From contig NZ_JAJUBC010000028.1 of the NCBI RefSeq assembly GCF_028683095.1, forward strand, positions 1 through 64,000: a DNA stretch of 64,000 bases, read 5' to 3'. Positions within the stretch are counted from its first letter, which is position 1; every line of letters starts with the position of its first letter. This document shows positions 1 through 64,000 of the stretch, in pieces. Origin of the DNA: Enterovibrio gelatinilyticus. GTDB lineage: Bacteria > Pseudomonadota > Gammaproteobacteria > Enterobacterales > Vibrionaceae. The notes beneath the pieces are model-generated. The model was given only the letters and a program-made list of their open reading frames with translations. It was not told the origin of the DNA and made no database searches. The position numbers and the translations under genes were made by a program.

Positions 1-1
1 T

Positions 2-526
2 TTCCTCCTCCCATTCTCTGTTGCCGCTAATGATTTTTCTGGTCATCGGGTGGGTATTGGTTTTACCACTACTGATATTGAAAACACACAAGGTGAGCGT
101 GTTGATTGGGGATCTGGCTTCAAACTCGAGTATGGTTACGACATCAACAGAATCTTCGGTGTAAACCTTTCCTATAGCAACACCAGTGACAGTGTTCAGT
201 ACTATTTCAACTCACAACGTTTCGGTGCAGACCTCAGTACCAATACGTTCAAATTTGACGCTGACATCGGATACACCTTCCAACAGAACAATTTTTCCAT
301 TAAGCCTTATGGCGCAGTCGGTTTTGCGAATTACAAAGACACACTGGATATCCACTTTGGCGATTCCAACTCCTCGTCTCGATCCTATAAAGAGTCAGCG
401 CCTTACTTTGGTATCGGCGTTAGAGGGGCTTTAACTCAAGGTCTCTATGCCGATTTACGACTCGATTACCTGATGGATGATGCATATACCGATCAGTTTT
501 CTTTAACTGTTGGCTATAAATTCTAA
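2..526 (+). CDS. Outer-membrane beta-barrel protein (OmpA-like TM / OmpW-like small porin family), 5' end truncated by window start
   Basis: The frame is open back to the window edge. Alternating hydrophobic/aromatic beta-strand pattern, with a C-terminal ...TVGYKF ending in Phe, typical of OM barrels. An N-terminal ...FSVAANDF looks like a signal-peptide cleavage region. Confidence 0.55.
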   Translation, partial: FLLPFSVAANDFSGHRVGIGFTTTDIENTQGERVDWGSGFKLEYGYDINRIFGVNLSYSNTSDSVQYYFNSQRFGADLSTNTFKFDADIGYTFQQNNFSIKPYGAVGFANYKDTLDIHFGDSNSSSRSYKESAPYFGIGVRGALTQGLYADLRLDYLMDDAYTDQFSLTVGYKF

Positions 527-550
527 CCCTCCGCTATTAGGAAAGATCTC

Positions 551-1042
551 ATGATAAAAAAATTACTCTGTGCGGCGACACTTTTCACTAGCTCCTTTGC
601 CGCTGCGGATGTTCACTTTTCTCCTGACCTAAAAATGGGCTTACAGTGGGGTATTGGCGCGCAGCTGGGGGTTCAAGATGTGATGGGTTTCGAGGCTGTT
701 TATGGCAGCTTTGGTATATCCGACTCTCACTGGTTTTCTGACAAAGAGTCTATCAAACACTACCGAGTCGGTGTGCAGTACGAAGAGAAAAAGTATCAAG
801 CATACTCGGTACAAATGGAGGCAGGACTCGCTGAGTATAAAGGGAGCCGAAATTACTACGGTAGAGACCGCGAGGATCTCAAAGCCTACGGGCCGAGTGT
901 AGCCGCCGCACTAGTGTTTGATTACAACTTACCGATCAAAATACGTTACGGGCTTGAGTTGAATTACTTCCGACACCAAGAGACCTACTTACCAAGTGGT
1001 TTGTCTCCTCAGATCAATGTCGGCGTTATCCTTCCCCTTTAG
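551..1042 (+). CDS. Small outer-membrane beta-barrel protein, tandem paralogue of the upstream gene
   Basis: Signal peptide MIKKLLCAATLFTSSFAAA, then amphipathic beta-strand periodicity rich in Y/G/F. About 163 aa. The start lies 24 bp after the upstream OMP gene. Confidence 0.5.
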   Translation: MIKKLLCAATLFTSSFAAADVHFSPDLKMGLQWGIGAQLGVQDVMGFEAVYGSFGISDSHWFSDKESIKHYRVGVQYEEKKYQAYSVQMEAGLAEYKGSRNYYGRDREDLKAYGPSVAAALVFDYNLPIKIRYGLELNYFRHQETYLPSGLSPQINVGVILPL

Positions 1043-1209
1043 GGAGTGTTATACCCATAAATGGATATACATAATAAATGTGCGCCAACTTCAACCTTTT
1101 AGGGACAGCGCACCTTTGCCATGTTTCTATACCAAAGGGCCAATGTACATTTAGAGACACTCTGGTAAAATGCGCAAAAATTCAAATGTGAGCATGACGA
1201 GAGCCAACT

Positions 1210-2130
1210 ATGCCAATGTATGTTGTGGGACATAAAATCCCTGATTCAGATTCAATCTGCGGTGCAATTGCACTAGCGTACCTGAAAAACCAAATCGAAG
1301 AGCCAGCTATCGCTGCACGTTTGGGTGAACTATCACCTGAAACCGCGTTTATCCTAGAGCGCTTTGGCTTCGAAGCACCAGAGCTGAAACTCAGCTACGC
1401 GGGAGAAGAGGTTTACATCGTTGACCACTCTGAACTGACTCAAGCACCGGATGATATTGCGGAAGCAACCATTGTCGGTATCGTTGATCACCACAAACTG
1501 GGTGACCTGACGACGTCTACGCCTCTAGAGTGTTGGATTCGTCCTGTTGGCTGTTCTAACACAGTTATCAAAATGATGTACGACTTCTACGGCGTCGCTA
1601 TTCCTAAAGATATCGCTGGCATCATGCTTTGCGCGATCCTAAGCGATACTGTGATCTTCAAATCACCGACCTGCACCACTGCAGATATTCGTTGCGTTGA
1701 AGATCTTGCGAAGATCGCAGGCATTGAAGACGTACAAGCACTTGGCATGGATATGTTCAACGTGAAATCTGCGGTTGCTGGTACGCCTGCACGTGACCTT
1801 GTTATGCGTGATTTCAAAGACTTCAACATGAACGGTAACTTGGTAGGTATCGGCCAACTAGAAGTTGTTGACCTGTCTGTTTTTGACGAAATCAAAGCAG
1901 AATTGGAAGCTGATATCGCAGCACTTAAAGAAGAAGGCCAACGCCACTCAGTCATGCTTCTTCTAACGGACATCATGAAAGAAGGCTCTGAGCTACTTGT
2001 TGTTTCTGATGACGTGACCATTGTTGAACGTGCATACGGCCTAGAAACTGAAAATGGCCGAGTTTGGCTTGACGGTGTATTGAGCCGTAAGAAGCAAGTG
2101 GTTCCGCCACTTCAAGACAGCTTCAACTAA
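1210..2130 (+). CDS. ppaC: Manganese-dependent inorganic pyrophosphatase, family II (DHH phosphoesterase)
   Basis: DHH family motifs (HKIPDSDS, IVDHH). The C-terminus SRKKQVVPPLQDSFN closely matches the family II PPase signature tail. 306 aa. Confidence 0.9.
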   Translation: MPMYVVGHKIPDSDSICGAIALAYLKNQIEEPAIAARLGELSPETAFILERFGFEAPELKLSYAGEEVYIVDHSELTQAPDDIAEATIVGIVDHHKLGDLTTSTPLECWIRPVGCSNTVIKMMYDFYGVAIPKDIAGIMLCAILSDTVIFKSPTCTTADIRCVEDLAKIAGIEDVQALGMDMFNVKSAVAGTPARDLVMRDFKDFNMNGNLVGIGQLEVVDLSVFDEIKAELEADIAALKEEGQRHSVMLLLTDIMKEGSELLVVSDDVTIVERAYGLETENGRVWLDGVLSRKKQVVPPLQDSFN

Positions 2131-2151
2131 GTTTTTCCTTTGAAAAATAAT

Positions 2152-2176
2152 AAAGGGCGGCTTCGCCCTTTTTTAA
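2152..2176 (+). terminator. Rho-independent terminator downstream of ppaC
   Basis: aaagggcg-gctt-cgcccttt hairpin followed by a T-run (ttttt). Confidence 0.7.
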
Positions 2177-2311
2177 CGTCCTAATTTTGAACGATGTTTT
2201 TTATTGTGCATTTCTCTTTCCACTTTTTAGTGAAATATTCGACGAATCACTATTGATGGGTGTCACAAAAAAATGCATAATCGTGCAAAATTTAGCCAAG
2301 AGGAAGACACT

Positions 2312-2425
2312 GTGTCACAAAAGATTACTGCCAAATTATCCAAGTACGCCCCACTTTTCGTAATGATGGGTGTCACTATTGCATTTACCATGATCAATGC
2401 AATGTACTGGGGTGGAGTACTCTAA
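2312..2425 (+). CDS. Possible small hydrophobic protein (37 aa; VSQKITAKLSKYAPLFVMMGVTIAFTMINAMYWGGVL)
   Basis: GTG start 6 nt after an AGAGGAAG Shine-Dalgarno. An upstream extended -10-like TGcATAAT sits at ~2283. The predicted product has a single TM-like segment. A terminator follows at 2509-2536. The ORF is below the ORF-track size cutoff. Confidence 0.3.
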   Translation: MSQKITAKLSKYAPLFVMMGVTIAFTMINAMYWGGVL

Positions 2426-2508
2426 TAAGGATACGGTGCGGTGTCATCATTGACACTGCTCTTGCTCAAGTGAATGAGCACTTCCCTCGGCACGTAAACC
2501 GAATGAAT

Positions 2509-2536
2509 AAACCCAAGCCAATCGCTTGGGTTTTTG
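2509..2536 (+). terminator. Rho-independent terminator
   Basis: acccaagc-caatc-gcttgggt hairpin followed by ttttt. Confidence 0.6.
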
Positions 2537-2654
2537 TATATTTGGGATAAAAAGTTATCGCAGATGGACAAATTAGAACGATTTATCGGACGGTGAAAGA
2601 GTTAAGCTTTGCAAGGCGAAAAACTTCAGCCAGCGGATTAAATAGATTCAGAAA

Positions 2655-2684
2655 CGAAAAAAGACGCCTTAGCGTCTTTTTTCT
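2655..2684 (-). terminator. Rho-independent terminator downstream of the minus-strand tRNA-Ser (near-palindromic, likely bidirectional)
   Basis: aagacgc-ctta-gcgtctt hairpin flanked by A-run and T-run on both sides. Confidence 0.65.
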
Positions 2685-2690
2685 TAAATA

Positions 2691-2778
2691 TGGCGGTGAG
2701 TGAGAGATTCGAACTCTCGATACGTTGCCGTATACACACTTTCCAGGCGTGCTCCTTCAGCCACTCGGACAACTCACC
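2691..2778 (-). tRNA. serW: tRNA-Ser (anticodon GGA)
   Basis: The reverse complement GGTGAGTTGTCCGAGTGGCTGAAGGAGCACGCCTGGAAAGTGTGTATACGGCAACGTATCGAGAGTTCGAATCTCTCACTCACCGCCA is near-identical to E. coli tRNA-Ser(GGA). It has a long variable arm, the anticodon loop cCTGGAAag and an encoded 3' CCA. Confidence 0.93.
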
Positions 2779-3133
2779 GTGCTTGTGTCGTTAGACTTGT
2801 CGTCTCAACGGGCGCTACTATAAGTATTTACTCTTTCAGGGTCAATGCTTTGAACAACACGTAACGTTCAATTGCTCGGCATTTAGCCAGCCCCATGCAT
2901 CACTAAACAATCTCAATTAGTAGAGCTCAGAGCCGAACCTTACCTTCAGTTTGAAGAAGGAACCTCAGGTGTGGATAAAATCACGGATACCAGCGGATTG
3001 AAACTCAAATCAATGCTCACAAACCTTCGTAATATCACGTCACAGATTCAACGCGACCCTCAAATTCACAACCCCAATAATAAACCCCAGCATTGCTGCC
3101 GAGGCTCTATGTGTATCGCAACAGAACGTTATA

Positions 3134-4195
3134 TCAAGACAAGGTCTGCTCTAACGCTTTCTTCAACTCCAGCTCTGCCTTTTCTATCACCTGCTGCGCA
3201 TGCTCGCGCTGGGCTCTGCCCTCTTTGACGCGAGACAAGGTGTTATTCAAGGTTTCAATCGTCAGCTGATTCACGGTTTCCAATGAATCCAGATCAAGAA
3301 TGCCACGCTGATAGTTCTCGGCAATTTGCTCTTCCAGCGCCTTGAGCTTCTCGGCATTCTGAACATACTGCTTGTTGGTGTAGTCTTTCACCGCACGCGT
3401 CACCTTCAACGCTTTCTCTTTTTCATAATTGGAAATCGCAATCAAGAACTGGCGTTTCCATAGCGGGAAGGTGTTATGGACGATATCTTGAATATCCTCC
3501 ATCAACATTTTATTGCCTTCCTGCGAGAGGCGAATTTGAGGCGCAGTTTGAATAGCAGCAAGACGCGTCAACTCAAGGTTGTGAACACGCTTTTCAAGAC
3601 GTGCAATCGCTTGAGAAGCATCACGGTACTTTTGCGCATCAAGGGCATCACCACTTTGCTCAGATTGCGCAAGCAAATCAGGCAGGACGTTCTGTGTGAG
3701 ATCGTTCAGTTTGTATTTACCCGCCGCGATGTACTGATCTAACCCCGCAAGCAACTCTAAGTTATGATCATAAAGCGTATCTAGCTGCGTAATATCATGC
3801 GCAAGTTTTACTTCCTGCGCTTCTAAGCTGCCTGATAACTGCTCTAATTGACCTTTCACCGAATCAAAACTCGCCGAGAATTTTTTGAAAGAATCAAAAA
3901 GTTCGCCCACCAACGGAAGCCTCGATAACAGGCTCTTCTTACCAAGGTTGTCGAACTCAGCACTGTCCATGGATGACACCATGGCGTGCAGAATATCTCC
4001 TGCCTCACCGCTGTCACGAACACGGACTTGCTCTAAGACTTCATCAGAGAATGCGGTGATCTTTTCCAACGCACCTTTACCAAAGGTAATCGTGGCAACG
4101 GTATCAAACGCATCAAACTGTTCAGCCAAAGCCACGATTTGAGGTGTCACCTCAACATCCAGCACCTGACTCTGAGGATTCGTCAATTCAGTCAT
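3134..4195 (-). CDS. TelA/YaaN-like toxic-anion-resistance family protein (all-alpha, coiled-coil), last gene of the cassette operon
   Basis: 353 aa, strongly helical and Q/E/L-rich. Its size and composition fit the TelA/KlaA family (PF05816-like). SD GGGAG lies 6 nt upstream of the ATG. The gene starts 15 bp downstream of the PLD gene. Confidence 0.45.
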   Translation of the reverse strand: MTELTNPQSQVLDVEVTPQIVALAEQFDAFDTVATITFGKGALEKITAFSDEVLEQVRVRDSGEAGDILHAMVSSMDSAEFDNLGKKSLLSRLPLVGELFDSFKKFSASFDSVKGQLEQLSGSLEAQEVKLAHDITQLDTLYDHNLELLAGLDQYIAAGKYKLNDLTQNVLPDLLAQSEQSGDALDAQKYRDASQAIARLEKRVHNLELTRLAAIQTAPQIRLSQEGNKMLMEDIQDIVHNTFPLWKRQFLIAISNYEKEKALKVTRAVKDYTNKQYVQNAEKLKALEEQIAENYQRGILDLDSLETVNQLTIETLNNTLSRVKEGRAQREHAQQVIEKAELELKKALEQTLS

Positions 4196-4210
4196 TGGAT
4201 CTCCCTGTCT

Positions 4211-4915
4211 CTATGACGGCTTATGGCAGGGAAACTTCTGCCATAGCGTTTCAAACTGCCTTGAGAACGCAGTGACAAACCTGCGATCATCGGTAAGCGT
4301 AATATCTTCCTGATTATATTTGGAGGCACTGCGCGTCCAGTTAAAACTGCCGTTAATCAGTCTTTGTTCGTCAAATATCGCAAACTTATGGTGCATATGA
4401 TACTGAGTCGTATCAATTTTGACGGCAACGCCTTGTTCGGCGAGGTACTCTACGTCACTCCCTCTGTCGTACATCTTGTCGTTGTCCGTCACGATACGCA
4501 CCTTAATCCCGCGCTTGTGAGCATCAAGAATATGCTTGGTCAAATCGTTGTCTGCAATGGTAAACACGCAGATATCAATGGAATGACGAGCGAGTTTTAG
4601 CTGTTCAATAATACCCGCAGCACACGTTCTCCCAGGCGAGAACCAACTCGTTGCGGTTTCCGCTGAACTCGCGCTCATGATGTTATCTAGCACTTTCACA
4701 ACGCGTTCCAGCCAACGTACCAGAGCTGCAGCATCGCCTTGGTTTACGATTTCTTTCTGCACCAATTTGAAACTCAAATTACGCAGATAAGAACGGTCTT
4801 CATCGCCTAACACCGATTCAGCAAGCTCAGCTTGAAGCTCTCGGCGTTCATTGTCGTCTAAGCGGTAATCTTCAATCGAGGCTTCCAGCCACGCCGACCA
4901 TTTTTGTCGATTCAT
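4211..4915 (-). CDS. Phospholipase D-like (single HKD motif) Nuc-type phosphodiesterase/nuclease-family protein
   Basis: The C-terminal domain carries HMHHKFAIFD...INGSFNWT, the canonical HxK(x4)D(x6)GSxN PLD/Nuc motif, with a single copy. There is a ~100-aa N-terminal helical extension. The ATG directly abuts the upstream stop (TAAATG), with a GGAGG SD inside the upstream gene's last codons. Confidence 0.7.
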   Translation of the reverse strand: MNRQKWSAWLEASIEDYRLDDNERRELQAELAESVLGDEDRSYLRNLSFKLVQKEIVNQGDAAALVRWLERVVKVLDNIMSASSAETATSWFSPGRTCAAGIIEQLKLARHSIDICVFTIADNDLTKHILDAHKRGIKVRIVTDNDKMYDRGSDVEYLAEQGVAVKIDTTQYHMHHKFAIFDEQRLINGSFNWTRSASKYNQEDITLTDDRRFVTAFSRQFETLWQKFPCHKPS

Positions 4916-7900
4916 TTAATTGCCTCCTTGGCTGTTACCACCAAAGCGGGCAACATGTTGGTTCAGCATGGCGAGCTGTTGTACTACTTGTCCTGCACGG
5001 TCTTCGGAATCACCCATCATTTGTTGGCGTTGATATCCGTCAGTGATTTCCTGCCAACGTCCTTGTTGTTCCGGTGTCATATCACCACGCAGTTCAGCAA
5101 GTTTCAGCAGGTTTTCTTCCGTACCCGCCGCCAATGTCTGGGCTTCACCTTGATAGTGATCTTGCAGCATGGTGTTGAGTTCTTCATCGGTCATGACTGA
5201 CGATATTTTCTCGGCAAGTTTGTTCATGTTTCGATAAGAACCCTGCAGCTTAAACGGTGGCTCAACACGATACTGATCCGCCGTAGCGGCGGATTTGATG
5301 TACTGCTGATTCACCTTGAGCACGGTTTGCTGTGCCATCATCATTTTTTGCAGCGTAGAGACAATCTCATTGGATTCGGTCGCCGAATACGAATGGCTCA
5401 TGTCACTCAGTGCAATGCTCTCCCCTTCTGCCATGCGAACAAAGCGGTAAAGGTCATTCAAGTCTCTGGTCGCTAGCGGTGCAAGTACAGAATTCGACGT
5501 CAGAGAGTTCTCAATGAAGCTGAGTTCGAACGCTTGCTTCTGATCAGACAGCATGTCACCAAGGTTGTAGATATCTGCACGGTTCGACAACATATCCGGA
5601 ATTCGGAACGCTTCACCGGTTTCGGTATACGGGTTACCCGCCATCACAACCGCGAACTTCTTGCCACGCATGTCATAGGTTTTGGTTTTGCCTTTCCACG
5701 TACCTTCAATGCGACGTGTTCCATCACACAGTGAAATGAATTTCTGAAGAAATTCAGGGTGGGTGTGCTGAATATCATCAAGATACAAGAGCACGTTGTT
5801 ACCCATTTCAAAGGCGAGGTTAATTTTTTCGATTTCGCGCGCGGCGTTTTGATCAGGCGCATCAGCAGGATCAAGTGAGGTGGCTTGGTGCCCAATAGAC
5901 GGGCCATTGATCTTCATAAACACCAAGCCAAGCTTGTGTGCTACGTATTCGATCAAGGTGGTTTTACCGTAACCCGGCGGCGAAATCAGTAGCAGCATCC
6001 CCATCAAATCGGTGCGTTTCTTATCACCCATGGTGCCCATCTGTTTGGCAAAGTTATCGCCAATCAATGGCAGATAGCTTTCGCTGATGAGTTTGTTTCG
6101 AACAAAGGATGTGAGAGGACGAGGTTTGAATTCCCCGAGTCGGAAATCATCTTTCGCGGTATTAAGGAGCTCTGTGCGTTGATTGAGGTAAGCATCAAAC
6201 TGCGGAACCACCGCAGTTCTGTGATGCTCGTTACGCTGAATAAAATCATCTAACACCAGTGTTAACTGACCTTTTTCAATGCGATCATGCTCACCCAATA
6301 AGCCGTCAATGCTGCAAAGCAGCGAGAAGTCGACACTGCCGATGGAGAAATTAGAACATGATTTCAACACAGTGATGGTCGCGGCTTCCAGAACAAACGC
6401 TTCGCCATACTGCTTACGAGACGTATAAGCAGTCAACCATTGTTTGTGATCAGCAAACGCTGTTTCAATGGCTTCATCAGCTTGATGCCAACCCAGGCTG
6501 CGACGAAACTGAAGGTAGTCTTCACAAAGTGTTAGGGCATCCTGACTGACTTCAATGTTGAGTTCACTCTGACCCAGTAAGTTCACCAGATACTCTGCAG
6601 CCTCATTCGCTTGTTCAGCCTCGAGTAACGCCACCAGCTGAGTTTGCAACAGTTGATAAGCCTCTGACGAATTCAAATGTTCACGCAATAGCTGCGCATT
6701 GATGGCTTGTTGACGATAATGTTCCACTATTTGGCTATCTTGAGCGAGCAACCACAGCAACGCAGAGGAACGGGCTGATTGGCTGAATCGTAGCAATCCC
6801 GCTTGCTGGTAGATAGGTAACACTTTGTCCAAAATACGAATGGCATCGTTGTCGTGAATACCTTTCACATAACCTTCTTTGTAGCGAGGTGCAGCGAATT
6901 TTTGTATGCACTCACTCAACGTGCCTTCTTTTTGATCGGCATAGAGCTTATCGAGACTCAACCCATCGGTATTGAGTTCAGCACCGTGCAGGATCAAGTA
7001 CGCCAAATATTCTGCGCGATACACGTCTTCGCTTTCTGATGCCACATCCAAACGGGACATAGATTGGAGCGTTAGGAAGGTTTCATCTTCAACAGATTGG
7101 TAAAAATCCGTACCCGAAATGTGCGTAGACAATTGACCGTCATGGTCAACAAGACTGAGATCGAGCGGCTGTTGATTCACACTAAAACGGTGCTTACCAA
7201 GACGAAGGACTTTACCTCCCTGCTCGAAGATATCCTGATTGTCACGCAGCGAACGCAAAGACTGATCCTGCAGTGACTTGATCTTCGAATCGACACTGTC
7301 AGCCTTCACACTGTCACCCAACTCTCGAATCGTTGTCGACAGTTGATGCAGTTTCAGCACCATTGCATCTGTTGCGAAGTAGCTGTTAAGCCCCGCCACA
7401 TCATCAAAGCGTTCAACGCGCTTTTCGATGCTCGACATGGTGACGTTAGCAGCTTGCAGAAGGTTCTGAATACGACGCTGTTGAGCCGCAATCAATTGCT
7501 GTTTGTGATTATCGAGCGTTGATTGAATTTCATCTCGTTTGGCATAAATTTCAGCGAGAAACTGGTCAAAGTCAGCAAAACGAGATTCAAGCTTGTCCAA
7601 TTGACCAACCAGTTTCGCTAGCTGATTGTCACAGTCGTCAGGACTTGTTGCCTGCTCCATCGCACTGCTAACAGATTGACTAAGCAACTTAAACTGCGCA
7701 CTGAATTCAGCTTGCGCTTCTTCACTTTGAAGGCCTTTAGACTTACCACGAAGTTTCGCGGAGACAGTATTGAGCATTGACGACACTTCCGTCGTCAAAT
7801 CTAAAATCCGTGTCGCTTGTGTCGGGTCATCCGTTTCAATATCCGTGACTTCTTCCGTCACCAATTGAAGTTCGCTTCTTAGCGTTTCAACCTGATCTTG

Positions 7901-9796
7901 CAGGATCTGAATTTCAGCGGTTTTATCCACCTCTTCAAGCTGCGTTTCAATGGTCTGGATTTGCTTTTTAAAAGGCAGGTAAGCCTTTTCATCCTGCAGA
8001 AGGTTTAGCAACTGCAGATTCAGACTTTCGCGCTGCTCCTGAAGTGTTTCCAGTAAGGCATCAATCCGCTCTTCATCAATGTAATGCTGCTGACGCAACG
8101 CCATCACTGCACCCACCTGCCCTTTCACTTCTGAAAGCAAGGTAAGCAAAGTGTTGGCTTGTTCTTTCGGTGCAAGTTTGATCTTTCCGATCAGGTCAGA
8201 AACGATCCTGTTCTGATCTTCAATACTTTGTGCGGCATGACTTTGAAGCTGCTGAACCTTGGCGAATTCATCGATGATTTTGTCCGCCGTGCCCATCAGT
8301 TCACTAATGGCACCTCCCATGCCTAACGCGTATTCGTGGCCGAGCCAGGTGTAGTGATCAAGCGTTGATTGACATTGCTTGAGAAGCATTTCAAACGCCG
8401 CCTGCGTCACCTCCTCTGTCTGTGCTAATTGGCAAATTGACAAAACAGACGATAAGGCGCGAACCAGTTCAGTATTGCCAAGATTAAATAGCGGGCTGCT
8501 GCCATCACCTTTGGCATTTTCGAGGGCATAGTGTTCTGGCGTTGAAAACGGCGTATCCCAAATACGCAAAGGGTGGATAGTGGAGGCTTCCGCATTTTCA
8601 GACAATTGAAAAACAAGGAAGCGTCCATCGGGATAAAGGCTATAACCATGGCTTTCCATGGGTGCTTCGAACTTTTTCTCAATCAGGTTATAAGTGAAGG
8701 CAATGTAGTAACCGTCCACCGCATTGAAGAAGAAATACAGAATGTCTTCACCGTTGGGTGAAATGACTTTTTGGAAGAATTTGAGATTATTGGCAGGAAA
8801 ATCGAACTGCTTGCTTTCACCATTGGCGAGCACATAACCGTTTGCGTAAAGCACACCATGATCTTCAGGCAAGGATTTTGCGCTTTCACGCAGCGCATCT
8901 GCCCGTGTCACGGATTGATTAAGTGGGTTGTAAAGAAAGTAGCGGCTATGTTTTTCGCGGTTTGGCTTCACCCGCAATGCAATCAGCTCGCCAATAAAGG
9001 CATAGTCGATTTGCGCATCGGCAATACTCTGATGCGCATCTTCCACATCTTCGCGATAAATGCCTTTTCCTTCTGAGGTGTTGTCTTCAACCTTGATGGT
9101 CAAATCCCCACCCACACACTCAACGAATAGCTTATCTCGAATAGACACATGCGGATGTTCACCCAACACATGATCTTCACGCGTCGTAGCTATCCAATCA
9201 AAATCATGCTGTGTCGCGCTTTCGAGCGGTGCATGTCCGTAAGAATCCATGTACTCAGCGGAATTGGCATTCAACTGGAAGCGAAACACCTTACGGTCTT
9301 CGGGTCGGCTGCCAATTTGAAACGCGATATATAGAATACTCTCCTGACGCGAGATTTGAGATAAGCGTGCGTCCCGGTAATAGGTAAACAGCTCGGTAAA
9401 CTCATGCACGAAGCGCGCATCATTCAAGAAGCTGTTTTCTAACGTTAAAGACTCGACACGAAACGTACCTTCATTTTCATGAAGTTGATAAAGGCCAAAC
9501 ACATCATCCAATGATGGCGCTGCCTTCATACCTACCTGCACGTGGTAACCAAACAACAATTGTTGGTTTACCTGCGCCATATCGATGGGAATACATTTGG
9601 CATCAGTTTGTACATTGGCTTTACCAATCAGCGAGAGCTCTTGGCCACCAAATACGTCCTGACGTTGATGATTGAAAGACTGAGAAAGGGTTTTTAGCTG
9701 GTTGCCCTGTTGGGACAGGCGGGATTTGAGAACCTCGTACGCACCGCCTTCACTCACAGCTTGTTGAGTCGTCTCTGACATAATAATACCTATCAA
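4916..9796 (-). CDS. Giant (1626 aa) uncharacterized protein: N-terminal beta-rich domain, ~650-aa coiled-coil and C-terminal MoxR-like AAA+ ATPase
   Basis: The C-terminal region carries Walker A LISPPGYGKTTL (codons ~5950-5985), Walker B NVLLYLDDIQH and a sensor-1-like AVVMAGNPY, the pattern of the MoxR/AAA_5 clade. The central region is heptad-rich (LQ..LE..). The ORF-track start is TTG 9796, with an AGAGG SD 5 nt upstream. An alternative ATG at 9781 (MSETTQQ) has an AGGU SD. Confidence 0.6.
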   Translation of the reverse strand: MIGIIMSETTQQAVSEGGAYEVLKSRLSQQGNQLKTLSQSFNHQRQDVFGGQELSLIGKANVQTDAKCIPIDMAQVNQQLLFGYHVQVGMKAAPSLDDVFGLYQLHENEGTFRVESLTLENSFLNDARFVHEFTELFTYYRDARLSQISRQESILYIAFQIGSRPEDRKVFRFQLNANSAEYMDSYGHAPLESATQHDFDWIATTREDHVLGEHPHVSIRDKLFVECVGGDLTIKVEDNTSEGKGIYREDVEDAHQSIADAQIDYAFIGELIALRVKPNREKHSRYFLYNPLNQSVTRADALRESAKSLPEDHGVLYANGYVLANGESKQFDFPANNLKFFQKVISPNGEDILYFFFNAVDGYYIAFTYNLIEKKFEAPMESHGYSLYPDGRFLVFQLSENAEASTIHPLRIWDTPFSTPEHYALENAKGDGSSPLFNLGNTELVRALSSVLSICQLAQTEEVTQAAFEMLLKQCQSTLDHYTWLGHEYALGMGGAISELMGTADKIIDEFAKVQQLQSHAAQSIEDQNRIVSDLIGKIKLAPKEQANTLLTLLSEVKGQVGAVMALRQQHYIDEERIDALLETLQEQRESLNLQLLNLLQDEKAYLPFKKQIQTIETQLEEVDKTAEIQILQDQVETLRSELQLVTEEVTDIETDDPTQATRILDLTTEVSSMLNTVSAKLRGKSKGLQSEEAQAEFSAQFKLLSQSVSSAMEQATSPDDCDNQLAKLVGQLDKLESRFADFDQFLAEIYAKRDEIQSTLDNHKQQLIAAQQRRIQNLLQAANVTMSSIEKRVERFDDVAGLNSYFATDAMVLKLHQLSTTIRELGDSVKADSVDSKIKSLQDQSLRSLRDNQDIFEQGGKVLRLGKHRFSVNQQPLDLSLVDHDGQLSTHISGTDFYQSVEDETFLTLQSMSRLDVASESEDVYRAEYLAYLILHGAELNTDGLSLDKLYADQKEGTLSECIQKFAAPRYKEGYVKGIHDNDAIRILDKVLPIYQQAGLLRFSQSARSSALLWLLAQDSQIVEHYRQQAINAQLLREHLNSSEAYQLLQTQLVALLEAEQANEAAEYLVNLLGQSELNIEVSQDALTLCEDYLQFRRSLGWHQADEAIETAFADHKQWLTAYTSRKQYGEAFVLEAATITVLKSCSNFSIGSVDFSLLCSIDGLLGEHDRIEKGQLTLVLDDFIQRNEHHRTAVVPQFDAYLNQRTELLNTAKDDFRLGEFKPRPLTSFVRNKLISESYLPLIGDNFAKQMGTMGDKKRTDLMGMLLLISPPGYGKTTLIEYVAHKLGLVFMKINGPSIGHQATSLDPADAPDQNAAREIEKINLAFEMGNNVLLYLDDIQHTHPEFLQKFISLCDGTRRIEGTWKGKTKTYDMRGKKFAVVMAGNPYTETGEAFRIPDMLSNRADIYNLGDMLSDQKQAFELSFIENSLTSNSVLAPLATRDLNDLYRFVRMAEGESIALSDMSHSYSATESNEIVSTLQKMMMAQQTVLKVNQQYIKSAATADQYRVEPPFKLQGSYRNMNKLAEKISSVMTDEELNTMLQDHYQGEAQTLAAGTEENLLKLAELRGDMTPEQQGRWQEITDGYQRQQMMGDSEDRAGQVVQQLAMLNQHVARFGGNSQGGN

Positions 9797-9840
9797 TCCC
9801 GCCTCTTAAGAAGCGGGATTCTGCGAGAAGAAATGAAGGG

Positions 9841-11931
9841 TTATTTATCGTCTGATGACGGTTCCATTGAGCTTTGAATTTTCTTTAACAGCTCAGTTGC
9901 CCCACCTTGCGAGTTCAACAAACTTGCTAACGCAACATTGCTCAAGTCACTGCTTTTCAGTTCAGTGTTCTCCAAAATAGCTTTCAAATCTTCTGGTAGG
10001 CTTCGGTTTCCATCCACATACTCGGACACCAATGGGTTCAGCACTTTCGATTGCTCAAATTTGGCATCAATTGCAGAGGCATCCATGATGGTACGGCGAA
10101 TCTGTTCCATACCTTCACCACCAAACAGACGGATATCAGCTTTTGACAGTGCCTCTGCCAATGCTTTCGCGTTTTCACTGACCACGGTTTTCTGTGCATC
10201 AATGCGCGCGATTTCCAGATCTTTATCTTGTTGCAGTTGCATCACCCACTTATCGTGGTCGCGCGTATGCTCATCGTATTGTTGCGCCGCTTCAAAGCGT
10301 GCAGTTTGTGCTTCTGCTTCTGCCAAGCCCTTAGCACGAAGTGCCTGCGCTTCTGCTTCACCTGCACTTTGCATGGCAAACGCTTCTGCCTCGCCAGTTT
10401 CTTTAATGGCCTGAGCGCGCTCACGATCCACTTCGACTTCAGCAAGACCCGTTGCACTGATCATTTCTTTCTCAGCATGTGCCATACGCTCTTTGGCTGC
10501 GGCTTCACGTTCTTTCGCCACATAGCCTGCTTCAGCACGTTTGGTCGTGACAATATGCTCCGCTTCCGCTTCGCGTGTCTTCACGGCTAGGTCATTTTCC
10601 GCATCACGGGTTTTCACTTTAAGTTCGGCTTCATTTTCAATCAGCAAACGCTCTGCACGTTCTTTTGCTGCATCTTTCTCAGCGCGAGCACCAACCAATA
10701 ATTCAAGCTGCGCGGCTTCTGCAGCCGCTTCTGCTTCAATCATCTTCACGCGTTTCTCACGGCCTACACGCTCATTAACACGAAGGTTTTCAGTCTCTTC
10801 CTCTTCACGCGCAATTTTACGTTCAATCTCAACACGCTGAGAGCGTGTTTCGGAAACAGATTTAAGCGCTTCTTCAACCGTTGTCTCTTTCTGCATTTCA
10901 CGCTCAGCCACTTCCGTCGCTGTACGTACTTTTTCTGTTTCAACAGAACGGGTCAGCTCTTCTTGCTGAATTGCCACTTGGCGCTGATTGGCGATACGGG
11001 TCATTTCAACTTCCATTTCCACGCTTTCACGCTTCTTGGACACTTCTTCTTCCGTTTCTAATTTCGCCAACTCAGTGACGCGCAAATACTCCTGTCGCTT
11101 CTCAGCCGCTAGCGCTTCTTCTTGCGCGGTAATAATGTCGACTTCACGTTGAGTACGCGCAATACTCTCTTTTTCTTGCTTATCTAACTGCAGACGGTTT
11201 GCTTCCGCTTCAACGTTTTTCTTCTTCATCGTTGTGCGTTCATCCTGACGGATAGCATTCGTTTCTGTGTTCTTTTGAGCAGTAATTGCTGAGATTTTAC
11301 GAATACCTTCAACATCAAGAATGTTGTCCGGGCTATGAGCATCCAGCGCGGTTTGGTCAACTTTATCGATAACCACATCGTAGATTTTGAAACCATCCAT
11401 TTCGCTGCCGATAACTTCAACAACCGCATCACGGAACGCTCGGCGATTGGTCAGCAATTCTTCAAACTCAAATTGCTTTACCGCCGTTTTCAATGCTTCT
11501 GAAAATTTAGGTTGGAAGTGTTCTTTTAAACGTTCAAGATTCGAGGCTTCATGTGCTGTGAAGAGTTTGGCTACACGAACAATGTCTTCTTCTTCATGAT
11601 TTACACCGATATAAAAATCAACTCTTAAGTCCGCTCGGATGTTGTCTCGGCAGTGAAGACCTTCATATTCTTCGCCTTCCTGATCTTTACGACCACTGCG
11701 TACAACAGAGATTTTCTTACGTGTAATGTCCATATATTCGAATCGGTTAACAATCGGCCATACGAATGTGCCGGTTAACGAAGCGCGTGTACGGTGAAGT
11801 CCGTTCACAATAAGTGCGTCACCCTCACCACGTACTTTTTTATAACGAGAGGTGAGAAATACCATGACGAGAAGGAAAACGCCGATGCCAATGCCGATAA
11901 AAATGATGCTAGGGGAAATTTCCATTTCCAA
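9841..11931 (-). CDS. yqiK: Flotillin-like SPFH/band-7 domain protein (YqiK family) with long EA-rich coiled-coil
   Basis: An N-terminal TM helix is followed by an SPFH domain (…ALIVNGLHRTRASLTGTFVWPIVNRFEYMDI…), then ~400 aa of Glu/Ala/Lys/Arg-rich coiled-coil. The gene is paired with a YqiJ-like gene immediately upstream, as in the E. coli yqiJK operon. Confidence 0.8.
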   Translation of the reverse strand: MEMEISPSIIFIGIGIGVFLLVMVFLTSRYKKVRGEGDALIVNGLHRTRASLTGTFVWPIVNRFEYMDITRKKISVVRSGRKDQEGEEYEGLHCRDNIRADLRVDFYIGVNHEEEDIVRVAKLFTAHEASNLERLKEHFQPKFSEALKTAVKQFEFEELLTNRRAFRDAVVEVIGSEMDGFKIYDVVIDKVDQTALDAHSPDNILDVEGIRKISAITAQKNTETNAIRQDERTTMKKKNVEAEANRLQLDKQEKESIARTQREVDIITAQEEALAAEKRQEYLRVTELAKLETEEEVSKKRESVEMEVEMTRIANQRQVAIQQEELTRSVETEKVRTATEVAEREMQKETTVEEALKSVSETRSQRVEIERKIAREEEETENLRVNERVGREKRVKMIEAEAAAEAAQLELLVGARAEKDAAKERAERLLIENEAELKVKTRDAENDLAVKTREAEAEHIVTTKRAEAGYVAKEREAAAKERMAHAEKEMISATGLAEVEVDRERAQAIKETGEAEAFAMQSAGEAEAQALRAKGLAEAEAQTARFEAAQQYDEHTRDHDKWVMQLQQDKDLEIARIDAQKTVVSENAKALAEALSKADIRLFGGEGMEQIRRTIMDASAIDAKFEQSKVLNPLVSEYVDGNRSLPEDLKAILENTELKSSDLSNVALASLLNSQGGATELLKKIQSSMEPSSDDK

Positions 11932-11949
11932 CTCCTGATTTATATTCCG

Positions 11950-12564
11950 TTATGCTTTCGCTACCACGTAGCGATTTGAAGTGTCATCTTTGAAGACGAT
12001 GACCACTTCTTCTCCGTATTGAATCGTGCTTTCGTCTTGCAGCATGACATCAAGTAAAAACTCATTACCTTGATGCAATACCACGACTTCCCCTCTTTCT
12101 TTGTTAACGACGTTGCTGTGAACCCGCGCTTTCAGGCCAATATAGTCAACCTGAGCAAACGCCTTTTTACGGTCGAACAATGGCGCGAGTGGCTTTAACA
12201 ACAACGCAGATATTGCAAGGGAGAGGTAAGCAACGATTGGGATTGATGCGAGATCAATCAAAAGATTTGTAACGCCTGAAAACAGGCTGATATTCATTTG
12301 TGCGGAGTAAAACGACATGACGGTTGCGATAAAACACGATACACACAACGCAACCATAAGAGGGACTTTTGATAACACTTGAGGCAAAAGCAGACCTGCT
12401 CCCGGAATGTTATCAAGGTCAAAAATGTCGAGATCAGCCGTGAAGCCTTCCACCACATTAAAAACCAGATCTATGAGCATAATGAGGAAAAACACTACAA
12501 ACGGAATAAAAAATACGTTTGTAGGAAATGCCATCAGCATGCCCAGAAACTCACCAACTGCCAT
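11950..12564 (-). CDS. yqiJ: YqiJ/NfeD-like inner-membrane protein (membrane anchor plus C-terminal OB-fold), flotillin partner
   Basis: Hydrophobic N-terminal two-thirds. The C-terminus …VVIVFKDDTSNRYVVAKA resembles the E. coli YqiJ tail (…RFIVAKA). It ends 18 bp upstream of the flotillin gene. Confidence 0.7.
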   Translation of the reverse strand: MAVGEFLGMLMAFPTNVFFIPFVVFFLIMLIDLVFNVVEGFTADLDIFDLDNIPGAGLLLPQVLSKVPLMVALCVSCFIATVMSFYSAQMNISLFSGVTNLLIDLASIPIVAYLSLAISALLLKPLAPLFDRKKAFAQVDYIGLKARVHSNVVNKERGEVVVLHQGNEFLLDVMLQDESTIQYGEEVVIVFKDDTSNRYVVAKA

Positions 12565-12868
12565 ATAACGTTACTCTAAACAAAGTTTTATGTTTTATCG
12601 TTGTTTTGATGTCTAAGCTTTTTACAAAGCTGTCCAAGACTAACTGAGAATGGTCAGTTTTAAACCTATATAACAGGCTTATATGATTCGGTTCAAAAAA
12701 ATAGGCCGCCAAATTCTTATACAAGACACAAACTCGACCTTACAGCCAATGATTAAGAAATGAGACAATTACTGAGTGCTCTTCATTGCGATGACGATAA
12801 ATTTTTCGTTGAAATGAGCCTCATCGCAGAAACGAAAAAGCCCCAGCATTGCTGCTAGGGCTTCGAAT

Positions 12869-12912
12869 ATCGCGGTGAGGGAGACATGACTCGTCATTCT
12901 GCTACTCTCACC
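12869..12912 (-). pseudogene. Probable decayed tRNA-Ser remnant (internally deleted)
   Basis: atcgcggtgagggagacatgactcg… resembles the 3' end of the intact tRNA-Ser (tggcggtgagtgagagattcgaactctcg), and …ctctcacc resembles its 5' end. It is preceded by the same 'cagaaacgaaaaa + GC-hairpin' spacer architecture as the intact copies. Confidence 0.3.
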
Positions 12913-12946
12913 TTTCTGCTTCTTATGTTTTTCATAAGCCAGAAAC

Positions 12947-12977
12947 GAGAAAACCCAAGCATTTCTGCTTGGGTTTT
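12947..12977 (-). terminator. Rho-independent terminator downstream of the second tRNA-Ser
   Basis: cccaagc-atttct-gcttggg hairpin, followed by a T-run on the minus strand (gaaaa on plus). Confidence 0.6.
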
Positions 12978-12982
12978 GAATG

Positions 12983-13070
12983 TGGCGGTGAGTGAGAGAT
13001 TCGAACTCTCGATACGTTGCCGTATACACACTTTCCAGGCGTGCTCCTTCAGCCACTCGGACAACTCACC
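12983..13070 (-). tRNA. serX: tRNA-Ser (anticodon GGA), second copy, 88/88 identical to the copy at 2691-2778
   Basis: Identical 88-nt sequence. The upstream block (gacttatcgtctcaacgg…aactatag) is conserved with the copy-1 upstream block (gacttgtcgtctcaacgg…tactataag), likely the promoter region. Confidence 0.93.
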
Positions 13071-13270
13071 GTTTTGTTGGACTTATCGTCTCAACGGGGC
13101 GTAACTATAGGGAAGCGCTTTAGTCAGGTCAACGATAAATCGCAAATTTGAGCGCAAGTGTTTAAGTTTCCATCGGCTTGAGTTGTTTTTACACTGCGTT
13201 ACGCATTTTGCTCTCGCATTCTCATTCTGGCTGATAGAATATTACCCAACACTGGAACAGAGAACGAATC

Positions 13271-13846
13271 ATGACCAACTCGCTAGCACAATTTATCACT
13301 GAAAACGGATTAGAGCCTTTTGTACTGTCCGCTGAACAAACGGAAGGGTTTGTCACCGCCATGGCTGCGGCTCCTAACCTTATCGACCCAAGCGAGTGGC
13401 TTGCATTTATGTGGGGCGGTGAAGACGAAGCACCGTTCAATAACCCAGAACAACTCGAAGCGTACGCAGGTATCATCGTCGACATGTGGAACGCACAACG
13501 CCAAGCTCTGCTCGCTAATGAATGGACATGGCCAGAAGCCTGCGCATTAAGCGAAGCCGAGATTGTGAACCAAGCAACCCGTGAATACTGCGAAGGTATG
13601 CTTCAAGGCTGGACCCTAGCTCGTGATGATTGGGAAACCATTATGCCTGAGGAGTCGCCAGAGAATGCATTGCTTGGCGGCGTACTCCTTTCTATTAGCT
13701 TGCTGTTTGACCCAGAGTCCGCACTCGCGACGATGGACGAACTCGGTGCGGCAGAACTCGCGCAGTTTGAGGAAATATTTAACGGTATGCCCGTCATGCT
13801 ATGTGGTTTAACAATGCGCGGATACCAAATGGTAGAGCAGCAATAA
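13271..13846 (+). CDS. UPF0149 (YgfB/YecA N-terminal-like) family protein
   Basis: 191 aa, acidic and helical, with size and composition typical of UPF0149. It lacks a SEC-C motif. Confidence 0.5.
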   Translation: MTNSLAQFITENGLEPFVLSAEQTEGFVTAMAAAPNLIDPSEWLAFMWGGEDEAPFNNPEQLEAYAGIIVDMWNAQRQALLANEWTWPEACALSEAEIVNQATREYCEGMLQGWTLARDDWETIMPEESPENALLGGVLLSISLLFDPESALATMDELGAAELAQFEEIFNGMPVMLCGLTMRGYQMVEQQ

Positions 13847-14184
13847 TCTTAAACTAACTCGCTCACTGCAATGACTGACATTGACAAGCAATACCAATAA
13901 TAAAGCGGCCTAAACGGCTTATGCCATTCAGATTCTTCCTGCAGTCATACATTTACGCAGGAAGAATCATCAAGAGCTAAAGAAGAGATTGGTGTAGCGA
14001 GCTATTCTGTTTACAAATCTCTGACGCAGCTATTGCCGATTCTACCCAGCAAAAGTGACTGAATACTTGTTCTGATTGGTATTGTTTTGCGCAAACTTTT
14101 CGCGCAGTTTGCCAACAATCCTGATATAGTCCTGCCCCTGTTTTTATCCGCCATTACCCTGGCATTACATTCTGGAATTTTCCT

Positions 14185-15570
14185 GTGACCACACAAGCAT
14201 TCTCTACCCTGCCGTTGAAAGCCGAATTGCTTTCTACACTTACTGATATTGGCTACACGGAAATGACGCCTATCCAAGCACAAAGCCTTCCAGCCATTAT
14301 CGATGGGAAAGATGTCATTGGTCAGGGTAAAACAGGCTCAGGTAAAACTGCGGCATTTGGCCTTGGCTTGCTCAATCGCCTAAATGTAAAACGCTTCCGC
14401 GTTCAATCACTGGTTTTGTGCCCAACACGCGAGCTGGCAGATCAAGTTGCTATTGAGCTTCGTAAATTAGCCCGTGGTATCCACAACATCAAAATACTGA
14501 CGCTGTGTGGCGGTGTTCCAATGGGACCACAGATTGGCTCGCTTGAGCATGGTGCTCACATTATTGTTGGCACACCAGGCCGTATTCTTGATCACCTTGA
14601 TAAAGGCCGTCTGTCACTAGAAGAAGTGAACACACTGGTTCTTGATGAAGCTGACAGAATGCTTGAGATGGGTTTCCAACCTGCTTTGGATGCTATTTTC
14701 CAAGACATGCCAGCAAACCGCCAAACACTGCTATTCAGTGCGACCTTCCCAACGCAGATCCAAAGCATCAGCCGTCAAATCATGACCGCTCCAGTGATGG
14801 TTAAAGTTGAGTCAAACCACGATAGCAGCAGCATTTCTCAGCACTTTTATGAGTGCAACAGTAACAAAGATAAAATGCGTGCCCTACAGCTATTGCTGCT
14901 CAAACACCAACCAGAAAGCGCCGTGGTATTTTGTAATACCAAACGTGACGTTAAAGATGTAGCTGCAGTGCTCGATAACGAAGGTTTCTCTGTAGTTGCA
15001 CTGCATGGTGATCTTGAGCAACGCGACCGTGACCAAATGTTACTCAAGTTTGCTAACAAAAGTGTCACCGTTATGGTTGCTACCGACGTCGCGGCACGCG
15101 GTCTAGATATTGAAGCGCTAGATGCGGTAATCAACTACGACATGGCATTTGATACCGAAGTACACATTCACCGTATCGGTCGTACAGGTCGAGCTGGAAG
15201 CGAAGGTGCAGCACATACCTTCTTTGGCAAAGAAGATGGTTATAAGATTGCATTACTGCAAGACTACCTAAACCATGACATTAAAGGCGAAGCGCTTCCA
15301 GACGATTCAGCCATGAACAACATGCCTCGCACTCCTTTGATGACAACATTGCACATCGAAGCAGGTAAGAAAAACAAAGTTCGCCCAGGCGATATTCTCG
15401 GTGCATTGACCGGTGATGATGGAATCCAGGGCAGCGAAGTGGGTAAGATTAAAGTCACCGATTATCGTTCGTATGTTGCAGTAAAACGAAATGTTGCAAA
15501 ACACGCTTTGAATAAGCTGTCTTCAGGCAAAATCAAAGGCCGTACTTACCGCGTTTGGCAATTACGCTAA
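14185..15570 (+). CDS. dbpA: ATP-dependent RNA helicase DbpA (DEAD-box, 23S rRNA-specific)
   Basis: DEAD-box motifs: Q-motif, GKTGSGKTAAF, DEAD, SAT and HRIGRTGRAG. A C-terminal DbpA RNA-binding domain is present. The N-terminus aligns with E. coli DbpA. GTG start. Confidence 0.9.
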   Translation: MTTQAFSTLPLKAELLSTLTDIGYTEMTPIQAQSLPAIIDGKDVIGQGKTGSGKTAAFGLGLLNRLNVKRFRVQSLVLCPTRELADQVAIELRKLARGIHNIKILTLCGGVPMGPQIGSLEHGAHIIVGTPGRILDHLDKGRLSLEEVNTLVLDEADRMLEMGFQPALDAIFQDMPANRQTLLFSATFPTQIQSISRQIMTAPVMVKVESNHDSSSISQHFYECNSNKDKMRALQLLLLKHQPESAVVFCNTKRDVKDVAAVLDNEGFSVVALHGDLEQRDRDQMLLKFANKSVTVMVATDVAARGLDIEALDAVINYDMAFDTEVHIHRIGRTGRAGSEGAAHTFFGKEDGYKIALLQDYLNHDIKGEALPDDSAMNNMPRTPLMTTLHIEAGKKNKVRPGDILGALTGDDGIQGSEVGKIKVTDYRSYVAVKRNVAKHALNKLSSGKIKGRTYRVWQLR

Positions 15571-15605
15571 TCGAACAAGCTATATAGTGCGCCATATCGC
15601 ACTGT

Positions 15606-15652
15606 AAAAAATGCCCTCATCCAGAAATGGCATGAGGGCATTTTCGTTTTTT
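15606..15652. terminator. Bidirectional rho-independent terminator between convergent dbpA and the DUF336 gene
   Basis: atgccctcat-ccagaaatggc-atgagggcat 10-bp stem, followed by ttttcgtttttt. It is A-rich on the other side. Confidence 0.75.
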
Positions 15653-15668
15653 GTCCAAGCTGACTTTC

Positions 15669-16166
15669 TTATTTGCTGACTTTCTTAATTGCTGCTTCTG
15701 CACATGCTACGTCTAAATGACCGCCTGGGGCACCTCCCACACCAATAGCACCAACAACCGCACCTTTCACTGTCAATGGCAAACCACCCGCAAGTAGCAA
15801 TAGGTTGTCATCCATGTTCTGCAGAGGTTGTAAGATGGGCTTTTCGTCAATGAGCTTCATCAGTTTACCTGTTGGCTGTTTCATACTCGCCGCAGTGAAT
15901 GCTTTCTGACGAGAGCTCTCAAGCGTATGTGAACCTGCTTTATCGTCACGTAACTGCGCTAGCACACGCCCAGCCGGGTCTACAACGGTCGCTGTCACTG
16001 CGTAACCCTCTTTTTGACACTGTTCAACAGCTTTCACAGCAAGCGCTAATGCTGAATCTGTTGATAAAGAAGGGACACTAACAGTGTCGATTTTTGCTTG
16101 TGCAGAAAAAGTGGTAAAAAGCGCCGTACCAAGAACGAACGTACACATTTGGGTTGCTGATTTCAT
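15669..16166 (-). CDS. Secreted DUF336 (GlcG/HbpS-like, haem-binding/haem-degrading) protein
   Basis: Signal peptide, then the conserved C-terminal block LAGGLPL…GAIGVGGAPGGHLDVACAEAAI typical of DUF336/HbpS. A GGAG SD is present. Confidence 0.7.
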   Translation of the reverse strand: MKSATQMCTFVLGTALFTTFSAQAKIDTVSVPSLSTDSALALAVKAVEQCQKEGYAVTATVVDPAGRVLAQLRDDKAGSHTLESSRQKAFTAASMKQPTGKLMKLIDEKPILQPLQNMDDNLLLLAGGLPLTVKGAVVGAIGVGGAPGGHLDVACAEAAIKKVSK

Positions 16167-16320
16167 ACCTAAATCTCCATGAGTTCATCATATTGCTCGC
16201 AACACAATCTAACTCCCCCAAATTGCCCCATACTTTCATAAACATTACACCTTAGTAATGAACGCCAAATCCCATGTTCACTTTGGTAAGTTACGGAGAA
16301 CACAGCAAAGGAGACAACCA

Positions 16321-17001
16321 TTGAATCTACTGATCGTGGAAGATGATGTTCACATTCAGCGCTTCTTAACCCAAGGTTTCGAGCAGGAAGGATGCACGGT
16401 GACGTTGGCAAGTTCAGGCAATGAAGGGCTGTATTACGCCACTCATGATCAATTTGATGTGGTCATTTTAGACATCATGCTGCCAGAAATGGATGGCTTA
16501 GAAATGCTTCGCCAATTGAGAGGACAAGGGTTTATCGTTCCTGTCATTATTCTCAGTGCCAAACATTCAGTGGAAGAAAGAGTGAGCGGGCTCCAATGTG
16601 GTGCTGATGACTATCTAGTGAAGCCCTTTGCGTTTACCGAATTGCTCGCGCGCTGCCACACAGTGACTCGACGTGCGCAACCTGACAATGCCATTTCGAC
16701 CCAATTACATTACGACGACCTGCAATTAGACATCATCAAGAGAGAACTCATCAGGGCCAACCTCGCTATCCCCCTCAACAAACGGGAATATGCTCTCACA
16801 GAACTCTTTCTACGCAACCCCGAAAGAGTACTGTCGAAAACCGTTATCTTGGAACAAATTTGGGGGTATCAGTTCGACCCTCAAACCAATGTTGTAGATG
16901 TATTGGTGTGTAGATTGCGATCTAAGGTTGATAAAGATTTTAAGCTCCCTCTTATTCACACCATTAGAGGGGTTGGCTATGTCCTCAGAAAAGAGTGTTA
17001 G
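16321..17001 (+). CDS. OmpR/PhoB-family DNA-binding response regulator
   Basis: Receiver domain (LLIVEDD…D…ILDIMLP…K) plus a winged-helix trans_reg_C. The most likely start is TTG 16321, 7 nt after an AGGAGA SD. The ORF-track ATG 16258 would add a 21-aa N-terminal extension (MNAKSHVHFGKLRRTQQRRQP). The 3' end overlaps the kinase gene start. Confidence 0.8.
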   Translation: MNLLIVEDDVHIQRFLTQGFEQEGCTVTLASSGNEGLYYATHDQFDVVILDIMLPEMDGLEMLRQLRGQGFIVPVIILSAKHSVEERVSGLQCGADDYLVKPFAFTELLARCHTVTRRAQPDNAISTQLHYDDLQLDIIKRELIRANLAIPLNKREYALTELFLRNPERVLSKTVILEQIWGYQFDPQTNVVDVLVCRLRSKVDKDFKLPLIHTIRGVGYVLRKEC

Positions 17002-18445
17002 GAACGCTCTGACACAAACACAAAAGGCGCTTTTTTTTCGTTTTGTCGCAGTATTGCTGACCTGCTTGCTCATCGTACAAATGGTTATCGCAGTCTTGTT
17101 GCTCTATAGGATGCATAGTAATGACATCAAAATTCTTTCTTCTATGGGTGCAGAATACCAACGTATATTGACCTTTAATGGCGCCGAAAAATTAACCCAT
17201 GTGGTAGTAGCAAACCCTGAAAGGCTTCAAGAAAACAACATAACGGTGTTGAAACAAGATGTACCAAACACCACGACTTTTCACTCGGTGTCAGGTGCGG
17301 AATTAACCCCAACCGTATCAGCGTTGACTGCTTTTTCCACTAAGATCTCCAACGCTAAGTCTTCTGTACCCAACAATGAATTATCAGATACTGAAAATTG
17401 GTATCAGCAACTGATAACCGAGTCCTTTCTAACGGTGCCTTTGGTCGCCAAAGACCAAGGTTACATTATGGTGCAGCCCACTTTTTCCAATTTAGATACG
17501 GTTATCAATGAATGGTATCGAATAGGGCTTGCACTACTCGTGTTGGCCACCATCAGTCTTTTATTTGTTTGGCGACTTATCCATTCTACGCTATCTCCGT
17601 TGTTTATCTTGGCACGGCAACTTGATGACGCTAGTCAAAGCCCTCTGGAGAGTATGAGCGATACCTTGAACTTGGCGAAACAGGCCAACAAGAACGATCT
17701 TTCCAGTATCAACCGTAGCGTGAATTTATTGCTAATTCGGCTGCACAAAGTAATCAAAAGCATGGATGACACGGTAAATGCCATTGCACACGACCTGAGA
17801 ACGCCACTGTCCCGTCTGAGGCTGTCTGCTGAGAAAGGATTACTCACAGACACAGAGAGTGAGAATAGCGCTGTAGTAATGAAAGACGCCTTAGCCGACT
17901 GTTTAGAATCATCCAATCAAACCGATCAAATGCTTACTACCTTACTGAAAATCAATGATGAAGTCGCAGGACGCCTTACTCCCAAGCTTTCTCAAGTGGA
18001 TATCAATGCAACGTTGACGAAAGTTGCTGGTTGGTACGAGGAAACAGCGGAGGACCAATGCATTCAATTAGATGTTATAAAAAACGCGTCTTCAACTTTA
18101 CTAACCGATGAGGAAAAGCTCATCCAGATATTGGTTAACCTTATTGATAACGCCCTAAAGTTCACACCGAAAGGTGGCAAGATTCAATTGGCTTATTACG
18201 AGAGAAATGGCTTTGGCAGTATTGCAGTAACGGACTCTGGCATTGGCATTCAAGAAGACAAACACGCTTTAATTTTCAAGAAACTCTATCGTGCCGATGA
18301 AAGCAGAACAACTGAGGGCTACGGTCTAGGGCTCGCCCATGCTATGGCTATTGCAGAAAGTTTAGGTGGGCAATTGACGGTTGATTCAACAGTCGGCAAA
18401 GGCAGTACCTTCACGATTCGTTTAACACGAAATACGTCGCAATAA
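16979..18445 (+). CDS. Sensor histidine kinase with a periplasmic sensor domain between two TM helices
   Basis: HisKA H-box AIAHDLRTPLSRL. HATPase_c N/G boxes (LIDNALKFTP, DSGIGI, GYGLGLAHA). Likely ATG at 16979 (MSSEKSV…), overlapping the response-regulator stop. The ORF-track start 16898 lies inside the response-regulator gene. Confidence 0.8.
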   Translation: MSSEKSVRNALTQTQKALFFRFVAVLLTCLLIVQMVIAVLLLYRMHSNDIKILSSMGAEYQRILTFNGAEKLTHVVVANPERLQENNITVLKQDVPNTTTFHSVSGAELTPTVSALTAFSTKISNAKSSVPNNELSDTENWYQQLITESFLTVPLVAKDQGYIMVQPTFSNLDTVINEWYRIGLALLVLATISLLFVWRLIHSTLSPLFILARQLDDASQSPLESMSDTLNLAKQANKNDLSSINRSVNLLLIRLHKVIKSMDDTVNAIAHDLRTPLSRLRLSAEKGLLTDTESENSAVVMKDALADCLESSNQTDQMLTTLLKINDEVAGRLTPKLSQVDINATLTKVAGWYEETAEDQCIQLDVIKNASSTLLTDEEKLIQILVNLIDNALKFTPKGGKIQLAYYERNGFGSIAVTDSGIGIQEDKHALIFKKLYRADESRTTEGYGLGLAHAMAIAESLGGQLTVDSTVGKGSTFTIRLTRNTSQ

Positions 18446-18448
18446 ATA

Positions 18449-18478
18449 CATGGGCGAGTACCAGCACATCGCCCATGT
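18449..18478. terminator. Bidirectional terminator hairpin between the sensor kinase and the BASS transporter gene
   Basis: catgggcga-…-tcgcccatg 9-bp stem. Confidence 0.5.
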
Positions 18479-18489
18479 AATTCTCTAAA

Positions 18490-19353
18490 TCAGCGGGTGG
18501 AGCGAGCGGCGCAGGTATTCCTGCGGCTCATCACAATCAAGATAATCGCAGGGATGTTCATCAAAATGCCGTATAAGAGAGGCGTCAGCGCCAATTGCGG
18601 CTGATTGAGTTGAACCACAGCAACGAATATCGCCGTACCAGCATTTTGAATACCCACTTCAATGGATAGTGTTTTCGACAATGTCGTGTCACCGCCCAAC
18701 CCTTTCGCAACGACCACTCCCAACGCCATGCCGAGAAAACAAAGAAGGAGCACCGCGATAGAGGCGACGGAAAAGAGTTGATTAAACACTTTCGTGTTCG
18801 CTGCCAGGGTAATTGCCACAGTAAAAAAGAGTGCCCATAACGCCGTGCGACCAGCAAACTGAGCAAATCGCTCAAAGCCTGCCGACGAACAATAGTGCTT
18901 AATCGCCATCCCAAGCAACACAGGCAATAAAGTCACCGCTATAAGCTGCAGGATAGCTGTCTTCAAAGGAATAATGGCTGAAACATCAGACAACACAAAT
19001 GGCAGCATTAAAGGCAAGCTAAACGGAATGATCAAACTACTGATCGCCGTCATCGTTATGGAGAGTGCAGAGTCCCCGCCACAAAGGTGACAGATAGCAT
19101 TTGACGATGCACCGCCAGGCGCCAACGCCAATATCCAAAGCCCTACCGCGACCACCTCAGGCAGGTTAAATAATTGAATCAAGCAATACGCTATGCTGGG
19201 TAAACCAATGAGCTGCGCTGACAAGCCTGCAGCCACTTTACCGGGGAATTGGGAAACACGCTTAAAATCCGCCACAGTGAGAGTTAACCCCACACAGAAC
19301 ATCATCCACGCAAGCGCAACGGGCAAGCCAATGGTGAGCATGGTTTGGCTCAT
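18490..19353 (-). CDS. Bile acid:sodium symporter (BASS/SBF) family transporter
   Basis: 287 aa polytopic membrane protein with BASS-like conserved stretches (…GLWILALAPGGASSN…, …IEVGIQNAGTA…). Confidence 0.7.
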   Translation of the reverse strand: MSQTMLTIGLPVALAWMMFCVGLTLTVADFKRVSQFPGKVAAGLSAQLIGLPSIAYCLIQLFNLPEVVAVGLWILALAPGGASSNAICHLCGGDSALSITMTAISSLIIPFSLPLMLPFVLSDVSAIIPLKTAILQLIAVTLLPVLLGMAIKHYCSSAGFERFAQFAGRTALWALFFTVAITLAANTKVFNQLFSVASIAVLLLCFLGMALGVVVAKGLGGDTTLSKTLSIEVGIQNAGTAIFVAVVQLNQPQLALTPLLYGILMNIPAIILIVMSRRNTCAARSTR

Positions 19354-19451
19354 AAAATATCCTTACTGACGTAGAAACAGCCTACCCTTTGCTTTTGTTT
19401 CATTTTGCTTGTACTTGGCAGGCTGAAATATCAAAACAATCTATCAGATCA

Positions 19452-19480
19452 AAAAAGGCGAACAGTGTGTTCGCCTTTAA
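19452..19480 (-). terminator. Rho-independent terminator downstream of nadA
   Basis: aaaggcgaaca-gtgtg-ttcgccttt hairpin with a T-run on the minus strand. Confidence 0.65.
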
Positions 19481-19499
19481 ACTCGAGGGAGCATCAAAC

Positions 19500-20561
19500 T
19501 TATGCGTTGCCCTTAACTTGGAGTTGCAGATCGGCAGCGAAATCTAACATGCGATTCAGTGGGATCAGAGATTTCACGCGAATTGCTTCATCGACAAAAA
19601 TCTCGTGGTCTTGACCGCCATCTCGTAGCGCAGTCTCAATCGCTTTCAAACCGTTCATTGCCATCCAAGGACAGTGAGCACAACTACGACAGGTTGCCCC
19701 TGCTCCCGCGGTTGGCGCTTCAATCAATTCTTTATCTGGCACGACTTGCTGCATTTTGAAGAAAATGCCTTTGTCTGTCGCGACAATCATTTTCTGCTGA
19801 GGAAGTTCTTTAGCCGCCTTGATAAGCTGACTCGTTGAGCCGACAGCATCTGCCAGTTGTACCACACTTGCTGGAGACTCAGGATGAACCAGAATCGCAG
19901 CGTCAGGATACACCGCTTTCATATCACGTAGTGCTTTTGCAGAAAATTCGTCGTGTACTACACATTCACCTTGCCACAACAGCATATCAGCGCCAGTTTT
20001 TTCCGCAATATAAGCGCCTAGGTGGCGGTCAGGCCCCCAAATAATTTTCTTGTCTTGCTCGTCGAGGTGCTCGACGATTTCTAATGCAATCGATGACGTT
20101 ACTACCCAGTCAGCACGCGCTTTTACCGCAGCCGATGTATTGGCGTAAACCACCACCGTATGATCAGGGTGAGCATCGCAAAACGCAGAGAACCTGTCCT
20201 CAGGACAACCGAGATCCAGCGAACATTCGGCTTCCAGCGTTGGCATGATCACATTCTTTTCTGGCGTCAAAATTTTCGCACTTTCACCCATAAAGCGAAC
20301 ACCCGCAATAAGCAGTGTTTTCGCTGGATGTTTGTTGCCAAACTTCGCCATTTCAAGAGAGTCACCAACAAAGCCGCCCGTTTCTTCGGCCAGCGCTTGG
20401 ATTTCAGGGTCAGTGTAATAGTGGGCAATCATCACTGCGTCTTTTTCAATTAGCAGTTGTTTGATGTTTTCGATGTAGTCTGCTTTTTGCTGGGCAGACA
20501 ACACTTCTGGTTTCGGAGGGAAAGGATATACCGTCTCGGCGGTATTAATAATCTGGCTCAT
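19500..20561 (-). CDS. nadA: Quinolinate synthase A
   Basis: …YPFPPKP…[20 protein letters not shown]…SLEMAKFG aligns with the E. coli NadA N-terminus. Start chosen at ATG 20561 (MSQIINTAE). The ORF track extends 8 codons further, to 20585. Confidence 0.9.
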
Positions 20562-20732
20562 CGACTTACTCAGATTTACTAGCAATTCGAGTATTATACC
20601 CAGCTTAAGGTGAAATTTTCATCCTTTAAACTTGCACGACTTCAAGATGTTTACAACCAACGCGTTAGCGACAAAGAAAGGTTGCTTGGGATAAACATTT
20701 GAACGGGTAAATGTTATTTCTCAGCCGCAGAA

Positions 20733-20763
20733 AAAAGAAACCGGCTTAACGCCGGTTCTCGAG
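20733..20763 (-). terminator. Rho-independent terminator downstream of cpoB
   Basis: gaaaccggc-ttaa-cgccggttctc hairpin with a T-run on the minus strand (aaaaaag on plus). Confidence 0.6.
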
Positions 20764-20783
20764 AATATATTGATCAATGAAAG

Positions 20784-21512
20784 CTATTTAAGCTTCTTCT
20801 CAGCTTGATTTGCCGTTGTCGTACCAGGGTATTCTTTAACAACTGCGCTAAATAGACTTTTCGCAGTAGCCACATCACCTTGTTTCTCGGCGATCATCCC
20901 CAATTTCAACATCGCATCTGCACGCTTGCTTGACTTAGCAACTTGGCTCACCGCAGTGAAATGCGTCTTAGCCGCTGCGAGATCGCTTTTGGAGAAATAC
21001 AATTGGCCTAGCCAATAATGGGCATTGGGCTTGTAAATCGATTCAGGATATTTCGCAAGAAACGCATTGAAAGCGTCGGTAGCACCCGCGTAGTTTTTCT
21101 CTTTCAGAATGAGATTTACGGCTGCGTCGTATTGTGCGTTTTCAGATTGATCTGAAGAATATGACTCTTTCGATGCTGTATCTTCAGGCTTGGTAACCAC
21201 AGCGGGTGCTGGCTTAGCATTTCTCACCGCGTCTACCTCTCGGTAAAGCTCGCGCTGACGCTCCAACATCTGTTGTAATTCGTAGCTATTTCTTTCGACA
21301 TTACCGCGCAACTCATCCAGCTCGCCAGCCATTAGCTCTAGCTGGTTTTGCATGTCAATCTGCATCTGATTGCGCGCTTCTAATAGTCGCTCCAACCGCT
21401 CTACAGAGCTATTACTGCCTAACTCAGTCACCGGAGCAGGTGCGGCAGCCACAGGGGCCGCCACACTGACCAGTAACGCCAGCGAAAGAGAACGCAAAGT
21501 GTTACTGTTCAT
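20784..21512 (-). CDS. cpoB: Cell division coordinator CpoB (YbgF), TPR-repeat periplasmic protein
   Basis: Signal peptide, N-terminal coiled-coil and C-terminal TPR repeats (…YWLGQLYF…). It is the last gene of the tol-pal cluster. Confidence 0.85.
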   Translation of the reverse strand: MNSNTLRSLSLALLVSVAAPVAAAPAPVTELGSNSSVERLERLLEARNQMQIDMQNQLELMAGELDELRGNVERNSYELQQMLERQRELYREVDAVRNAKPAPAVVTKPEDTASKESYSSDQSENAQYDAAVNLILKEKNYAGATDAFNAFLAKYPESIYKPNAHYWLGQLYFSKSDLAAAKTHFTAVSQVAKSSKRADAMLKLGMIAEKQGDVATAKSLFSAVVKEYPGTTTANQAEKKLK

Positions 21513-21528
21513 AGGATTTACCTTCTAA

Positions 21529-22050
21529 TTAGTAAACCAGAACCGCACGACGGTTCTTAGCGTAAGCTTCTTCACCTTGGCCAAGAACCAAAGGTTTTTC
21601 TTCGCCGTAGCTCACGATAGCAATTTGAGAAGATGGAACACCCAGTGCTTGCAAGTATTTAGCTACTGCGTTTGCACGACGCTCACCCAACGCGATGTTG
21701 TACTCAGGTGTACCGCGCTCATCGGCATGACCTTCAACAACCACTTTGATCTCTGCATTTGCGCGCAGGAATACTGCGTGTGCATCTAGCATATCTTCAA
21801 ATTGTGGCAACACTGAGTAGTCATCAAAACCAAAGTAAACAGTTTGCGACTGACGCAATTCGTTGTTACGAATCTCTTGCTCAGTCAGGCTGCCTTGACC
21901 GCCATCTACTGGCGTTACAATGGTGGTTTCTGAACCTTTGTTAGTTTCAGAACCCGTGCTATCAGTAGAGCTATCGCTTGAGCTACATGCTGCCAGTGTA
22001 AACATAGGCAGCGCTACAGCCAAACCCTTAAGTACTTTGTTAAGTTGCAT
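21529..22050 (-). CDS. pal: Peptidoglycan-associated lipoprotein Pal
   Basis: Lipobox LAACSS. OmpA-like C-terminal domain (…YFGFDDYS…[22 protein letters not shown]…). Start chosen at ATG 22050 (MQLNKVLKG), with an AAGGA SD. The ORF track extends to 22080. Confidence 0.9.
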
Positions 22051-22083
22051 CTTGTTTTCCTTTATATCAAATAAGCGCAAATA

Positions 22084-23436
22084 TTATTGGTATGGGGACC
22101 ACGCAGGCGCTCTCACCCGACCATTTGTAGCTGGTAAACGTGCTTTAAATCGTCCATCAATAGAAACCAATGAAAGTACGTTGTTACGTCCGTAAACCGA
22201 GCTGTAAATTACCATGCTGCCATTTGGGGCAAGGCTTGGAGATTCATCCAACATTGTCTTAGTTAGAATTTCTACCGCACCCGACTGCAAATCTTGTTTT
22301 GCAATGTTGTAGCCCGAGTCCGAGCGGTGCACCATTACAAGGTATCTACCATCCGGAGTCAGTTGACCACCGAGATTCTGGCTGCCTTGCCAAGTGATTC
22401 GGTTAGCAGAACCATCGGCTAAATTTACTCGATAAATCTGTGGTTTACCACCCCGGTCTGACGTAAAGATCAAAGACTTCCCGTCCGGATCCCAGAAAGG
22501 CTCGGTGTTGTTCGCTCGTCCTTTGGTAATTTGCTCCATTTTACGTGTTTTCAGATCTAACACGTAGATTTGCAAACTACCGGTTTTTGACAGCACCAAA
22601 GCGAGTTTGCTTCCATCAGGAGAAAAACGCGGTGAGCCATTGTGACGCGGGAACGACGAGAGCATTTCGCGCTCACCGGTGTAGATGTTCATGATAAATA
22701 TTTGAGCTTGGCCGTTCTCAAAACTCACGTAAGCCAATTGTTTGCCATCAGGTGACCAAGCAGGAGACATTAACGGTTGCTTAGAGCGCAATACCAATAG
22801 TTCGTTATAGCCATCATAGTCAGCTATGCGAAGTTGATAAGGATGCTCCGCTTTATCATCGATAACAACGTAAGCGATTCGCGTCAAAAACGCGCCTTTC
22901 TCTCCTGTTAGCTTCTCATAAACCAAATCGGAAATACGGTGTGCATATTGGCGAAGCTGGTTAGCGGCAACAGTCTTGCGGTTATTGAGAAGAAGATGAT
23001 CTTTAGTCAGAACCAACTCGCCCGAGGTAGATAACCCTTTGCTTTGCCCGCCAGTAAGCTGCCCACGAACCACATCAATAAGCTGGTATTCAATCAGGTA
23101 CTTGCCATCAGGTGTTGGGCTGATTTTCCCGGTAACTAAGGCATCAACCCCCATCGCAGTCCAATCATTAAAGTCAACGCTAGCTTCGCTATACGGCGTT
23201 TGTGGCATTTTATCCGTCGGTACGGGGCTAAATTTACCACTACGCTGCAAGTCTGAGGCAATCACAGACGACACATCGGTGGGTAGCTTACCCTCGCCTT
23301 CCCATTTAAACGGGATAATTGCGATAGGACGTGCTGAGTTTACCCCTTCAGTGATGACCAGTTTTAGCTCAGCTTGCGCGGGTTGAATGGCCGCAAGCAC
23401 TAGCGTAATCACACCAAAGAATACGCGTTTCAACAT
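22084..23436 (-). CDS. tolB: Tol-Pal system beta-propeller protein TolB
   Basis: The N-terminus matches the TolB signal/N-domain (…LVITEGV…[11 protein letters not shown]). WD-like beta-propeller repeats follow. Confidence 0.92.
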
Positions 23437-23448
23437 GAAGAATCCCTC

Positions 23449-24543
23449 TTACTCTGGTTTGACAGTCAGCTCAATATTTTGAAGCTGAGCCGCAACATCT
23501 TTATCTTCCGGCATCGGGAAGGATGACACTTTCAATACAGCGGTTTTCGTCGCCCGACACAGTGACGCGTTTCCACCTACTTCTGTCACATCTAACAACA
23601 AGCCACTGCCGGCTATCCGCATTTTCACTACACACTCTTGACCCAGAAAACTATTGTCTACCAATAAGTTCTGGCGAATCATTTGCGTGTAAATTGCGCC
23701 ATATCTTGAAACTTCGTCACTGACAAATCGCCCTCGAGCCGAACCTCTGTTTTCAGATTCGGACTCGAGACCGCTAAAAAGCTCGTTAAGAGCAGCCTCC
23801 TGCTCTGCTTGCTTCTTACGTGCGGCTTCAGCCTTACGTTCAGCTTCTACACGAGCAGCCTCTGCTTTTCGTGCTGCTTCTTCCGCTTTTTTCTGCTCAG
23901 CGATTTTTTGCTTACGCGCCTCTTCAGCTTTGCGGGCTTCTTCTTCTGCGCGTTTTTTCTCAGCTATTTGACGTTCGCGTTCTTCTTCCGCTTTCTTGCG
24001 TTCTTGCTCAGCTCGAACACGTTCTGCTTCGGCTTTCTTCGCTGCCTCTTCGGCTTTACGCTGTTCCGCGACTTGGCGTTTACGTTCAGCTTCAGCAGCT
24101 GCAGATTTTTCTTGCGCGATACGTGTTGCTTCTTCAGCCTTACGTTGCTCTTCGGCTGCTTTCTGGCGAGCTTCAGCATTTCGTTTACGCTCTGTTTCTG
24201 CTTCGCGTGCCGCTTTCTCTGCAGTTAGCTTTTCGGCTCTTAGTTCACGCAAGCGTTTTTCTTCTTGCTCACGCTGCTTCTCTAGTAAATCGGCTTGCTG
24301 TTCTAAACGTCGTAAGCGGTCATCTTCCTGACGCTTAGCTTCATCGCGTTGCTGTCGAATTTTACGGGCTTGTTCACTGACCACACTTGGGTCAATCACC
24401 ACCGCTTCAATACTCTGTCCTGATGGCTGATGCGAGACTCTAGTGAAATCAGCCCCCCAAAGAAGCCCCACGAAAAGCGCGGTATGTAACAATACAGATA
24501 TGACCGTAGCGCCCGTATATCCTTTATTATCGTTATTCTTCAT
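23449..24543 (-). CDS. tolA: Tol-Pal system protein TolA
   Basis: N-terminal TM anchor, long K/E/A-rich helical domain II, and C-terminal domain III. Confidence 0.88.
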   Translation of the reverse strand: MKNNDNKGYTGATVISVLLHTALFVGLLWGADFTRVSHQPSGQSIEAVVIDPSVVSEQARKIRQQRDEAKRQEDDRLRRLEQQADLLEKQREQEEKRLRELRAEKLTAEKAAREAETERKRNAEARQKAAEEQRKAEEATRIAQEKSAAAEAERKRQVAEQRKAEEAAKKAEAERVRAEQERKKAEEERERQIAEKKRAEEEARKAEEARKQKIAEQKKAEEAARKAEAARVEAERKAEAARKKQAEQEAALNELFSGLESESENRGSARGRFVSDEVSRYGAIYTQMIRQNLLVDNSFLGQECVVKMRIAGSGLLLDVTEVGGNASLCRATKTAVLKVSSFPMPEDKDVAAQLQNIELTVKPE

Positions 24544-24556
24544 TCAGTTTCTCATT

Positions 24557-25003
24557 TCATGAATTATGCGGTTCGGTCATTAGCCCCACGGATGAGACTC
24601 CCGCACTACTCAATGCGTCCAATGTTAAAATGATTTCTGAATAAGGTACGCGTCCGTCGCCTCCCACTAATACGGGAGATTTAGGATTGATTTCCAATTC
24701 AGCTTTTACGCGTACCAGTATATCTTGCATAGAAAGACCACGAGCCATATCACCGTTATTGACACTCAAGCCTAAGCCGCCATTTTGATCGACTTCAACA
24801 ATAATAAAAGCACCACTGTCTTCTTCCTTCGCGAGTTCTGCGGCAGTTTTCGCCGTCGATGTCTGTGGTAACTCAACATCCACGCCTTGTGTGACAAAGG
24901 GGGCCGTTACCATGAAGATAATCAGCAACACCAACATGACATCAATGTAAGGAACGACGTTGATTTCCGCCGTCATCTTCCTACGTTTAGGTTGATAAGC
25001 CAT
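24557..25003 (-). CDS. tolR: Tol-Pal system protein TolR (ExbD family)
   Basis: …EINVVPYIDVMLVLLIIFMVTAPF… is the TolR/ExbD signature. Confidence 0.9.
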   Translation of the reverse strand: MAYQPKRRKMTAEINVVPYIDVMLVLLIIFMVTAPFVTQGVDVELPQTSTAKTAAELAKEEDSGAFIIVEVDQNGGLGLSVNNGDMARGLSMQDILVRVKAELEINPKSPVLVGGDGRVPYSEIILTLDALSSAGVSSVGLMTEPHNS

Positions 25004-25006
25004 GGC

Positions 25007-25693
25007 TTACTCCTTAGGTGCTGCAAACGCCTGACGGTGTAAAATGCTCGAAAACTCTTCCATGAAGTTCACATAGTTATTTTCGAGTTTACCAACTTTA
25101 GATGTCAGCTTGTTGTATGCCATTACCGCGGGTATTGCTGCGAACAGGCCCATTGCCGTTGCCACAAGTGCCTCTGCGATACCAGGCGCCACCATGGCGA
25201 GCGTGGCTTGCTTAACCGCACCCAGTGCAATAAACGCGTGCATGATGCCCCAAACCGTACCAAACAAGCCGATGTATGGGCTAATCGAACCGACCGTGGC
25301 AAGAAATGGCAGGTTGGTTTCCAGTGATTCCACTTCTTTCGAGAGCGAAACTCGCATGGCGCGTGACGTCCCCTCCATCACCGCATCAGGCACTTTGCCA
25401 TTGCTACGGTGCAAACGAGCGAACTCTTTAAATCCAGAGTAAAAAATTTGCTCGCTTCCTGAGAGCGAATCTTTACGCGCTTGAACTTCTTGAAAGAGTT
25501 GCGATAAATCCATGCCAGACCAAAAACGGTCTTCAAAGCGTTCCGCTTTAGTGACAGCTTGGGAAAGCACTTGAGAACGTTTGATGATCATCGCCCAAGA
25601 CATGACAGACATGCCCAGCAGCACCAACATCACTGCTTTTACTAACAGACTGGCCTGTAAGAACAGATCAAGAATTGACAGTTCAGCGCTCAC
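25007..25693 (-). CDS. tolQ: Tol-Pal system protein TolQ (MotA/ExbB family)
   Basis: Three-TM MotA/TolQ/ExbB proton-channel signature (…[13 protein letters not shown]…). Confidence 0.9.
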
Positions 25694-26096
25694 TTAAAAT
25701 CTCCGATTGAATCGATGTAGGAATAGATTTAGGTTTCTTTTTCTCAGAGTCGATACAGGCTACCTTAACCGTAGCTCGACACAACACATCACCGTTTGAA
25801 TTCACTAAATCTTGACAGAATGTCATGCTCACTCGACGTAGCTCTGACACCATAGTTTGAACAGTCAGCGCCTCATCAAGTGTTGCGCCTTTAAAAAAGT
25901 CCATATCCATGTGACGAACCACAAATGCCGTATTTTCTTCAAAGAGTGTCTGTTGATTGACACCGATACTACGTAATAGTTCGGTTCTCGCACGTTCGAA
26001 GTACTTGATATAGTTCGCATGATAAACAAGTCCACCCGTGTCTGTGTCTTCGTAGTAGACGCGAATTGGCCAGCTGAATGGAGGGCTAGTGCTCAT
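25683..26096 (-). CDS. ybgC: Tol-Pal-associated acyl-CoA thioesterase YbgC (hotdog fold)
   Basis: …[30 protein letters not shown]… is the 4HBT thioesterase signature. Overlaps the tolQ start by 11 nt. Confidence 0.88.
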
Positions 26097-26264
26097 CCGG
26101 ATAATTACCTGAAATCCATATTAAGGTTTAACGAAATACTATAACTGACTTACTCAAGATATTGAAAGCACGAAGCAACGTAGCAGGTCACGAATGGCGC
26201 AAAATAAAACAGCCTGAGGCCAATGGCACTCAGGCTGATGCATAGGTGAGCAGTCACTGCGTCT

Positions 26265-26552
26265 TTAAATGAATGCACTCGATAGGATATAAATCATCAC
26301 AATCCATGCAAATGGCGGGAAGAACACCAATTGCCACAGCCAAAAACGCGGTTTAAACCCCATACCGTGAATAAACCCAGTACACGTTGCCCAAATCAAT
26401 GCTGGGGCATTGGTGAGAGTAAACCCACCAATTTTATCCGCGAATGACTGAGGGTCCCAAATCACAAGACCCGCACATGTCACCGCCAACACCAGTGAAA
26501 ACAACATCAAAACACGCTGAAGAAGACGATCATGAAGACCGTCTAACATCAT
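26265..26552 (-). CDS. ybgE: Cyd operon protein YbgE
   Basis: A ~95-aa two-TM protein immediately downstream of cydX, as in the E. coli cydABX-ybgE operon. Start chosen at ATG 26552 (MMLDGLH…). The ORF-track ORF extends to 26645 only by reading across cydX in another frame. Confidence 0.6.
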   Translation of the reverse strand: MMLDGLHDRLLQRVLMLFSLVLAVTCAGLVIWDPQSFADKIGGFTLTNAPALIWATCTGFIHGMGFKPRFWLWQLVFFPPFAWIVMIYILSSAFI

Positions 26553-26566
26553 TGTGAATCTATTTT

Positions 26567-26671
26567 TCACTGTCGTGATCCATGGCTTCGGTGTGTTCCA
26601 GCCAAAGCGCATTGATGATACCGAACGAGCACGCCAGCAATACACCTAGAATCCAAGCGAAATACCACATG
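26567..26671 (-). CDS. cydX: Cytochrome bd-I oxidase accessory small subunit CydX (34 aa)
   Basis: Hand translation gives MWYFAWILGVFAGVLVRYHQCALAGTHRSHGSRQ*. The N-terminal MWYFAWILG matches the E. coli CydX start. A GGAG SD lies 6 nt upstream. The gene sits between cydB and ybgE. It is not in the ORF track, being too short and overlapped by a longer out-of-frame ORF. Confidence 0.8.
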   Translation of the reverse strand, partial: HVVFRLDSRCIAGVLVRYHQCALAGTHRSHGSRQ

Positions 26672-26685
26672 GTTAACTCCTTCTC

Positions 26686-27822
26686 TTAGTACAGTGAGGT
26701 TTTGTTGTCTTCGATGAACTTGTCATCCAGACGACCAAACATTTTGTAGTAACACCAAGCGGTGTAGGCAAGAATGATTGGCACCATCACGAAAGCAACA
26801 ACTGTCATGATATTCAGCGTCAATTCACTCGAGGTTGCATCCCACATGGTCAAGCTGTGCGAAGGCACTAGGCTTGATGGCATTACGAATGGGAACATTG
26901 CAAAGCCTGCGGTCAAAATAACGCCCGCAATCGCAAGGCTGTTAAACAAGAAAGCAAAGCCATCACGCTCGAAACGCGCACAAACAGCAACCAGAAGTGG
27001 CATAAACACCGCTAACGCTGGCGCAGCCCATAGCATTGGGTAGGTTTCATAGTTATTGAACAACGCGCCCGTTAGGGTCACCACGTCTTTGTTCAGTGGG
27101 TTTGACGTCGCGTGAGTCACGATTTCACTCGTGATCACATAGAACTCGATGTTCTGAGCCCAGAAGCCAGCCAGTGCAAAGCAAACTGCGGTTAGCACAG
27201 AGGTCACCTGAGCCACGGTGCGCGCACGGGTGTGCAGTGCGTCAGTGGTTTTCATCTGCAAGTACGCGGCGCCTTGGGTCAGAATCATGAACAAACTAAC
27301 CAAGCCACACAGAATCGCAAACGGGTTTAGCAGACCAAAGAAGCCGCCCTTGTATGTTGGAACCAAGAATTCACTCAGCTCAAACGGTACGCCCTGAAGC
27401 AAGTTACCAAATGCCACACCAAAAATGATTGGTGGAACAAAGCTACCAATGAAGATGCCCCAGTCCCACGTTTTACGCCAGCGTGGGTCTTCAATCTTAG
27501 AACGGTAATCGAAACCAATTGGGCGGAACCAAAGTGCCGCTAGGGTTAAGATCATCGCCAGATAGAAACCTGAGAAAGACACGGCATAGACCAAAGGCCA
27601 AGCTGCGAACAATGCACCACCCGCGGTGATTAACCAAACTTGGTTACCATCCCAGTGAGGTGCAATGGAGTTAATCATAACGCGGCGTTCGTTATCGGTT
27701 TTACCGATCACTGGCACGAGTGCGCCAACGCCCATATCAAAACCATCTGTCACGGCGAAACCGATCAGTAGAACACCGATCAGTAGCCACCAGATTAAAC
27801 GTAAAATTTCGTAATCAAACAT
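26686..27822 (-). CDS. cydB: Cytochrome bd-I ubiquinol oxidase subunit II
   Basis: N-terminus MFDYEILRLIWWLLIGVLL…DGFDMGVG…PHWDGNQVWLI is canonical CydB. Confidence 0.93.
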   Translation of the reverse strand: MFDYEILRLIWWLLIGVLLIGFAVTDGFDMGVGALVPVIGKTDNERRVMINSIAPHWDGNQVWLITAGGALFAAWPLVYAVSFSGFYLAMILTLAALWFRPIGFDYRSKIEDPRWRKTWDWGIFIGSFVPPIIFGVAFGNLLQGVPFELSEFLVPTYKGGFFGLLNPFAILCGLVSLFMILTQGAAYLQMKTTDALHTRARTVAQVTSVLTAVCFALAGFWAQNIEFYVITSEIVTHATSNPLNKDVVTLTGALFNNYETYPMLWAAPALAVFMPLLVAVCARFERDGFAFLFNSLAIAGVILTAGFAMFPFVMPSSLVPSHSLTMWDATSSELTLNIMTVVAFVMVPIILAYTAWCYYKMFGRLDDKFIEDNKTSLY

Positions 27823-27836
27823 CGCTCAAGCTCTCC

Positions 27837-29423
27837 TTATGCTTCAAGTTGACGCGCAAGATCCGTTTCCGGAGACTTTTGCTGTTCAAAGTGATAACGG
27901 CCTGTCTTCAAGCTGCTTGGTCCTTTACGCGCGAACTTAACCATCAGGTAAACTTCGGCAATAAGGAACACGGTGTACAACAGGACAATCGCAACCAGTG
28001 AGGTAATGATCTCAGAGGCTGGCAAGTTAGATGCTGCCATGTGTACCGGTAGGATTTCACCCACAGCCCATGGCTGACGACCATACTCTGCAACGAACCA
28101 ACCCGCTTCACTCGCGATCCAAGGCAGTGGGATACCGATAAGAGCAAGTTTCAGAATCCATGGTTTCTGATCAATTTTCTGGCGGCATGTTTGGAAGAAC
28201 GCCATACCAAAGATGAACAGCATCGCGAAGCCACACGCAACCATGATGCGGAAACTCCAGAACAACGGAGCCACCTGCGGAATAGAATCTTTGGCTGCTT
28301 GTTTGATTTGCGCTTCTGTTGCATCGACTACGTTGTCTGTGTGTTCTTTCAGCAATAGGCCGTAACCAAGGTCGCCCTTCACATCATCGAATGCAGCAAC
28401 GTTTTCAGCAGATTTATCACCAGAACGAAGCTTCTCAAGCAAACCATATGCAATCATACCGTTGCGAATACGCACTTCGTGTTCATCAATCAGATCACGC
28501 AAACCAGTGACTTCTTTATCAAACGAACGCGTCGCGATAATACCCATCACATAAGGGATCTTGATGGCGTAGTCGGTTTCCATGGTCTCTTGGTTTGGGA
28601 AGCCAAACAGGGTAAACGCAGCAGGAGCGGGTTCTGTGTGCCACTCTGCTTCAATTGCGGCAAGTTTCACTCGCTGCACGTCACCAAGCTCGTAGCCAGA
28701 CTCATCACCCAGCACGATAGTAGACAGGATACCCGCCATACCAAACGATGCGGCAATAGCAAATGAACGACGAGCAAATGCAACGTCGCGGCCTTTTAGT
28801 AGGTAGTAAGCACTGATACCCAGGACAAACATTGCCCCCGTGGTGTAGCCCGCAGCTACCGTGTGTACAAACTTAACCTGAGCAACTGGGTTAAGTACCA
28901 CTTCCGCAAAGCTCACCATTTCCATACGCATGCTTTCGAAATTGAATTCAGCGCCGATCGGATTTTGCATCCAACCATTCGCCACCAAAATCCAAAGCGC
29001 AGAGAAGTTTGAGCCAATTGCCATTAACCAAGTAACGGTAAGGTGTTGGCGTTTGGTTAGGCGGTCCCAACCGAAGAAGAACATACCCACAAGCGTCGAT
29101 TCGAGGAAGAAAGCCATAAGGGCTTCAATCGCTAGAGGTGCACCAAAAATGTCGCCGACGTAATGAGAGTAATATGCCCAGTTAGTACCGAACTGGAACT
29201 CCATTGTTAGGCCTGTTGCCACGCCTAGTGCGAAGTTGATACCGAAAAGCTTACCCCAGAACTTAGTCATGTCCTTGTAGATTTGCTTGTCCGTCATCAC
29301 ATACAACGACTCCATAATGGCAAGCAGGAATGCCATACCTAGAGTCAGTGGGACAAATAAGAAGTGATACATCGCGGTGAGAGCAAATTGGAACCGCGAC
29401 AGATCCACAATATCAGTTAACAT
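27837..29423 (-). CDS. cydA: Cytochrome bd-I ubiquinol oxidase subunit I
   Basis: [38 protein letters not shown]… aligns residue-for-residue with the E. coli CydA N-terminus, through the Q-loop and the GRYHFEQ tail. Start ATG 29423 with a GGAGG SD. The ORF track begins 23 codons upstream. Confidence 0.93.
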
Positions 29424-29828
29424 AGTAACTCCTTCCTCGTCAGGCTGACTGACGCGCGATACTTTCGTATCGATAAGTAAATGCTTAAACACATGCGCGC
29501 CTTACGTGACGCGCTTAACAGAGCTTCCTTACGGGAGCCGTGTGAACGACTCTCCTTTTTTATGTTGCATGTATGTTTTTCACTGGTTAGGATTTTGTTA
29601 AGCAACACCTAATATAGTGACAGCTAATACTAATCATTATGTGGAGCCGCTTCAAAGCATTTGGGTGTTTCACTCTTTGATTGCTGTCTAATTAATCAAT
29701 TTTTACTGTCTCAAATCGACCCTTTGTTAGATCTTGATCAATTTCGATGCGCAAAATTGACAACAGACGAACGAATCTAGCACGTGATTTCCGCACTAGA
29801 GAGTATGAGGTAGTAATCTGAAAATAGA

Positions 29829-29856
29829 AAAGGCCAGCAGAAATGCTGGCCTTTAT
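29829..29856 (-). terminator. Rho-independent terminator downstream of ruvB
   Basis: ggccagca-gaaa-tgctggcc hairpin with a T-rich tract on the minus strand. Confidence 0.6.
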
Positions 29857-29885
29857 GCGTCATTTTCGACGAGGTAAGCGATGAC

Positions 29886-30893
29886 CTACTCGGGTAAATC
29901 AAACCCAAAGTGCAGATAAGCACGCTGACTAGCAATACGTCCTCGCGGAGTACGTTGCAGGTAACCTTGTTGAATCAGGTATGGTTCCAGCACGTCTTCA
30001 ATCGTATCTTTTGCTTCACCTATAGCTGCAGCAAGGTTATCGAGGCCCACTGGACCACCATCGAACTTTTCAATGATCGACTTTAGAAGCTTTCTGTCCA
30101 TATAGTCGAAGCCACGATTATCAACGTCTAGCATATCCAAGGCTTTAGAAGCGATATCAGCATTGATCTCGCCATCAGCTTTTACTTCGGCGTAATCACG
30201 TACACGGCGCAGAAGGCGGTTTGCAATACGCGGTGTGCCGCGTGCACGTTTCGCAATCTCATAAGCCCCTTCTTCATCAATCACTAAGTTCAAACAGTTT
30301 GCACTTCGCTGAACAATGCCTTTCAAGTCGGCAACGTTGTAGTACTCAAGACGCTGCGTAATACCAAAACGGTCACGCAGTGGTGACGTTAGTGAGCCTG
30401 CACGGGTGGTCGCCCCTACCAACGTAAACGGTGGTAAATCAATTTTGATTGAACGCGCCGCAGGACCTTCACCGATCATGATATCCAGCTGATAGTCTTC
30501 CATCGCGGGATACAACACTTCTTCAACCACAGGGCTTAGACGGTGGATTTCATCAATGAATAATACGTCGTGAGGTTCAAGGTTGGTCAGCAATGCGGCC
30601 AAATCACCCGCTTTTTCGAGAACGGGGCCAGAGGTGGTACGGATATTCACATCCATCTCATTGGCAACAATGTTTGCTAAGGTAGTTTTCCCCAGCCCAG
30701 GTGGGCCGAAGATCAGCAAATGATCGAGTGCTTCTTCGCGCTTTCTCGCTGCATGGATGAAGATTTCCATTTGGCTGCGCACATGATCCTGACCTTTGTA
30801 GTCTTCCAACATCTTAGGTCGAATCGCACGGTCAATGATCTCGTCTTCTTTCATTGGTGGTACTGAGCTTATCAGGCGATCTGCTTCAATCAT
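29886..30893 (-). CDS. ruvB: Holliday junction branch-migration ATPase RuvB
   Basis: AAA+ Walker [10 protein letters not shown], Walker B LFIDEIHR, and an N-terminus matching RuvB. Confidence 0.95.
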
Positions 30894-30906
30894 CTCATCG
30901 GCTCCA

Positions 30907-31536
30907 TTACACCATCGAACGCAATGCGTCGCGGATGATGGCTTCGCTGGTCATGCCATCATGGGCTACCTGCTTCACCACTTTCTCAGCTTGTGCTGCT
31001 TTGTAACCAAGCGCAATCAGAGCGCTCATGGCTTCATCTTTAGGGTTGGTTGACGCTGCCACCACCGTACTTGTGCTGCTTTCACGACGGGCAGCCGCGT
31101 CAGCATGTGGTGTGAGCAAATCAAAGGCATGCCAGTTCTTCAAACGGTCACGCATTTCAATGACCAAGCGTTCCGCCGTTTTCTTACCAACACCTGGGAT
31201 TTTCACCAACGTCGACACATCTTCGCGCTCTACACTGTCAACAAACTGTGTGGCTGTCATGCCAGACAAAATAGCGAGACCCAATTTAGGCCCAACACCG
31301 TTAGCTTTAATGACTTCGCGGAACAACGCGCGCTCAACCGTGGTGTTAAAACCATAAAGCAATTGTGCATCTTCACGCACAACAAAATGGGTATAAACAA
31401 TGGCTTCTTCACCAGCGTCTGGAAGCTCATAGAAGCAACTCATCGGCATACTGACTTCATAGCCAATACCGTTGACTTCTAGAAGGATTTCAGGGGGTTG
31501 TTTTTCAAGCAGGGTTCCGCGTAATCGACCAATCAC
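30907..31536 (-). CDS. ruvA: Holliday junction DNA helicase subunit RuvA
   Basis: (M)[27 protein letters not shown]… is canonical RuvA. GTG start. Confidence 0.93.
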
Positions 31537-31583
31537 AGTGTGGACTCGTTTTTTTGGTATTAATTGACGTTAGGATAATAAAC

Positions 31584-31603
31584 AACTGGATAGATATCCA
31601 GTT
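31584..31603. promoter_or_regulatory. LexA (SOS) box upstream of ruvAB
   Basis: aaCTGGATAgATATCCAGtt is CTG-N10-CAG. Its core is essentially identical to the E. coli ruvA SOS box CTGGATATCTATCCAG. It lies 48 bp upstream of the ruvA start. Confidence 0.75.
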
Positions 31604-31756
31604 TTAATCCCTGAGCACCACCAGAAATGCCAGCGCGATCCGCGTGATTGACGCGCTTTATCCATTAGGGAAAATCGAAACTGGCAACGAAGCATGTGCG
31701 GTGCCGACCTATCTGTAAAACTGGAACCCACATACTGAGGCTTATAAATAGCAAAA

Positions 31757-31785
31757 AAAGTAGGGTGCAAACCCTACCTTTTAAT
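31757..31785. terminator. Bidirectional rho-independent terminator after the DUF3012 lipoprotein gene
   Basis: gtagggt-gcaaa-ccctac hairpin flanked by an A-run and a T-run. Confidence 0.65.
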
Positions 31786-31811
31786 TGCCTAATTGCCGGA
31801 AACGTCAAGCT

Positions 31812-31970
31812 TTAAAACACACAGTGTTTAGCGAAATCTGTTGCTTCATTGGCGGACCAATCGCCTTTTGGCTTTTCTTTTAACTCTTTGCACCAATCAT
31901 CACTGCCAACTTCTGGCGAACAACCCGCGACAAAAAATACGACCGCTAACATAGCGAACATTTTCTTCAT
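31812..31970 (-). CDS. Small lipoprotein, DUF3012-like (MKKMFAMLAVVFFVAGCSPEVGSDDWCKELKEKPKGDWSANEATDFAKHCVF)
   Basis: Lipobox FVAGCS. 52 aa with Cys-x…Cys. Start chosen at ATG 31970, preceded by a GGAAAG SD. The ORF track extends 30 codons upstream. Confidence 0.55.
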   Translation of the reverse strand: MKKMFAMLAVVFFVAGCSPEVGSDDWCKELKEKPKGDWSANEATDFAKHCVF

Positions 31971-32359
31971 GTTACTTTCCTTGTGCTTCATCTTAACGTT
32001 TCGTGAACAGCCTACGCTTAGCAAAACTGGCAACCATCTCGACTTGGTAAAGGCAATCACACGTTACCATCTGATTGCTATCAACCAACGTCGGAGAATA
32101 AACCAACGCTACACGCCCTTCGCAAGTGCATCAGACTCAGCAAAGTACAACAAAGTCACAGCAATGCACTTGAATGCACATCTCAATAGGAAAGAGTCAT
32201 CAGCAATATTGTATTGTTTCGTGAACTCAGTGACCGTAAACGTACCTACACAGGTCAATTAGTTAGCAGACTATACCCAGTCAAACTGAAGACGCTCGAT
32301 TTCTGAGACCATCAGTGCGTCCCTCCCTTTGGGCGAATTTAATGACGCCATGCTCGGTG

Positions 32360-34162
32360 TTATCCCTTTTTGATGGAGAGCACTTCATTGGATTCAGAGA
32401 CAACAAGCTGCAATGATGCAAACTCACGATACAAGGCGCTCGTTTCCATTAATTCTTGATGGGAACCACTCGCTACCAACTGGCCATCATCAAGAACCAA
32501 AATACGGTCAGCATTCACTACGGTTGCAAGGCGGTGAGCAATCACTAACGAGGTTTTCCCTTCCATCAGGGTATCCAATGCTTGTTTGACCTGATGTTCA
32601 CTGACAGCATCCAATGCGCTGGTTGCTTCATCCAACAGCAAAATAGGACGGTCTGCCAAGATAGCGCGAGCTATCGAAATGCGCTGTTTTTGCCCACCAG
32701 ACAAACGCACACCGCGTTCACCCAATTCCGTGAGGTAGCCGTGTGGTAAGGCTTCAATAAATTCATGAGCACGTGCTGCTTTACACGCTTCAATTACTTT
32801 TTCTTCACTCGCATCGGGCGCACCATACCGTACGTTTTCCAATACGTTAGTTGCAAAAATCACCGACTCTTGTGGCACCAAAGCAAACTGGTCACGAAGC
32901 GTTTTTAATGACATGTCTTTAAGCGGCACACCGTCTAACAATGTTTTTCCGTTTTGGATATCAAAAAAACGTTGAAGCAAGGTAAACACTGAGCTTTTCC
33001 CTGCCCCACTCGGCCCGACTAAAGCGACTCGCTCTCCCGCTTTTACATCAAACGATAAAGACGAGAAAACAGGCAGGTTTTCATCACCCGGATAAGTAAA
33101 TGAAACATCAGAAAACGTCACATTACCTTTCGCATGGGAAGGAAAATCAACAGGTGAATCAGGATCTTGGATATCAGATTGCATACGCGAAAGCTCTATC
33201 AAACGCTCCGTTGCACCTGCTGCGCGTTGAATGTCGCCAATCACTTCACTGATGGTTGCCACTCCCCCTGCGACTAACAAGGCATAAAACATAAAGGCGG
33301 ATAACTGACCCGCTGTCAACGAGCCATCCAACACATTTAATGCGCCAACCCATGTCACGAGAATAATCGCAACAATACTAAGCAATACCACAGAAGCCAT
33401 TAACGACGCACGGTAACGAATGCGCAGTCTCGCTGCATCCATAACTGCTTCAACACGTGATGAGAAATGAAAAGAGTCTGCCTCTTCATGACCATAAGAT
33501 TGAACGGTACGGATCTCGTGTAGTGTTTCATCGACGTGCGAACCAAGATCTGCCACTTTGTCTTGGCTCACTCTGGCTAACTGCCGCACTTTGCGCCCCA
33601 ACACGCCAATAGGTACCAACACAACAGGCACGGCGAGCAATACCAAGCCCGTTAACGTTAGGCTTGTGACCGCCATCATGATCAAGCCACCTGTGACTGA
33701 CACAGCAGATCGAAGTGCCATCGACAAACTCGACCCAACCACGGTTTGCAGCAACGTCGTATCCGCCGTAAAACGGCTGATCACTTCGCCAGTTCGCTCT
33801 TTGGCGTAAAACGTTGGAGATAAATGTAGAAGCTGTTGGTAGACCTTAATGCGGATGTCGGCGCTCACGCGTTCGCCTAGCCAACTCATAAGGTAGAAAC
33901 GGAAAAAAGTGGCAATGCCGCTGACAAAAGTAATCGCGAGGATCACTAACATCATCTGATCAAGACGCGATGCGTTGCCCGTCAGGAACCCATCATCGAC
34001 GATGAGTTTGACGCCTTGGCCGAGAGCAAGCCAGCTGAGTGAACCCAGCATGAGGAAGATAACCGCGCCAATCACACGCGAACGATAAGGCGCAAGAAAG
34101 CTAGCAATCCATGTCAAAACAGAACGCGTACTTTGAGATGCTGGTAATGTGGACGTTGGCAC
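32360..34162 (-). CDS. ABC transporter, fused permease/ATP-binding protein (type I exporter, MsbA/multidrug-like)
   Basis: Six-TM ABC_membrane domain, then Walker A GPSGAGKSS, the ABC signature LSGGQKQR and Walker B ILLLDEATSALD. Confidence 0.85.
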   Translation of the reverse strand: MPTSTLPASQSTRSVLTWIASFLAPYRSRVIGAVIFLMLGSLSWLALGQGVKLIVDDGFLTGNASRLDQMMLVILAITFVSGIATFFRFYLMSWLGERVSADIRIKVYQQLLHLSPTFYAKERTGEVISRFTADTTLLQTVVGSSLSMALRSAVSVTGGLIMMAVTSLTLTGLVLLAVPVVLVPIGVLGRKVRQLARVSQDKVADLGSHVDETLHEIRTVQSYGHEEADSFHFSSRVEAVMDAARLRIRYRASLMASVVLLSIVAIILVTWVGALNVLDGSLTAGQLSAFMFYALLVAGGVATISEVIGDIQRAAGATERLIELSRMQSDIQDPDSPVDFPSHAKGNVTFSDVSFTYPGDENLPVFSSLSFDVKAGERVALVGPSGAGKSSVFTLLQRFFDIQNGKTLLDGVPLKDMSLKTLRDQFALVPQESVIFATNVLENVRYGAPDASEEKVIEACKAARAHEFIEALPHGYLTELGERGVRLSGGQKQRISIARAILADRPILLLDEATSALDAVSEHQVKQALDTLMEGKTSLVIAHRLATVVNADRILVLDDGQLVASGSHQELMETSALYREFASLQLVVSESNEVLSIKKG

Positions 34163-34299
34163 GGCGAGTCCTTTCTACGAATGATTGGCTTACTATACCC
34201 AAACTCCCTGAATATACCCAAGAAACCTGAATAAGCTCTCCGTGCACCTGCTCACTTCAACCTTCGATTTATCCTTTGTGTAAGAATATTTAGCTTCAG

Positions 34300-34743
34300 C
34301 TAACGACGCAACTGATGTGCAAGAACGATTTTTGACACCTTGTCGTCGGAGAACCAATAAACGATGCCATTTTCGTTATCCACTAGATGCTTCGCCGACT
34401 TGCTGGCTCTAAGAGTACGTTCAACCTTGCTTCTACTCTCGCCAATCGACAGGTAATTTGCATCTTTATAACTACGGTCAAAGATAATGATTGTTCTTAC
34501 TTTGCCATCTAAATGATTAATCGTGGCATCGAATTTTTTATAGCGATATTTCGTAAAATTATCGTATTCCACTACGCGAGCCGCTTTTCCATGATGATGT
34601 TTTAACGACTGCAGCGTCGACTGTCCGACTTTTATATTTTTGTATTCCGAATCGTAATTCATCACATCATCAAACGCGTGAACAGCGTCAGATAAAACAG
34701 CGAAAAGTAAGACAATGAATAGAGCGGAGATGTGTTTGAACAT
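34300..34743 (-). CDS. Hypothetical exported protein
   Basis: Signal peptide MFKHISALFIVLLFAVLSDAVHA with start at ATG 34743. No recognisable motif. Confidence 0.45.
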   Translation of the reverse strand: MFKHISALFIVLLFAVLSDAVHAFDDVMNYDSEYKNIKVGQSTLQSLKHHHGKAARVVEYDNFTKYRYKKFDATINHLDGKVRTIIIFDRSYKDANYLSIGESRSKVERTLRASKSAKHLVDNENGIVYWFSDDKVSKIVLAHQLRR

Positions 34744-34885
34744 ATTTCTTGTCCCTAAGTATCTGCAGGTAAACAAACGTCAAAGGGACAAGTGAAACAT
34801 GTTTATTACATAAAACCGATTGTGATGGAGAACTTCGCTATCAACATCACTGAAAATTCGATGTTGTTACAGCGTTTTCCTTCAC

Positions 34886-35317
34886 TCAATCAACCTGTTC
34901 CAGATCGCCTTTTCTTGTTTGATAAAGCAAAAACGCCGCTGACACCCACACTAAACACGCCATCACAAACAAGATTCCACCATCATTGCCGACAACTTCA
35001 CCCGCTTCATTAAACACAGGCTGCGCAACGCCAATTGGCGTGAAAAGGTGGAAGAAGATAGCGCCAGTCATGGTGCCGACCGCCATGAATGCGCCGAGTG
35101 CATGAAGACGTGTGAACAGTAAGATCGATGCGATAAGTTCAGCAATGCCCACCATGTAAGCACCGTACTGACCAAACCATGCCAGCCCAGACCACTCACC
35201 CAATGTGCCAAAGATAAATGTGGTTTCAGGTGAACCTGTAAACTTGAAGAAGAGCGATTGCACAAACACAAACGCGATAAAGATGCACAAACCCCATTTA
35301 ACATATTTCATTGTCAC
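34886..35317 (-). CDS. DoxX-family membrane protein
   Basis: 143 aa, four TM helices with DoxX-like topology and composition. Confidence 0.55.
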   Translation of the reverse strand: MTMKYVKWGLCIFIAFVFVQSLFFKFTGSPETTFIFGTLGEWSGLAWFGQYGAYMVGIAELIASILLFTRLHALGAFMAVGTMTGAIFFHLFTPIGVAQPVFNEAGEVVGNDGGILFVMACLVWVSAAFLLYQTRKGDLEQVD

Positions 35318-35442
35318 TCCGCCTTATAACACCCTGAAATCAAGTCATTTAACGATAGGAAAAAGCACATGTTTTGCCACTTTTCCGAGTGAGAAGTGTG
35401 CTTCCTAACATCCATATTTTTCCCTATATCGCGTGGCAGCAC

Positions 35443-35826
35443 TCAGTACATGGTGTTCCCATTTTTTGTTTCTGATGGCACTTCTTGGATTGCATCCCAG
35501 TGCTCTACAATTTTTCCATTGTCATCAAAACGGAAAAAATCCATGGTGACGTACTGAACACTTCCAGGCCATGTTTGTAGCGTATGAAGCGCTACTAATT
35601 CGCCCTGTGCTATTGCCCGAACAAACTCAATCTCTTTATCAGGATAATCCCGTGCCATTTCGTCAAAGTAGTCGATAAATGCTTGTTTACCGTCACCTAC
35701 AAGCGGGTTGTGCTGGATGTATTCATCCCCAACATATTGCTCAACTGCCTTTGCAGGCTCGCCCATGTAAGCGGTTTGATAGAACGCAATCGCGCTCTGT
35801 TTCATTTGTTCCAAATCATGCCCCAT
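35443..35826 (-). CDS. SnoaL-like/NTF2-fold protein (predicted ester cyclase-like)
   Basis: 127 aa with an NTF2-like alpha+beta pattern (…FYQTAYMGEP…EYIQHNP…HWD…). Confidence 0.5.
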   Translation of the reverse strand: MGHDLEQMKQSAIAFYQTAYMGEPAKAVEQYVGDEYIQHNPLVGDGKQAFIDYFDEMARDYPDKEIEFVRAIAQGELVALHTLQTWPGSVQYVTMDFFRFDDNGKIVEHWDAIQEVPSETKNGNTMY

Positions 35827-36106
35827 AACTAGACCCTCTTTATCATTAAAACATTACAAGCCAAACAGGATTTATACTTATCTTCACACAACTAGAAGAT
35901 AGAAAAGTGCACGTTACTTCAGTGTCAAACGCCACCATAACGATGCGAGTCTGGCATACACAAATGTTATGAACGCACTTATCATTGAGAATGAATGAAC
36001 CTTTTTTAACACCAAATAATGCCTGATAAACTGAGGTACTTGAGATTTGGATGGGCATAAAAAAAGCAGCCAAAGCTGCTTTTTTTAAATGGATGTCGGA
36101 AATGAT

Positions 36107-36628
36107 CTAACGATAACGCCCGCGCCTAGCACTCGTCGCTTTTCCCGCCATTGCTACCAGGGTGTGGTTGGTGTGAGCATGACAGATAGCAACCGCCAAG
36201 GCATCGGCGGCGTCGGCTTGTGGTGTTGAAGGCAATTTCAGCATGTGCACAACCATGTGCTGAACTTGCTTCTTATCAGCACCACCATTGCCGACAACTG
36301 ATTGTTTGATGAGACGCGCCGCATACTCGCTAACAGGCAAGCTGGCGTTAACCGCGGCAACCATGGCAGCACCACGCGCTTGACCTAGCTTTAGAGCGGA
36401 ATCCGCGTTGCGAGCCATAAACACCTGCTCAATCGCGAAGGTGTCTGGCTGAAATTGGGTGATAACTTCACTCACACCCGCATAGATTTGACCAAGTCGC
36501 CCTGCCAAATCTTCAGAATCTGTACGAATACAACCACTGCCAAGGTATTCAAGGTGTCTACCTTGATGGCGGATCACGCCGTAGCCTGTGATCCGCGAGC
36601 CCGGGTCAATCCCGAGAATAATTGCCAC
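36107..36628 (-). CDS. ruvC: Crossover junction endodeoxyribonuclease RuvC
   Basis: [18 protein letters not shown]… is canonical RuvC, with the catalytic D8 and E67-like residues. Confidence 0.93.
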
Positions 36629-36634
36629 GAATAC

Positions 36635-37381
36635 TTATTCCAATGTTGCTGCGACTTCGTCAGAAATATCACCGTTGTGGTAAACCTCTTGCACGTCATC
36701 TAAATCTTCAAGGGCATCAATCAAACGAAGCAGCTTAGGTGCTGTGGTTTCGTCTAAATCTGCTTTAGTGGAAGGAACAAGCGTCACTTCAGCGTTCTGA
36801 GCTTCAAAGCCTGCAGCATCCAACGCATCTTTCACCGCACCAAATTCAGCTGGCGTGGTGTAAACGTCCATAGAGCCATCTTCGTGTGTTTCAACGTCGT
36901 CAGCACCGCCTTCTAGCGCAGCTTCCATCACTTCATCTTCATCCAAGCCCGGCGCGTAAGAAATCACCCCTTTCTTGTCGAACAAGTAGTTCACACTGCC
37001 GTCAGTACCGAGGTTTCCGCCTGACTTAGAGAACGCATGACGAACACCAGATACCGTGCGGTTACGGTTGTCTGTCATGCATTCAACCATCACTGCCGTG
37101 CCTGCAGGACCGTAGCCTTCATAGATGACAGTTTCCATGCCTTCGTCGCCTTCACCACCAGCGCCACGGGTTACAGCGCGGTTAACGGTGTCACGCGTCA
37201 TGTTATTCGACAGCGCTTTATCGATGGCTGCACGTAGGCGCGGATTGTTCTCAGGCTCTGCGCCACCTTCTTTGGCAGCTACGGTGATTTCACGGATGAG
37301 TTTGGTGAAGATTTTGCCGCGCTTGGCATCTTGCGCAGCTTTGCGGTGTTTGATGTTGGCGAATTTACTGTGACCTGCCAT
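36635..37381 (-). CDS. yebC: YebC/PmpR-family transcriptional regulator
   Basis: [28 protein letters not shown]… is the YebC signature. It lies immediately upstream of ruvC, as in E. coli. Confidence 0.92.
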
Positions 37382-37538
37382 TTCTCACTCCTTTTGTCAG
37401 CAGCCGACACGCCGCTGAAGTTGTTACGTTAGTTCTTGGATTTATAGCAAAACAGAACGCAAATGTCTGAGACAGCACCCATTATAGAAACAAATAAGGC
37501 CAGATAATCTGGCCTTATTGTTAGAAGAGGTGTTCGAC

Positions 37539-39326
37539 TTATGCGTCGTTTTCTTCGTTCTTCTTCGCTGCCGCGGTAACCGCAATCGCTAGTTCTTCAA
37601 GTGCTGCTGGGTTAGCAAGGCTTGGCGCATCCGTTAGCAAACACGCTGCTGCGGTAGTTTTCGGGAACGCGATAACATCACGGATGTTGTCAGTACCACA
37701 CAGCAGCATAACAAGACGGTCAAGACCGAATGCTAGACCCGCGTGCGGCGGCGTGCCGTACTTCAATGCTTCTAGTAGGAAGCCAAATTTTTCTTTCTGT
37801 TCGCCAGATTCAATACCCAGAATGTCAAACACAACAGTTTGCATGTCAGAGTTGTGAATACGCACAGAACCACCGCCCACTTCGTAGCCGTTTAGTACCA
37901 TGTCATAAGCGTTAGAAATTGCAGACGCAGGATTTGCTTTTAGCTCTTCTGCCGTCATACCCAAAGGAGACGTGAATGGGTGGTGCATCGCGTGCAGGTT
38001 ACCTTCTTCGTCTTCTTCGAACATTGGGAAATCAACAACCCAAAGTGGCGCCCACTTAGATTTGTCAGTCAGACCCAAGTCAGTACCTAGCTTCAGACGC
38101 AGTGCGCCCATCGCTTCAGTAACCACTTTCTTGCTGTCAGCGCCGAACAGGATGATGTCGCCAGTTTCAGCGCCAGTGCGCTCAAGAATACCGTTAACAA
38201 CGTCTTCGTTCAGGAATTTAGCAACCGGTGATTGAACACCTTCCATGCCTGCTGCACGGTCGTTAACCTTCATCCATGCCAAACCTTTCGCGCCGTAGAT
38301 GCCGACAAACTTGGTGTATTCATCGATTTGCTTACGAGATAGCTCAGCACCACCCGGAACACGAATAACAGCAACACGGCCTTTTTCGTCATTCGCTGGG
38401 CCAGAGAAGACTTTGAATTCAACGTCTTTTAGAAGGTCGGCAACATCAACCATTTCTAGCGGGTTACGCAGGTCTGGTTTATCTGAACCGAAACGGCGCG
38501 CAGCTTCTTCAAACGTCATGATTGGGAACTGGCCCAGATCCACGTTCAACAATTCTTGCCACATATCGCGAACCATGTTTTCAGTCACTTCACGCACTTG
38601 ATCTGCGGTCATGAACGAAGTTTCGATATCGATTTGGGTAAATTCAGGCTGGCGGTCAGCACGCAAGTCTTCATCGCGGAAGCACTTAACGATTTGGTAG
38701 TAACGGTCAAAACCAGACATCATCAGAAGCTGTTTGAACAGCTGTGGTGATTGTGGCAATGCGTAGAAGCTGCCTTTATGAACACGGCTTGGTACCAAGT
38801 AGTCACGTGCGCCTTCTGGCGTTGCTTTTGTTAGTACTGGCGTTTCGATGTCTAGGAAGCCGTTATCATCAAGGAAACGACGAACAAAGCTTGATGCTTT
38901 TGCACGCAGCTTGATGCGATCGCTCATTTCCGGACGACGCAAGTCAAGGTAACGGTGCTTAAGACGTTGTTCTTCAGAGTTGTTTTGGTTGAAGTCCAAT
39001 GGCAATGGCTCAGCGCGGTTGATAATTTCCAAACCAGTCGCTAGCAATTCTACTTCGCCTGTCGCCATGTCTTTGTTGATTTGGCTTTCAGGACGAGCGC
39101 GCACTTCACCCGTGAATTTGATACAGAATTCGTTACGCAGTTTGTTAGCGATCTCGAATACGTCTTTCATATCCGGATCAACCACCACCTGAACCACGCC
39201 TTCACGGTCACGCATATCAATGAAGATAAGACCGCCTAAATCACGACGGCGATTTACCCAGCCGCAAAGTTCTACAGTTTGCCCTACTAGGGCTTTGTTC
39301 AGGTGACCACAATATTGGGTGCGCAT
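37539..39326 (-). CDS. aspS: Aspartate--tRNA ligase
   Basis: [43 protein letters not shown]… matches the E. coli AspS N-terminus. Class II motifs are present (…[16 protein letters not shown]…, …GGGSVRIH…). Start ATG 39326. The ORF track extends 43 codons upstream. Confidence 0.93.
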
Positions 39327-39596
39327 ATGAATTTCCCGATCTGTTACTGACTGTCCTATTGCGCCGACAAGCGCAAAGCTACAAATATGGTTGTGCAGAT
39401 TGTTCTGCAAACTTCCGCCTGAGTATTCACTCACGCCAAAGTAAAAATACCTCAAAATGACGCAGCATTATAAAGGAAAAAATTGCGTTGCGGGAAATCG
39501 TAGCGAGATGAAAGCCATAAAAAACCGCAATCGCGCAAAAAAACAGCAAGGATTGACGCTGACTGCGCAACACACCCACAATAGAGACTCGACGAC

Positions 39597-40517
39597 ATGA
39601 GGGATTATCCGTTGCAACCATCGATTCCAAAACTTGCACCGCTTTCGCAACTGGCCACTCCGCCACTTCGACTAGGTATGACGCAGTGGTCGCACAATGC
39701 ATGGCAACGCAAATTTTACCCGTCTGGCACCAAAAGCGGAGAACGCTTGGCGCGTTATGCTGAAGTATTTAATACCGTAGAAGGCAACACCACATTTTAC
39801 GCCAGCCCTTCACACGCGACCGTTGCTAATTGGAAAGCAGCCACCAGCGATGCATTCCGGTTTACCTTTAAATTCCCTCAGCCCATCACTCACCAAATGA
39901 TGTTGCGACACTCAGATGCCATGGTGTCTGAATTTATCACCTTAATGCAGCCGCTACATGAACGTATTGGGTTATGGAAAATACAACTGCCGGCAGCCTT
40001 TGGCCCACAGTCTTTGCCAGACCTCAAACGTTTTCTCACCGCGATGCCAACGGCGTATAACGTGGGTGTTGAAGTGCGCCACCCTGCTTTTTTTGCCAAA
40101 GGTGACGACGAACGCGCGTTCAATAGCTTATTGATGGAATACAACGCCGACCGCATCATTATGGACAGTCGTCCTGTTTTTGCCGTGCCTGCAGACACTG
40201 ACGCACTGCTCGATGCCCAGCAGAAAAAGCCCGCGGTTCCTGTGCACGCCATCTCAACAAGCAATACACCGATGGTGCGATTCATTGGCGACCCAACACT
40301 TGAGCGAAACGATGCATTCTTTGCGAATTGGCAGAAAAAGATCCCGCAGTGGATTGAGGAAGGGAAAACACCGTATTTGATGATTCACACAGCAAACAAC
40401 GATCAAGCGCCAGAGTTAGCAGCACATTTTTATGATTTACTCACTCAGCAAATCGCGCTGCCGCCTCTGGCACCTTTGTTTCCGGAAGATATTTCTAGTC
40501 AAATAAGTTTGCTTTAG
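39597..40517 (+). CDS. yecE: DUF72 family protein YecE
   Basis: Aligns with E. coli YecE throughout (…QWSH…VEGNTTFYA…FRF.FKFP…). The true start may be ATG 39678 (MTQWSH…). The ORF-track ATG 39597 adds 27 aa. Confidence 0.8.
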   Translation: MRDYPLQPSIPKLAPLSQLATPPLRLGMTQWSHNAWQRKFYPSGTKSGERLARYAEVFNTVEGNTTFYASPSHATVANWKAATSDAFRFTFKFPQPITHQMMLRHSDAMVSEFITLMQPLHERIGLWKIQLPAAFGPQSLPDLKRFLTAMPTAYNVGVEVRHPAFFAKGDDERAFNSLLMEYNADRIIMDSRPVFAVPADTDALLDAQQKKPAVPVHAISTSNTPMVRFIGDPTLERNDAFFANWQKKIPQWIEEGKTPYLMIHTANNDQAPELAAHFYDLLTQQIALPPLAPLFPEDISSQISLL

Positions 40518-40523
40518 ATCAGG

Positions 40524-40593
40524 TACGGAGTACTGGGTACTGGGTACTGGGTACTGGGTACTGGGTACTGGGTACTGGGTACTGGGTACTGGC
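40524..40593. repeat. Heptanucleotide tandem repeat (TACTGGG) x8 perfect copies plus degenerate flanking units
   Basis: Eight perfect copies of tactggg span 40531-40586. They are flanked by gtacgga (40523-40529) and tactggc (40587-40593). The repeat lies in the intergenic region between convergent yecE and the OM barrel gene. Confidence 0.95.
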
Positions 40594-40688
40594 AGATCGT
40601 GGAAAGCACAGATAGTGACGTCAATCTCAGCGAAGGCTTTTCCTAAGCCCTAGGACCTGCTCTTCCTAGGACCTTGCTTTCCAAACAC

Positions 40689-41858
40689 CTAAAAATACCA
40701 ACTTACCTCCGCTTCGACAAAGTCATCACGTTTTAGGGAGTAAATTGGATCGGTGGCCTTGTCCGAGTCGAACATCCAACCTGTCACCGTCCAGCTCCAA
40801 TCATTCGAGAAACGACCGCTCGACTCTAAGCGCACTGTCATCGAATCTGTATCGTCTAAATCGACCGTACCCCCGACTAAGAACTCAGTGCCGTCGTGAT
40901 CATTCAGTACCCAGCGAAGTCCTGCAAACAGGTCATTTTGGCCAGCAACGGGGGCATCTTCATCGCGACTGTCGTAAAGATATTCCATCAGAAAACCCAG
41001 ATCGGTGATGCCTTCGTTCACACCTACATAGGTATATTCAAAACCTCCCGTAAACGCCGTATTTGATTCCAAGCTGTAACGACGAATGGCCTCAGCTTTC
41101 CAGAGCCAGTCACCGTAGATCGCTTGAACATCAAGGCCCACTTGCGTCATGAGCGCATAGTATGGCGATAAGGTGTTGAAGAAATATGGGTCTCGGTTAG
41201 TACCATGAAACACACTCAAACCTACGTCCCATTCATCAAACATGGTGCCATAACGCGCAGCAACATCAGGGTAAAACTCTTTATGACGAGATTCGTACTG
41301 TGCATCTGCATCGCCAGCACCAGGAACCGCTAAACGACCATCGTAACTTGCAAAGGTACGTTCGCGAAAATAGGGCAGCACGTATAAATCAAGCAAGCCA
41401 GATTCGAGTTCTAGCCCCAAGCTCATCATGGGTTGACCCAGTTTCACCTCGCCATCAATCGCTTCTACCGCATCAGTTTGATTGATCACATCAACAAGAT
41501 GTTGTGACTCTGTCACGCCCCAAAAGACGATACCGAAGCCAAAGCGCAGTTCGTAGTTATCTTCGTAGTGCATCAACAACGCTTCACGCACATCGCCATG
41601 CGTGCGCTCGTCATCCATTGAGTCCCAACGGAAGAACGGCGAAAAAGTAAAGCTCGTGTTCCCTTCGTCACTTTCCCAATAAAGCTCAGGTTCAATGGCG
41701 ATAGACGTTTGGCTTTTGTCCTGACCTTGAGCGCCAGCCTGTGAAAACTGACGCTGTTGAAAGGTCAGCTCACCTTCAAATTCAAATGCATAAGCGGGTG
41801 AGAGGAAAAGAGGCAGCGCTAACAGCGCCGCCAATGAAGTCCATGGTTTCATTCTCAC
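40689..41858 (-). CDS. Outer-membrane beta-barrel protein (DUF1302-like?), exporter-associated
   Basis: Signal peptide MRMKPWTSLAALLALPLFLSPAYA. Beta-strand periodicity rich in aromatic, Gly and Asp residues. The C-terminus …EVSWYF is an OMP signature. The start abuts the stop of the LolA-like gene. Confidence 0.6.
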   Translation of the reverse strand: MRMKPWTSLAALLALPLFLSPAYAFEFEGELTFQQRQFSQAGAQGQDKSQTSIAIEPELYWESDEGNTSFTFSPFFRWDSMDDERTHGDVREALLMHYEDNYELRFGFGIVFWGVTESQHLVDVINQTDAVEAIDGEVKLGQPMMSLGLELESGLLDLYVLPYFRERTFASYDGRLAVPGAGDADAQYESRHKEFYPDVAARYGTMFDEWDVGLSVFHGTNRDPYFFNTLSPYYALMTQVGLDVQAIYGDWLWKAEAIRRYSLESNTAFTGGFEYTYVGVNEGITDLGFLMEYLYDSRDEDAPVAGQNDLFAGLRWVLNDHDGTEFLVGGTVDLDDTDSMTVRLESSGRFSNDWSWTVTGWMFDSDKATDPIYSLKRDDFVEAEVSWYF

Positions 41859-41860
41859 TC

Positions 41861-42655
41861 CTAGCGCGCGCGCTTCAAGCTAGATTTAGAAAAGTCACCT
41901 TCATCCAAACCCGTGTTAAACGCTAGTTCTGTTGTGGTTAATTTGGTCGACTTACCCGTCTGGTGGTTCACCATCATCATCGTGTGCGCGCGCCAGTACT
42001 GATCCAGATACTGTTTGTAGTCACTGAACGTCAATGTTTTAAGCAAAGACTTACGGCGATCGTAGAACTCAGTTTTAAGCGGTCGGTAATGCTCTTGGTC
42101 AACCCACACTTTTTGGCTGGTATAACCTGAATACTTATCGGTTGGCGTTTGCACAATCACAAACGTATTTTGCCCATCAATTTCTTCTTCACCCACCAAG
42201 TCAAAGGTATATTTCTCGAGTTCAAACGAGCTCAAATCTTCGTACGCAAATTCGCTGCCCATGAATGGGCCTGACTTGTTGCGTGATGCAATACGTTTCA
42301 CGCGCTTTAGCGCAGGAAGGTAAAGCCACTGATCGTCAGCGCCAGTAATATGCGAGTAGTTAAGAAAGACGGTACCACGGACATCACGAGGTTCATCAAA
42401 GATGGTTAAGCCTTTATCGCCATCGCTTTCAACTTCAAGTGTTTTGATACGCAGTTTGCGATCACTGGTATCACCGTTCGCGTTTTCAAGCAGCATGGTC
42501 ATTTCAGCCACACTGTCACCCCAGCCTTGATCCCGCACTTTACGCTCTTTGGCGATTTCCAATCCCTTTACTTCATCGGCAACCACAGGCGCTGCTATCG
42601 CCATCATGCTAAACGCAATCACAACGGCTTTTGATAATGTTCTTATTGTTTTCAT
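41861..42655 (-). CDS. LolA-like outer-membrane lipoprotein-sorting family protein (DUF1329-like), exporter-associated
   Basis: Signal peptide MKTIRTLSKAVVIAFSMMAIAAPVVA with start ATG 42655. The ORF track reaches 42760, overlapping the MMPL gene. It is a ~260-aa periplasmic protein, and this family typically pairs with MMPL/RND exporters. Confidence 0.55.
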   Translation of the reverse strand: MKTIRTLSKAVVIAFSMMAIAAPVVADEVKGLEIAKERKVRDQGWGDSVAEMTMLLENANGDTSDRKLRIKTLEVESDGDKGLTIFDEPRDVRGTVFLNYSHITGADDQWLYLPALKRVKRIASRNKSGPFMGSEFAYEDLSSFELEKYTFDLVGEEEIDGQNTFVIVQTPTDKYSGYTSQKVWVDQEHYRPLKTEFYDRRKSLLKTLTFSDYKQYLDQYWRAHTMMMVNHQTGKSTKLTTTELAFNTGLDEGDFSKSSLKRAR

Positions 42656-42674
42656 TCTTCTCTCCTTGAATTCG

Positions 42675-45038
42675 TTACTGCGTTGCTTCTTTGCTAAACG
42701 ACTTAGATTTATCAGCCAAAGGCTCAGATTTACCGCCCAACGACTTGGATTCATTGGCATAGTTTTTCCTATCTGCTACTAGAAGCACGGCAGGTAGAAG
42801 AATAAAGTCCACGATGAGAGCAATGAATATAACGATGGCACTGAGCAGCCCCATGTCACTATTCAGACGGAAGCCGGATGTTGCTAACACGCTGAAACCA
42901 GCAACTAGCACCACGGTTGTAATCCATAGTGCGCGACCCACTGAATCAAACGCATAACGGATACCATCTTCAACATTGCGACCCTGCAAACGTGCATGGC
43001 GATATTTCGTCAGGAAATGCACCGTGTCATCCACCACCACACCCAAGGTCAAGGTGATAACAACTGAAAGCCCCAGGTTGATTTCACCTGACACAACAGC
43101 CCACAAACCAAAGCCCAAAATGGCTGGCACCAAATTTGGCACTAGACTAATCACACCAAGACGCCATGAACGTAATGCGAATACCAACAACCCAGAAATC
43201 AACACCAATGCAATCGGCAAGGTTTTCAACATACTGGCAATGTTGGTTTCACCAATGTGAGCGAACATCAGGTTCGGACCAGACGATGCCATCTCGTACT
43301 GAGGGGCATTAGCCTTAAACCATGTATCCATACGTTTTTCCAACGCAATCAAATCCACACTGCCTAGGTTGTCAGTGGTTAGTACTAATTTGACCGCAGA
43401 CTTATCAATGTTCACTTCGTTGTTTAGATCTAATCCGTACGGCAACGACATTTCGTACAACAGCAAATATTGCGCAGCAAGTTCAGGATCTTGAGGCAAG
43501 GCGTAGAATGATTCATCATCACCATGCATGTTCATGTTCAAACGTTTGAAAGTGTCGGAGATTGACGCGACATGGTCAGTCTCTGGTTGAGTTCTTAACC
43601 ACTCGGTGAAATCTTCGACTGCATTTAAAAACTCAGGATGCGTAATACCTTGTGGTTGACCCGATTTAATGGAAATACTGAGCGCGGTTGTCCCGCTAAC
43701 CGTTTCTTCCATATAATCAGCCGCTTGACGGAAAACATTGCCAGAATCGAAGTATTCAACGGCATTGTCATTGGCATGGTTTTGCATCAGCAACACCGCA
43801 CTCAATGCCACGACAATGACACTGACTGGCAGAATCTTCCTATGATTTGCAATCACGGTATCCGCTACCCATCCCATCGCTTTGTTACTGTTTTTCCGGG
43901 CAGGCTTCACCTTAAACGGCATCAATTGAAGCAATGCTGGTAATAGCGTGACAGACAAGACAAACGCGATCATCACGCCCAATGCAGCGAGATTCCCCAT
44001 GTCTCTCAATACCGGAGAGTCCGATGCATTCATCATTAAGAAGCCAATCGACGTTGTAACTGACGTGATCAATAGCGCGAGGAAATTAAGCTTAAGCGCA
44101 TAATTAATGGCCTCATTTTTGTCTTTGCCTTCACGAAGAGCATGCACATAGGACGTGATCAGGTGGACACAATCCGCCACGGCGAGAGTCATCACCAACG
44201 TCGGAACTGTCACTGTACCGTTATTCAGGTAGTGTCCTACCCAACCCAGCATCCCCATGGTGGCTGCAATGGTCAGCACAATCACGATCAGCGTCGCCAA
44301 GACAAACTTCCAAGATCGCAACATAATGCCGAGGAACACCAGTACAACAAGAAACATCATTGGTACCAGCGTTTGGCTGTCTGCTTGCGCAGCGTCAGCA
44401 AAAGCTTTATTCATGGCGATAATGCCCGCCAGATGGAAATCTACGTCAGGATAGGTTTCGTGCGCTTTAGCCAGAACATCTTTTGTAAAATTGACCACCT
44501 CCTGCACTTGCGCCGTTTGGTCACCATCCGGCAATTGAAAAGTGATATTCACAATGGCGGCTTGCGCGGTTTGACCGACGATAGCGTTAACTAAACGAGG
44601 TTCATTGAGGGCGACATCACGAATATAGTCGATTCGTGCATCGTCAAGTTCGTAATAATCTGGCGCGAGGTCTTCAACAAGCAAGTCATCCTCTTCCGCA
44701 GAGGTATGTTGATAATTCGTAATGGAGTCCACGCGACTCGCGTATGGTGTTAGCCAAGCTTCATCGGTGAGTTGTTGAATCAAGGAAAGGTTGTCTTTGG
44801 TAAACACGTCTTTGTTATGTGGCGCAACCACAATGGCAAGCGTGTCCGTTTTGTTAAATGTCGCTTCGAGTTCTTTGAACGATTGAAGCTGCGGGTTCCC
44901 TTTATCAAAGAAGATTTGGTAATCACCTCGAAAATACAAGTTTTGACTACCCATCGCCGCAACAACGGCAAACAAAACACTAAAGATCAAAAATAGCCAA
45001 GGACGTGCCGCAGGCATTCGATATAGTTCAGTTTTCAT
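42675..45038 (-). CDS. MMPL/RND-superfamily exporter (12-TM, two large periplasmic loops; HpnN-like)
   Basis: ~787 aa with duplicated 6-TM units and the MMPL architecture. Start ATG 45038 (MKTELYRMP…) with a GGAG SD. The ORF track reaches 45050. Confidence 0.75.
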   Translation of the reverse strand: MKTELYRMPAARPWLFLIFSVLFAVVAAMGSQNLYFRGDYQIFFDKGNPQLQSFKELEATFNKTDTLAIVVAPHNKDVFTKDNLSLIQQLTDEAWLTPYASRVDSITNYQHTSAEEDDLLVEDLAPDYYELDDARIDYIRDVALNEPRLVNAIVGQTAQAAIVNITFQLPDGDQTAQVQEVVNFTKDVLAKAHETYPDVDFHLAGIIAMNKAFADAAQADSQTLVPMMFLVVLVFLGIMLRSWKFVLATLIVIVLTIAATMGMLGWVGHYLNNGTVTVPTLVMTLAVADCVHLITSYVHALREGKDKNEAINYALKLNFLALLITSVTTSIGFLMMNASDSPVLRDMGNLAALGVMIAFVLSVTLLPALLQLMPFKVKPARKNSNKAMGWVADTVIANHRKILPVSVIVVALSAVLLMQNHANDNAVEYFDSGNVFRQAADYMEETVSGTTALSISIKSGQPQGITHPEFLNAVEDFTEWLRTQPETDHVASISDTFKRLNMNMHGDDESFYALPQDPELAAQYLLLYEMSLPYGLDLNNEVNIDKSAVKLVLTTDNLGSVDLIALEKRMDTWFKANAPQYEMASSGPNLMFAHIGETNIASMLKTLPIALVLISGLLVFALRSWRLGVISLVPNLVPAILGFGLWAVVSGEINLGLSVVITLTLGVVVDDTVHFLTKYRHARLQGRNVEDGIRYAFDSVGRALWITTVVLVAGFSVLATSGFRLNSDMGLLSAIVIFIALIVDFILLPAVLLVADRKNYANESKSLGGKSEPLADKSKSFSKEATQ

Positions 45039-45053
45039 CACACACTCCATTTG

Positions 45054-45281
45054 TGACGATTCGTCAAATTCTCTGCTTTAAAAAGCCAACTGATATGGCT
45101 TAGTACTTCCTAAACATAGGGTTATGTCACTCACCCTGTTCAAGCAAAACAAAATTACGCGTTCACATGGTTAGAAATTCAAATCATCGCCAGAAAAAAA
45201 CTGACGTTCCGTCAATTAATGACGAAACGTCAATGTAGTACAAAAAAGTAACAAATTAAAGCTTATTTTGACGAATCGTCA
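45054..45281. promoter_or_regulatory. Four 13-bp palindromes TGACG-N3-CGTCA (candidate TetR operators) between the TetR and MMPL genes
   Basis: The sites are tgacgattcgtca (45054-45066), tgacgttccgtca (45202-45214), tgacgaaacgtca (45220-45232) and tgacgaatcgtca (45269-45281). The first lies 16 bp upstream of the MMPL ATG, just upstream of its SD. Confidence 0.6.
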
Positions 45282-45302
45282 CAAATAAGTCAGTTGTCGC
45301 AA

Positions 45303-46076
45303 TTATGATTGATTTTCTAGAAGGGCAACTTCTTCGCCAAACAGGTCTTTTTCGGCTCGCTCCCATGTTTTTTGGTAGTCAAAATCACAAGACAAAGGCA
45401 TCCAGCGCATCCCATCAAGGAGGAAGTTGAGGTTCTGAAGCACGATATTGGTATCATGTTGACGAGATACACAGCTACTTTGCGTCGCATTATTTACCAA
45501 TGAACTGGTACCAAATGCCATCGCCCAATTTGCAAACACAATGCTATCGCTCGTGATGCCAGGTGCGAGGATGATATCTCCAGAACTCTGGCCAAGCTCG
45601 ATGAACTTATCACCAAATGACACCACAAGGTCTTCCAAAGTGTTCAGTTTTTCAAGGCGTTCAGGGGCGCTTTTTTCAGTGACCGCAGGCGTACGACTAA
45701 CCAATGCACACATCGCTAGGATGGGCGAGAGTTTCGAGAAAAGATGCATACCAGCATGCATGGCAATCAACTTTTCACGGCTTGAACCTTCAAAGTTGAG
45801 TGCGCTTGTGAATAGGGGAATTTTTTTACTCAGCGCTTGGATCGCAAGCGCAGCAAACAAATCTTCCTTGCTGTTGAAGTGATTGTAAATTGTACCTTTG
45901 GAATATGAGCTGGCTGCAGCAAGCTTATCCATATTGAGTTGTGCAAAACCTTCCCTTTCAACAATGCTACATGCTATTAGCAACAACTCATTCTCACGAT
46001 CTCGCATTGCCAATTGTTTGCGGCTCAACGTCGCGTCATCACTGATTAAATTTGATACTGCTTGCTCTAACATTGT
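45303..46076 (-). CDS. TetR/AcrR-family transcriptional regulator
   Basis: N-terminal HTH (…LIACSIVEREGFAQLNMDKLAAASSYSKGTIYNHFNSKEDLF…). Likely start ATG 46076 (MLEQAV…). The ORF track reaches 46142. Confidence 0.8.
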   Translation of the reverse strand, partial: TMLEQAVSNLISDDATLSRKQLAMRDRENELLLIACSIVEREGFAQLNMDKLAAASSYSKGTIYNHFNSKEDLFAALAIQALSKKIPLFTSALNFEGSSREKLIAMHAGMHLFSKLSPILAMCALVSRTPAVTEKSAPERLEKLNTLEDLVVSFGDKFIELGQSSGDIILAPGITSDSIVFANWAMAFGTSSLVNNATQSSCVSRQHDTNIVLQNLNFLLDGMRWMPLSCDFDYQKTWERAEKDLFGEEVALLENQS

Positions 46077-46398
46077 GAATATCCTTAGAAGATCCTTACT
46101 TTTATAGCACAAATAAGAAATAGATTGGCAGCTTGTCCTCACTTTTTGATGCGATCACATCTACCACTCTCGTACTCATTCCATTGAATATTCACGTAAA
46201 TTGAAGTCACTCGCCTAGCGTTGCTCCGCTAGACAACGCCTTTGATTCAGCCAAGAACTCATGACTCATTATGCTTTTTTGTCGAAAATCAGGAACCACA
46301 AAAGAATGTTCAACCGGATGACTCAGTAATGTCATCAAGCCATCTGCCGTACTTTTAACAGATGGACTTATTACAATCACTGAGTATATTTTGATAGG

Positions 46399-47337
46399 TT
46401 ATTGTGCTTTGGCCCAACGAACGATGTCATCTCGCGGCCAAATCATTAGATAGCTTTTAGGCGTGTACTTCCCTTCATCAAACAACCGTCGACGCTTTTT
46501 GTTCTGCAAAGCAACATGCCCTGCATCATCACATGATTCAAGCAGATAAAACGACGCGCCACCAGACTCTGGGAGCGTGCGTAAATAGGCCATTTTCGAT
46601 GATGCTTGTATTACCGAAGGGTCCCAGAACCAGCTTTGTGCAAATATGCCTGAAACGTGTGGTTCTGACTCAAGCCGTTGTGCGATCTCCAGATAAAACG
46701 CCCGCCAGCCCGGTTCAAGGAAGTCTGGATTAGTTCTTCGGTCTTCCATATGAAGTTCATACATGTTTTGTCTGTTGTTCAGCTTTCTCAGCAACATATC
46801 CGCAGCACTAACAAACTGTGCAATGCCATTCGCGGTAAGAAATCGACGCGGTAATGGTCTGGGTTCATAATGGCAAATTGAACGGCTTGGCCACATATTC
46901 AACGCGCTAATGGCTATGTCTTTTCTGAACAGATCGCTGTGAACATCAGGCTCATAGCTGCCCGTCGCAATGTCATCTGCCAAATACTCAAACCACTCTT
47001 TGATAGAGTCAATCACCATTGTCGGCATCGTCACATCATGACTAGCTAGGCCGGTCTGATCGCTTGAATCCAATGAGCGAAGACTCCGCTGCATTAAAGC
47101 CACCAGCGCGAGTTGATGAATATCTGCCTCTACGTCTTTGCTATGAGTGTTCGATAGCTGCTCAAGCCAACGATTCATCTCATCAGGGAAGTGTGAATAG
47201 GCGCGGCCGGGCATTTCATCTTGTACAAAAGACAGATATCGTTCGCGAACCGTTGATAGCGTATCGACTTGCTTATTGAGCCTGCTTTCAATCATCTCGT
47301 GTAGATCATTCAGCTTGGTTTGCAACGTCATACACAC
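46399..47337 (-). CDS. Hypothetical protein (312 aa), last gene of the FkbH/ACP operon
   Basis: No recognisable motif. The start is adjacent to or overlaps the SDR gene stop, and the gene is co-oriented with the upstream biosynthetic genes. Confidence 0.5.
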   Translation of the reverse strand: MCMTLQTKLNDLHEMIESRLNKQVDTLSTVRERYLSFVQDEMPGRAYSHFPDEMNRWLEQLSNTHSKDVEADIHQLALVALMQRSLRSLDSSDQTGLASHDVTMPTMVIDSIKEWFEYLADDIATGSYEPDVHSDLFRKDIAISALNMWPSRSICHYEPRPLPRRFLTANGIAQFVSAADMLLRKLNNRQNMYELHMEDRRTNPDFLEPGWRAFYLEIAQRLESEPHVSGIFAQSWFWDPSVIQASSKMAYLRTLPESGGASFYLLESCDDAGHVALQNKKRRRLFDEGKYTPKSYLMIWPRDDIVRWAKAQ

Positions 47338-48059
47338 TCTCCGCCAGTCACTGGTAGATTAACGCCATTGATGTATTCCGCCCCATCAGAAAGCAAAAAG
47401 ACCACAGATGATGCTACCTCCGTTGAGGTTGCATTGCGCTTCATCGGGTGAGATGCCGCGTTCTGAATCACCATATTGTCGGGAATATCCTGCAAGAATG
47501 GCGTGTCGACCATCGAGGGGGATACCGCATTCACACGAATACCTTTGCTACCAAATTCGGCCGCTAACGAACGCATCAAGCCCAATTGTGCGTATTTGGC
47601 AATGTTGTAGTCAGCCATTGCAGCAGGTGGCAGACCCAAAGTAACACTGCTCAATATGAAGACCACTCGCCCTGCCCCACGTTGCGCCATCGAGGGTAAG
47701 AAAGCTTTCGCAATCATCATACTGCTCATCATTTGCACTTCGAGCTGCTCCATGACTTGATGGCGCGATACTTTTTTAAACCGCGTCAATTTCAGTCTCG
47801 GAGCTTGCGCAAAAACAAGATGATCAGGTTTTGAACATAGTGCCATTGCGTTTGAAATAAATGCCTCGCAACTGTCAGGGTCACTTAAATCAGCGCCAAG
47901 TACATGAAGCTCGTTTTGCATGCTTGATTGCATACTTTCAAGCGCAGCAAGATTATTACACCCATGCGCGATAATACGATTGCCTTCGCTATCGAGCATC
48001 GACATGACCGCTTTGCCAATGTCCGAGCTCGCTCCCACGATTAAACTGGTTTTACTCAT
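47328..48059 (-). CDS. SDR-family oxidoreductase (3-oxoacyl-ACP reductase-like)
   Basis: Rossmann GASSDIGKA (TGxxxGxG-like), catalytic YxxxK region (…NIAKYAQ…) and the NGV…PG tail. Overlaps the dehydratase gene stop by 4 nt. Confidence 0.75.
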   Translation of the reverse strand: MSKTSLIVGASSDIGKAVMSMLDSEGNRIIAHGCNNLAALESMQSSMQNELHVLGADLSDPDSCEAFISNAMALCSKPDHLVFAQAPRLKLTRFKKVSRHQVMEQLEVQMMSSMMIAKAFLPSMAQRGAGRVVFILSSVTLGLPPAAMADYNIAKYAQLGLMRSLAAEFGSKGIRVNAVSPSMVDTPFLQDIPDNMVIQNAASHPMKRNATSTEVASSVVFLLSDGAEYINGVNLPVTGGECV

Positions 48060-48487
48060 GCCGATGACTCGCTTTCATCAATCCCTGAATGTATCCGCGC
48101 TTTCGATACCACTTGCCCGTGTTGATTTCGGATAACTGCTTTGATTTCGATACGTTTTAGAAGGGTGTGAACATCCACCACTTCTCCAACAACGGTGAGC
48201 ACATCACCCACAAAAACGGGGCGACTGAAACGCGTTTGAATATCCTGCAACAATGCATTTTCACCCGGTAAATACACACCGACCAATGTGGAATATAACG
48301 ATGCCGTCATCATGCCGTACACGACGACATCAGGATGCCCTCGCCGTTTTGCATGCTCCGCATTGGTATGAAGCGGGTTAATATCACCACTCACCAAAGT
48401 GAAAGCATTCAGCTTCTCCTCGGTAATATCAGTAGAGAATTGGTGTTTTAAGCCCACATCAATGTCATCAATACCGTATTGCTTCAT
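48056..48487 (-). CDS. MaoC-like (R)-specific enoyl-ACP/CoA hydratase/dehydratase (hotdog fold)
   Basis: …LVSGDINPLHTNAEHAKRRGHPDVVVYGMM… is the MaoC dehydratase signature. 143 aa. Confidence 0.7.
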   Translation of the reverse strand: MKQYGIDDIDVGLKHQFSTDITEEKLNAFTLVSGDINPLHTNAEHAKRRGHPDVVVYGMMTASLYSTLVGVYLPGENALLQDIQTRFSRPVFVGDVLTVVGEVVDVHTLLKRIEIKAVIRNQHGQVVSKARIHSGIDESESSA

Positions 48488-48501
48488 TCATCTGATCCCG
48501 A

Positions 48502-48750
48502 TCATGCTGCTTGAAGTTTTCGAGTGATTAAATCAACCGTATCGCCCACATTACCCGCCTGATTCAACTGTTCAATTTCCGACAAACTAAATTTAATCGC
48601 CAACTCTTTTTCAATAGCATCAATGATTTGTATCTGTGCCAGTGAATCCCAGTCTTCAGCATGGTCTGCCGTCGTATCTCGTGTCACCACTAAATCATCT
48701 TCATCCAGCACATCCGAAATGATCTCAGAAATCGCATTCAATATATCCAT
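48502..48750 (-). CDS. Acyl carrier protein (discrete, pathway-dedicated)
   Basis: 82 aa and acidic, with the phosphopantetheine-attachment context …EDWDSLAQIQII…. Confidence 0.75.
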   Translation of the reverse strand: MDILNAISEIISDVLDEDDLVVTRDTTADHAEDWDSLAQIQIIDAIEKELAIKFSLSEIEQLNQAGNVGDTVDLITRKLQAA

Positions 48751-48832
48751 ACAAGCTCCTTTATCGTGCCGCGTAATGAACCTATTTTGAGGTTGTGTAT
48801 TTGTTCTTTATTTAGCATTCGATCTGACAATT

Positions 48833-50644
48833 TCATTGGCGCATGATCATCAGCGGGAGGTCAGGTTCAGCGTGATGTTCGTCGATGACGTATTCCCACT
48901 GGCTGCTACCCTCTTCGTTCTCAGATAGACACTGAAAGCCAAGTGATGCGTAATGACCACTCACCAAACCGTTCTTCTTACTCGGCACATATTGACCAAC
49001 CAATTTACTGACATTCCGGGCTTTCGCATGGCGAACCAATTCTGAAAACATCGCCATTTCCATCTTTCTTTTGAACACTCGGCAGCTCATTAGCCATAGA
49101 TCAATCGTCAGAGTGTGTTCATGCTCGGTCCCGACAATCACGGACACAATACCATTGTCGCCAAACTTATCTTTCAATCGGCCATACAGCGAAAGGTGTT
49201 GCGGAGAGTGCATGAAAGACGAAATTTCCTGTGCACTATAGCGTTGAGTCGTGAGGTTAAATTGGTTGGTTTTATTGGTGAGCTGCGTAATGCGAGATAA
49301 CGATACATCGTCGAATGGCGCGATCATCGCCATCATGTCTAACGATTTTAGATAATCATCATAGTTTGCAAATTCACGCTGCAATTGCTGGCGTTCTTGA
49401 TTGTGCGCATACATGGCAGCTCGCGAAACATCTTCTGGATTGAGGGATACCAATTCAAATAAGCCCGCTTTGTCCAAAGCCGTGATGTATTGCGTGACAT
49501 CTTGCCCAATGTTGGGCACAGCAACCGATGAAAGATTACTCGCGACCAGCTCACGCTCACTGGCGTTATCATCAAGGAACACAAGGGAGTCGAGACCGAT
49601 ATTAAGTGACTCAGCAATCTGTTCAATATTTTGGTCTTTGTTTTCCCAATTAGCTTTGAATTCGCTGAAGTCAGAGAGCATGAGTATTGAATCAGGGTGC
49701 GAGAACCCTTGTTTCGCGTTCTCAATGTCATTTTTGCTGCAAACCGTTAAAAGTACACCGCGCTGATGAAGTGCCTTCAAGTATTGTTGCAATTCTGTGT
49801 AAGCTTCGGCCTCAGCGCTTTCATGCCCGATTTGGATGCCACTTAAGCCATCATCACCAATCACACCGCCCCACAGCGTATTATCTAAATCACAGACGAT
49901 GGCTTTCTTGCTCAACCCCAGCACTGCGAGAATTTGGTTAGCCACACTGTGCCCCAATTCAGGGAACGCATCGCTACTCATCGCATACTTGTAGGCATAC
50001 CACTGCGTTTTGTTGAACCAACGCTCTAACCCAAACCATGCAGACAAATAGTTAAGGTCATGCAAAATGAAATTTGCACGCTGTTCGGCGTATTCTGCAA
50101 ATTTGGTATTCAATGCATTGGTGAAACGTGTTTTCCCGGCGGTGGCAGACGCATCAATGTTCCCCATAGGACGGGAAAACGGCAGTTCAAAATTGTTCTG
50201 AATAATGGTGGCTTGATACTTACGGTGTAACGCCTGCCAAACGGTATGAAAGTAATCATAGGTATCCGCAACTTTATCACTAACGTCGACGTTATTATCT
50301 GTAGGCGCTGGCCATGTCGTTAGGTTCACACAGGTCGTGTGGAGATAAATAACCTGAGGGTCAAAAGCGTCGAGCGCATCATTGTCAAATACCGATTCTT
50401 GATAGAACTGGTTGTAGTCAGACTGATAGATTTCGACATTCACACCCATGTTCAGCAAAAAAAGTTCAATGTAATTGGCCACTTCACTGGTTGTGGAGCC
50501 GCCCAAGATCGCAACACGTAAAGGCGGCGCAGTCAGCGAGGCTTTCAGGGTTCGGCGCAGTTTCTTTTGACGACGCTGCAGCCACGCCACATCCAAAGGG
50601 TATGCGATCCTTACGTTCGTCGTTTCAGTCATGTTTTTCCTCAA
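48833..50644 (-). CDS. FkbH-like HAD-IIIC family phosphatase/acyl-ACP loader with C-terminal GNAT-like domain
   Basis: HAD motif I (VCDLDNTLWGGVIGDDG), motif II/III (…TVCSKN…, …VFLDDNASE…), and the …QFNLTTQRY… region typical of FkbH-like domains. 603 aa. Confidence 0.65.
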   Translation of the reverse strand: MRKNMTETTNVRIAYPLDVAWLQRRQKKLRRTLKASLTAPPLRVAILGGSTTSEVANYIELFLLNMGVNVEIYQSDYNQFYQESVFDNDALDAFDPQVIYLHTTCVNLTTWPAPTDNNVDVSDKVADTYDYFHTVWQALHRKYQATIIQNNFELPFSRPMGNIDASATAGKTRFTNALNTKFAEYAEQRANFILHDLNYLSAWFGLERWFNKTQWYAYKYAMSSDAFPELGHSVANQILAVLGLSKKAIVCDLDNTLWGGVIGDDGLSGIQIGHESAEAEAYTELQQYLKALHQRGVLLTVCSKNDIENAKQGFSHPDSILMLSDFSEFKANWENKDQNIEQIAESLNIGLDSLVFLDDNASERELVASNLSSVAVPNIGQDVTQYITALDKAGLFELVSLNPEDVSRAAMYAHNQERQQLQREFANYDDYLKSLDMMAMIAPFDDVSLSRITQLTNKTNQFNLTTQRYSAQEISSFMHSPQHLSLYGRLKDKFGDNGIVSVIVGTEHEHTLTIDLWLMSCRVFKRKMEMAMFSELVRHAKARNVSKLVGQYVPSKKNGLVSGHYASLGFQCLSENEEGSSQWEYVIDEHHAEPDLPLMIMRQ

Positions 50645-50664
50645 TCACGAATACTTACCCTCGC

Positions 50665-51696
50665 TTAAGAACGTGTTTTCCCCATTGCCCAACGTAGTGT
50701 GTCCACCACACCTGAAAGGGTGACGATAAACTGATTTAACGAGCGGCTATCCATCACTAAATTGCGCTTCAACTTCAACGGGTGTTCCGTTCTAGCATTC
50801 AACCCTTCATCCAACGTGGTCGCCGTTCTGATGCCAAGAGCGTTCAATTCTGGAAGATGTTCTGGTGACCAAATCCCACTCGGGTAGCAAAAATGCGTCA
50901 GCGCTTTTGGAGAGGCAATCTGCGCAGTTAAGACCTCTCGATTGGTTTCTATTTCGTGATGAATGGCATCGCTATCTGTCGGCAATTTGTGGGTATGTGT
51001 ATGCAGTTGAATGTTGGTCAATGGTGAAGCCATCGCTGTGTTTAACTCGTGATAATTGGCGTTATGAAAGCGCTTTGCTTGTATCGCATCATCGCCTACA
51101 CCTAACGCACTCGCTGTCGCCGACAAAAACGCCGTTTTTTGGTCGTCGTCAAAAGAGACCATTGCAGCTTCTACCAATTTTACTATGTCAGACACACTTC
51201 CTGTGAACCCATAGCGTTGACCTTGAAATTCAACATCAAACGCTTCTGTCGGTTTTTGCCACAACCAATATTGGATTAAGACATTAACTACCGGGATCTG
51301 ATGGTCACAGTAATAAGTCGTCACATATACCGTCGACGGAAACTGATACGCCTGAAAGGTGGGCAAAAGTTCAGTAATACTGGATCGCCAGCCATCATCT
51401 ACCGTGATAACAACGGGGTATTTGAAATGTGCCTCTCCGTTTAAATGGCGTTCCGCGTCATCGAGACTTATCACGTTAAAGTGCGAGCGTTCGAGATAAT
51501 CCAACAACTCATGGAGTTTCTCCTTTGAGATGAAAACACCCGGCCAGAATTGATGCTCATCTTTCAACGCCATCGAATGAAAGCAAAGGATGATTAATTT
51601 ATCTCGATGGAAATATGAAAGGGCTCTGGCAATACCTGTTCGAACAAAAAATGTATATACCGCCTCCCTCATCTTGCGCATTCCGTAGCTCTCCAA
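50665..51696 (-). CDS. Polysaccharide deacetylase (NodB homology domain, CE4) family protein
   Basis: NodB motif 1 VVITVDDGWRS and His motifs (…HTHTHK…). 343 aa. Confidence 0.7.
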   Translation of the reverse strand: MESYGMRKMREAVYTFFVRTGIARALSYFHRDKLIILCFHSMALKDEHQFWPGVFISKEKLHELLDYLERSHFNVISLDDAERHLNGEAHFKYPVVITVDDGWRSSITELLPTFQAYQFPSTVYVTTYYCDHQIPVVNVLIQYWLWQKPTEAFDVEFQGQRYGFTGSVSDIVKLVEAAMVSFDDDQKTAFLSATASALGVGDDAIQAKRFHNANYHELNTAMASPLTNIQLHTHTHKLPTDSDAIHHEIETNREVLTAQIASPKALTHFCYPSGIWSPEHLPELNALGIRTATTLDEGLNARTEHPLKLKRNLVMDSRSLNQFIVTLSGVVDTLRWAMGKTRS

Positions 51697-51961
51697 TAAA
51701 AGTTCACCAACTTAAAACGCGTTTGCGCGAAGTCGAAAATAATGGCCTTACATGCATGAATTAAAGTATAGAAGCGTGTATCAAATTTGGATCAAACAAT
51801 TGAAAAATGAGAGGAAACAGCATGCCCCGTGTATACACACGAGATTCATTACCCAAAGAAAATAAAGAGTGGTAAGACGAAAGCACCACGTATAGAGACA
51901 TCGCAGGTAAAATTCTCTACAATACGCGCCCTCTCGGTGCGGGACGGAATTCCGCGCATAA

Positions 51962-52756
<795 letters not shown>

Positions 52757-52861
52757 GTAATTAAGTAGCTGAGAGCCTAGGACCTAGGTAAAGCAAGTTT
52801 CGCTCTTCTCGCAACGAGCAAACAACATTAAATAGACTCATAACAGACAGACCAATAAGCC

Positions 52862-53833
52862 ATGTTCGATTTTTCTGATTTCTACCAATTGATTGCTAAG
52901 AACCGCCTGCAAAACTGGCTAAACGTCTTGCCGGCGCAACTTGCGGAATGGCAAGACCAACCGCATGGCGATATGCCCAAATGGATGCGCGTACTGAAAA
53001 AGATCCCTACCGATGCCCCATCAACGGTAGAACTAAAAGATCGCGTTGAAATTGGATCGGAAAACGAACTCCCAGAAGGCCAACGTGCGAAATTAGAAAA
53101 CCTACTTCGTACGTTCCACCCATGGCGTAAAGGTCCGTATAAAGTTCACGGCATTCATATTGACACCGAATGGCGCTCTGATTGGAAATGGGATCGTGTA
53201 CTTCCACATATTTCCCCGCTTAAAGGACGTTATGTTCTGGATGTCGGCTGTGGCAATGGTTATCACATGTGGCGCATGCTCGGCGAAGGTGCTGAACTCA
53301 CTGTCGGTATTGACCCTTCAGAACTGTTCTTGGTGCAGTTTGAAGCCATGCGACGCCTAATGGGCAACGACCAACGTGCACATTTGCTACCACTGGGTAT
53401 TGAGCGCCTTCCTGAACTCAAATCTTTTGATACGGTATTTAGCATGGGTGTGCTGTATCACCGTCGCTCTCCGTTAGATCACTTGATCCAATTGAAAAAC
53501 CAATTGGTCAAAAATGGCGAATTGGTTTTAGAAACATTGGTGATCGAAGGCGACGAAAATGCCGTTCTTGTTCCGATTGATCGCTATGCACAAATGCGCA
53601 ACGTGTACTTCTTCCCATCAGCAAAAGCGCTCAAAGTATGGCTAGAGAAAGTTGGCTTTGTTGATGTGCGTATTGTTGATGAGTGCACGACAACCACCGA
53701 CGAACAACGTTCGACCGAATGGATGACGCATAATTCACTGCCAGAATATTTGGATGCGAATGACCCGTCGAAAACTATAGAAGGCTACCCCGCACCTAAG
53801 CGCGCGATTTTAGTAGCAAAAAATCCTGACTAA
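52862..53833 (+). CDS. cmoB: tRNA U34 carboxymethyltransferase
   Basis: Canonical CmoB (…[18 protein letters not shown]…), 323 aa, immediately downstream of cmoA. Confidence 0.92.
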
Positions 53834-53842
53834 CCCATGACA

Positions 53843-53869
53843 AAGGACGCTTCTCGCGTCCTTTTTTTC
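53843..53869 (+). terminator. Rho-independent terminator after cmoB
   Basis: aggacgc-ttctc-gcgtcct hairpin followed by ttttttt. Confidence 0.75.
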
Positions 53870-53925
53870 AATGTAAACTAAGTACCTTCAATTGAACTCG
53901 TTAACTATCCAGCACGGAGCTCCTC

Positions 53926-54687
53926 ATGCTAACTCGCAGCGGATTGCTGATTTTGATTCTCACTGTTCTTTCTGGCTGTAGCCTGACATCTCAAGAGCAG
54001 CATCAGCAGACATTGGACGCCATCAACGATATCGAAACCAATATACAGACCGATTTAACCGCGATAAATCAAAATGCCGTTGCCCAACAAGCGCAAATCG
54101 CAACCCTTGAACAACAGCTTCTTTCGATGTCTGACACACTCAAAGTATTAAGACAGACTCAAGCTCGTACCGAGGCTAACCGCCCCGAGCCTAAAGTGGT
54201 CTACGTTGAGAAAGAAGTACCGGTGCCCGCAACACAAGACAAAACCACATTAGGTGAACAAGAATGGGTTTGGATTGATGCTGCTGGAGAGAACTTCAAA
54301 GCCCGTGTTGATACTGGTGCAACGACCTCGTCTATCAATGCCACAGACATTCAAGACTTTGAGCGTGACGGAAAGACATGGGTACGCTTTAATTTAGCGC
54401 ACGCAAAATCAGAAGATACAACGGAAGCAGATCCTGTAACCATTGAGGCTCAAGTCAAACGTTGGGTGAAAATACGCCAAGCATCGGCAGACGAACTCGA
54501 ACGCCGTCCTGTCGTAGAGTTACGTGTCAGACTGGGAGACCTGCATGAGAAAACACAATTTACGCTTGCTGACCGTTCCCAAATGGAATTTCCGGTACTG
54601 CTAGGTCGAGAGTTTTTTAAAGACATTGCTGTGGTTGATGTCAGTCAATCATATGTTCATCCAAAGTTTGTCGCCGAAAACAAATAG
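53926..54687 (+). CDS. Lipoprotein with C-terminal retropepsin-like aspartyl protease domain ('ATP-dependent zinc protease' family)
   Basis: Lipobox LSGCS, a coiled-coil linker, then …WVWIDAAGENFKARVDTGATTSSINA… carrying the DTGA retropepsin motif. Confidence 0.65.
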   Translation: MLTRSGLLILILTVLSGCSLTSQEQHQQTLDAINDIETNIQTDLTAINQNAVAQQAQIATLEQQLLSMSDTLKVLRQTQARTEANRPEPKVVYVEKEVPVPATQDKTTLGEQEWVWIDAAGENFKARVDTGATTSSINATDIQDFERDGKTWVRFNLAHAKSEDTTEADPVTIEAQVKRWVKIRQASADELERRPVVELRVRLGDLHEKTQFTLADRSQMEFPVLLGREFFKDIAVVDVSQSYVHPKFVAENK

Positions 54688-54727
54688 CCACTGACTTTAC
54701 ATTGTCAGTTAAGCGAAAGAGGAAAAA

Positions 54728-56233
54728 ATGACTTCACGCGCTCCGTTTTACATGCTTATCAGCCTGCTCATTGTTGTTGGTATGGGCATGAGTATGTATC
54801 GTCATGACGTCTACGGTGTGCCGTGGACTGCTGGTCAAAAACACCAAGTGTGGGAAGTTGAGGCCCGCGTTGAATTTGAAGCCAAAGGCGACCCCGTTAA
54901 AGTCTCTTTAGCAACGCCGGACACACAGTCTGGCTTTACGCTTATTAACGAAAACACCAGCTCTCCAGGTTACGGGTTTGCACTGGTTAACACCGAAGAT
55001 GGCCGCCGCGCTGAGTGGACGAAACGCGTAGCCAGTGGCCAACAGATCTTGTACTTCAAAAACCAAATGTTGGTGGATGAAAACGCGAAATTCCCCAATG
55101 AGCCGCCGTTAAGCAACGTTGCCCCTATCGCCCTTGATGGCCCCGTGAAAACGGCGGCAGATGCAATTTTGGCGCAAGCTATCCAACGTTCGGCGGATAA
55201 CAGCACGCTGACCCGCGAAATCATCAAACAGTTCAATGATAACGAAAGCCAAAATGCCGCTCTGCTTACCAAAGAGATGAGCAAGGCTGACGCTATTGTC
55301 GCCATCCTTTCACTCGACAATGTGCATGCTCGCGTCGTTGGCGCACTGCAATTGGAAGATGGACGCCGTCGCCAGAGCATTATCCCTATGGTCGAAACAT
55401 GGGACAACGAACACTGGCAGTTGTTTAACCTCGAAACTGGCGCAAAAGATACATCCCAAGATCTGCTGCTGTGGAATGAGAAAGGCACACCAATGTTAGA
55501 AGTCACTGGAGGTACTAACAGCCAAGTTAGTTTCTCTATCATTTCGCAAGACATTAGCCCCAAACAAGCCACCGACGAGAAGATTCAAGCAGAAAGCCTT
55601 TTAAACTTTTCGATCCATAGCCTGCCTATCGAAGAGCAAGCCATGTTCAAAACCATCATGCTTGTGCCTATTGGCGCACTGATCGTTGTGCTGCTGCGCG
55701 TGTTGGTTGGCCTTAAAACTTCCGGCACCTTCATGCCTGTTTTGATCGCGGTTGCCTTTGTGCAAACACAGCTTGTGCCCGGCATCGTTGGCTTCCTTTT
55801 GATCGTCGGCACAGGTCTGGTTATTCGCAGTTACTTGTCACGGCTGAACTTACTGTTAGTTGCGAGGATATCTGCCGTTATCATCACGGTTATTTTGATT
55901 ATCTCCGTATTTACCGTTGTCGCATTTAAGATTGGATTGGTTGAAGGCCTAAGCATTACCTTCTTCCCTATGATTATCCTTTCTTGGACCATCGAACGTA
56001 TGTCGATTATCTGGGAAGAAGAAGGCCCGAAAGAAGTCTTGGTGCAAGGCGGTGGCTCTCTACTAACAGCCGTTCTGGTTTACCTTGCCATGACCAATGA
56101 TTTCGTACGCCACATCACCTTCAATTTCATTGGGATTCAACTCGTGATTCTGGCGTTAATACTCATGCTAGGTAACTACACGGGTTATCGACTGAGTGAA
56201 TTGAAGCGCTTTAAGCCTCTCGTGAAGGACTAA
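54728..56233 (+). CDS. Inactive transglutaminase-like domain fused to 7TM helices (UUP1-like membrane protein)
   Basis: N-terminal TM, a ~300-aa periplasmic domain, and seven C-terminal TM helices. It sits between the protease and ATP-grasp genes. Confidence 0.6.
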   Translation: MTSRAPFYMLISLLIVVGMGMSMYRHDVYGVPWTAGQKHQVWEVEARVEFEAKGDPVKVSLATPDTQSGFTLINENTSSPGYGFALVNTEDGRRAEWTKRVASGQQILYFKNQMLVDENAKFPNEPPLSNVAPIALDGPVKTAADAILAQAIQRSADNSTLTREIIKQFNDNESQNAALLTKEMSKADAIVAILSLDNVHARVVGALQLEDGRRRQSIIPMVETWDNEHWQLFNLETGAKDTSQDLLLWNEKGTPMLEVTGGTNSQVSFSIISQDISPKQATDEKIQAESLLNFSIHSLPIEEQAMFKTIMLVPIGALIVVLLRVLVGLKTSGTFMPVLIAVAFVQTQLVPGIVGFLLIVGTGLVIRSYLSRLNLLLVARISAVIITVILIISVFTVVAFKIGLVEGLSITFFPMIILSWTIERMSIIWEEEGPKEVLVQGGGSLLTAVLVYLAMTNDFVRHITFNFIGIQLVILALILMLGNYTGYRLSELKRFKPLVKD

Positions 56234-56237
56234 GCGC

Positions 56238-57218
56238 ATGTTGGGATGGTTAAAAAAATACACGTCACCCTTTAAGCTCGAACGTGCCGGCATCATGGGC
56301 ATGAACCGACGTAACATCAGTTACATCGGCCGCTACAATCAGCGCAGATTGTTTCCTTTGGTGGATAACAAACTAAAAACCAAACACCTTGCCCAACAAG
56401 CAGGGGCCACGGTTCCAGAGTTGATAGGCGTCATTAACGCGCAGCACAGTGTGCCTTCTATCCACAAAATGGTAGAAAACTGGCCAGGTTTTGTTATCAA
56501 ACCCGCCCAAGGTTCTGGTGGTAAAGGAATATTGGTTGTTACTTCTAACAAAGACGGTGTTTATAAAAAACCGTCTGGTGCAGAAGTCAGCAAAAGTGAA
56601 GTGGAACGTCACATCACCAACACCTTGGCAGGCTTATTCTCCTTAGGCGGTAAAAACGATGTCGCCGTGGTTGAAAACCTCATTCAATTTGATGATGTGT
56701 TTGAGGGGTTCAGTTTCGAGGGTGTGCCAGATATTCGCGTTATCGTGTTTAAAGGTTATCCCGTCATGGCAATGATGCGCTTGTCTACCGCAGCATCTGA
56801 CGGCAAAGCCAACCTTCACCAAGGTGCTGTGGGAGTAGGCATTGATATTGGCACAGGCAAAGCTGTCCGCGCCGTTCAATTCAATCGCCCTATTGAGCAC
56901 CATCCCGATACAGGCCGCCTATTGAGTGAACTCAATGTGCCTCATTGGGAACAACTTCTAGAGCTTGCCGCGAGTGCGTGGGAAATGACAGGGCTTGGCT
57001 ACATCGGTACCGACATGGTGCTTGATAAAGAACAAGGCCCTATGGTGTTGGAGCTAAATGCTAGACCCGGCTTAGCGATTCAAATCGCCAATGGTTGTGG
57101 TCTACTGCCTAGACTGCGTCACATTGAGCATCTCGGCACGTCTGCTACACCAACAACGCCAAAAGAGCGCGTGGCGTATGCCAGAGCACATTTTAGTGAC
57201 ACACTAAATCAAAAGTAA
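56238..57218 (+). CDS. RimK-family ATP-grasp protein ('alpha-L-glutamate ligase-like')
   Basis: ATP-grasp elements (…FVIKPAQGSGGKGILVV…, …ELNARPGL…). It starts 4 nt after the upstream gene. Confidence 0.65.
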   Translation: MLGWLKKYTSPFKLERAGIMGMNRRNISYIGRYNQRRLFPLVDNKLKTKHLAQQAGATVPELIGVINAQHSVPSIHKMVENWPGFVIKPAQGSGGKGILVVTSNKDGVYKKPSGAEVSKSEVERHITNTLAGLFSLGGKNDVAVVENLIQFDDVFEGFSFEGVPDIRVIVFKGYPVMAMMRLSTAASDGKANLHQGAVGVGIDIGTGKAVRAVQFNRPIEHHPDTGRLLSELNVPHWEQLLELAASAWEMTGLGYIGTDMVLDKEQGPMVLELNARPGLAIQIANGCGLLPRLRHIEHLGTSATPTTPKERVAYARAHFSDTLNQK

Positions 57219-57247
57219 AAAATCGGGCGAAAGCCCGATTTTTTTAT
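57216..57247 (+). terminator. Rho-independent terminator after the ATP-grasp gene
   Basis: atcgggc-gaaa-gcccgat hairpin followed by ttttttt. Confidence 0.8.
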
Positions 57248-57348
57248 CCTAAACGTCAATATCTTAAAACTGATTTACCTTTACCTTGAAGCATCACTTT
57301 CATTAAGCTCAATAATCCAAGAGCACACTAAGACGTAAGGACGGGGAC

Positions 57349-58512
57349 ATGGAAGCCAATCAGTCTGTATTCGATTTTGACAAAGAAGTCGATCGCACTG
57401 CCACAAGCAGCGACAAATGGGATAAATACAAAGGCAAAGATATTCTGCCGATGTGGGTCGCCGACAGTGACTTTCAATCGCCTCCTCAAGTGATCAGTGC
57501 CATACAAGAACGTGTTGCACATGGCGTATTTGGTTATACCCATGCCCCTGAGTCACTGACAGAAATCTTTGTTTCTCGTATGGCAGAACGCTACGGTTGG
57601 GACATACAGCCCGAATGGGTGGTCTACCTTCCAGGGCTAGTCTGTGGGTTGAACATTGCCGCGCGCGCCCTAACTGATGAAGGTCAAGCCATTATCAGCC
57701 CTAGCCCTATTTATCCCCCTTTCATTTCATCCGCAAAATTTGCAGAGCGCCCTTTACTGAAAGCGCCTGTAGAGCTTGAAAATGGAAGATGGCTACCAAA
57801 CCTCAACCACATAGAAGATCAGTTGACTGGCCAAGGAGGGTTACTGCAAATGTGTAATCCTCTCAATCCGGGCGGCACAGTTTTTCGACGTGAAGAGCTA
57901 GAAGCCACACTAGAGTTTGCCGAAAAACACAACTTGCTCATCTGCAGTGATGAAATTCATTGTGACCTGATTTTGGACAAAGATTGCCAGCACATCCCTT
58001 TCGCCAGCTTGAACGAAAGTGCCGCACAACGCAGTGTCACCCTGATGGCGCCAAGCAAAACCTTTAACATTGCTGGGCTCGGCGCCTCTATCGCCATCAT
58101 TCCGAACGCCGATATTCGTGCTCGCTTTAATCGTGCCAAACGCGGCATTGTGCCCGGTGTTAACGTTCTCGCGTTCACCGCCGCTGAAGCAGCCTATCAA
58201 CACGGCGAAGGCTGGCTACAAGCCCAACTCGATTATTTGGCGGGTCATCGTGACTATTTGATGCAGGAAATTAACGCCCTACCTGGACTGAAACTCGAAC
58301 ACATCGAAGCCACCTATCTCGCGTGGATTGATTGCAGTGAGTTACCTGTCGACAATCCTTTCAGCTTCTTTGAAAAAGCCGGTGTGGGTATGTCTCCGGG
58401 ATTAGATTTTGGAAACCGAAAATTTGTGAGGCTGAATTTTGGCTGCACCAAAAAAACGCTAGAAGAAGCGCTGCTAAGAATGAAAACTGCCATTGCGGCG
58501 CTTGACCGATAG
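57349..58512 (+). CDS. MalY/PatB-family PLP-dependent C-S lyase (cystathionine beta-lyase-like aminotransferase class I/II)
   Basis: 387 aa. PLP-lysine context …LMAPSKTFNIAGL… It begins with a dipeptide/regulator-like N-terminus (…TSSDKWDKYKG…) typical of MalY/PatB. Confidence 0.75.
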   Translation: MEANQSVFDFDKEVDRTATSSDKWDKYKGKDILPMWVADSDFQSPPQVISAIQERVAHGVFGYTHAPESLTEIFVSRMAERYGWDIQPEWVVYLPGLVCGLNIAARALTDEGQAIISPSPIYPPFISSAKFAERPLLKAPVELENGRWLPNLNHIEDQLTGQGGLLQMCNPLNPGGTVFRREELEATLEFAEKHNLLICSDEIHCDLILDKDCQHIPFASLNESAAQRSVTLMAPSKTFNIAGLGASIAIIPNADIRARFNRAKRGIVPGVNVLAFTAAEAAYQHGEGWLQAQLDYLAGHRDYLMQEINALPGLKLEHIEATYLAWIDCSELPVDNPFSFFEKAGVGMSPGLDFGNRKFVRLNFGCTKKTLEEALLRMKTAIAALDR

Positions 58513-58761
58513 ATTCATGTTCAACAAATAGACGCTTAACATCAGTAACATAAGTTGCTCACAAAACAAGTGAGCAACTTATGCCGTGATGATACACCCC
58601 GCCAACGCCTCCATATCACCCGCAACAAACAGCACCATCAAAAATTTCGAAGTTTGCGACAAAATAAAACAGTTGAATAAATAGACAAATCGAATACACT
58701 GCCGGAAAAATTCGACACACGTCACATAATTGACCTTATTGTTTTTAACTGGCCGTAGCGA

Positions 58762-60072
58762 TTGACCATGCATATTTCTTCAAACGTGAATCGTTTTCTT
58801 CCCTATTCGTTCGTTCGCGTATTTATCTTGTCACTGTTGGTCACGTCAACAGCACTTCAGCTTTTCAATATGGCCCATACGCAGGGTTTGGTTACTCAAT
58901 TACAAACTAACTTTCATAGCATTTTTGAAACCATTCGCCGCTTTGGTTCTTACTACAACAACTCGTCCGACTTTGTACTTAACAAAGGTGTTCATGAGAA
59001 CGACGGTGTCAGTTTGTTGGTGAGGCAAGACAATATGTCCGTTAAGCATCTCTCCCCCGGGATACTGAAGTTACGCACGCAGTTAGAAGCGCTTGCCCCC
59101 AATAGTATATGGACAGTTGCCGTACTCGAGAACCCGAGCCTATACGCGCACTTTCTCCCTTTGAGACAGCAATACACTGACGCCTTTGAACAATATCGTT
59201 TAAACGATGTAATAGAACGTGTCGTTGTCCGTGAGCAGCTAAATAACACATACCAAGAGTTCTATGAATGCAATGTGCGCTTAAGCGAACCGTATGTTGA
59301 AAAAGTCACTGAACAACCGATCAGAACGGTGTATTACCCCATTCATAATCACCAAGCTTTGGATGCGCTCGTCTCGGTCGATTTAAATGAAAGCTACATT
59401 CAAAACCAGATTGATGCATACAACGATCTGCATTACACCACGCTTAACATTGACGGGAAAAACAATGCGTATACCACAACGGCGTTTTTTCCCTGTTCAA
59501 ATGCAATCACATTTAGTGTCGGGTTTTCTTTCACCGACATCATCATGAAAGCTCTGTGGCCTTCATTGCTGCTAGCGGTGTTGTATCAACTTGGTTCACA
59601 TGTATTGCGGAAACAAGGACGCTCAATCAAAACCGACGAAATGACCAACCTTTATCGTCGCGATTACTACGAGCCGAAACTAAAGCGCATGACCAGTTTT
59701 TCATTGCTGGTTCTCGATATTGACCATTTTAAGCAAATTAACGATCAACATGGACATGCCAAAGGCGATGAAGTACTGGCGAAATGTGCTCGAATCATCT
59801 CGTCTCAAATACGTACTGGCGATGCCGCCATACGTTGGGGAGGGGAAGAATTCATTATTGTTTTCAAAAATATGCATCAAGGCATCTTAGTCGATAAAGC
59901 GGAGCAAATTCGCCTAGCTATTGCCAACGAAAAAATAGCGGGGCTGGATGTCACCGTGTCCATTGGTGGATTAACCACACATCAGACAACGTTTGTGGAC
60001 GCCTATAAAATCGCTGATACCGCGCTATATGAATCTAAACATCGTGGCCGAAACCGAGTGACCATACTGTGA
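58762..60072 (+). CDS. Diguanylate cyclase (GGDEF) with N-terminal periplasmic sensor domain
   Basis: The C-terminus carries RRDYYE…LLVLDIDHFKQINDQHGHAKGD…GGEEFIIVF, which is the A-site GGEEF and I-site RxxD context. Confidence 0.85.
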   Translation: MTMHISSNVNRFLPYSFVRVFILSLLVTSTALQLFNMAHTQGLVTQLQTNFHSIFETIRRFGSYYNNSSDFVLNKGVHENDGVSLLVRQDNMSVKHLSPGILKLRTQLEALAPNSIWTVAVLENPSLYAHFLPLRQQYTDAFEQYRLNDVIERVVVREQLNNTYQEFYECNVRLSEPYVEKVTEQPIRTVYYPIHNHQALDALVSVDLNESYIQNQIDAYNDLHYTTLNIDGKNNAYTTTAFFPCSNAITFSVGFSFTDIIMKALWPSLLLAVLYQLGSHVLRKQGRSIKTDEMTNLYRRDYYEPKLKRMTSFSLLVLDIDHFKQINDQHGHAKGDEVLAKCARIISSQIRTGDAAIRWGGEEFIIVFKNMHQGILVDKAEQIRLAIANEKIAGLDVTVSIGGLTTHQTTFVDAYKIADTALYESKHRGRNRVTIL

Positions 60073-62141
60073 AATATTATCTTCAAGTGTCAGAGCGTTC
60101 TCACGCAGACTACGCCAAGCATGTTTTGCTTTCATTTGTATTGGTTTTGCTCAGCACCAAAGTATCGTGGTTTGCGAGAGAAGAGATCACAAACAACTTA
60201 TTGCTTTCTGTCACCACAGGAGCCATGGTTGCCGTCACTTGCATTTATGGACGAAGCGGTGTGTTAGGTGCCTTTTTGGCGCTGATGTCATACTACCTGT
60301 TCAATCCCATTCCAAGTGGCATTGGGCTGCTCTATACCTTAGTGGTGACGGCGGCACTATCTGCATCGGTATGTGTTTTCGAAAAATATCGACACCATTA
60401 TTATGCTAACCGTGTCGCGTTTTGCTATTACGTTTTCTTCACGCCGGGGTTAGGCGCATTATCACTAGCCCTATTTGCACCTGACGCTTTTTCTCTTGAA
60501 GCCGCACTCAATTTGTACCTCACCGATTCCATTGGTGTACTGATTACTGCACCCATTATCGTGCTAGCGCTTCACTGCTTCTATCATCCCAATTCTATTC
60601 GCACATTTACGCGTTCATTCATTGATGTATCGGTCTCTGAATGGATCTACAAAATGTTGGTGATTGGCAGTATTTTGTTGGTGCTTAATGTTGAAAGTAA
60701 CATTGCTAACCAAAGCTACCTGACATACTTGCTACTCGCCCCTCTTGTGATTCTCGCTGTGTTTAATTTTTCGGAATTAGCACTCGTCGTACTGATGATC
60801 ATTGGGTATAGCTTTCTATTCCAAACCAATGACCCCAGTGATCTCACTGCGCTAAATTCTAAATTGGCTGTTTTCTCCATGTTTTGTGTGATCATCTACA
60901 TCATGCTGGAATACAAATTGACGTTACGACGGCAGATAGAGAAAAACACCAAAAACCTCTACACCGACGCACAAAGTCACTTTGGTACGTTCCAAAAACT
61001 CAACGCATTAACCCTAGAGATGAATGACTTTCTCGTGTGCGCACTAGATCTGAGGCCTGCGTTTAAATACCCGCTAGAAAAGCGAGACGCGATATTGCGT
61101 CAAATCGCGTATTTCTTTAAACACAACACCGCCGTATACGACTTGAGTTTCATGCTTTATGACGTTTCCTCGTTGGTTTTTATCGTCGAAAACACGCCCA
61201 GTTCGGTGGAACAATTAGAAAGTATCCCGGAGCACTTGGATCAATACCTACAGCGTCGAAGCATCAATTACCGACCCGATCGAATTTACTATTGTCGATG
61301 CCAAAAAGGCATTCGCATAAAGCCAGCAGTCAACCGGCTTAACGTGAACATGCGCTTAGCGGATAAGCACATGGGTGCCACTGTGATTAACTGCGACGAA
61401 ACAGCAATGGATGATTACATCACCCTGCTGGACGAGCTTAGTTTTGATAACATTAGTCTGCTTAAGCAAAGCTATCTGAACCTAGCACACCCCGATAAGC
61501 AGAGTTTTGAGCTACTCAGCCAATTCTCTATGGATGGAAAAATACTCAACACCGGAGCGGTTTTTCAGTGTGCACAACGATTAGGCTACCTCGATACGCT
61601 CGAAAACATGCTGCTGTATAAACAACTTACGTACCTTGGCTCGTTAGATGAAAGCAGCTATGACACGGGTTCCATTAACCTAACGCCAGAGTTCCTATGC
61701 GACACACGAGCAGTGGATGCACTGGTGCTATGGGCTAAGCAACATACAATCAACACCCAAAAAGTCGTTATTGAAATTGTCGAATCTGGCGAGATTGAAA
61801 GTCAAAATCTACTTTTTGATAATCTCAACACCCTTAAAAACAATGGTTTCAAACTAGCACTTGATGATTTTGGCGCGGGGCATGCTTCGTATAACCAACT
61901 ACTCACTATGCCTGTAGATTCGGTAAAAATTGATGGTTCCTTGGTACGAAATTGCATTAATGACCCAATAAAATGCAAAATCATCGAGAACCTCAAATCA
62001 GTGGCGGATACTTTGAAAATCAAGGTTGTCGCAGAGTGTGTAGAAACAGACGAAGAAGCATCCTATTTGAAGGGGTTGGGAATCGACTATTTACAAGGCT
62101 ACTTGTTCCATAGGCCCACGGCAGTGGAATGGCTTCAATAA
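60069..62141 (+). CDS. Membrane-anchored EAL-domain c-di-GMP phosphodiesterase
   Basis: ~10 N-terminal TM helices. The C-terminal EAL has …EIVESGEI…, …LALDDFGAGHASYNQL… and …KIDGSLV… The GTG start overlaps the GGDEF stop (GTGA). Confidence 0.8.
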   Translation: MKYYLQVSERSHADYAKHVLLSFVLVLLSTKVSWFAREEITNNLLLSVTTGAMVAVTCIYGRSGVLGAFLALMSYYLFNPIPSGIGLLYTLVVTAALSASVCVFEKYRHHYYANRVAFCYYVFFTPGLGALSLALFAPDAFSLEAALNLYLTDSIGVLITAPIIVLALHCFYHPNSIRTFTRSFIDVSVSEWIYKMLVIGSILLVLNVESNIANQSYLTYLLLAPLVILAVFNFSELALVVLMIIGYSFLFQTNDPSDLTALNSKLAVFSMFCVIIYIMLEYKLTLRRQIEKNTKNLYTDAQSHFGTFQKLNALTLEMNDFLVCALDLRPAFKYPLEKRDAILRQIAYFFKHNTAVYDLSFMLYDVSSLVFIVENTPSSVEQLESIPEHLDQYLQRRSINYRPDRIYYCRCQKGIRIKPAVNRLNVNMRLADKHMGATVINCDETAMDDYITLLDELSFDNISLLKQSYLNLAHPDKQSFELLSQFSMDGKILNTGAVFQCAQRLGYLDTLENMLLYKQLTYLGSLDESSYDTGSINLTPEFLCDTRAVDALVLWAKQHTINTQKVVIEIVESGEIESQNLLFDNLNTLKNNGFKLALDDFGAGHASYNQLLTMPVDSVKIDGSLVRNCINDPIKCKIIENLKSVADTLKIKVVAECVETDEEASYLKGLGIDYLQGYLFHRPTAVEWLQ

Positions 62142-62175
62142 AAAGCAGTGGCAAATCCACTCATAAAGACAAAAT

Positions 62176-62205
62176 AAAATAGCACCCTTCAAGGTGCTAT
62201 ATTAT
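62176..62205. terminator. Bidirectional terminator between the EAL gene and the cytochrome c' gene
   Basis: tagcacc-cttcaa-ggtgcta hairpin flanked by A-rich and T-rich tracts. Confidence 0.65.
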
Positions 62206-62222
62206 TGAGTATCGAAACTCTA

Positions 62223-62678
62223 TTAGCGCTTCACACGAAATCCACGGTGGCAGCTTTTACAGCTACGATCTGCAGCTTTGAATGCTTTGGTCAGCGCCTT
62301 TGCATCTTGCGCTTCTGCTGCTGACGCCATATCAACAAACTGGCTGTCTAACTTAGATAAGTCTTTCTCAAATTTGTCCCACTTTGTCCAAACCGTGCTT
62401 CGGCTGCGGCTGCCCGTATCACTCCCTTCAGGAAACAAAGCAGGAAGCGTCGCTAAGGTTTCACTGTTCTGTATCGCCAGCGCTCGTATTTTCTCCCAAT
62501 CAGAATCACGACCATCTTCTAGCTTCTTCATGGTTTTTACGTTATCTGCAAATGATAAAAAGCCTTTTTGACGTTCATCGATTTGCTGAGTGAAATCGCC
62601 AGCCGTTGCGCTTGCAGCCATTAGAAAGCCTGCAGATAGCATCGAAAGCCACACCTTCGACACGCTTAGTTTTCGCAT
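62223..62678 (-). CDS. Cytochrome c' (class II c-type cytochrome, four-helix bundle)
   Basis: Signal peptide. C-terminal haem-binding CKSCHR (CxxCH), ~10 residues from the end, is the cytochrome c' hallmark. Confidence 0.75.
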   Translation of the reverse strand: MRKLSVSKVWLSMLSAGFLMAASATAGDFTQQIDERQKGFLSFADNVKTMKKLEDGRDSDWEKIRALAIQNSETLATLPALFPEGSDTGSRSRSTVWTKWDKFEKDLSKLDSQFVDMASAAEAQDAKALTKAFKAADRSCKSCHRGFRVKR

Positions 62679-62889
62679 TTATTACATCCTTCATTTATTG
62701 TAACAATTTGTTTTAATTGCCGATTAGAGATCTTCCTAGTAATCTCAAAGCGCTTTTTTCATCAAGAGAATGGCATCGAAAATTCGAACTACACGCGCCT
62801 TGGCTGACCTATAGCGCCGTTTGCTGCCCTTTCTTGCTGTGCAAAAAAGGTAAAATCCATTGATACGATATAATAACCGGATATAAAAC

Positions 62890-63513
62890 ATGAAGATATG
62901 GGATCTGCCAACCCGTCTTTACCACTGGCTACAAGCGTTACTGTTCACTTGCCTAGCTCTGAGTGGCTTCTTCGCCATAGGTCCGCATGAACGATTTGGG
63001 CTCGCACTGGCAACTCTGCTTACATGGCGGGTTATTTGGGGGTTTATTGGTAGTGAAACCAGTCGATTTCGTCAGTTCCTGCGCTCACCAAAAACCATTG
63101 TTCGATACATCAAAAACGAACAAACACACAATGGCATCGGGCATAACCCTGCTGGAGGTTGGATGGTAATTGTCATGTTGACACTGCTGATTGCACAATG
63201 TTTTGTCGGCATGTCGATGGGCGGATATTTTGATGCTTACCTGCACGACGACAGTATCTTGTATGACATGGACTTACTGATCGCTACGCACCTCTATCTC
63301 GCCTACATTTTGCTTGGTTTTGTTGCCCTGCATCTTTGCGCTATTGTTATTTACAACCTCCGAGGGAAGCCGCTAGTCAAAGCCATGATCACGGGAACGC
63401 AAACAACCATTGTGAACCATTTCAATGTCTCTTTTCGTTCCAACATTCGCGCGGGGGTTTTACTCGCAAGTATCGCAGGGTTGGTCGGGTTATTTCTGAA
63501 TATCAGCACCTGA
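62890..63513 (+). CDS. Cytochrome b561 family protein (Ni/Fe-hydrogenase b-type cytochrome-like)
   Basis: …RLYHWLQALLF… with conserved His residues in four TM helices (PF01292-like). Transcribed divergently from cytochrome c'. Confidence 0.7.
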   Translation: MKIWDLPTRLYHWLQALLFTCLALSGFFAIGPHERFGLALATLLTWRVIWGFIGSETSRFRQFLRSPKTIVRYIKNEQTHNGIGHNPAGGWMVIVMLTLLIAQCFVGMSMGGYFDAYLHDDSILYDMDLLIATHLYLAYILLGFVALHLCAIVIYNLRGKPLVKAMITGTQTTIVNHFNVSFRSNIRAGVLLASIAGLVGLFLNIST

Positions 63514-63752
63514 ATTCGAACGTTATTAACCAATTACAGCTAAACAACCTGAAGATCTAGGATTCAGTTTGATTGGGTATAGATGCCACCACTTTCGCGG
63601 AAATTGGTCTCTTTCATGGGAAATCGAGTAAGAACATTGAATAACGCCTATCCAAGGTTGGAAACACAATGAGATAGCCTGCTAAACTTTCAATTCAAGC
63701 ACTCTGCTGGTGTTTGGATATATCGCGTCAATCTCACTCAAAAGGAGTTGGT

Positions 63753-63995
63753 ATGTTAGGTGAAAAACACTCATTGTTAGACGATTTCCCTGAGCTAGAA
63801 AATCGTATAAACGCACTTATCGAAGCAGACTCAACATTTGCCGCTGACAATAAAAAATACAACGCCTTAGACAAAGAAATTAGAACGCTAGAGTTGAATA
63901 ACGGTCCGATTGGAGACGATGCAATGCATCAACTCAAACATCAACGATCAGTGATGAAAGACTCCCTTTACCAACGAATTGCCGCCGGCGAATAG
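63753..63995 (+). CDS. DUF465 (YdcH-like) family protein
   Basis: MLGEKHSLLDDFPELENRINALIEADSTFA…LDKEIRTLE matches the DUF465 pattern. AAGGAG SD before ATG 63753. The ORF track starts at 63714. Confidence 0.6.
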   Translation: MLGEKHSLLDDFPELENRINALIEADSTFAADNKKYNALDKEIRTLELNNGPIGDDAMHQLKHQRSVMKDSLYQRIAAGE

Positions 63996-64000
63996 TTCTC

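Follow-up and report, generated by a model that had tools for sequence, protein, structure and literature searches.

The DUF336 protein HbpS of Streptomyces reticuli and S. coelicolor is exported, and it is encoded beside a membrane kinase, SenS, and a regulator, SenR (SCO4274-4276). HbpS binds iron, for which E78xxE81 is the tightest motif, its residue K108 is needed for haem-dependent activation of SenS, and its action on SenS provides a precedent for feedback by a periplasmic product. SenR belongs to the NarL family and the gene order is kinase-regulator (PMC9739842); HbpS itself carries a Tat signal (PMC8153426), and its production is, according to the title of a 2005 paper, modulated by SenS/SenR. 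According to the authors of the HbpS work, clustering of hbpS-like genes with senS-senR is confined to actinobacteria (PMC4991794). Ligands within the DUF336 family are diverse and include haem, cobalamin and formaldehyde. Literature searches found no described DUF336 two-component system in Vibrio or in other Gram-negative bacteria: MSMEG_0243/0244/0246 was considered as a DUF336 precedent and set aside (MSMEG_0243 is described as an Rv0203 homologue and DUF336 is unmentioned), and ‘DUF336’ in a 2026 preprint proved to be a prefix match to DUF3365.

Small periplasmic proteins that are induced by two-component systems and feed back on them include CpxP, which acts on CpxA, and ZraP, which acts on ZraS. 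In the LuxP-LuxQ system, a periplasmic partner docks on a kinase sensor of the PDC type. In Escherichia coli, HprR and CusR each control a single, divergently adjacent target, and a common box serves both (PMC8249747). The box of HprR (YedW) has been experimentally defined (bioRxiv 10.1101/2021.09.09.459708; PMC8249747), and one of the regulated products of HprSR (YedVW/HypVW), the periplasmic protein MsrP, feeds back on HprS (bioRxiv 10.1101/2021.09.09.459708).

Here we describe a locus in a 64,000-nucleotide stretch of Enterovibrio DNA (the window) in which the gene for an exported PF03928/HbpS-like protein lies head-to-head with a gene pair for a two-transmembrane kinase and its OmpR-type regulator (15669-18445). 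This trio is an undescribed accessory-protein two-component system, and its regulatory wiring resembles that of HprSR.

Layout of the locus

The features of the locus are collected in Table 1. The preliminary description had proposed a signal-peptide-bearing DUF336 protein with a conserved block, an OmpR-type regulator and a kinase with a large periplasmic loop, and all of these were found where it had placed them; the divergent spacer, given there as 155 bp, is 154 bp when measured from the regulator TTG at 16321. The terminator-like hairpin separates the convergent dbpA (identified by its Pfam DEAD, Helicase_C and DbpA domains) and DUF336 genes, and the DUF336 gene is thus taken to be monocistronic. 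An Rfam scan of the window gave zero matches. The BASS transporter gene does adjoin the trio, as had been noted, but it was rejected as a fourth component: among the other loci, Enterovibrio baiacu alone has it next to the trio (94% identity), one Vibrio locus has a 29%-identical BASS gene there, and there is no regulator box upstream of the BASS gene.

Table 1. Coordinates of the features of the Enterovibrio locus within the window.
Feature	Position	Strand	Basis
Bidirectional intrinsic-terminator-like hairpin TGCCCTCAT...ATGAGGGCA	15606..15652	.	Sequence inspection; A-run and T-run flanks
DUF336 protein (GlcG/HbpS family, PF03928), 165 aa	15669..16166	-	Pfam, PDB sequence matches, AF2 model, conservation
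Putative -10-like hexamer TAGATT, facing the DUF336 gene	16206..16211	-	Anchored conservation profile and sequence; inference
Two half-site-like pentamers, DUF336 side	16222..16237	-	Information content; seen in every locus
Palindromic regulator box CATTACACCTTAGTAATG	16243..16260	.	Pattern match; conservation; likeness to E. coli box
OmpR-type response regulator, 226 aa	16321..17001	+	Pfam, NCBIfam, start-site comparison
Sensor histidine kinase, 488 aa	16979..18445	+	Two hydrophobic segments, H-box, HATPase_c
BASS/SBF transporter	18490-19353	-	Adjoins the trio

The exported DUF336 protein

The HbpS-like profile PF03928 covers the DUF336 protein end to end (profile positions 1-127 of 128; E=4.7e-31; 107.9 bits against a cutoff of 25). 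It is the sole Pfam match, with no LTXXQ (CpxP/ZraP/Spy) homology. Searches of PDB sequences retrieved HbpS (3fpv, E=5.9e-22) and 4nkp (E=1.8e-24), and an AF2 model (pLDDT 81) has the DUF336 fold, with TM scores of 0.84-0.91 to 4nkp, 3fpv and 3fpw and 39-41% identity to the superposed 4nkp/HbpS structures, so that the full-length profile match and the fold together place the protein in the GlcG/HbpS family. The N-terminus (MKSATQMCTFVLGTALFTTFSAQA, followed by K) has a Sec-type layout with a predicted signal peptide at about residues 1-24 (16095-16166); it has no lipobox, and neither it nor its orthologues have a twin-arginine (RR) motif. This region is variable and modelled with low confidence. 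The conserved block GAIGVGGAPGGHLDVACAEAA, residues 139-159, is almost invariant within the clade, whose signature residues are C50, Y55, H80, K88, H150, D152 and C155.

HbpS (40% identity, TM 0.84) is, together with one other structure, the nearest solved relative of this protein, but several of its functional residues are replaced. The iron motif E78xxE81 reads E..R here, with E78 kept as E83 (E or D in the clade) and E81 changed to R86; K108 has become Q113, D141 has become H150, and T113, which we take to be the haem-binding residue, has become L122. The pair K83-D143 is kept as K88 and D152. With E81, K108 and T113 all replaced, the haem sensing suggested in the preliminary description is unsupported; it is the family name that suggests haem or iron as the stimulus.

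The regulator and the kinase

The regulator is of the OmpR type (PF00072 and PF00486; Response_reg and Trans_reg_C). Its translation almost certainly begins at TTG 16321, since an AAGGAG lies at 16308-16313, 7 nt upstream, and since this start gives a protein of 226 aa, close to the 224-226 aa of its orthologues. The best NCBIfam matches of the regulator are all below their cutoffs: TIGR01387 (242.9 bits against 279.2), CusR (213.7 against 420) and HprR (203.3 against 353). Likewise, the kinase scores 143.6 against a cutoff of 292.55 for TIGR01386, and the heavy-metal subfamilies TIGR01387 and TIGR01386 (cztR_silR_copR and cztS_silS_copS) are still the top-scoring ones for the two proteins. 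From its sequence (43% identity to E. coli HprR), the regulator is assigned to the CusR/CopR/HprR clade. Judged by regulator family and gene order, the pair is not homologous to SenS/SenR: the regulator is OmpR-family, and the gene order, regulator-kinase, is the reverse of that in Streptomyces.

The kinase, whose start at ATG 16979 (MSS...) is the one found in all orthologues, shares 23 nt with the end of the regulator gene, an overlap that predicts translational coupling to that gene. It comprises a first transmembrane segment (residues ~18-43), a periplasmic domain some 135 aa long (~44-177; 17108-17509), a second transmembrane segment (~179-201), an H-box (AIAHDLRTPL) and HATPase_c. The periplasmic sensor is PDC/Cache-like and could bind a ligand by itself; it has no conserved metal-ligand set, the invariant candidates being E59 and H74 only. 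A BLAST alignment with HprS starts at residue 178 (24% identity), and no similarity to HprS was detectable in the sequence of the sensor domain, in which the conserved HprS switch residues Met72 and Met153 could be given no counterpart.

A conserved regulator-type box in the divergent spacer

The spacer contains a perfect palindrome, CATTAC-N6-GTAATG. It occupies the stretch from 94 to 77 bp before the DUF336 ATG and lies 61 bp ahead of the regulator TTG; its core, ATTAC-N6-GTAAT, has no second perfect occurrence in the 64 kb. The box is present with 0-2 mismatches in 44 of the 44 loci that have a complete spacer (window included), and perfect copies number 31 within spacers, whereas 559 kb contain just one independent site outside them. 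Its distance to the DUF336 ATG is held at 77±3 bp in most loci, and that to the regulator start ranges from 51 to 182 bp. In a conservation profile anchored on the box and built from 42 distinct spacers, the mean information content is 0.76 bits toward the DUF336 gene and half that, 0.38 bits, toward the regulator gene. Two further pentamers, GAAAG (16233-16237) and GCAAT/GTAAT (16222-16226), are located 11 and 22 bp past the proximal GTAAT of the box, overlap the -35 region and reach about 2 bits in the profile. The DUF336 side reads as an 11-bp-phased GTAAT/GAAAG/GTAAT series followed by TAnnnT, and the TAGATT of the window fits a conserved gttA...tg found at equal offset from the box in the other loci.

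The box CATTACACCTTAGTAATG has half-sites and spacing identical to those of the E. coli HprR box CATTACAAAATTGTAATG. The latter occupies 87-70 bp ahead of hiuH, within the divergent spacer between hprRS and hiuH-msrPQ, a distance comparable to that in the window, and in both cases the divergent gene encodes a periplasmic protein. Both spacers also carry a third half-site at +22, which is GTAAG in front of hiuH. A palindromic box of the CusR/HprR type, directed toward a divergent envelope target, is hence present in the window. Taken together, the conserved box, its likeness to that of HprR, and the half-sites and -10-like element facing the DUF336 gene indicate that the regulator very probably controls this gene directly, and the alternative foreseen in the preliminary description, that its regulation is unrelated to the neighbouring pair, did not hold.

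Conservation and co-variation of the trio

The divergent regulator-kinase pair is present in 29 of 29 related gammaproteobacterial DUF336 loci, eight of them remoter ones in Oceanospirillales, Endozoicomonas, Oleiphilus and Motiliproteus. All gammaproteobacterial DUF336 orthologues with at least 61% identity have, 155-418 bp away, the divergent pair of regulator (50-93% identity) and kinase. In the reverse direction, a metagenome scan with an alignment of the sensor domain and a search with the full-length kinase gave 17 informative loci (14 metagenomic, three in genomes), each of which has the DUF336 gene, and no kinase orthologue lacking a DUF336 neighbour was found among them. The arrangement is thus conserved in 46 of 46 informative loci, whilst the flanking genes vary and no other neighbour of the trio is conserved across the compared loci. 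The cassette is widespread in Vibrio, Photobacterium, Enterovibrio, Grimontia, Marinomonas, Endozoicomonas and Oceanospirillales. The recurrence of the arrangement in 29/29 and 17/17 independent loci is more than chance would give and, alongside the conserved spacer box, identifies the three genes as a functional unit.

The wider clade occurs in other contexts. In about 40 Nitrospira loci, DUF336 orthologues (47-60% identity) are found without such a two-component system, which implies that the DUF336 protein has a kinase-independent function. In Pseudomonas and betaproteobacteria, the same clade is joined to an unrelated two-component system of the FixJ type; there, the DUF336 gene is co-transcribed downstream of the kinase-regulator pair, and the loci adjoin exported MsrA/MsrB or ankyrin proteins, contexts that fit a recurrent signalling or oxidative-stress role of the clade. 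The DUF336-linked kinases of the OmpR-type and FixJ-type loci have no sensor domain in common (hhalign probability 0.3%).

Pairwise distances of the three proteins correlate (r=0.85-0.94), and so the trio is inherited as a unit. Mirror-tree and partial-Mantel analyses revealed no excess co-variation between the DUF336 protein and the kinase periplasmic domain (partial r 0.15-0.21); the value for DUF336 and the regulator was higher (partial r = 0.48). Evolution is fastest in the periplasmic domain (mean difference 57%) and slowest in the DUF336 protein (27%), contrary to expectation for a large conserved interface.

Proposed circuit and alternative explanations

In the circuit that we propose, the PDC/Cache-like two-transmembrane kinase would phosphorylate the OmpR-type regulator of the HprR/CusR/CopR clade, which would bind the palindrome and the phased half-sites, as we infer from the box and from the similarity of the proteins. 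Bound regulator would activate the divergent DUF336 promoter and probably its own operon too. The DUF336 protein would then be the one conserved, and probably the principal, output; it would work in the periplasm and, by analogy with HbpS/SenS, CpxP/CpxA, ZraP/ZraS and MsrP/HprS, would probably feed back on the periplasmic domain of the kinase or remove the stimulus. Analogy and the contexts in other taxa suggest that the signal is most likely periplasmic oxidative/redox or metal-linked stress, with haem as no more than one candidate. We hold with moderate confidence that the three genes form an autonomous envelope-signalling cassette of this kind, with DUF336 as the regulator output and probable feedback.

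This cassette combines features of several described systems. It shares with HprSR and CusSR the logic of a single adjacent target, which is the DUF336 protein here and HiuH/MsrPQ or an efflux pump there. CusSR is a paralogue of HprSR, has cusCFBA as its target, and includes a kinase, CusS, with periplasmic metal sites built of His/Met/Phe clusters. With CpxP-CpxAR and ZraP-ZraSR it has in common the gene architecture and the predicted circuit logic (a divergent, regulator-dependent gene for a small exported protein), although CpxP and ZraP are helical LTXXQ-motif proteins and the DUF336 protein has an alpha/beta fold with no homology to them. Docking on a PDC-type sensor would parallel LuxP-LuxQ, where the sensor of LuxQ is a tandem PDC domain and the docking partner LuxP, a periplasmic binding protein, has no relation to DUF336. 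An exported DUF336 protein beside a membrane kinase and a regulator is common to the cassette and to HbpS-SenS-SenR, and the two differ in regulator family, in gene order, in export signal (Sec-type as against Tat) and in the two-transmembrane PDC-type sensor of the kinase.

That the genes are chance neighbours with unrelated functions is effectively refuted: DUF336 genes do occur in many contexts, but here 46 of 46 arrangements are conserved whilst the flanks change, and the spacer box is conserved with them. The DUF336 protein could instead be an output only, an induced periplasmic effector of a protective or enzymatic kind (comparable to hiuH-msrPQ for HprSR or cusCFBA for CusSR) with no action on a kinase that senses alone through its PDC/Cache-like domain. 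Such a role would agree with a promoter built like that of a regulator-activated target gene, with the single divergent targets of HprR and CusR (PMC8249747), with the Nitrospira loci, with the absence of specific co-evolution and with a sensor fold typical of direct ligand sensors; since feedback is frequent among known periplasmic products whose genes adjoin their two-component systems (MsrP, HbpS, CpxP, ZraP), and since in other Proteobacteria a gene of the same clade follows an unrelated kinase-regulator pair in one transcript, as is typical of accessory components, we regard it as somewhat unlikely. An HbpS-type three-component sensor, in which DUF336 binds or degrades haem or iron and, as the primary sensor, switches the kinase on when haem or iron causes oxidative stress, is unlikely. 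The structural closeness of HbpS, the predicted export, the retained K88 and D152, the strict linkage to a two-component system and the lack of a metal-ligand set in the kinase sensor (E59 and H74 only) all speak for it; set against these are the OmpR-type rather than NarL-type regulator, the loss of E81, K108 and Thr113, the Sec-type signal, the missing mirror-tree signal and the wide variation of DUF336 ligands.

It is quite unlikely that the locus is a CopRS/CusRS-type system for Cu/Ag or another heavy metal with DUF336 as a periplasmic metal-binding protein: the regulator and kinase fall well below the cutoffs of the heavy-metal subfamilies, and none of the compared loci has a linked gene for metal efflux or an oxidase, even though those subfamilies score highest, the box is shared with CusR, H80, H150, C50 and C155 are invariant in the exported protein and HbpS binds iron. 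Finally, the clade, with C50, H80, H150 and C155, may be a portable extracytoplasmic redox/ligand co-sensor captured independently at least three times: by the NarL-type SenSR in actinobacteria, by the FixJ-type operon in Pseudomonas, betaproteobacteria and Rhizobium, and by the HprR-type divergent cassette in Vibrionaceae and Oceanospirillales. The DUF336 protein would then be the true sensor of envelope oxidants here, resetting or activating the kinase in the oxidant response, and the kinase periplasmic domain a mere docking platform; this reading is offered tentatively, as a fairly unlikely one.

Significance

HbpS-SenS-SenR is the only DUF336-dependent signalling system that has been studied so far. 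The trio defines a second, Gram-negative DUF336 cassette with a different kinase and regulator family, and the groups that bear it include oyster and fish pathogens. As the predicted operator and promoter are precise, the circuit is directly testable. Study of the cassette would assign a function to the abundant, homology-only annotation ‘haem-binding protein’, and would reveal whether partnership with kinases in the periplasm is a general trait of DUF336 proteins.

Conservation of the cassette

The exported DUF336 gene, the divergent OmpR-type regulator gene and the sensor kinase gene form a self-contained cassette that evolves as a unit. The preliminary description of these genes and of an adjacent BASS transporter was correct in every particular when compared with Pfam matches and open reading frames (ORFs). 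A DUF336-seeded scan of one genome per species yielded 80 loci, with four more added by exact look-up, and the scanned loci were compared by tblastn with the window regulator, kinase, kinase sensor region and BASS transporter. Wherever the DUF336 protein was at least 61% identical (21 of 21 loci), a divergent regulator gene (57–93% identical) followed by a kinase gene was found 155–418 bp from the DUF336 gene; these loci belong to Enterovibrio, Grimontia, about 10 Vibrio species, five Photobacterium, Endozoicomonas, Marinomonas and a Nitrincolaceae MAG. The same divergent arrangement was present in eight remoter loci from Oceanospirillum, Amphritea, Endozoicomonas arenosclerae, Oleiphilus and Motiliproteus, and the tblastn comparison showed no OmpR-type regulator–kinase pair at some 40 Nitrospira loci (DUF336 47–60% identical). 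The synteny holds in both directions: a metagenome scan seeded with the kinase sensor region, and blind to DUF336, returned 16 loci, two of them cut by contig ends, and all 14 with enough upstream DNA carried a DUF336 gene (66–74% identical) in the same divergent position, as did three more kinase orthologues (Vibrio splendidus, V. cortegadensis and Photobacterium sp. BZF1). The earlier concern that kinase orthologues elsewhere might lack a DUF336 neighbour is therefore not borne out.

The flanks of the trio vary between loci, and clustering of all neighbouring ORFs revealed no fourth conserved gene. The BASS gene lies beside the trio in Enterovibrio only (94% identical in E. baiacu). In Vibrio sp. 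S9_S30 (locus L007, 4786–5553) a different BASS member, 29% identical, occupies the equivalent position, probably by coincidence. Pairwise distances of the three cassette proteins correlate (r = 0.85–0.94), the fastest-evolving part being the kinase periplasmic domain (mean difference 57%) and the slowest the DUF336 protein (27%). One copy of the cassette (L022, V. europaeus) is on a contig titled as a p251-like plasmid and another (L001) on a 1.96-Mb replicon of V. campbellii (CP026322.1); these secondary replicons, together with unrelated flanks in different species, suggest that the cassette moves horizontally as a unit.

Features of the cassette and of related loci (L-numbers are handles of loci compared with the window)
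Feature	Position	Strand or side	Basis or remark
Hairpin between A-run and T-run	15606–15652		sequence; between DUF336 gene and convergent dbpA
DUF336 (HbpS-like, PF03928) protein, 165 aa	15669–16166	−	Pfam, whole profile covered, E=4.7e-31
TAnnnT element TAGATT	16206–16211	DUF336 side	42-spacer profile
Conserved pentamer GCAAT	16222–16226	DUF336 side	42-spacer profile
Conserved pentamer GAAAG	16233–16237	DUF336 side	42-spacer profile
Perfect palindrome CATTACACCTTAGTAATG (box)	16243–16260	spacer	sequence
OmpR-type regulator, Response_reg + Trans_reg_C	start TTG 16321	+	Pfam
Sensor kinase, HisKA/HATPase_c	16979–18445, start ATG 16979	+	Pfam
BASS/SBF transporter	18490–19353	−	convergent with kinase gene
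FixJ/NarL-type loci	L045 (5631–9794), L048, L057, L058, L067, L072, L073, L075, L079, L082		
Nitrospira ankyrin loci	L005 5227–5907; L053, L055, L059, L060, L063, L064, L066, L085 (about 7200–7900)		

The spacer and its predicted promoter

The longest ORF of the regulator begins at 16258, inside the box; this position, an AAGGAG 7 nt upstream of the TTG and the length of the orthologues (224–226 aa) place the start at 16321 and give a spacer of 154 bp. The box is the sole perfect ATTAC-N6-GTAAT within the 64 kb, and it is found with 0–2 mismatches in all 44 loci that have a complete spacer (window counted). Perfect boxes in 559 kb of these loci number 31 in spacers as against one other independent place. 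The latter, ATTACACTCGCGTAAT, is seen on two overlapping metagenome contigs (L087 at 1143, L089 at 1912), with about 1.8 kb between it and the distal end of the DUF336 gene; the organism concerned may have a second target gene there.

Anchored on the box, 42 distinct spacers give the consensus aAc ATTaCaa.ttTGTAAT GtT...GaAAG..t...GtAAT...g.....gttA, in which near-invariant pentamers 11 and 22 bp past the proximal GTAAT, and then a TAnnnT element, all lie on the DUF336 side. This side averages 0.76 bits of information content and the regulator side 0.38 bits, and the box is 77±3 bp from the DUF336 ATG in most loci (94–77 bp upstream of it in the window) versus 51–182 bp from the regulator start. 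Its conservation, and promoter elements that face the DUF336 gene, speak against the unrelated regulation of this gene that had been raised as an objection. The half-sites are direct and phased, and extend into the −35 region, where the predicted promoter has no good element. Promoters activated by OmpR/PhoB-family regulators typically have this same arrangement. The layout, read with a predicted transcription start, is what is expected for activation by a regulator of this family.

Regulator and kinase

The best NCBIfam matches of the regulator were to the heavy-metal subfamily TIGR01387 (242.9 bits), CusR (213.7) and HprR (203.3), all below curated cutoffs, and the kinase scored highest with TIGR01386 (143.6 bits; cutoff 292.55). 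Identity between the regulator and E. coli HprR is 43%. The E. coli hprR–hiuH spacer contains CATTACAAAATTGTAATG and, at the +22 offset of the window pentamer, GTAAG. HprR and CusR share a common recognition sequence, and each regulates a single target that lies divergently next to it (PMC8249747). The box, the similarity of the regulators and the divergent adjacent target thus make the regulatory wiring HprSR/CusSR-like, but an exported DUF336 protein stands in place of HiuH-MsrPQ or CusCFBA.

The kinases also differ. The window kinase, which is 99% identical to that of E. makurazakiensis, begins MSS like all its orthologues, overlaps the regulator stop by 23 nt and has a periplasmic domain of about 135 aa between two strongly hydrophobic segments. 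This sensor domain has no sequence similarity to that of HprS (BLAST aligns the kinases from residue 178 on only, at 24% identity). Its few conserved residues are grouped right after TM1 (S55, M56 (at least 90%) and E59-Y60-Q61-R62), with H74-V75, N86, G106 and W141 further on, and a His/Met cluster of the CusS kind is absent among them. Position 29 in TM1 is a Cys (C29) in the majority of Vibrionaceae-type orthologues, though not in every one, and is reminiscent of Cys165 in the transmembrane part of HprS.

The DUF336 protein compared with HbpS

The DUF336 protein is 100% identical to that of Enterovibrio sp. ZSDZ42, and the hairpin that parts its gene from convergent dbpA indicates a monocistronic unit. 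Judged by its layout, the N-terminus (MKSATQMCTFVLGTALFTTFSAQA/K) is a predicted Sec signal peptide, inspection of the sequence showing neither a twin-arginine motif nor a lipobox cysteine; orthologue N-termini are variable and hydrophobic to the same degree. By sequence, the nearest solved relatives are 4nkp, a putative extracellular haem-binding protein (1.8e-24), and Streptomyces HbpS (3fpv, 5.9e-22). An AlphaFold2 (AF2) model (pLDDT 81; below 50 for residues 1–17 and averaging below 60 over the first 30) matches both with target-normalised TM of 0.84–0.91 and identity of 39–41%; identity to EfgA, PduOC and OrfY is lower (25–27%). Cys at both C50 and C155 is a signature of the clade, being present in 201 of about 205 sequences compared, and H80, H150 and Y55 are likewise kept. 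In the AF2 model C50 lies two residues short of the end of the first helix (36–52) and C155 in the second turn of the last (149–163). These two helices pack antiparallel in the DUF336 fold (PMC4923194), so a C50–C155 disulfide or redox pair is plausible on the model.

HbpS, an octameric exported DUF336 protein, represses the autophosphorylation of SenS in the absence of stress and stimulates it when iron or haem mediates oxidative stress (PMC3184428). SenR is of the NarL family and the gene order is kinase–regulator (PMC9739842), whereas the window has an OmpR-family regulator and the reverse order; the two-component systems are therefore not homologous partners. Of the three-component system first proposed, the cassette itself is real, as the two-way synteny shows, but homology to SenS/SenR is not. 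HbpS also carries a Tat signal (PMC8153426), unlike the window protein. The HbpS K83–D143 pair is present as K88 and D152, but the tightest iron motif, E78xxE81, becomes E83..R86, D141 becomes H150 (a substitution that the HbpS authors had pointed out in Gram-negative homologues) and K108, required for haem-dependent SenS activation, becomes Q113. Thr113 of HbpS, a haem-related residue, corresponds to L122. The haem sensing initially proposed is not supported by these positions, and haem or iron is an unlikely signal. The HbpS group limited senS-senR clustering to actinobacterial hbpS-like genes (PMC4991794); they aligned a homologue from Vibrio sp. MED222, with no mention of its kinase neighbour, and no description of a Gram-negative DUF336–OmpR cassette was found in the literature searched.

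Other DUF336 contexts

At ten loci an exported DUF336 gene shares its strand with the genes for a FixJ/NarL-type regulator and for a kinase (H-box HELNQPL) whose periplasmic domain is large; their hosts are Pseudomonas, Rubrivivax, Hydrogenophaga, Sphaerotilus, Rhizobium and three MAGs (one labelled Synechococcus). The sensor domain of this kinase is unrelated to that of the window kinase (hhalign probability 0.3%). After the module come convergent genes for exported MsrA and MsrB in Pseudomonas and, in betaproteobacteria, a gene for an exported ankyrin-repeat protein. At many Nitrospira loci the DUF336 gene is directly downstream of an ankyrin-repeat protein 36–40% identical to the betaproteobacterial one, and at one of these (L005) a 1604-aa hybrid PAS kinase is encoded on its other side. 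The exported DUF336 clade is thus linked to three different two-component families, SenSR counted, which invites the reading of a portable co-sensor, though we regard this as doubtful.

Elsewhere in the window, two identical tRNA-Ser(GGA) genes called by ARAGORN (2691–2778 and 12983–13070, both −) enclose about 10 kb encoding a TelA-like protein, a PLD-like nuclease (weak DrmC/MkoC matches), a 1626-aa DUF3686/DUF7902/AAA_5 ATPase, and 696-aa and 204-aa proteins without Pfam matches. A gathering-threshold Rfam scan of the whole window gave no match, these two tRNA genes included. With a duplicated tRNA gene at its ends, the segment 2691–13070 has the appearance of an island, and is possibly a defence candidate.

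A proposed circuit

Gene identities, strict two-way synteny and a conserved operator/promoter facing the DUF336 gene are established directly, and the trio very likely constitutes a single regulatory module that directly targets the DUF336 gene. The kinase would phosphorylate the regulator, which would then bind the box and half-sites and switch on the promoter of the DUF336 gene, probably along with that of its own operon; the exported protein would act in the periplasm on the same stress and may feed back on the kinase. Precedents for such feedback are HbpS acting on SenS (PMC3184428) and MsrP acting on HprS. CpxP and ZraP feed back on their two-component systems. The case for feedback is weakened by the partial correlation of DUF336 with the kinase periplasmic domain (0.15–0.21), lower than with the regulator (0.48), and by the DUF336 clade in Nitrospira without this two-component system, so that modulation of the kinase, argued by analogy, is put forward tentatively. 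Periplasmic oxidative stress as the signal is indirectly hinted at by the HprSR-like wiring, by the conserved periplasmic Met and the Cys pair, by the Pseudomonas DUF336 gene beside exported MsrA/MsrB after a different kinase–regulator pair, and by the exported ankyrin-repeat neighbour in betaproteobacteria and Nitrospira. The cassette, itself undescribed, is a variation on known accessory-protein two-component circuits, and its precisely predicted operator makes the circuit directly testable.

Follow-up and report, generated by a model that had tools for sequence, protein, structure and literature searches.

What are four exact copies of one palindrome doing between the gene of a TetR-family regulator and that of an MMPL exporter, and why does one of them lie against the Shine-Dalgarno sequence of the exporter? 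In the window (the whole 64-kb stretch of Enterovibrio gelatinilyticus DNA that we analysed), TGACGNNNCGTCA occurs exactly at 45054, 45202, 45220 and 45269, four copies in total. For TGACG-N3-CGTCA a mean of 0.14 copies is expected in 64 kb and none of 100 dinucleotide-preserving shuffles reached four, which confirms the four perfect palindromes reported in a preliminary description of this DNA. There was no surplus of copies with one or two mismatches elsewhere in the window (30 seen, 28.2 expected). All four sites fall within the 264-bp tetR-MMPL intergenic region, and tetR, MMPL and the downstream genes are all on the minus strand. One site, at 45054-45066, had been placed 16 bp before the MMPL ATG and beside its Shine-Dalgarno sequence; this is indeed its position, and the ATG, at 45038, yields a 787-aa product identical to one NCBI-annotated protein.

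Our reading, to which we give a probability of about 0.78, is that the four palindromes are TetR operators of an MMPL/LolA-like/porin-like operon, that they fall into three positional classes (Table 1), and that the site nearest to MMPL would act by stalling and terminating transcription. This reading is built on comparison of sequences, and its parts are of different strength, as set out below.

Table 1. Features of the tetR-MMPL locus, in coordinates of the window.
Feature	Coordinates	Strand	Basis or remark
Putative tetR promoter, operator-free, extended -10 TGcTATAAA	46101..46109	-	consensus match only
tetR, 256 aa, narrow TetR-family subfamily	45303..46073	-	Pfam TetR_N
Site A, auxiliary operator (predicted)	45269..45281	-	exact palindrome; 22 nt past tetR stop
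-35 position of regulated promoter, TTAATT (weak)	45254..45259	-	homologous to conserved TTGAta
-10 box of regulated promoter, TACATT	45232..45237	-	last T is first base of site B
Site B, first tandem operator (predicted)	45220..45232	-	exact palindrome; spans predicted start ~45225
Site C, second tandem operator (predicted)	45202..45214	-	exact palindrome; 18 bp from B, centre ~+19
T7 run after B+C hairpin	45194..45200	-	terminator-like call
Leader hairpin AAGCCA-tatcagt-TGGCTT with T-run (T5 at 45084-45080)	45080..45101	-	fold results
Site D, terminator-coupled operator (predicted)	45054..45066	-	exact palindrome; centre 22 bp before MMPL ATG
Shine-Dalgarno GGAG of MMPL	45045..45048	-	within conserved block CAAAyGGAG-N6-ATG (block logo)
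MMPL / HAE3-type RND transporter, 787 aa, first regulated gene	42675..45038	-	Pfam MMPL 1.8e-38; TIGR00921 HAE3 2.1e-56
LolA-like periplasmic carrier (longest ORF)	41861..42760	-	Pfam LolA_like 2e-67; kept in 77/80 loci
389-aa protein	40689..41858	-	kept in 79/80 loci

The link between the palindrome and TetR comes mainly from a comparison of the window locus with 80 orthologous loci, 980,307 bases altogether. The 80 loci were retrieved by the peptide KGT[IV]YNHF, which is the TetR recognition helix; a set fetched in this way cannot show covariation between helix and operator. The 980,307 bases contain 228 exact sites, 171 of them between tetR and MMPL, 57 upstream of tetR and none elsewhere. 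Sites with one mismatch occur at 2.4 and 0.64 per kb beside tetR versus 0.019 per kb elsewhere. The motif is invariant and exclusive to tetR in 76 of the 80 loci, over a range of TetR identity between 98% and 43%; MMPL is the neighbour of tetR in 79 of the 80, and the full four-gene module is kept in 77. A motif-first test approached the question from the other side, by scanning metagenomes for the tandem pattern. Among the 120 matches listed, 62 have this TetR subfamily within ~300 bp, and in 60 of these 62 a profile search placed the motif 5' of tetR. The whole promoter-operator module recurs in the TetR-linked matches listed, on contigs of 37-72% GC, while the 58 listed matches with no nearby TetR are mostly unrelated repeat arrays, with a few modules cut by contig ends. 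Taken together, conservation and exclusive linkage to tetR strongly support the proposal, already made in the preliminary description, that TGACG-N3-CGTCA marks predicted operators through which the adjacent TetR would control the MMPL operon. As a half-site arrangement, TGACG-N3-CGTCA is an ordinary new member of the TetR-operator family.

The regulator itself has a clear TetR_N domain (PF00440; E 3.5e-11; score 43.1 bits, cut-off 24). A TetR/AcrR protein of Enterovibrio makurazakiensis has the same sequence (100% identity), and the regulator belongs with ~87 homologue clusters. Its AF2 model (pLDDT 90.3, pTM 0.86) has 13 helices and no strands, and almost all of the top Foldseek matches listed for this model are TetR-family structures with a probability of 1.00. 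Many marine Vibrionaceae carry a member of this subfamily, among them V. parahaemolyticus, V. vulnificus and V. harveyi relatives. Reading the sequences directly, we found TGnTATAA upstream of tetR in all Enterovibrio-type loci, in one further locus (L014) and in Veronia, and the sole motif match with at most two mismatches near the tetR promoter of the window, at 46026-46038, is inside the tetR coding region. In this lineage tetR thus has a putative operator-free promoter of its own.

Sites B and C belong to a tandem module that is found in 77 of the 81 loci, with a spacing of 17 or 18 bp in all 77; in 63 loci a tandem lies upstream of tetR itself. The distinct sequences of the 77 loci yield a promoter logo with a -35 hexamer TTGAta (T100, T87, G74, A83%) 16 nt upstream of a -10 hexamer TATTAT (T97, A100, T88, T75, A82, T100%), the latter always abutting the first tandem site, with which it shares its last T. 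This is the arrangement of a sigma-70 promoter with hexamers 16 nt apart and an operator overlapping the -10 box, and with the -10 box abutting the tandem, B and C cover the predicted transcription start. The window's own copy has a weak consensus (TTAATT, 16 nt, TACATT) and was not called by a generic promoter scan. The preliminary description had seen in the four sites a dimer-of-dimers layout. This suits the central pair with its 18-bp spacing and not the other two sites, of which the one beside the Shine-Dalgarno sequence is probably not at a promoter.

These other two sites differ in what surrounds them. Site A is centred ~50 bp before the start predicted for the regulated promoter, and in each of the 12 Enterovibrio and Grimontia loci with such a site the distance from it to the first tandem site downstream is exactly 49 bp; an upstream hairpin was found at none of these 12. 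Site D, by contrast, is ~165 bp downstream of the predicted (unmapped) transcription start, and in 74 of 77 loci its equivalent is separated from the ATG by 20-22 bp. In the window it is preceded by a leader hairpin whose stem has a GCCA/TGGC core with two added A-T pairs and is followed by T5, the sequence pattern of an intrinsic terminator; the end of the stem is 18 nt from site D. We used an explicit stem finder for the comparison, since a statistic based on minimum free energy for hairpin plus T-run is confounded by A-tract/T-tract pairing. An equivalent hairpin with T-run was found in ~72 of the 77 loci versus 4% of random 55-mers. With their short stems and a median dG of -9.1 kcal/mol over a 38-nt segment, the leader hairpins would be weak terminators.

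The distance between stem and site is the most regular feature of this arrangement. It is 17-19 nt at 67 of the 77 last sites and at 60 of the 68 other post-tetR sites, so that in all 127 of 145 non-promoter sites are part of a hairpin-operator unit with a gap of 18 +/- 1 nt. None of 150 promoter sites and none of 12 A-type sites showed this gap, which turned up at 16 of 3000 random positions (0.5%). Across the loci the leader stems have more than 30 different sequences, indicating that structure and not sequence is conserved, and between stem and site only the T-run is conserved while the rest varies. What the comparison shows is the conservation of the motif and its exclusive linkage to tetR, the promoter logo and these fixed spacings. 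Among more distant tetR loci, 47 of 51 are devoid of any post-tetR site; the terminator-coupled sites are thus an elaboration particular to a clade and no inherent part of the family. The terminator-coupled layout of operators looks like a new variant.

With this in mind, one may propose how the locus works. In the mechanism that we infer, TetR is the binder, and two TetR dimers at B and C would cover ~-1 to +31 and block initiation. Site A, over -43 to -56, would be auxiliary, either aiding repression or stopping read-through from tetR, while tetR itself would be transcribed from its operator-free extended -10 promoter. A polymerase that nevertheless entered the leader would be stalled by TetR at D, in or beside the U-tract. 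RNA polymerase of E. coli halts ~14 bp before a protein roadblock, and the proposed stall geometry rests on that figure. The stall at D may then make the weak terminator efficient, or the roadblocked polymerase may be quickly released. A ligand, possibly lipid-like, would free TetR from the DNA and let polymerase read through into the pump genes. For LacI, the efficiency of a roadblock is known to depend on how fast the stalled polymerase terminates as against the help that it receives from trailing polymerases (PMC4132739), and a terminator placed at a roadblock makes sense in that light. We advance only tentatively, and at somewhat less than even odds, the further claim that the unit of hairpin, T-run, 18-nt gap and operator is a terminator tuned by a ligand-responsive, DNA-bound repressor downstream, a device not previously described. 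If this is true, one or two copies of the device between the regulated promoter and the pump genes would allow a repressor-first operon to make its repressor while the pump is kept tightly off, and would add a second checkpoint after initiation. Units of this kind are found between tetR itself and the pump in most genera.

The fixed spacings around D could also have a simpler cause. Site D may be a conventional operator at an unrecognised second promoter between the leader hairpin and the Shine-Dalgarno sequence, with the hairpin as an insulating terminator, in which case the spacings would reflect promoter geometry and not a coupling of roadblock and terminator. The Vibrio-type layout lends this some weight: there a clear terminator follows tetR and no MMPL promoter is recognisable between tetR and the leader hairpin, so that either a promoter must exist somewhere or there is read-through. 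The fixed distances to the ATG are also typical of promoters with short leaders. However, no conserved pair of -35 and -10 hexamers is found in the 18-nt gap between stem and site or within the site, and the spacings of sigma-54 (GG-N10-GC) and sigma-E promoters, judged by eye, do not fit. The first site after tetR has the same 18-nt geometry, with 80-170 bp between it and any start codon, and the Enterovibrio-type layout already has a good conserved promoter upstream. A search for a further promoter, both around this first site and around D, yielded no conserved hexamers, and the idea was rejected. A second promoter is on balance unlikely, though it deserves to be taken seriously.

The central pair invites another interpretation, that B and C (45232-45202) are primarily the intrinsic terminator of tetR and that the palindromes are its by-product. 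Together they form, on the coding strand, a 15-bp hairpin followed by T7 (-21.7 kcal/mol, z -5.7), which is called by a terminator scan; it lies 70 nt past the tetR stop, and no other tetR terminator is found here. But the T7 run is present only in the window and in two of the other loci (L001 and L002), and in the 63 loci with the tandem upstream of tetR the pair could not possibly terminate tetR. The half-sites, moreover, are invariant and not covarying, and a conserved promoter abuts the pair. Termination of tetR as the main function of B and C was thus rejected, the T-run being unconserved and the pair lying upstream of tetR in most genera, and we regard it as improbable. In this strain, the pair with its T7 run may additionally terminate transcripts that read through from tetR.

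Could a protein other than the adjacent TetR, either a global factor or one encoded elsewhere, bind the motif, with the neighbouring tetR a coincidence? Two Veronia loci give some reason to ask, as they have tetR, MMPL and the same recognition helix and yet contain no site. Yet not one exact site was found in the 918 kb outside the tetR-flanking regions. The motif lies at the promoter of tetR itself in most genera, a classic signature of autoregulation, and the motif-first search returned this very TetR subfamily. We therefore hold an unrelated factor to be very improbable. As a source of evidence on covariation of helix and operator the Veronia exceptions proved uninformative, since Veronia has the same helix. 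Each of the two Veronia loci has one CTGGT-N3-ACCAG palindrome, which is not enough evidence for an alternative operator.

Hardly any credence can be given to the idea that the palindromes work at the level of RNA, as leader hairpins that affect, for instance, access to the Shine-Dalgarno sequence or the stability of the mRNA, and not as protein-binding DNA. It would account for the constant 22 nt between D and the ATG, and the 3' arm of D overlaps a second repeat, TCACA..(SD)..TGTGA, so that alternative hairpins are conceivable. Yet all 228 sites keep TGACG and CGTCA exactly and no compensatory variant was found, which is the signature of base-specific recognition by a protein. The overlap of site B with the -10 box and the predicted start means that transcripts from this promoter cannot carry it as a full hairpin, and a stem of 5 bp with a loop of 3 nt is weak. 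The TCACA/TGTGA pair does not covary and is missing in Pseudoalteromonas, and Rfam covariance models had no match at E <= 1 in 44900-46500. Finally, the perfect 20-nt inverted repeat ATTTGTGACGATTCGTCAAA at 45049-45068 and 45267-45286, whose arms are 198 nt apart and take in both outer sites, might suggest a MITE, or the whole pattern might be due to chance, but the chances of this are negligible: the window holds two copies only, against 0.01 expected, a plasmid search gave no match (copy count and plasmid search ruled out both readings), and the sites are at orthologous, fixed positions across genera.

If the palindromes are TetR operators, as we propose, the genes under their control point to the function of the system. 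The true start of the LolA-like gene is probably later than that of its longest ORF, as this ORF overlaps the end of the MMPL gene. The 389-aa protein matched neither a Pfam domain nor, by sequence, a PDB entry; it is one of a large family to which UniRef gives names such as 'Porin' and 'Alginate export domain', and is probably an outer-membrane barrel. The regulated set is likely a three-part envelope system, made of an inner-membrane RND pump, a periplasmic LolA-like carrier and an outer-membrane barrel, which probably moves a hydrophobic compound. Our work defines the predicted operator, the regulated promoter and the likely regulon of an uncharacterised TetR subfamily, which brings the system within direct reach of EMSA, reporter fusions and ligand screens. 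The pairing of terminator and operator at 18 nt recurs ~127 times across genera while the surrounding sequence drifts, which suggests that linking a DNA-bound repressor to an intrinsic terminator can create a conditional stop signal. If confirmed, this would be a new mode among the few elongation-level controls of bacteria, and also a compact part for synthetic biology, useful because roadblocks alone leak when trailing polymerases push through.

In a literature search we found no report of the TGACG-N3-CGTCA motif or of a TetR with HAE3 in Vibrio, and no description of an operator behind a terminator. At the promoter, the locus resembles the well-known systems of Tn10 TetR (tetO1/tetO2) and QacR (IR1), in which an efflux gene has paired operators or paired dimers over its promoter or transcription start. 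The regulator here shares with them the N-terminal HTH and TetR fold, the short palindromes, two sites over the -10 box and start, and a membrane exporter beside the regulator gene as target, and release by a ligand is expected here as well. It differs from them in its half-site, TGACG-N3-CGTCA, in the extra operators outside the promoter, and in being co-oriented with its target and not divergent from it. To any solved TetR, its sequence similarity is only at the level of the HTH.

By structure, its nearest neighbours (TM about 0.55-0.6 for the AF2 model) and best PDB profile matches include the acyl-CoA-sensing regulators FadR of Bacillus and Thermus, PvrA of P. aeruginosa and FasR of M. tuberculosis. 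PvrA is PDB code 7w2o in the Foldseek results, a code for which the literature search found no paper. The regulated genes here likewise look like genes for handling lipids or hydrophobic compounds; unlike FadR, PvrA and FasR, to which it is only 16-22% identical, the TetR here is ~50 residues longer. The operator sequences of FadR, PvrA and FasR differ from the operator here. As for the target genes, TOL_3187 and TOL_3188 of Thalassolituus oleivorans, which encode an MMPL and LolA-like protein and a porin-like protein with no known domain, are induced on the n-C28 alkane (PMC6304351). The likeness, drawn from the description and not from sequence, is in the architecture of MMPL, LolA-like and Pfam-less porin-like proteins, and no regulator or operator is described there (PMC6304351). 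A tetR module with its tandem operator is also carried by an Oleispira MAG among our loci.

In its operators outside the promoter, the locus is closest to the known roadblocks, such as LacI O3, which truncates lacI transcripts, LacI O2 within lacZ, CodY and CcpA of B. subtilis, PurR at purB of E. coli, and C.Kpn2I. As in these, the operator would lie in a transcribed region downstream of a promoter (the start being predicted here), and in the Vibrio-type layout it follows the repressor gene and precedes the structural genes, as with lacI-O3. An effective roadblock needs removal of the stalled polymerase (PMC4132739, PMC3711431, PMC6237814). In the known cases Mfd or Rho removes it and the design includes no intrinsic terminator set at a constant distance from the operator, whereas here a hairpin and T-run precede the operator by 18 +/- 1 nt at 127 of 145 non-promoter sites. 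In this respect our model is reminiscent of TRAP at the trp leader of B. subtilis, a case of protein-aided attenuation at a weak intrinsic terminator (PMC3064811). In both, the efficiency of a weak leader terminator would depend on a protein that responds to a small molecule; TRAP, however, binds the nascent RNA, whereas the effector that we propose here is a TetR dimer bound to the DNA downstream of the terminator.

The 64-kb window contains exactly four copies of the palindromic pattern TGACGNNNCGTCA (at 45054, 45202, 45220 and 45269; sites D, C, B and A in the table), and an exact pattern search bore out the coordinates and distances given for these palindromes in the preliminary description. 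Dinucleotide-preserving shuffles of the window contained 0.14 matches on average, with none of 100 reaching four, and copies with one or two mismatches showed no excess elsewhere in the window (30 found versus 28.2 expected). The proposal that the palindromes form a TetR operator array is supported, at the level of comparative sequence analysis, by the conservation of the motif and its linkage to tetR in relatives.

Features of the tetR-MMPL locus in the window
Feature	Position	Strand	Remarks
Extended -10 of tetR	46109-46101	minus	TGnTATAA, conserved in comparison loci L001-L014, L044 and L055
TetR-family regulator gene (tetR)	46073..45303	minus	Pfam TetR_N
Site A	45281-45269	minus	Enterovibrio and Grimontia only
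-35 position, TTAATT	45259-45254	minus	homologous to logo
-10, TACATT	45237-45232	minus	homologous to logo
Site B	45232-45220	minus	first site of tandem
Site C	45214-45202	minus	second site of tandem
Site D	45066-45054	minus	most position-constrained of the four sites
MMPL/HAE3-type RND transporter gene	ATG 45038	minus	787-aa product identical to annotated NCBI entry
LolA-like protein gene		minus	after MMPL gene
389-aa protein gene		minus	without Pfam domains; porin or alginate-export-like in some sources

This linkage was followed in 80 genomic loci carrying relatives of the window TetR (43-98% identity) and belonging to Enterovibrio, Grimontia, Photobacterium, Vibrio, Aliivibrio, Veronia, Pseudoalteromonas and one Oleispira MAG. 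The loci were retrieved via the recognition-helix peptide, so that the helix is fixed in this sample, which is uninformative on covariation between helix and operator. The MMPL gene comes next after tetR in 79 of the 80, and the complete MMPL, LolA-like and porin-like set follows in 77. In the 980,307 bases searched there are 228 exact palindromes, 171 between tetR and the MMPL gene and 57 upstream of tetR, and none outside these tetR-flanking regions. One-mismatch copies are enriched about 100-fold in these regions, and copies with two mismatches are at background level. We take the motif to be a conserved cis-element linked to TetR proteins of the window type and to be their predicted operator. 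Two Veronia loci (V. nyctiphanis and V. pacifica) have tetR with an unchanged recognition helix, the MMPL gene and the porin-like gene; they have neither TGACG-N3-CGTCA sites nor a LolA-like gene, and each carries one CTGGT-N3-ACCAG palindrome in a long intergenic region, which may be an altered operator or of no significance.

The window TetR itself shares 100% identity with its Enterovibrio makurazakiensis counterpart. Further along the operon, the longest LolA-like ORF overlaps the MMPL 3' end by 86 nt (42675-42760); its Pfam domain begins only at residue 115, and the true start therefore probably lies further downstream. Directly upstream of tetR (46399-51696, minus strand) are genes for a polysaccharide deacetylase, an FkbH-like protein, an acyl carrier protein, a MaoC dehydratase, a FabG-type reductase and a domain-less 312-aa protein. 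Among the 80 loci, the FkbH/ACP/dehydratase/reductase cluster is confined to the three closest Enterovibrio strains; all other loci lack it, E. norvegicus DSM 15893 included. It has the appearance of an insertion, variable between strains, for lipid or polyketide-type biosynthesis beside the exporter module.

Since the 80 loci had been found through the protein, we ran the reverse test, scanning metagenome contigs with the tandem motif alone, which matched at least 120 stretches. A member of the TetR subfamily (22-52% identity) lies within about 300 bp in 62 of the 120 matches listed, with the motif on the 5' side of tetR in 60 of these by profile search, and the whole promoter-operator module recurs in the TetR-linked matches listed, on contigs of 37-72% GC. 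The other 58 matches listed are mostly unrelated direct-repeat arrays or ACGT-core repeats, and in a few the module ends at the contig edge with its promoter directed off the contig. Several contigs (L108, L175, L089 and L162 among them) hold unrelated 17-18-bp tandem-repeat arrays or ACGT-core repeats (TGACGTCACGTCA) that fit the tandem pattern; because such satellites exist, a motif-only genome scan yields false positives unless promoter context is required.

A tandem of two sites, 17 or 18 bp apart, is present in 77 of 81 loci, and the 50 nt 5' of it give a clean sigma-70 promoter logo (77 loci): a -35 of TTGAta (T100, T87, G74, A83%), a 16-nt spacer and a -10 of TATTAT (T97, A100, T88, T75, A82, T100%), the final T of which also opens the first tandem site. 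The hexamers of the window promoter are weak and were not called by a generic promoter scan; transcription is predicted to start at about 45225, inside B, and two TetR dimers on B and C would, from this arrangement, block access to the -10 box and the start. In 63 loci (most Vibrio, Pseudoalteromonas, Oleispira) the module precedes tetR, on its sequence the classic autoregulation layout; in 14 (Enterovibrio, Grimontia and two Photobacterium species) it separates tetR from MMPL, which is also the arrangement in the window, and there a conserved, operator-free extended -10, TGcTATAA, precedes tetR. These layouts point to two ways of wiring common parts, with tetR constitutive in one and autoregulated in the other. 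TGnTATAA precedes tetR in every locus without a regulated tandem promoter upstream of it. In 12 of 12 loci an A-type site precedes the first tandem site by exactly 49 bp, which centres site A near -50. In Pseudoalteromonas xiamenensis, a third site with one mismatch (TGACTATTCGTCA) overlaps the -35 hexamer upstream of tetR, 27 bp before the first tandem site; operator number at the promoter thus differs between lineages.

The operator prediction itself is an ordinary addition to a very well known kind. What appears new is the surrounding of site D, where a hairpin and T-run immediately upstream had been overlooked. In 74 of 77 loci, 20-22 bp separate the centre of D from the conserved MMPL ATG, in a block TGACGAAACGTCA-CAAAyGGAG-N6-ATG. 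A G:C-closed hairpin with a T-run ends 17-19 nt before this start-proximal (last) site in 67/77 loci, at exactly 18 nt in 43, and before other post-tetR non-promoter sites in 60/68 (50 at exactly 18 nt), compared with 0/150 promoter tandem sites, 0/12 A-type sites and 16/3000 random positions; a hairpin and T-run of this kind occur in only 4% of random 55-mers. The geometry is equal at the first post-tetR site of the layout with the promoter upstream of tetR (Vibrio-type), where the hairpin is the tetR terminator. The hairpin is kept as structure rather than sequence, with more than 30 different stems (CCAGC/GCTGG, GCCA/TGGC, CCGGC/GCCGG, CCCAT/ATGGG and GTCAAC/GTTGAC among them). The remaining intergenic lengths vary freely (region 211-508 bp, site-to-site 79-171 bp), which argues that selection, beyond mere inheritance, keeps the 18 nt constant. 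The hairpins are short, with a median folding energy of the 38-nt segment of -9.1 kcal/mol at last sites and -12.4 kcal/mol at earlier ones, and -7.3 kcal/mol for the window leader. Post-tetR sites are absent in 47 of 51 more distant metagenome tetR loci, indicating that this terminator-operator unit is an elaboration within Vibrionaceae, Pseudoalteromonas and relatives; one distant locus (L114) does carry such a unit, again at 18 nt. We found no description of the unit in the literature searched and, as far as that literature shows, it is undescribed; it is worth an experiment. Next to D, 45038-45058 (minus strand) and its Vibrionaceae equivalents form an inverted repeat, TCACA-(AAUGGAGnG)-UGUGA, with the SD in the loop and the A of ATG in the stem. 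It overlaps the D 3' arm by three bases, is invariant in Vibrionaceae, without covariation, and is absent in Pseudoalteromonas. The conserved GTG immediately before the MMPL ATG is unusual.

With these spacings in mind, one may propose that TetR dimers occupy all four sites. Those on B and C would repress initiation, A might assist by blocking the upstream-element region or stopping read-through from tetR, and D would act on elongation. Escherichia coli RNA polymerase stops about 14 bp before a protein roadblock, so that the RNA 3' end would fall inside the T-run of the units, and a hairpin and U-tract at the stall site could release the stalled polymerase intrinsically. Hao et al. showed that LacI is an effective roadblock only when termination removes the stalled polymerase before trailing ones can help it through; their model assigns this step to Mfd, with a half-life of ~11 s (PMC4132739). 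The units may then serve as stop signals that depend on the ligand, placed between the regulated promoter and the pump genes; in loci of the Vibrio-type layout, where no other MMPL promoter was found, they would additionally separate tetR from the pump.

The main alternative, to which we give a low probability, is an unrecognised promoter between the leader hairpin and the MMPL ATG; against it, only the T-run is conserved between hairpin and site D. B and C, for their part, pair with each other on the coding strand to give a 15-bp hairpin with a T7 run behind it, a feature that the preliminary description had missed. Their reading as the tetR terminator was rejected, since only three strains have the T-run and most genera carry the pair 5' of tetR; a secondary, strain-specific terminator for tetR read-through is possible. 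A role of the palindromes as RNA hairpins is unlikely, given 228 invariant half-sites without compensatory variants and no Rfam match. Sites A and D, 215 bp apart between centres, lie within a perfect 20-nt inverted repeat, likewise overlooked (exact reverse complements at 45049-45068 and 45267-45286, flanks CAAAT / ATTTG included), a possible sign of an extended, asymmetric recognition sequence or of A-D looping; a mobile element was excluded.

As for the likely signal, the regulator shows the TetR fold in an AF2 model of high confidence (pLDDT 90.3). Its sequence similarity to solved structures is mainly in the HTH region, and long-chain acyl-CoA sensors are over-represented among its nearest folds (FadR of Bacillus and Thermus, PvrA of P. 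aeruginosa and FasR of M. tuberculosis). On the n-C28 alkane, Thalassolituus oleivorans shows strong induction of an MMPL+LolA-like protein and of its domain-less, porin-like neighbour (PMC6304351). From the modelled fold and this analogy, a hydrophobic, lipid-like ligand and cargo would be a reasonable guess, the likeness to Thalassolituus being one of gene architecture, which is the same as in the window.

What the first reader, a model, noticed from the sequence alone, without database searches (positions are those of the whole stretch)
46399..51696. Small biosynthetic operon of unknown product: NodB-type deacetylase, FkbH-like HAD-IIIC loader, dedicated ACP, hotdog dehydratase, SDR reductase and a hypothetical protein
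FkbH-like enzymes dephosphorylate a glycolytic intermediate and tether a glyceryl unit to a dedicated ACP, as in methoxymalonyl-ACP and tetronate pathways. Here the loader and ACP are accompanied only by a MaoC dehydratase and an SDR reductase, with no KS, AT or oxidase. That points to a short ACP-bound C3 pathway, such as glyceryl, lactyl or acryloyl-type chemistry. The CE4 deacetylase and the unknown 312-aa protein (possibly an acyltransferase) suggest decoration of a polysaccharide or lipid acceptor. I am not aware of a characterised equivalent in vibrios.
Basis: partly seen in the sequence, partly recalled or inferred. Interest (0 to 1): 0.65.

Follow-up and report, generated by a model that had tools for sequence, protein, structure and literature searches.

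The report
Lactyl-ACP glycan N-acyl swap cassette
A six-gene operon in a marine Enterovibrio probably builds a three-carbon hydroxy-acid (lactyl) on a carrier protein from a glycolytic intermediate and puts it in place of an acetyl group on an amino sugar, using a previously unnamed acyltransferase family that is also common in exopolysaccharide gene clusters.

Summary
Six tightly packed minus-strand genes (46399-51681) encode a CE4 deacetylase, a full-length FkbH enzyme, an ACP, a MaoC hotdog dehydratase, an SDR and a 310-aa protein with no Pfam or NCBIfam family.

- **Conserved cassette.** The same set recurs in Enterovibrio, Endozoicomonas, Flexibacterium (an alphaproteobacterium) and other marine bacteria, with unrelated flanks.
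- **Donor side.** FkbH, ACP, MaoC and SDR belong to the same four Pfam families as the loading module of the FR901464 polyketide synthase. A review reports that this module's dehydratase and ketoreductase convert glyceryl-S-ACP to lactyl-S-ACP.
- **Wider family.** It has about 1,100 representatives, lies in exopolysaccharide loci and is usually next to the same CE4 subfamily.
- **Natural variants.** Two lack MaoC and SDR, which predicts a glyceroyl product.

Best reading: CE4 exposes an amine on an amino sugar and the GNAT-like enzyme re-acylates it with ACP-bound lactyl. The acceptor and product are inferred, not shown. I rate it a new variant of known kinds, moderately high interest.

The parts
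50665..51681 (-). CE4 (polysaccharide deacetylase family) protein, 338 aa, soluble. Proposed to remove an N-acetyl group and expose the acceptor amine.
   Evidence: PF01522 scores 47.8 bits against a cutoff of 23.1. The N-terminal part resembles PgaB, BpsB and IcaB. An 18-sequence alignment has invariant H35, D95-D96 (TxDD), H227/H231 (HTHxH), P267/G269 (CYPSG) and R306, in the order I recall for PgaB. There is no TM segment. It has a 100-130 aa insertion between the DD and HxxxH motifs.
48833..50632 (-). FkbH-type glyceryl transferase/phosphatase, 599 aa (FkbH_N, HAD-IIIC and a C-terminal Cys domain). Proposed to load a glyceryl unit from 1,3-bisphosphoglycerate onto the ACP.
   Evidence: TIGR01686 scores 291.4 bits against 146.65 and covers profile positions 2-320 of 323. 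PF21211 FkbH_N also matches. D248-x-D250-x-T252, S299-K300-N301, K332, D354-D355 and C517 are at least 97% conserved in 121 homologues, and C517 is 100% conserved. The motifs align with ZmaN and with the FR901464 PKS FkbH domain. PDB 3slr matches the N-terminal two domains.
48502..48750 (-). Dedicated acyl carrier protein, 82 aa.
   Evidence: PF00550 scores 27.7 bits against 20.8. A DWDSL phosphopantetheine-serine motif is present. It is 59-77% identical in the other cassettes.
48056..48487 (-). MaoC-type single-hotdog dehydratase, 143 aa. Proposed to dehydrate glyceryl-ACP to (enol)pyruvoyl-ACP.
   Evidence: PF01575 scores 68 bits. The hydratase-2 motif SGDINPLH is present. It is 27% identical (pairwise E 1e-6) to the MaoC domain at the N-terminus of the FR901464 PKS loading module.
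47328..48059 (-). Classical SDR, FabG-like, 243 aa. Proposed to reduce the alpha-keto group and give lactyl-ACP.
   Evidence: adh_short_C2 scores 145 bits and adh_short 105 bits. The GASSDIG cofactor motif and Y151-x3-K155 are present. The FR901464 module has the same Pfam family, adh_short, at residues 280-467, but pairwise BLAST to that domain gave no significant match.
46399..47331 (-). 310-aa member of an unnamed family: an N-terminal helical domain plus a C-terminal GNAT-like domain. Proposed to be an acyl-ACP-dependent N-acyltransferase that delivers the C3 acyl group to the deacetylated acceptor.
51682..51997 (.). 316-bp intergenic region shared with the divergently transcribed cmoA. 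Presumed promoter region of the operon (inferred only).
   Evidence: It is the only sizeable non-coding stretch upstream of the first gene. The consensus promoter scan was uninformative.

Best explanation
The operon is a self-contained 'deacetylate, then re-acylate' cassette. All six proteins are soluble and presumably cytoplasmic.

Donor side:
- FkbH takes 1,3-bisphosphoglycerate, forms a glyceryl-S-Cys517 intermediate, dephosphorylates it with its HAD domain, and passes the glyceryl unit to the dedicated ACP.
- The MaoC hotdog enzyme eliminates the 3-hydroxyl to give enolpyruvoyl/pyruvoyl-ACP.
- The SDR reduces the 2-keto group to give lactyl-ACP.

Acceptor side:
- The CE4 metalloenzyme removes an N-acetyl group from an amino sugar. 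The likeliest target is a HexNAc residue of a surface-glycan precursor on the cytoplasmic side.
- The 310-aa GNAT-like protein transfers the lactyl group from the ACP onto the freed amine.

The net result is N-acetyl replaced by N-lactyl. In the natural variants that lack MaoC and SDR, the product would be N-glyceroyl.

Shown here: gene content, intact catalytic motifs, the fold of the sixth protein, conservation of the cassette, and genomic association of the CE4/GNAT-like pair with EPS loci.

Inferred: every chemical step, the amide (rather than ester) linkage, the lactyl stereochemistry, and the identity of the acceptor.
For: 1. The donor module matches a characterised system family for family. 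The first PKS of the FR901464 producer (Burkholderia sp. FERM BP-3421 plasmid p1) starts MaoC(10-98), adh_short(280-467), FkbH(714-1024), PP-binding(1156-1217), KS. PMC4765723 states that the DH-KR proteins convert glyceryl-S-ACP into lactyl-S-ACP in FR901464 and lankacidin biosynthesis.
2. The window's FkbH, MaoC and SDR keep their catalytic motifs.
3. The sixth protein has a confident helical-plus-GNAT model. Its nearest structure is the acyltransferase Tcp24, and all other structural hits are N-acyl/acetyltransferases, including the nucleotide-sugar GNAT FdhC.
4. In P0222 the same domain sits directly after a carrier domain (A-KR-T-domain), the position of an off-loading enzyme. L008 has the discrete version: CE4, homologue, 84-aa ORF, AMP-ligase, SDR.
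5. The CE4 and the GNAT-like protein form a conserved pair. They are adjacent in L007, L008 and L009. In the metagenome scan, 15 of 24 loci with at least 1.3 kb on both sides have a CE4 within 1.5 kb.
6. Those loci carry Wzy, GT4, AsnB-like, Wzz/Poly_export and exosortase genes, so they are EPS loci.
7. The donor module is swappable. FkbH-ACP alone occurs in Vibrio sp. AND4 and an Acidobacteriota MAG. FkbH-ACP-MaoC-SDR occurs in an O-antigen/CPS-type locus without the pair.
8. The cassette is intact, in the same order and with different flanks, in Endozoicomonas, Flexibacterium, Gammaproteobacterium 45_16_T64, Vibrio sp. Of7-15 and L103.
9. None of the six proteins has a predicted TM segment.
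Against: - No biochemistry exists for any of these proteins.
- The window's SDR has no significant pairwise similarity to the FR901464 KR domain, so alpha-ketoreduction rests on family-level analogy.
- The similarity to Tcp24 is structural only: 11% identity, no HMM hit to any PDB sequence, and Foldseek E-values all above 0.06.
- In the cassette-bearing genomes no glycosyltransferase or sugar-nucleotide genes flank the cassette. The glycan acceptor is extrapolated from distant relatives (25-30% identity).
- 9 of the 24 well-flanked metagenomic loci show no adjacent CE4 at the sensitivity used.
- CE4 enzymes can also act as esterases, so an O-acyl exchange is not excluded.
Confidence: 0.5

Rival explanations
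1. The donor chemistry is the same, but the acceptor is a small soluble amine or amino sugar. Candidates are glucosamine, a chitin-derived oligosaccharide, an amino acid or a polyamine. The cassette would then make a diffusible N-lactyl compound, analogous in logic to Nod-factor assembly or to N-acyl amino acid and AHL synthases.
Against: The wider family and its CE4 partner lie inside EPS loci. The RND block is absent next to the cassette outside Enterovibrio. LasI and TofI score no better than generic GNATs, and Tcp24, which from memory acts on a glycoside, is clearly the best hit.
Confidence: 0.2
2. The cassette exchanges O-linked rather than N-linked acyl groups. CE4 would act as an O-acetyl esterase and the GNAT-like enzyme as an O-acyltransferase on a glycan hydroxyl.
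For: From general knowledge, the CE4 family includes acetylxylan esterases. No tool here can distinguish N- from O-specificity.
Against: The closest sequence relatives of the CE4 are de-N-acetylases: PgaB, BpsB, IcaB, and for its homologues NodB and HfsH. All structural neighbours of the sixth protein are N-acyltransferases.
Confidence: 0.08
3. The four donor genes supply a lactyl or glyceryl starter or extender unit to a polyketide or non-ribosomal assembly line encoded elsewhere. This would resemble the methoxymalonyl-ACP, tetronate or FR901464 pathways.
For: All characterised FkbH enzymes cited in the retrieved papers serve PKS/NRPS pathways. The FkbH domain aligns with ZmaN and with the FR901464 PKS.
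Against: No KS, AT, C domain, FkbI/K-type dehydrogenase, O-methyltransferase or FabH-like gene lies in the operon or its flanks in the cassette-bearing loci examined. The cassette always carries CE4 and the GNAT-like gene instead. Close FkbH relatives (about 50% identity) sit in glycan loci, not PKS clusters.
Confidence: 0.07
4. The sixth protein is not a transferase but a hydrolase, a regulator or a structural partner. The operon would then make a free C3 acid, or modify the ACP-bound unit in some way other than dehydration and reduction, for example via hydroxypyruvoyl or acryloyl.
For: There is no sequence-level link to any characterised enzyme, and Foldseek support is weak.
Against: The GNAT fold is recovered consistently. 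Polar residues are conserved across about 1,000 representatives. The domain sits after a carrier in P0222. An elaborate ACP pathway to free lactate would be pointless, since lactate is a primary metabolite.
Confidence: 0.07

Closest known systems
Loading module of the FR901464/spliceostatin trans-AT PKS. Lankacidin is cited alongside it in PMC4765723; from memory, bryostatin BryA (DH-KR-FkbH-ACP) is similar.
   Same: The same four Pfam families are present: MaoC dehydratase, adh_short SDR, FkbH and PP-binding. The FkbH motifs, including the LxSCRV cysteine, are shared. The MaoC domains are homologous (27% identity). The reported chemistry is glyceryl-S-ACP to lactyl-S-ACP (PMC4765723).
   Different: Here the four activities are separate proteins, in the order FkbH, ACP, MaoC, SDR. 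The FkbH carries an extra N-terminal FkbH_N domain. No KS follows, so the acyl group is handed to a GNAT-like transferase rather than extended. The SDR is not detectably similar to the PKS KR by BLAST.
Teicoplanin/A40926 glucosamine N-acylation: Orf2*/Dbv21 deacetylase followed by the Orf11*/Dbv8/Tcp24 N-acyltransferase (functions recalled from memory; PDB 4mfj is labelled 'acyltransferase').
   Different: There is no detectable sequence similarity. From memory, the teicoplanin deacetylase is an LmbE-type enzyme rather than CE4, the donor is a long acyl-CoA rather than a C3 acyl-ACP, and the acceptor is a glycopeptide antibiotic.
Nod-factor assembly, NodB/NodA/NodF (established knowledge).
   Same: A CE4 deacetylase exposes an amine on a GlcNAc residue in the cytoplasm. 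A dedicated ACP carries the acyl group, and a soluble acyltransferase N-acylates the amine.
   Different: There is no NodC, NodA or NodE. The window CE4 did not match the NodB model; only its distant EPS-locus homologues did, weakly. The acyl group is a C3 hydroxy-acid made from a glycolytic intermediate, not a fatty acid.
Methoxymalonyl/hydroxymalonyl-ACP pathways (FkbGHIJK, ZmaN) and tetronate pathways.
   Same: An FkbH-type enzyme with a dedicated ACP uses 1,3-bisphosphoglycerate (PMC3679948). ZmaN aligns with the window protein across the HAD and Cys domains.
   Different: There is no FkbK or FkbI dehydrogenase, no O-methyltransferase and no FabH-like condensing enzyme. ZmaN lacks the FkbH_N domain.
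FkbH-ACP modules in glycan loci. Examples are C. jejuni cj1302 in the flagellin glycosylation locus (PMC7099621) and the FkbH-ACP-MBOAT sets in Chlorobium, S. meliloti pSymB, Rhodobacteraceae SC52 and L104.
   Same: FkbH and a small ACP act as the presumed acyl donor for glycan decoration. The FkbH proteins are 33-51% identical to the window protein.
   Different: Those systems hand over to a membrane MBOAT (Dlt/AlgI-like, acting outside the cytoplasm) or to unknown enzymes. This cassette uses a soluble CE4 and GNAT-like pair. As far as my searches show, none of them is biochemically characterised.

Membership tests
FkbH-type glyceryl transferase/phosphatase (TIGR01686) | Full-length FkbH domain scoring above the curated cutoff | tested here: met
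   291.4 bits against a cutoff of 146.65, covering profile positions 2-320 of 323.
FkbH-type glyceryl transferase/phosphatase (TIGR01686) | HAD catalytic motifs (DxDxT, S/T, K, DD) | tested here: met
   D248-L-D250-N-T252, S299-K300-N301, K332 and D354-D355 are all at least 97% conserved in 121 homologues. They align with ZmaN and the FR901464 FkbH domain.
FkbH-type glyceryl transferase/phosphatase (TIGR01686) | Conserved cysteine of the C-terminal acyl-transfer domain. Its role as the site of the glyceryl-S-enzyme intermediate is recalled from the OzmB literature. | tested here: met
   C517 in W-x-M-S-C-R-V is 100% conserved and aligns with LMSCRV of ZmaN and LLSCRV of the FR901464 PKS.
FkbH-type glyceryl transferase/phosphatase (TIGR01686) | Uses 1,3-bisphosphoglycerate and loads a glyceryl unit on its ACP | not testable with these tools
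   Needs an in vitro loading assay with mass spectrometry of the ACP.
MaoC-SDR-FkbH-ACP lactyl-ACP module (FR901464 type) | All four domain families present together | tested here: met
   Window: PF01575, PF00106/PF13561, TIGR01686 and PF00550. FR901464 PKS N-terminus: PF01575, PF00106, FkbH match and PF00550.
MaoC-SDR-FkbH-ACP lactyl-ACP module (FR901464 type) | Dehydratase homologous to the module's DH, with the hydratase-2 Asp and His | tested here: met
   27% identity over 82 residues, E 1e-6. SGDINPLH aligns with SRDCNPLH.
MaoC-SDR-FkbH-ACP lactyl-ACP module (FR901464 type) | Reductase homologous to the module's KR | tested here: inconclusive
   Same Pfam family (adh_short) but no significant pairwise BLAST alignment. 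The Y-x3-K motif is present.
MaoC-SDR-FkbH-ACP lactyl-ACP module (FR901464 type) | Part of a PKS, followed by a ketosynthase | tested here: not met
   No KS or AT lies in the operon or its flanks, here or in the related cassettes.
Methoxymalonyl-ACP pathway (FkbG-K) | FkbK-type 3-hydroxyacyl-CoA dehydrogenase, FkbI-type acyl-CoA dehydrogenase and FkbG O-methyltransferase | tested here: not met
   None of these families is found among the operon proteins or their neighbours.
CE4 metal-dependent deacetylases | PF01522 above cutoff, with Asp-Asp, His-x3-His and catalytic His motifs | tested here: met
   47.8 bits against 23.1. H35, D95, D96, H227 and H231 are invariant in 18 subfamily members.
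CE4 metal-dependent deacetylases | De-N-acetylase activity on a defined substrate | not testable with these tools
   Only weak partial matches to PgaB, far below the equivalog cutoff of 321.9 bits. HfsH and NodB matched only the distant EPS-locus homologues, also far below their cutoffs of 400 and 240 bits.
Tcp24/Orf11*-type two-domain N-acyltransferases | Helical N-domain plus GNAT C-domain fold | tested here: met
Tcp24/Orf11*-type two-domain N-acyltransferases | Sequence-level homology | tested here: not met
   The profile of 23 sequences hits nothing meaningful in the PDB. Identity in the structural alignment is 11%.
Nod-factor NodA/NodB/NodC/NodF system | NodA acyltransferase and NodC chitin-oligosaccharide synthase | tested here: not met
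   No NodA, NodB or NodC NCBIfam match for any operon protein. Only distant CE4 homologues show weak NodB similarity.
Known LPS-core or lipid A modification loci (arn, alm, ept) | Match to the curated models for those enzymes | tested here: not met
   No such NCBIfam family appears among the hits at E up to 0.001. The full-text search for FkbH with lipopolysaccharide returned one paper, an unrelated lipopeptide review, and the search with O-antigen returned none.

The most novel reading that the evidence does not exclude
The cassette is a portable glycan-editing or signal-making unit of marine host-associated bacteria such as Enterovibrio, Endozoicomonas and the coral-associated Flexibacterium. 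It would take a common N-acetylated amino sugar that the cell already has, for example a chitin-derived oligosaccharide, a peptidoglycan precursor or an LPS precursor, and replace its acetyl group with lactyl. That would create a new surface epitope or a Nod-factor-like diffusible signal used in host interaction. The CE4 and GNAT-like pair would define a general, previously unrecognised 'N-acyl swap' enzyme system across roughly a thousand EPS loci.
Probability: 0.12. Interest if true: 0.85.

Novelty: new variant of a known kind. Interest (0 to 1): 0.6.

Why it matters
**A function for an unnamed family.** The GNAT-like protein belongs to a family with no Pfam or NCBIfam model and about 1,100 representative clusters. 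The results here give it a testable function. They also do so for its conserved CE4 partner in environmental exopolysaccharide loci.

**A second role for known chemistry.** FkbH/MaoC/SDR lactyl-ACP chemistry is so far described only as a polyketide starter-unit route. Here it exists as free-standing enzymes, apparently recruited to decorate amino sugars. In my searches FkbH-type loaders were characterised only in PKS/NRPS pathways, so this would tie them to glycan modification.

**A built-in experiment.** The natural variants with and without MaoC and SDR predict N-lactyl and N-glyceroyl products respectively.

**Ecological relevance.** Such acyl substituents shape antigenicity, phage and host recognition, and polymer properties. 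That matters for marine symbionts and pathogens.

Tried and rejected
- **Genome scan with the broad alignment.** I used A1 for genomes and a 13-sequence motif-selected subset, A3, for metagenomes.
- **Fold libraries.** The afdb50 library was not available.
- **CE4 structure.** The single-sequence model was unusable (pLDDT 36.8), so no fold search was run on it.
- **PDB sequence search for the 310-aa family.** A profile search found only de novo helical bundles, which is noise.
- **Foldseek against the PDB.** It gave only weak GNAT hits, all with E above 0.06.
- **Plasmids.** tblastn of the 310-aa protein found nothing.
- **Literature.** Searches for FkbH with lactyl, O-antigen, HAD-IIIC plus polysaccharide, and lipopolysaccharide returned nothing relevant. 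The teicoplanin Orf11* structural paper was not in the library, so the Tcp24 function is cited from memory.
- **Promoter and terminator scan.** It found fewer promoter-like sites than the shuffles and no terminator after the last gene. Only a 7-bp inverted repeat, CCATCTG...CAGATGG, lies near 46340-46365.
- **TetR-RND-LolA-like block as part of the system.** Rejected. It accompanies the cassette only in Enterovibrio, where the whole region is syntenic.
- **Methoxymalonyl, tetronate, Nod-factor and lipid A modification memberships.** Rejected because their defining genes are absent.

Full report
**What is there**

The region 46399-51696 holds six minus-strand ORFs. Reading the sequence gives ATG starts at 51681, 50632, 48750, 48487, 48059 and 47331. 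Intergenic gaps are 32, 82, 14, -4 and -4 nt, the last two being ATGA overlaps. GC content is 41-48% against 46.4% for the window.

- CE4: PF01522, 47.8 bits against a cutoff of 23.1.
- FkbH: TIGR01686, 291.4 bits against 146.65, plus FkbH_N.
- ACP: PF00550, with a DWDSL serine.
- MaoC dehydratase: 68 bits.
- Classical SDR: 145 bits.
- A 310-aa protein with no Pfam or NCBIfam match.

None of the six has a hydrophobic segment compatible with a membrane helix. The flanks are housekeeping genes: cmoA/cmoB upstream on the other strand, and yecE and aspS further downstream. Between the cassette and yecE lies a separate TetR, HAE3/MMPL-type RND, LolA-like, 389-aa block. The 310-aa protein and the FkbH protein are 99% identical to Enterovibrio makurazakiensis proteins.

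**It is a conserved, portable cassette**

A word-indexed search of 5.8 billion proteins with the 310-aa protein found only 24 clusters. Their genomic contexts show CE4, FkbH, ACP, MaoC, SDR and the 310-aa gene in the same order, with unrelated flanking genes, in:
- Endozoicomonas montiporae,
- the alphaproteobacterium Flexibacterium corallicola, where a transposase gene lies just downstream,
- Gammaproteobacteria bacterium 45_16_T64.

A scan of one genome per species added three Enterovibrio genomes with the cassette at the same cmoBA/TetR-RND site. It also added Vibrio sp. Of7-15 and two informative variants:
- Vibrio sp. AND4 has CE4, FkbH, ACP and the 310-aa gene, with a 17-nt gap where MaoC and SDR would be. 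It sits among housekeeping genes.
- An Acidobacteriota MAG has FkbH, ACP, CE4 and the 310-aa gene.

A further full cassette turned up via the FkbH search (L103). The RND block accompanies the cassette only in Enterovibrio, so I do not count it as part of the system. Between Enterovibrio species the cassette proteins diverge faster (69-85% for CE4, FkbH, SDR and the unknown) than the flanking genes (90-97%).

**Donor side**

The FkbH protein has thousands of relatives at about 50% identity. In 121 of them the HAD motifs and one cysteine, C517 in WxMSCRV, are essentially invariant. I fetched two characterised systems from the plasmid collection:
- the zwittermicin plasmid pBMB400, whose 359-aa HAD-IIIC protein I take to be ZmaN,
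- plasmid p1 of Burkholderia sp. FERM BP-3421, the FR901464 producer.

Both align with the window protein through the DxDxT, SKN, K, DD, TNQ(F/L)N and L(M/L)SCRV motifs.

The N-terminus of the FR901464 PKS has this Pfam architecture: MaoC_dehydratas (10-98), adh_short (280-467), the FkbH match (714-1024), PP-binding (1156-1217), then KS. These are the same four families that the window encodes as separate proteins. The two MaoC domains align at 27% identity (E 1e-6), including the hydratase-2 motif.

[quoted passage not shown] 2014 (PMC4765723). That 1,3-bisphosphoglycerate is the source of glyceryl-ACP in FkbH pathways is summarised in PMC3679948. I therefore infer this route: 1,3-bisphosphoglycerate to glyceryl-ACP, then pyruvoyl-ACP, then lactyl-ACP. 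One caveat is that the window's SDR shows no significant pairwise similarity to the PKS reductase.

**The sixth protein**

A 23-sequence alignment gave an AlphaFold model with mean pLDDT 89.7. It has a helical N-terminal domain (to about residue 142) and an alpha/beta C-terminal domain.

- Foldseek returns only GNATs, and weakly.
- There is no sequence-level match to any solved structure.

From memory, Tcp24/Orf11*/Dbv8 N-acylates the glucosamine of teicoplanin-type glycopeptides after a deacetylase has removed the acetyl group. That is the same logic as proposed here.

An exhaustive profile search shows the family is much larger than the word-indexed search suggested: 1,089 representatives at E up to 1e-3, mostly stand-alone proteins of about 300 aa. 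One representative, P0222, is AMP-binding, KR, PP-binding and then this domain at the extreme C-terminus. That is where an off-loading enzyme acting on a carrier-bound acyl group would sit. A-KR-T modules are known to load alpha-keto acids and reduce them to alpha-hydroxy acids, with pyruvate giving lactate in ClyF (PMC7923214). I did not test the specificity of the P0222 adenylation domain.

**Acceptor side**

Contexts of distant family members (25-33% identity) are exopolysaccharide loci. They carry Wzy, GT4 glycosyltransferases, AsnB-like amidotransferases, Wzz/Poly_export, and exosortase EpsH/EpsI.

In three of the four contexts a 339-353-aa CE4 sits next to the gene. One, L008, reads CE4, homologue, 84-aa ORF, AMP-ligase, SDR, a discrete counterpart of the P0222 fusion. 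These CE4 proteins align end to end with the window CE4 (22-34% identity). They share invariant H35, D95-D96, H227, H231, P267, G269 and R306, in an order that, as I recall it, matches PgaB, with the putative catalytic His upstream of the Asp-Asp pair. Sequence searches likewise place PgaB, BpsB and IcaB nearest to the window CE4. Its EPS-locus homologues also show weak HfsH and NodB similarity.

A metagenome scan returned 80 loci. Of the 24 with at least 1.3 kb on both sides of the gene, 15 have such a CE4 within 1.5 kb. The CE4/GNAT-like pair is therefore the conserved core, and the acyl-supply module varies:
- FkbH-ACP,
- FkbH-ACP-MaoC-SDR,
- AMP-ligase with ACP and KR,
- none nearby.

Conversely, the FkbH-ACP-MaoC-SDR foursome occurs without the pair inside an O-antigen/CPS-type locus. 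FkbH-ACP also occurs with an MBOAT in Chlorobium, S. meliloti pSymB, a Rhodobacteraceae plasmid and a PEP-CTERM EPS region. C. jejuni has an FkbH-domain gene, cj1302, in its flagellin glycosylation locus (PMC7099621). FkbH-type loaders therefore appear to be widely used as acyl donors for glycans.

**Mechanism and its limits**

Taken together, the best-supported model has two halves. The CE4 removes an N-acetyl group from an amino sugar on the cytoplasmic side. The GNAT-like enzyme then transfers ACP-bound lactyl to the freed amine, or glyceroyl in the AND4-type variants. The logic parallels teicoplanin Orf2*/Orf11*, NodB/NodA/NodF and LpxC/LpxD, all from established knowledge.

Several things are not shown: any enzymatic step, the amide linkage, the stereochemistry, and above all the acceptor. 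In the cassette-bearing genomes no glycan genes are adjacent. There is only an Acyl_transf_3 gene upstream in Endozoicomonas and an OpgC-like gene 2 kb away in Flexibacterium. A soluble small-molecule product therefore remains a real alternative.

**Novelty**

Ten full-text searches found no characterised FkbH system in glycan biosynthesis and nothing on this cassette. The pieces are known kinds: FkbH loading, MaoC/SDR conversion to lactyl-ACP, CE4 deacetylation and GNAT acyl transfer. Three things are new:
- their free-standing combination,
- the unnamed GNAT-like family,
- its conserved pairing with a CE4 subfamily.

I classify it as a new variant of a known kind, with interest 0.6.

Noticed in passing
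window 3134-12564 (minus strand): A run of genes that looks like a defence or stress island. It holds TelA (353 aa) and a PLD-like nuclease (234 aa) with weak DrmC, MkoC and DpdK matches in PADLOC. It also holds a 1626-aa DUF3686, DUF7902 and AAA_5 ATPase, and 696-aa and 204-aa proteins with no family. AT skew drops to -0.26 at 10-11 kb.
   Followed up: partly
window 40689-46072 (minus strand): A TetR regulator, an HAE3/MMPL-type RND transporter (791 aa, HpnN-like partial matches), a LolA_like protein (299 aa) and a 389-aa secreted protein with no family. The block is syntenic with the cassette in the window and three further Enterovibrio genomes and absent next to it elsewhere. Its substrate is unknown.
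   Followed up: partly
window 53926-57218 (plus strand): A triad of a putative ATP-dependent Zn protease, an inactive transglutaminase fused to 7TM helices, and a 'sugar-transfer associated' ATP-grasp enzyme. A class I/II aminotransferase and GGDEF and EAL proteins follow.
   Followed up: no
L014 (Vibrio sp. AND4) 6719-10972; L017 (Acidobacteriota MAG) 6991-10807: Natural cassette variants that lack the MaoC and SDR genes: CE4-FkbH-ACP-GNAT-like and FkbH-ACP-CE4-GNAT-like. They predict a glyceroyl instead of a lactyl product.
   Followed up: partly
P0222 (1707 aa), P0262 (696 aa), P0145 (620 aa): Fusions of the unnamed GNAT-like domain: A-KR-T followed by the domain; the domain followed by a FemAB-like Acetyltransf_6; and a tandem duplication.
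   Followed up: partly
L005 4069-8594; L099 4646-9680; L100 7059-11912; L104 8001-12883: A recurrent FkbH, ACP, MBOAT and DltD/DUF1574-like arrangement in Chlorobium, S. meliloti pSymB, a Rhodobacteraceae plasmid and a PEP-CTERM EPS region. It suggests a Dlt-like route that exports a C3 acyl group to an extracytoplasmic polymer.
   Followed up: no
L011-L013 compared with window 46399-51681: Between Enterovibrio species the cassette proteins are markedly more diverged than the flanking genes: 69-74% for the GNAT-like protein against 92-97% for cmoA/B and aspS. In strain FF-33 the pattern is mosaic, with the GNAT-like protein at 97% and FkbH at 89%. This hints at diversifying selection or recombination.
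   Followed up: no
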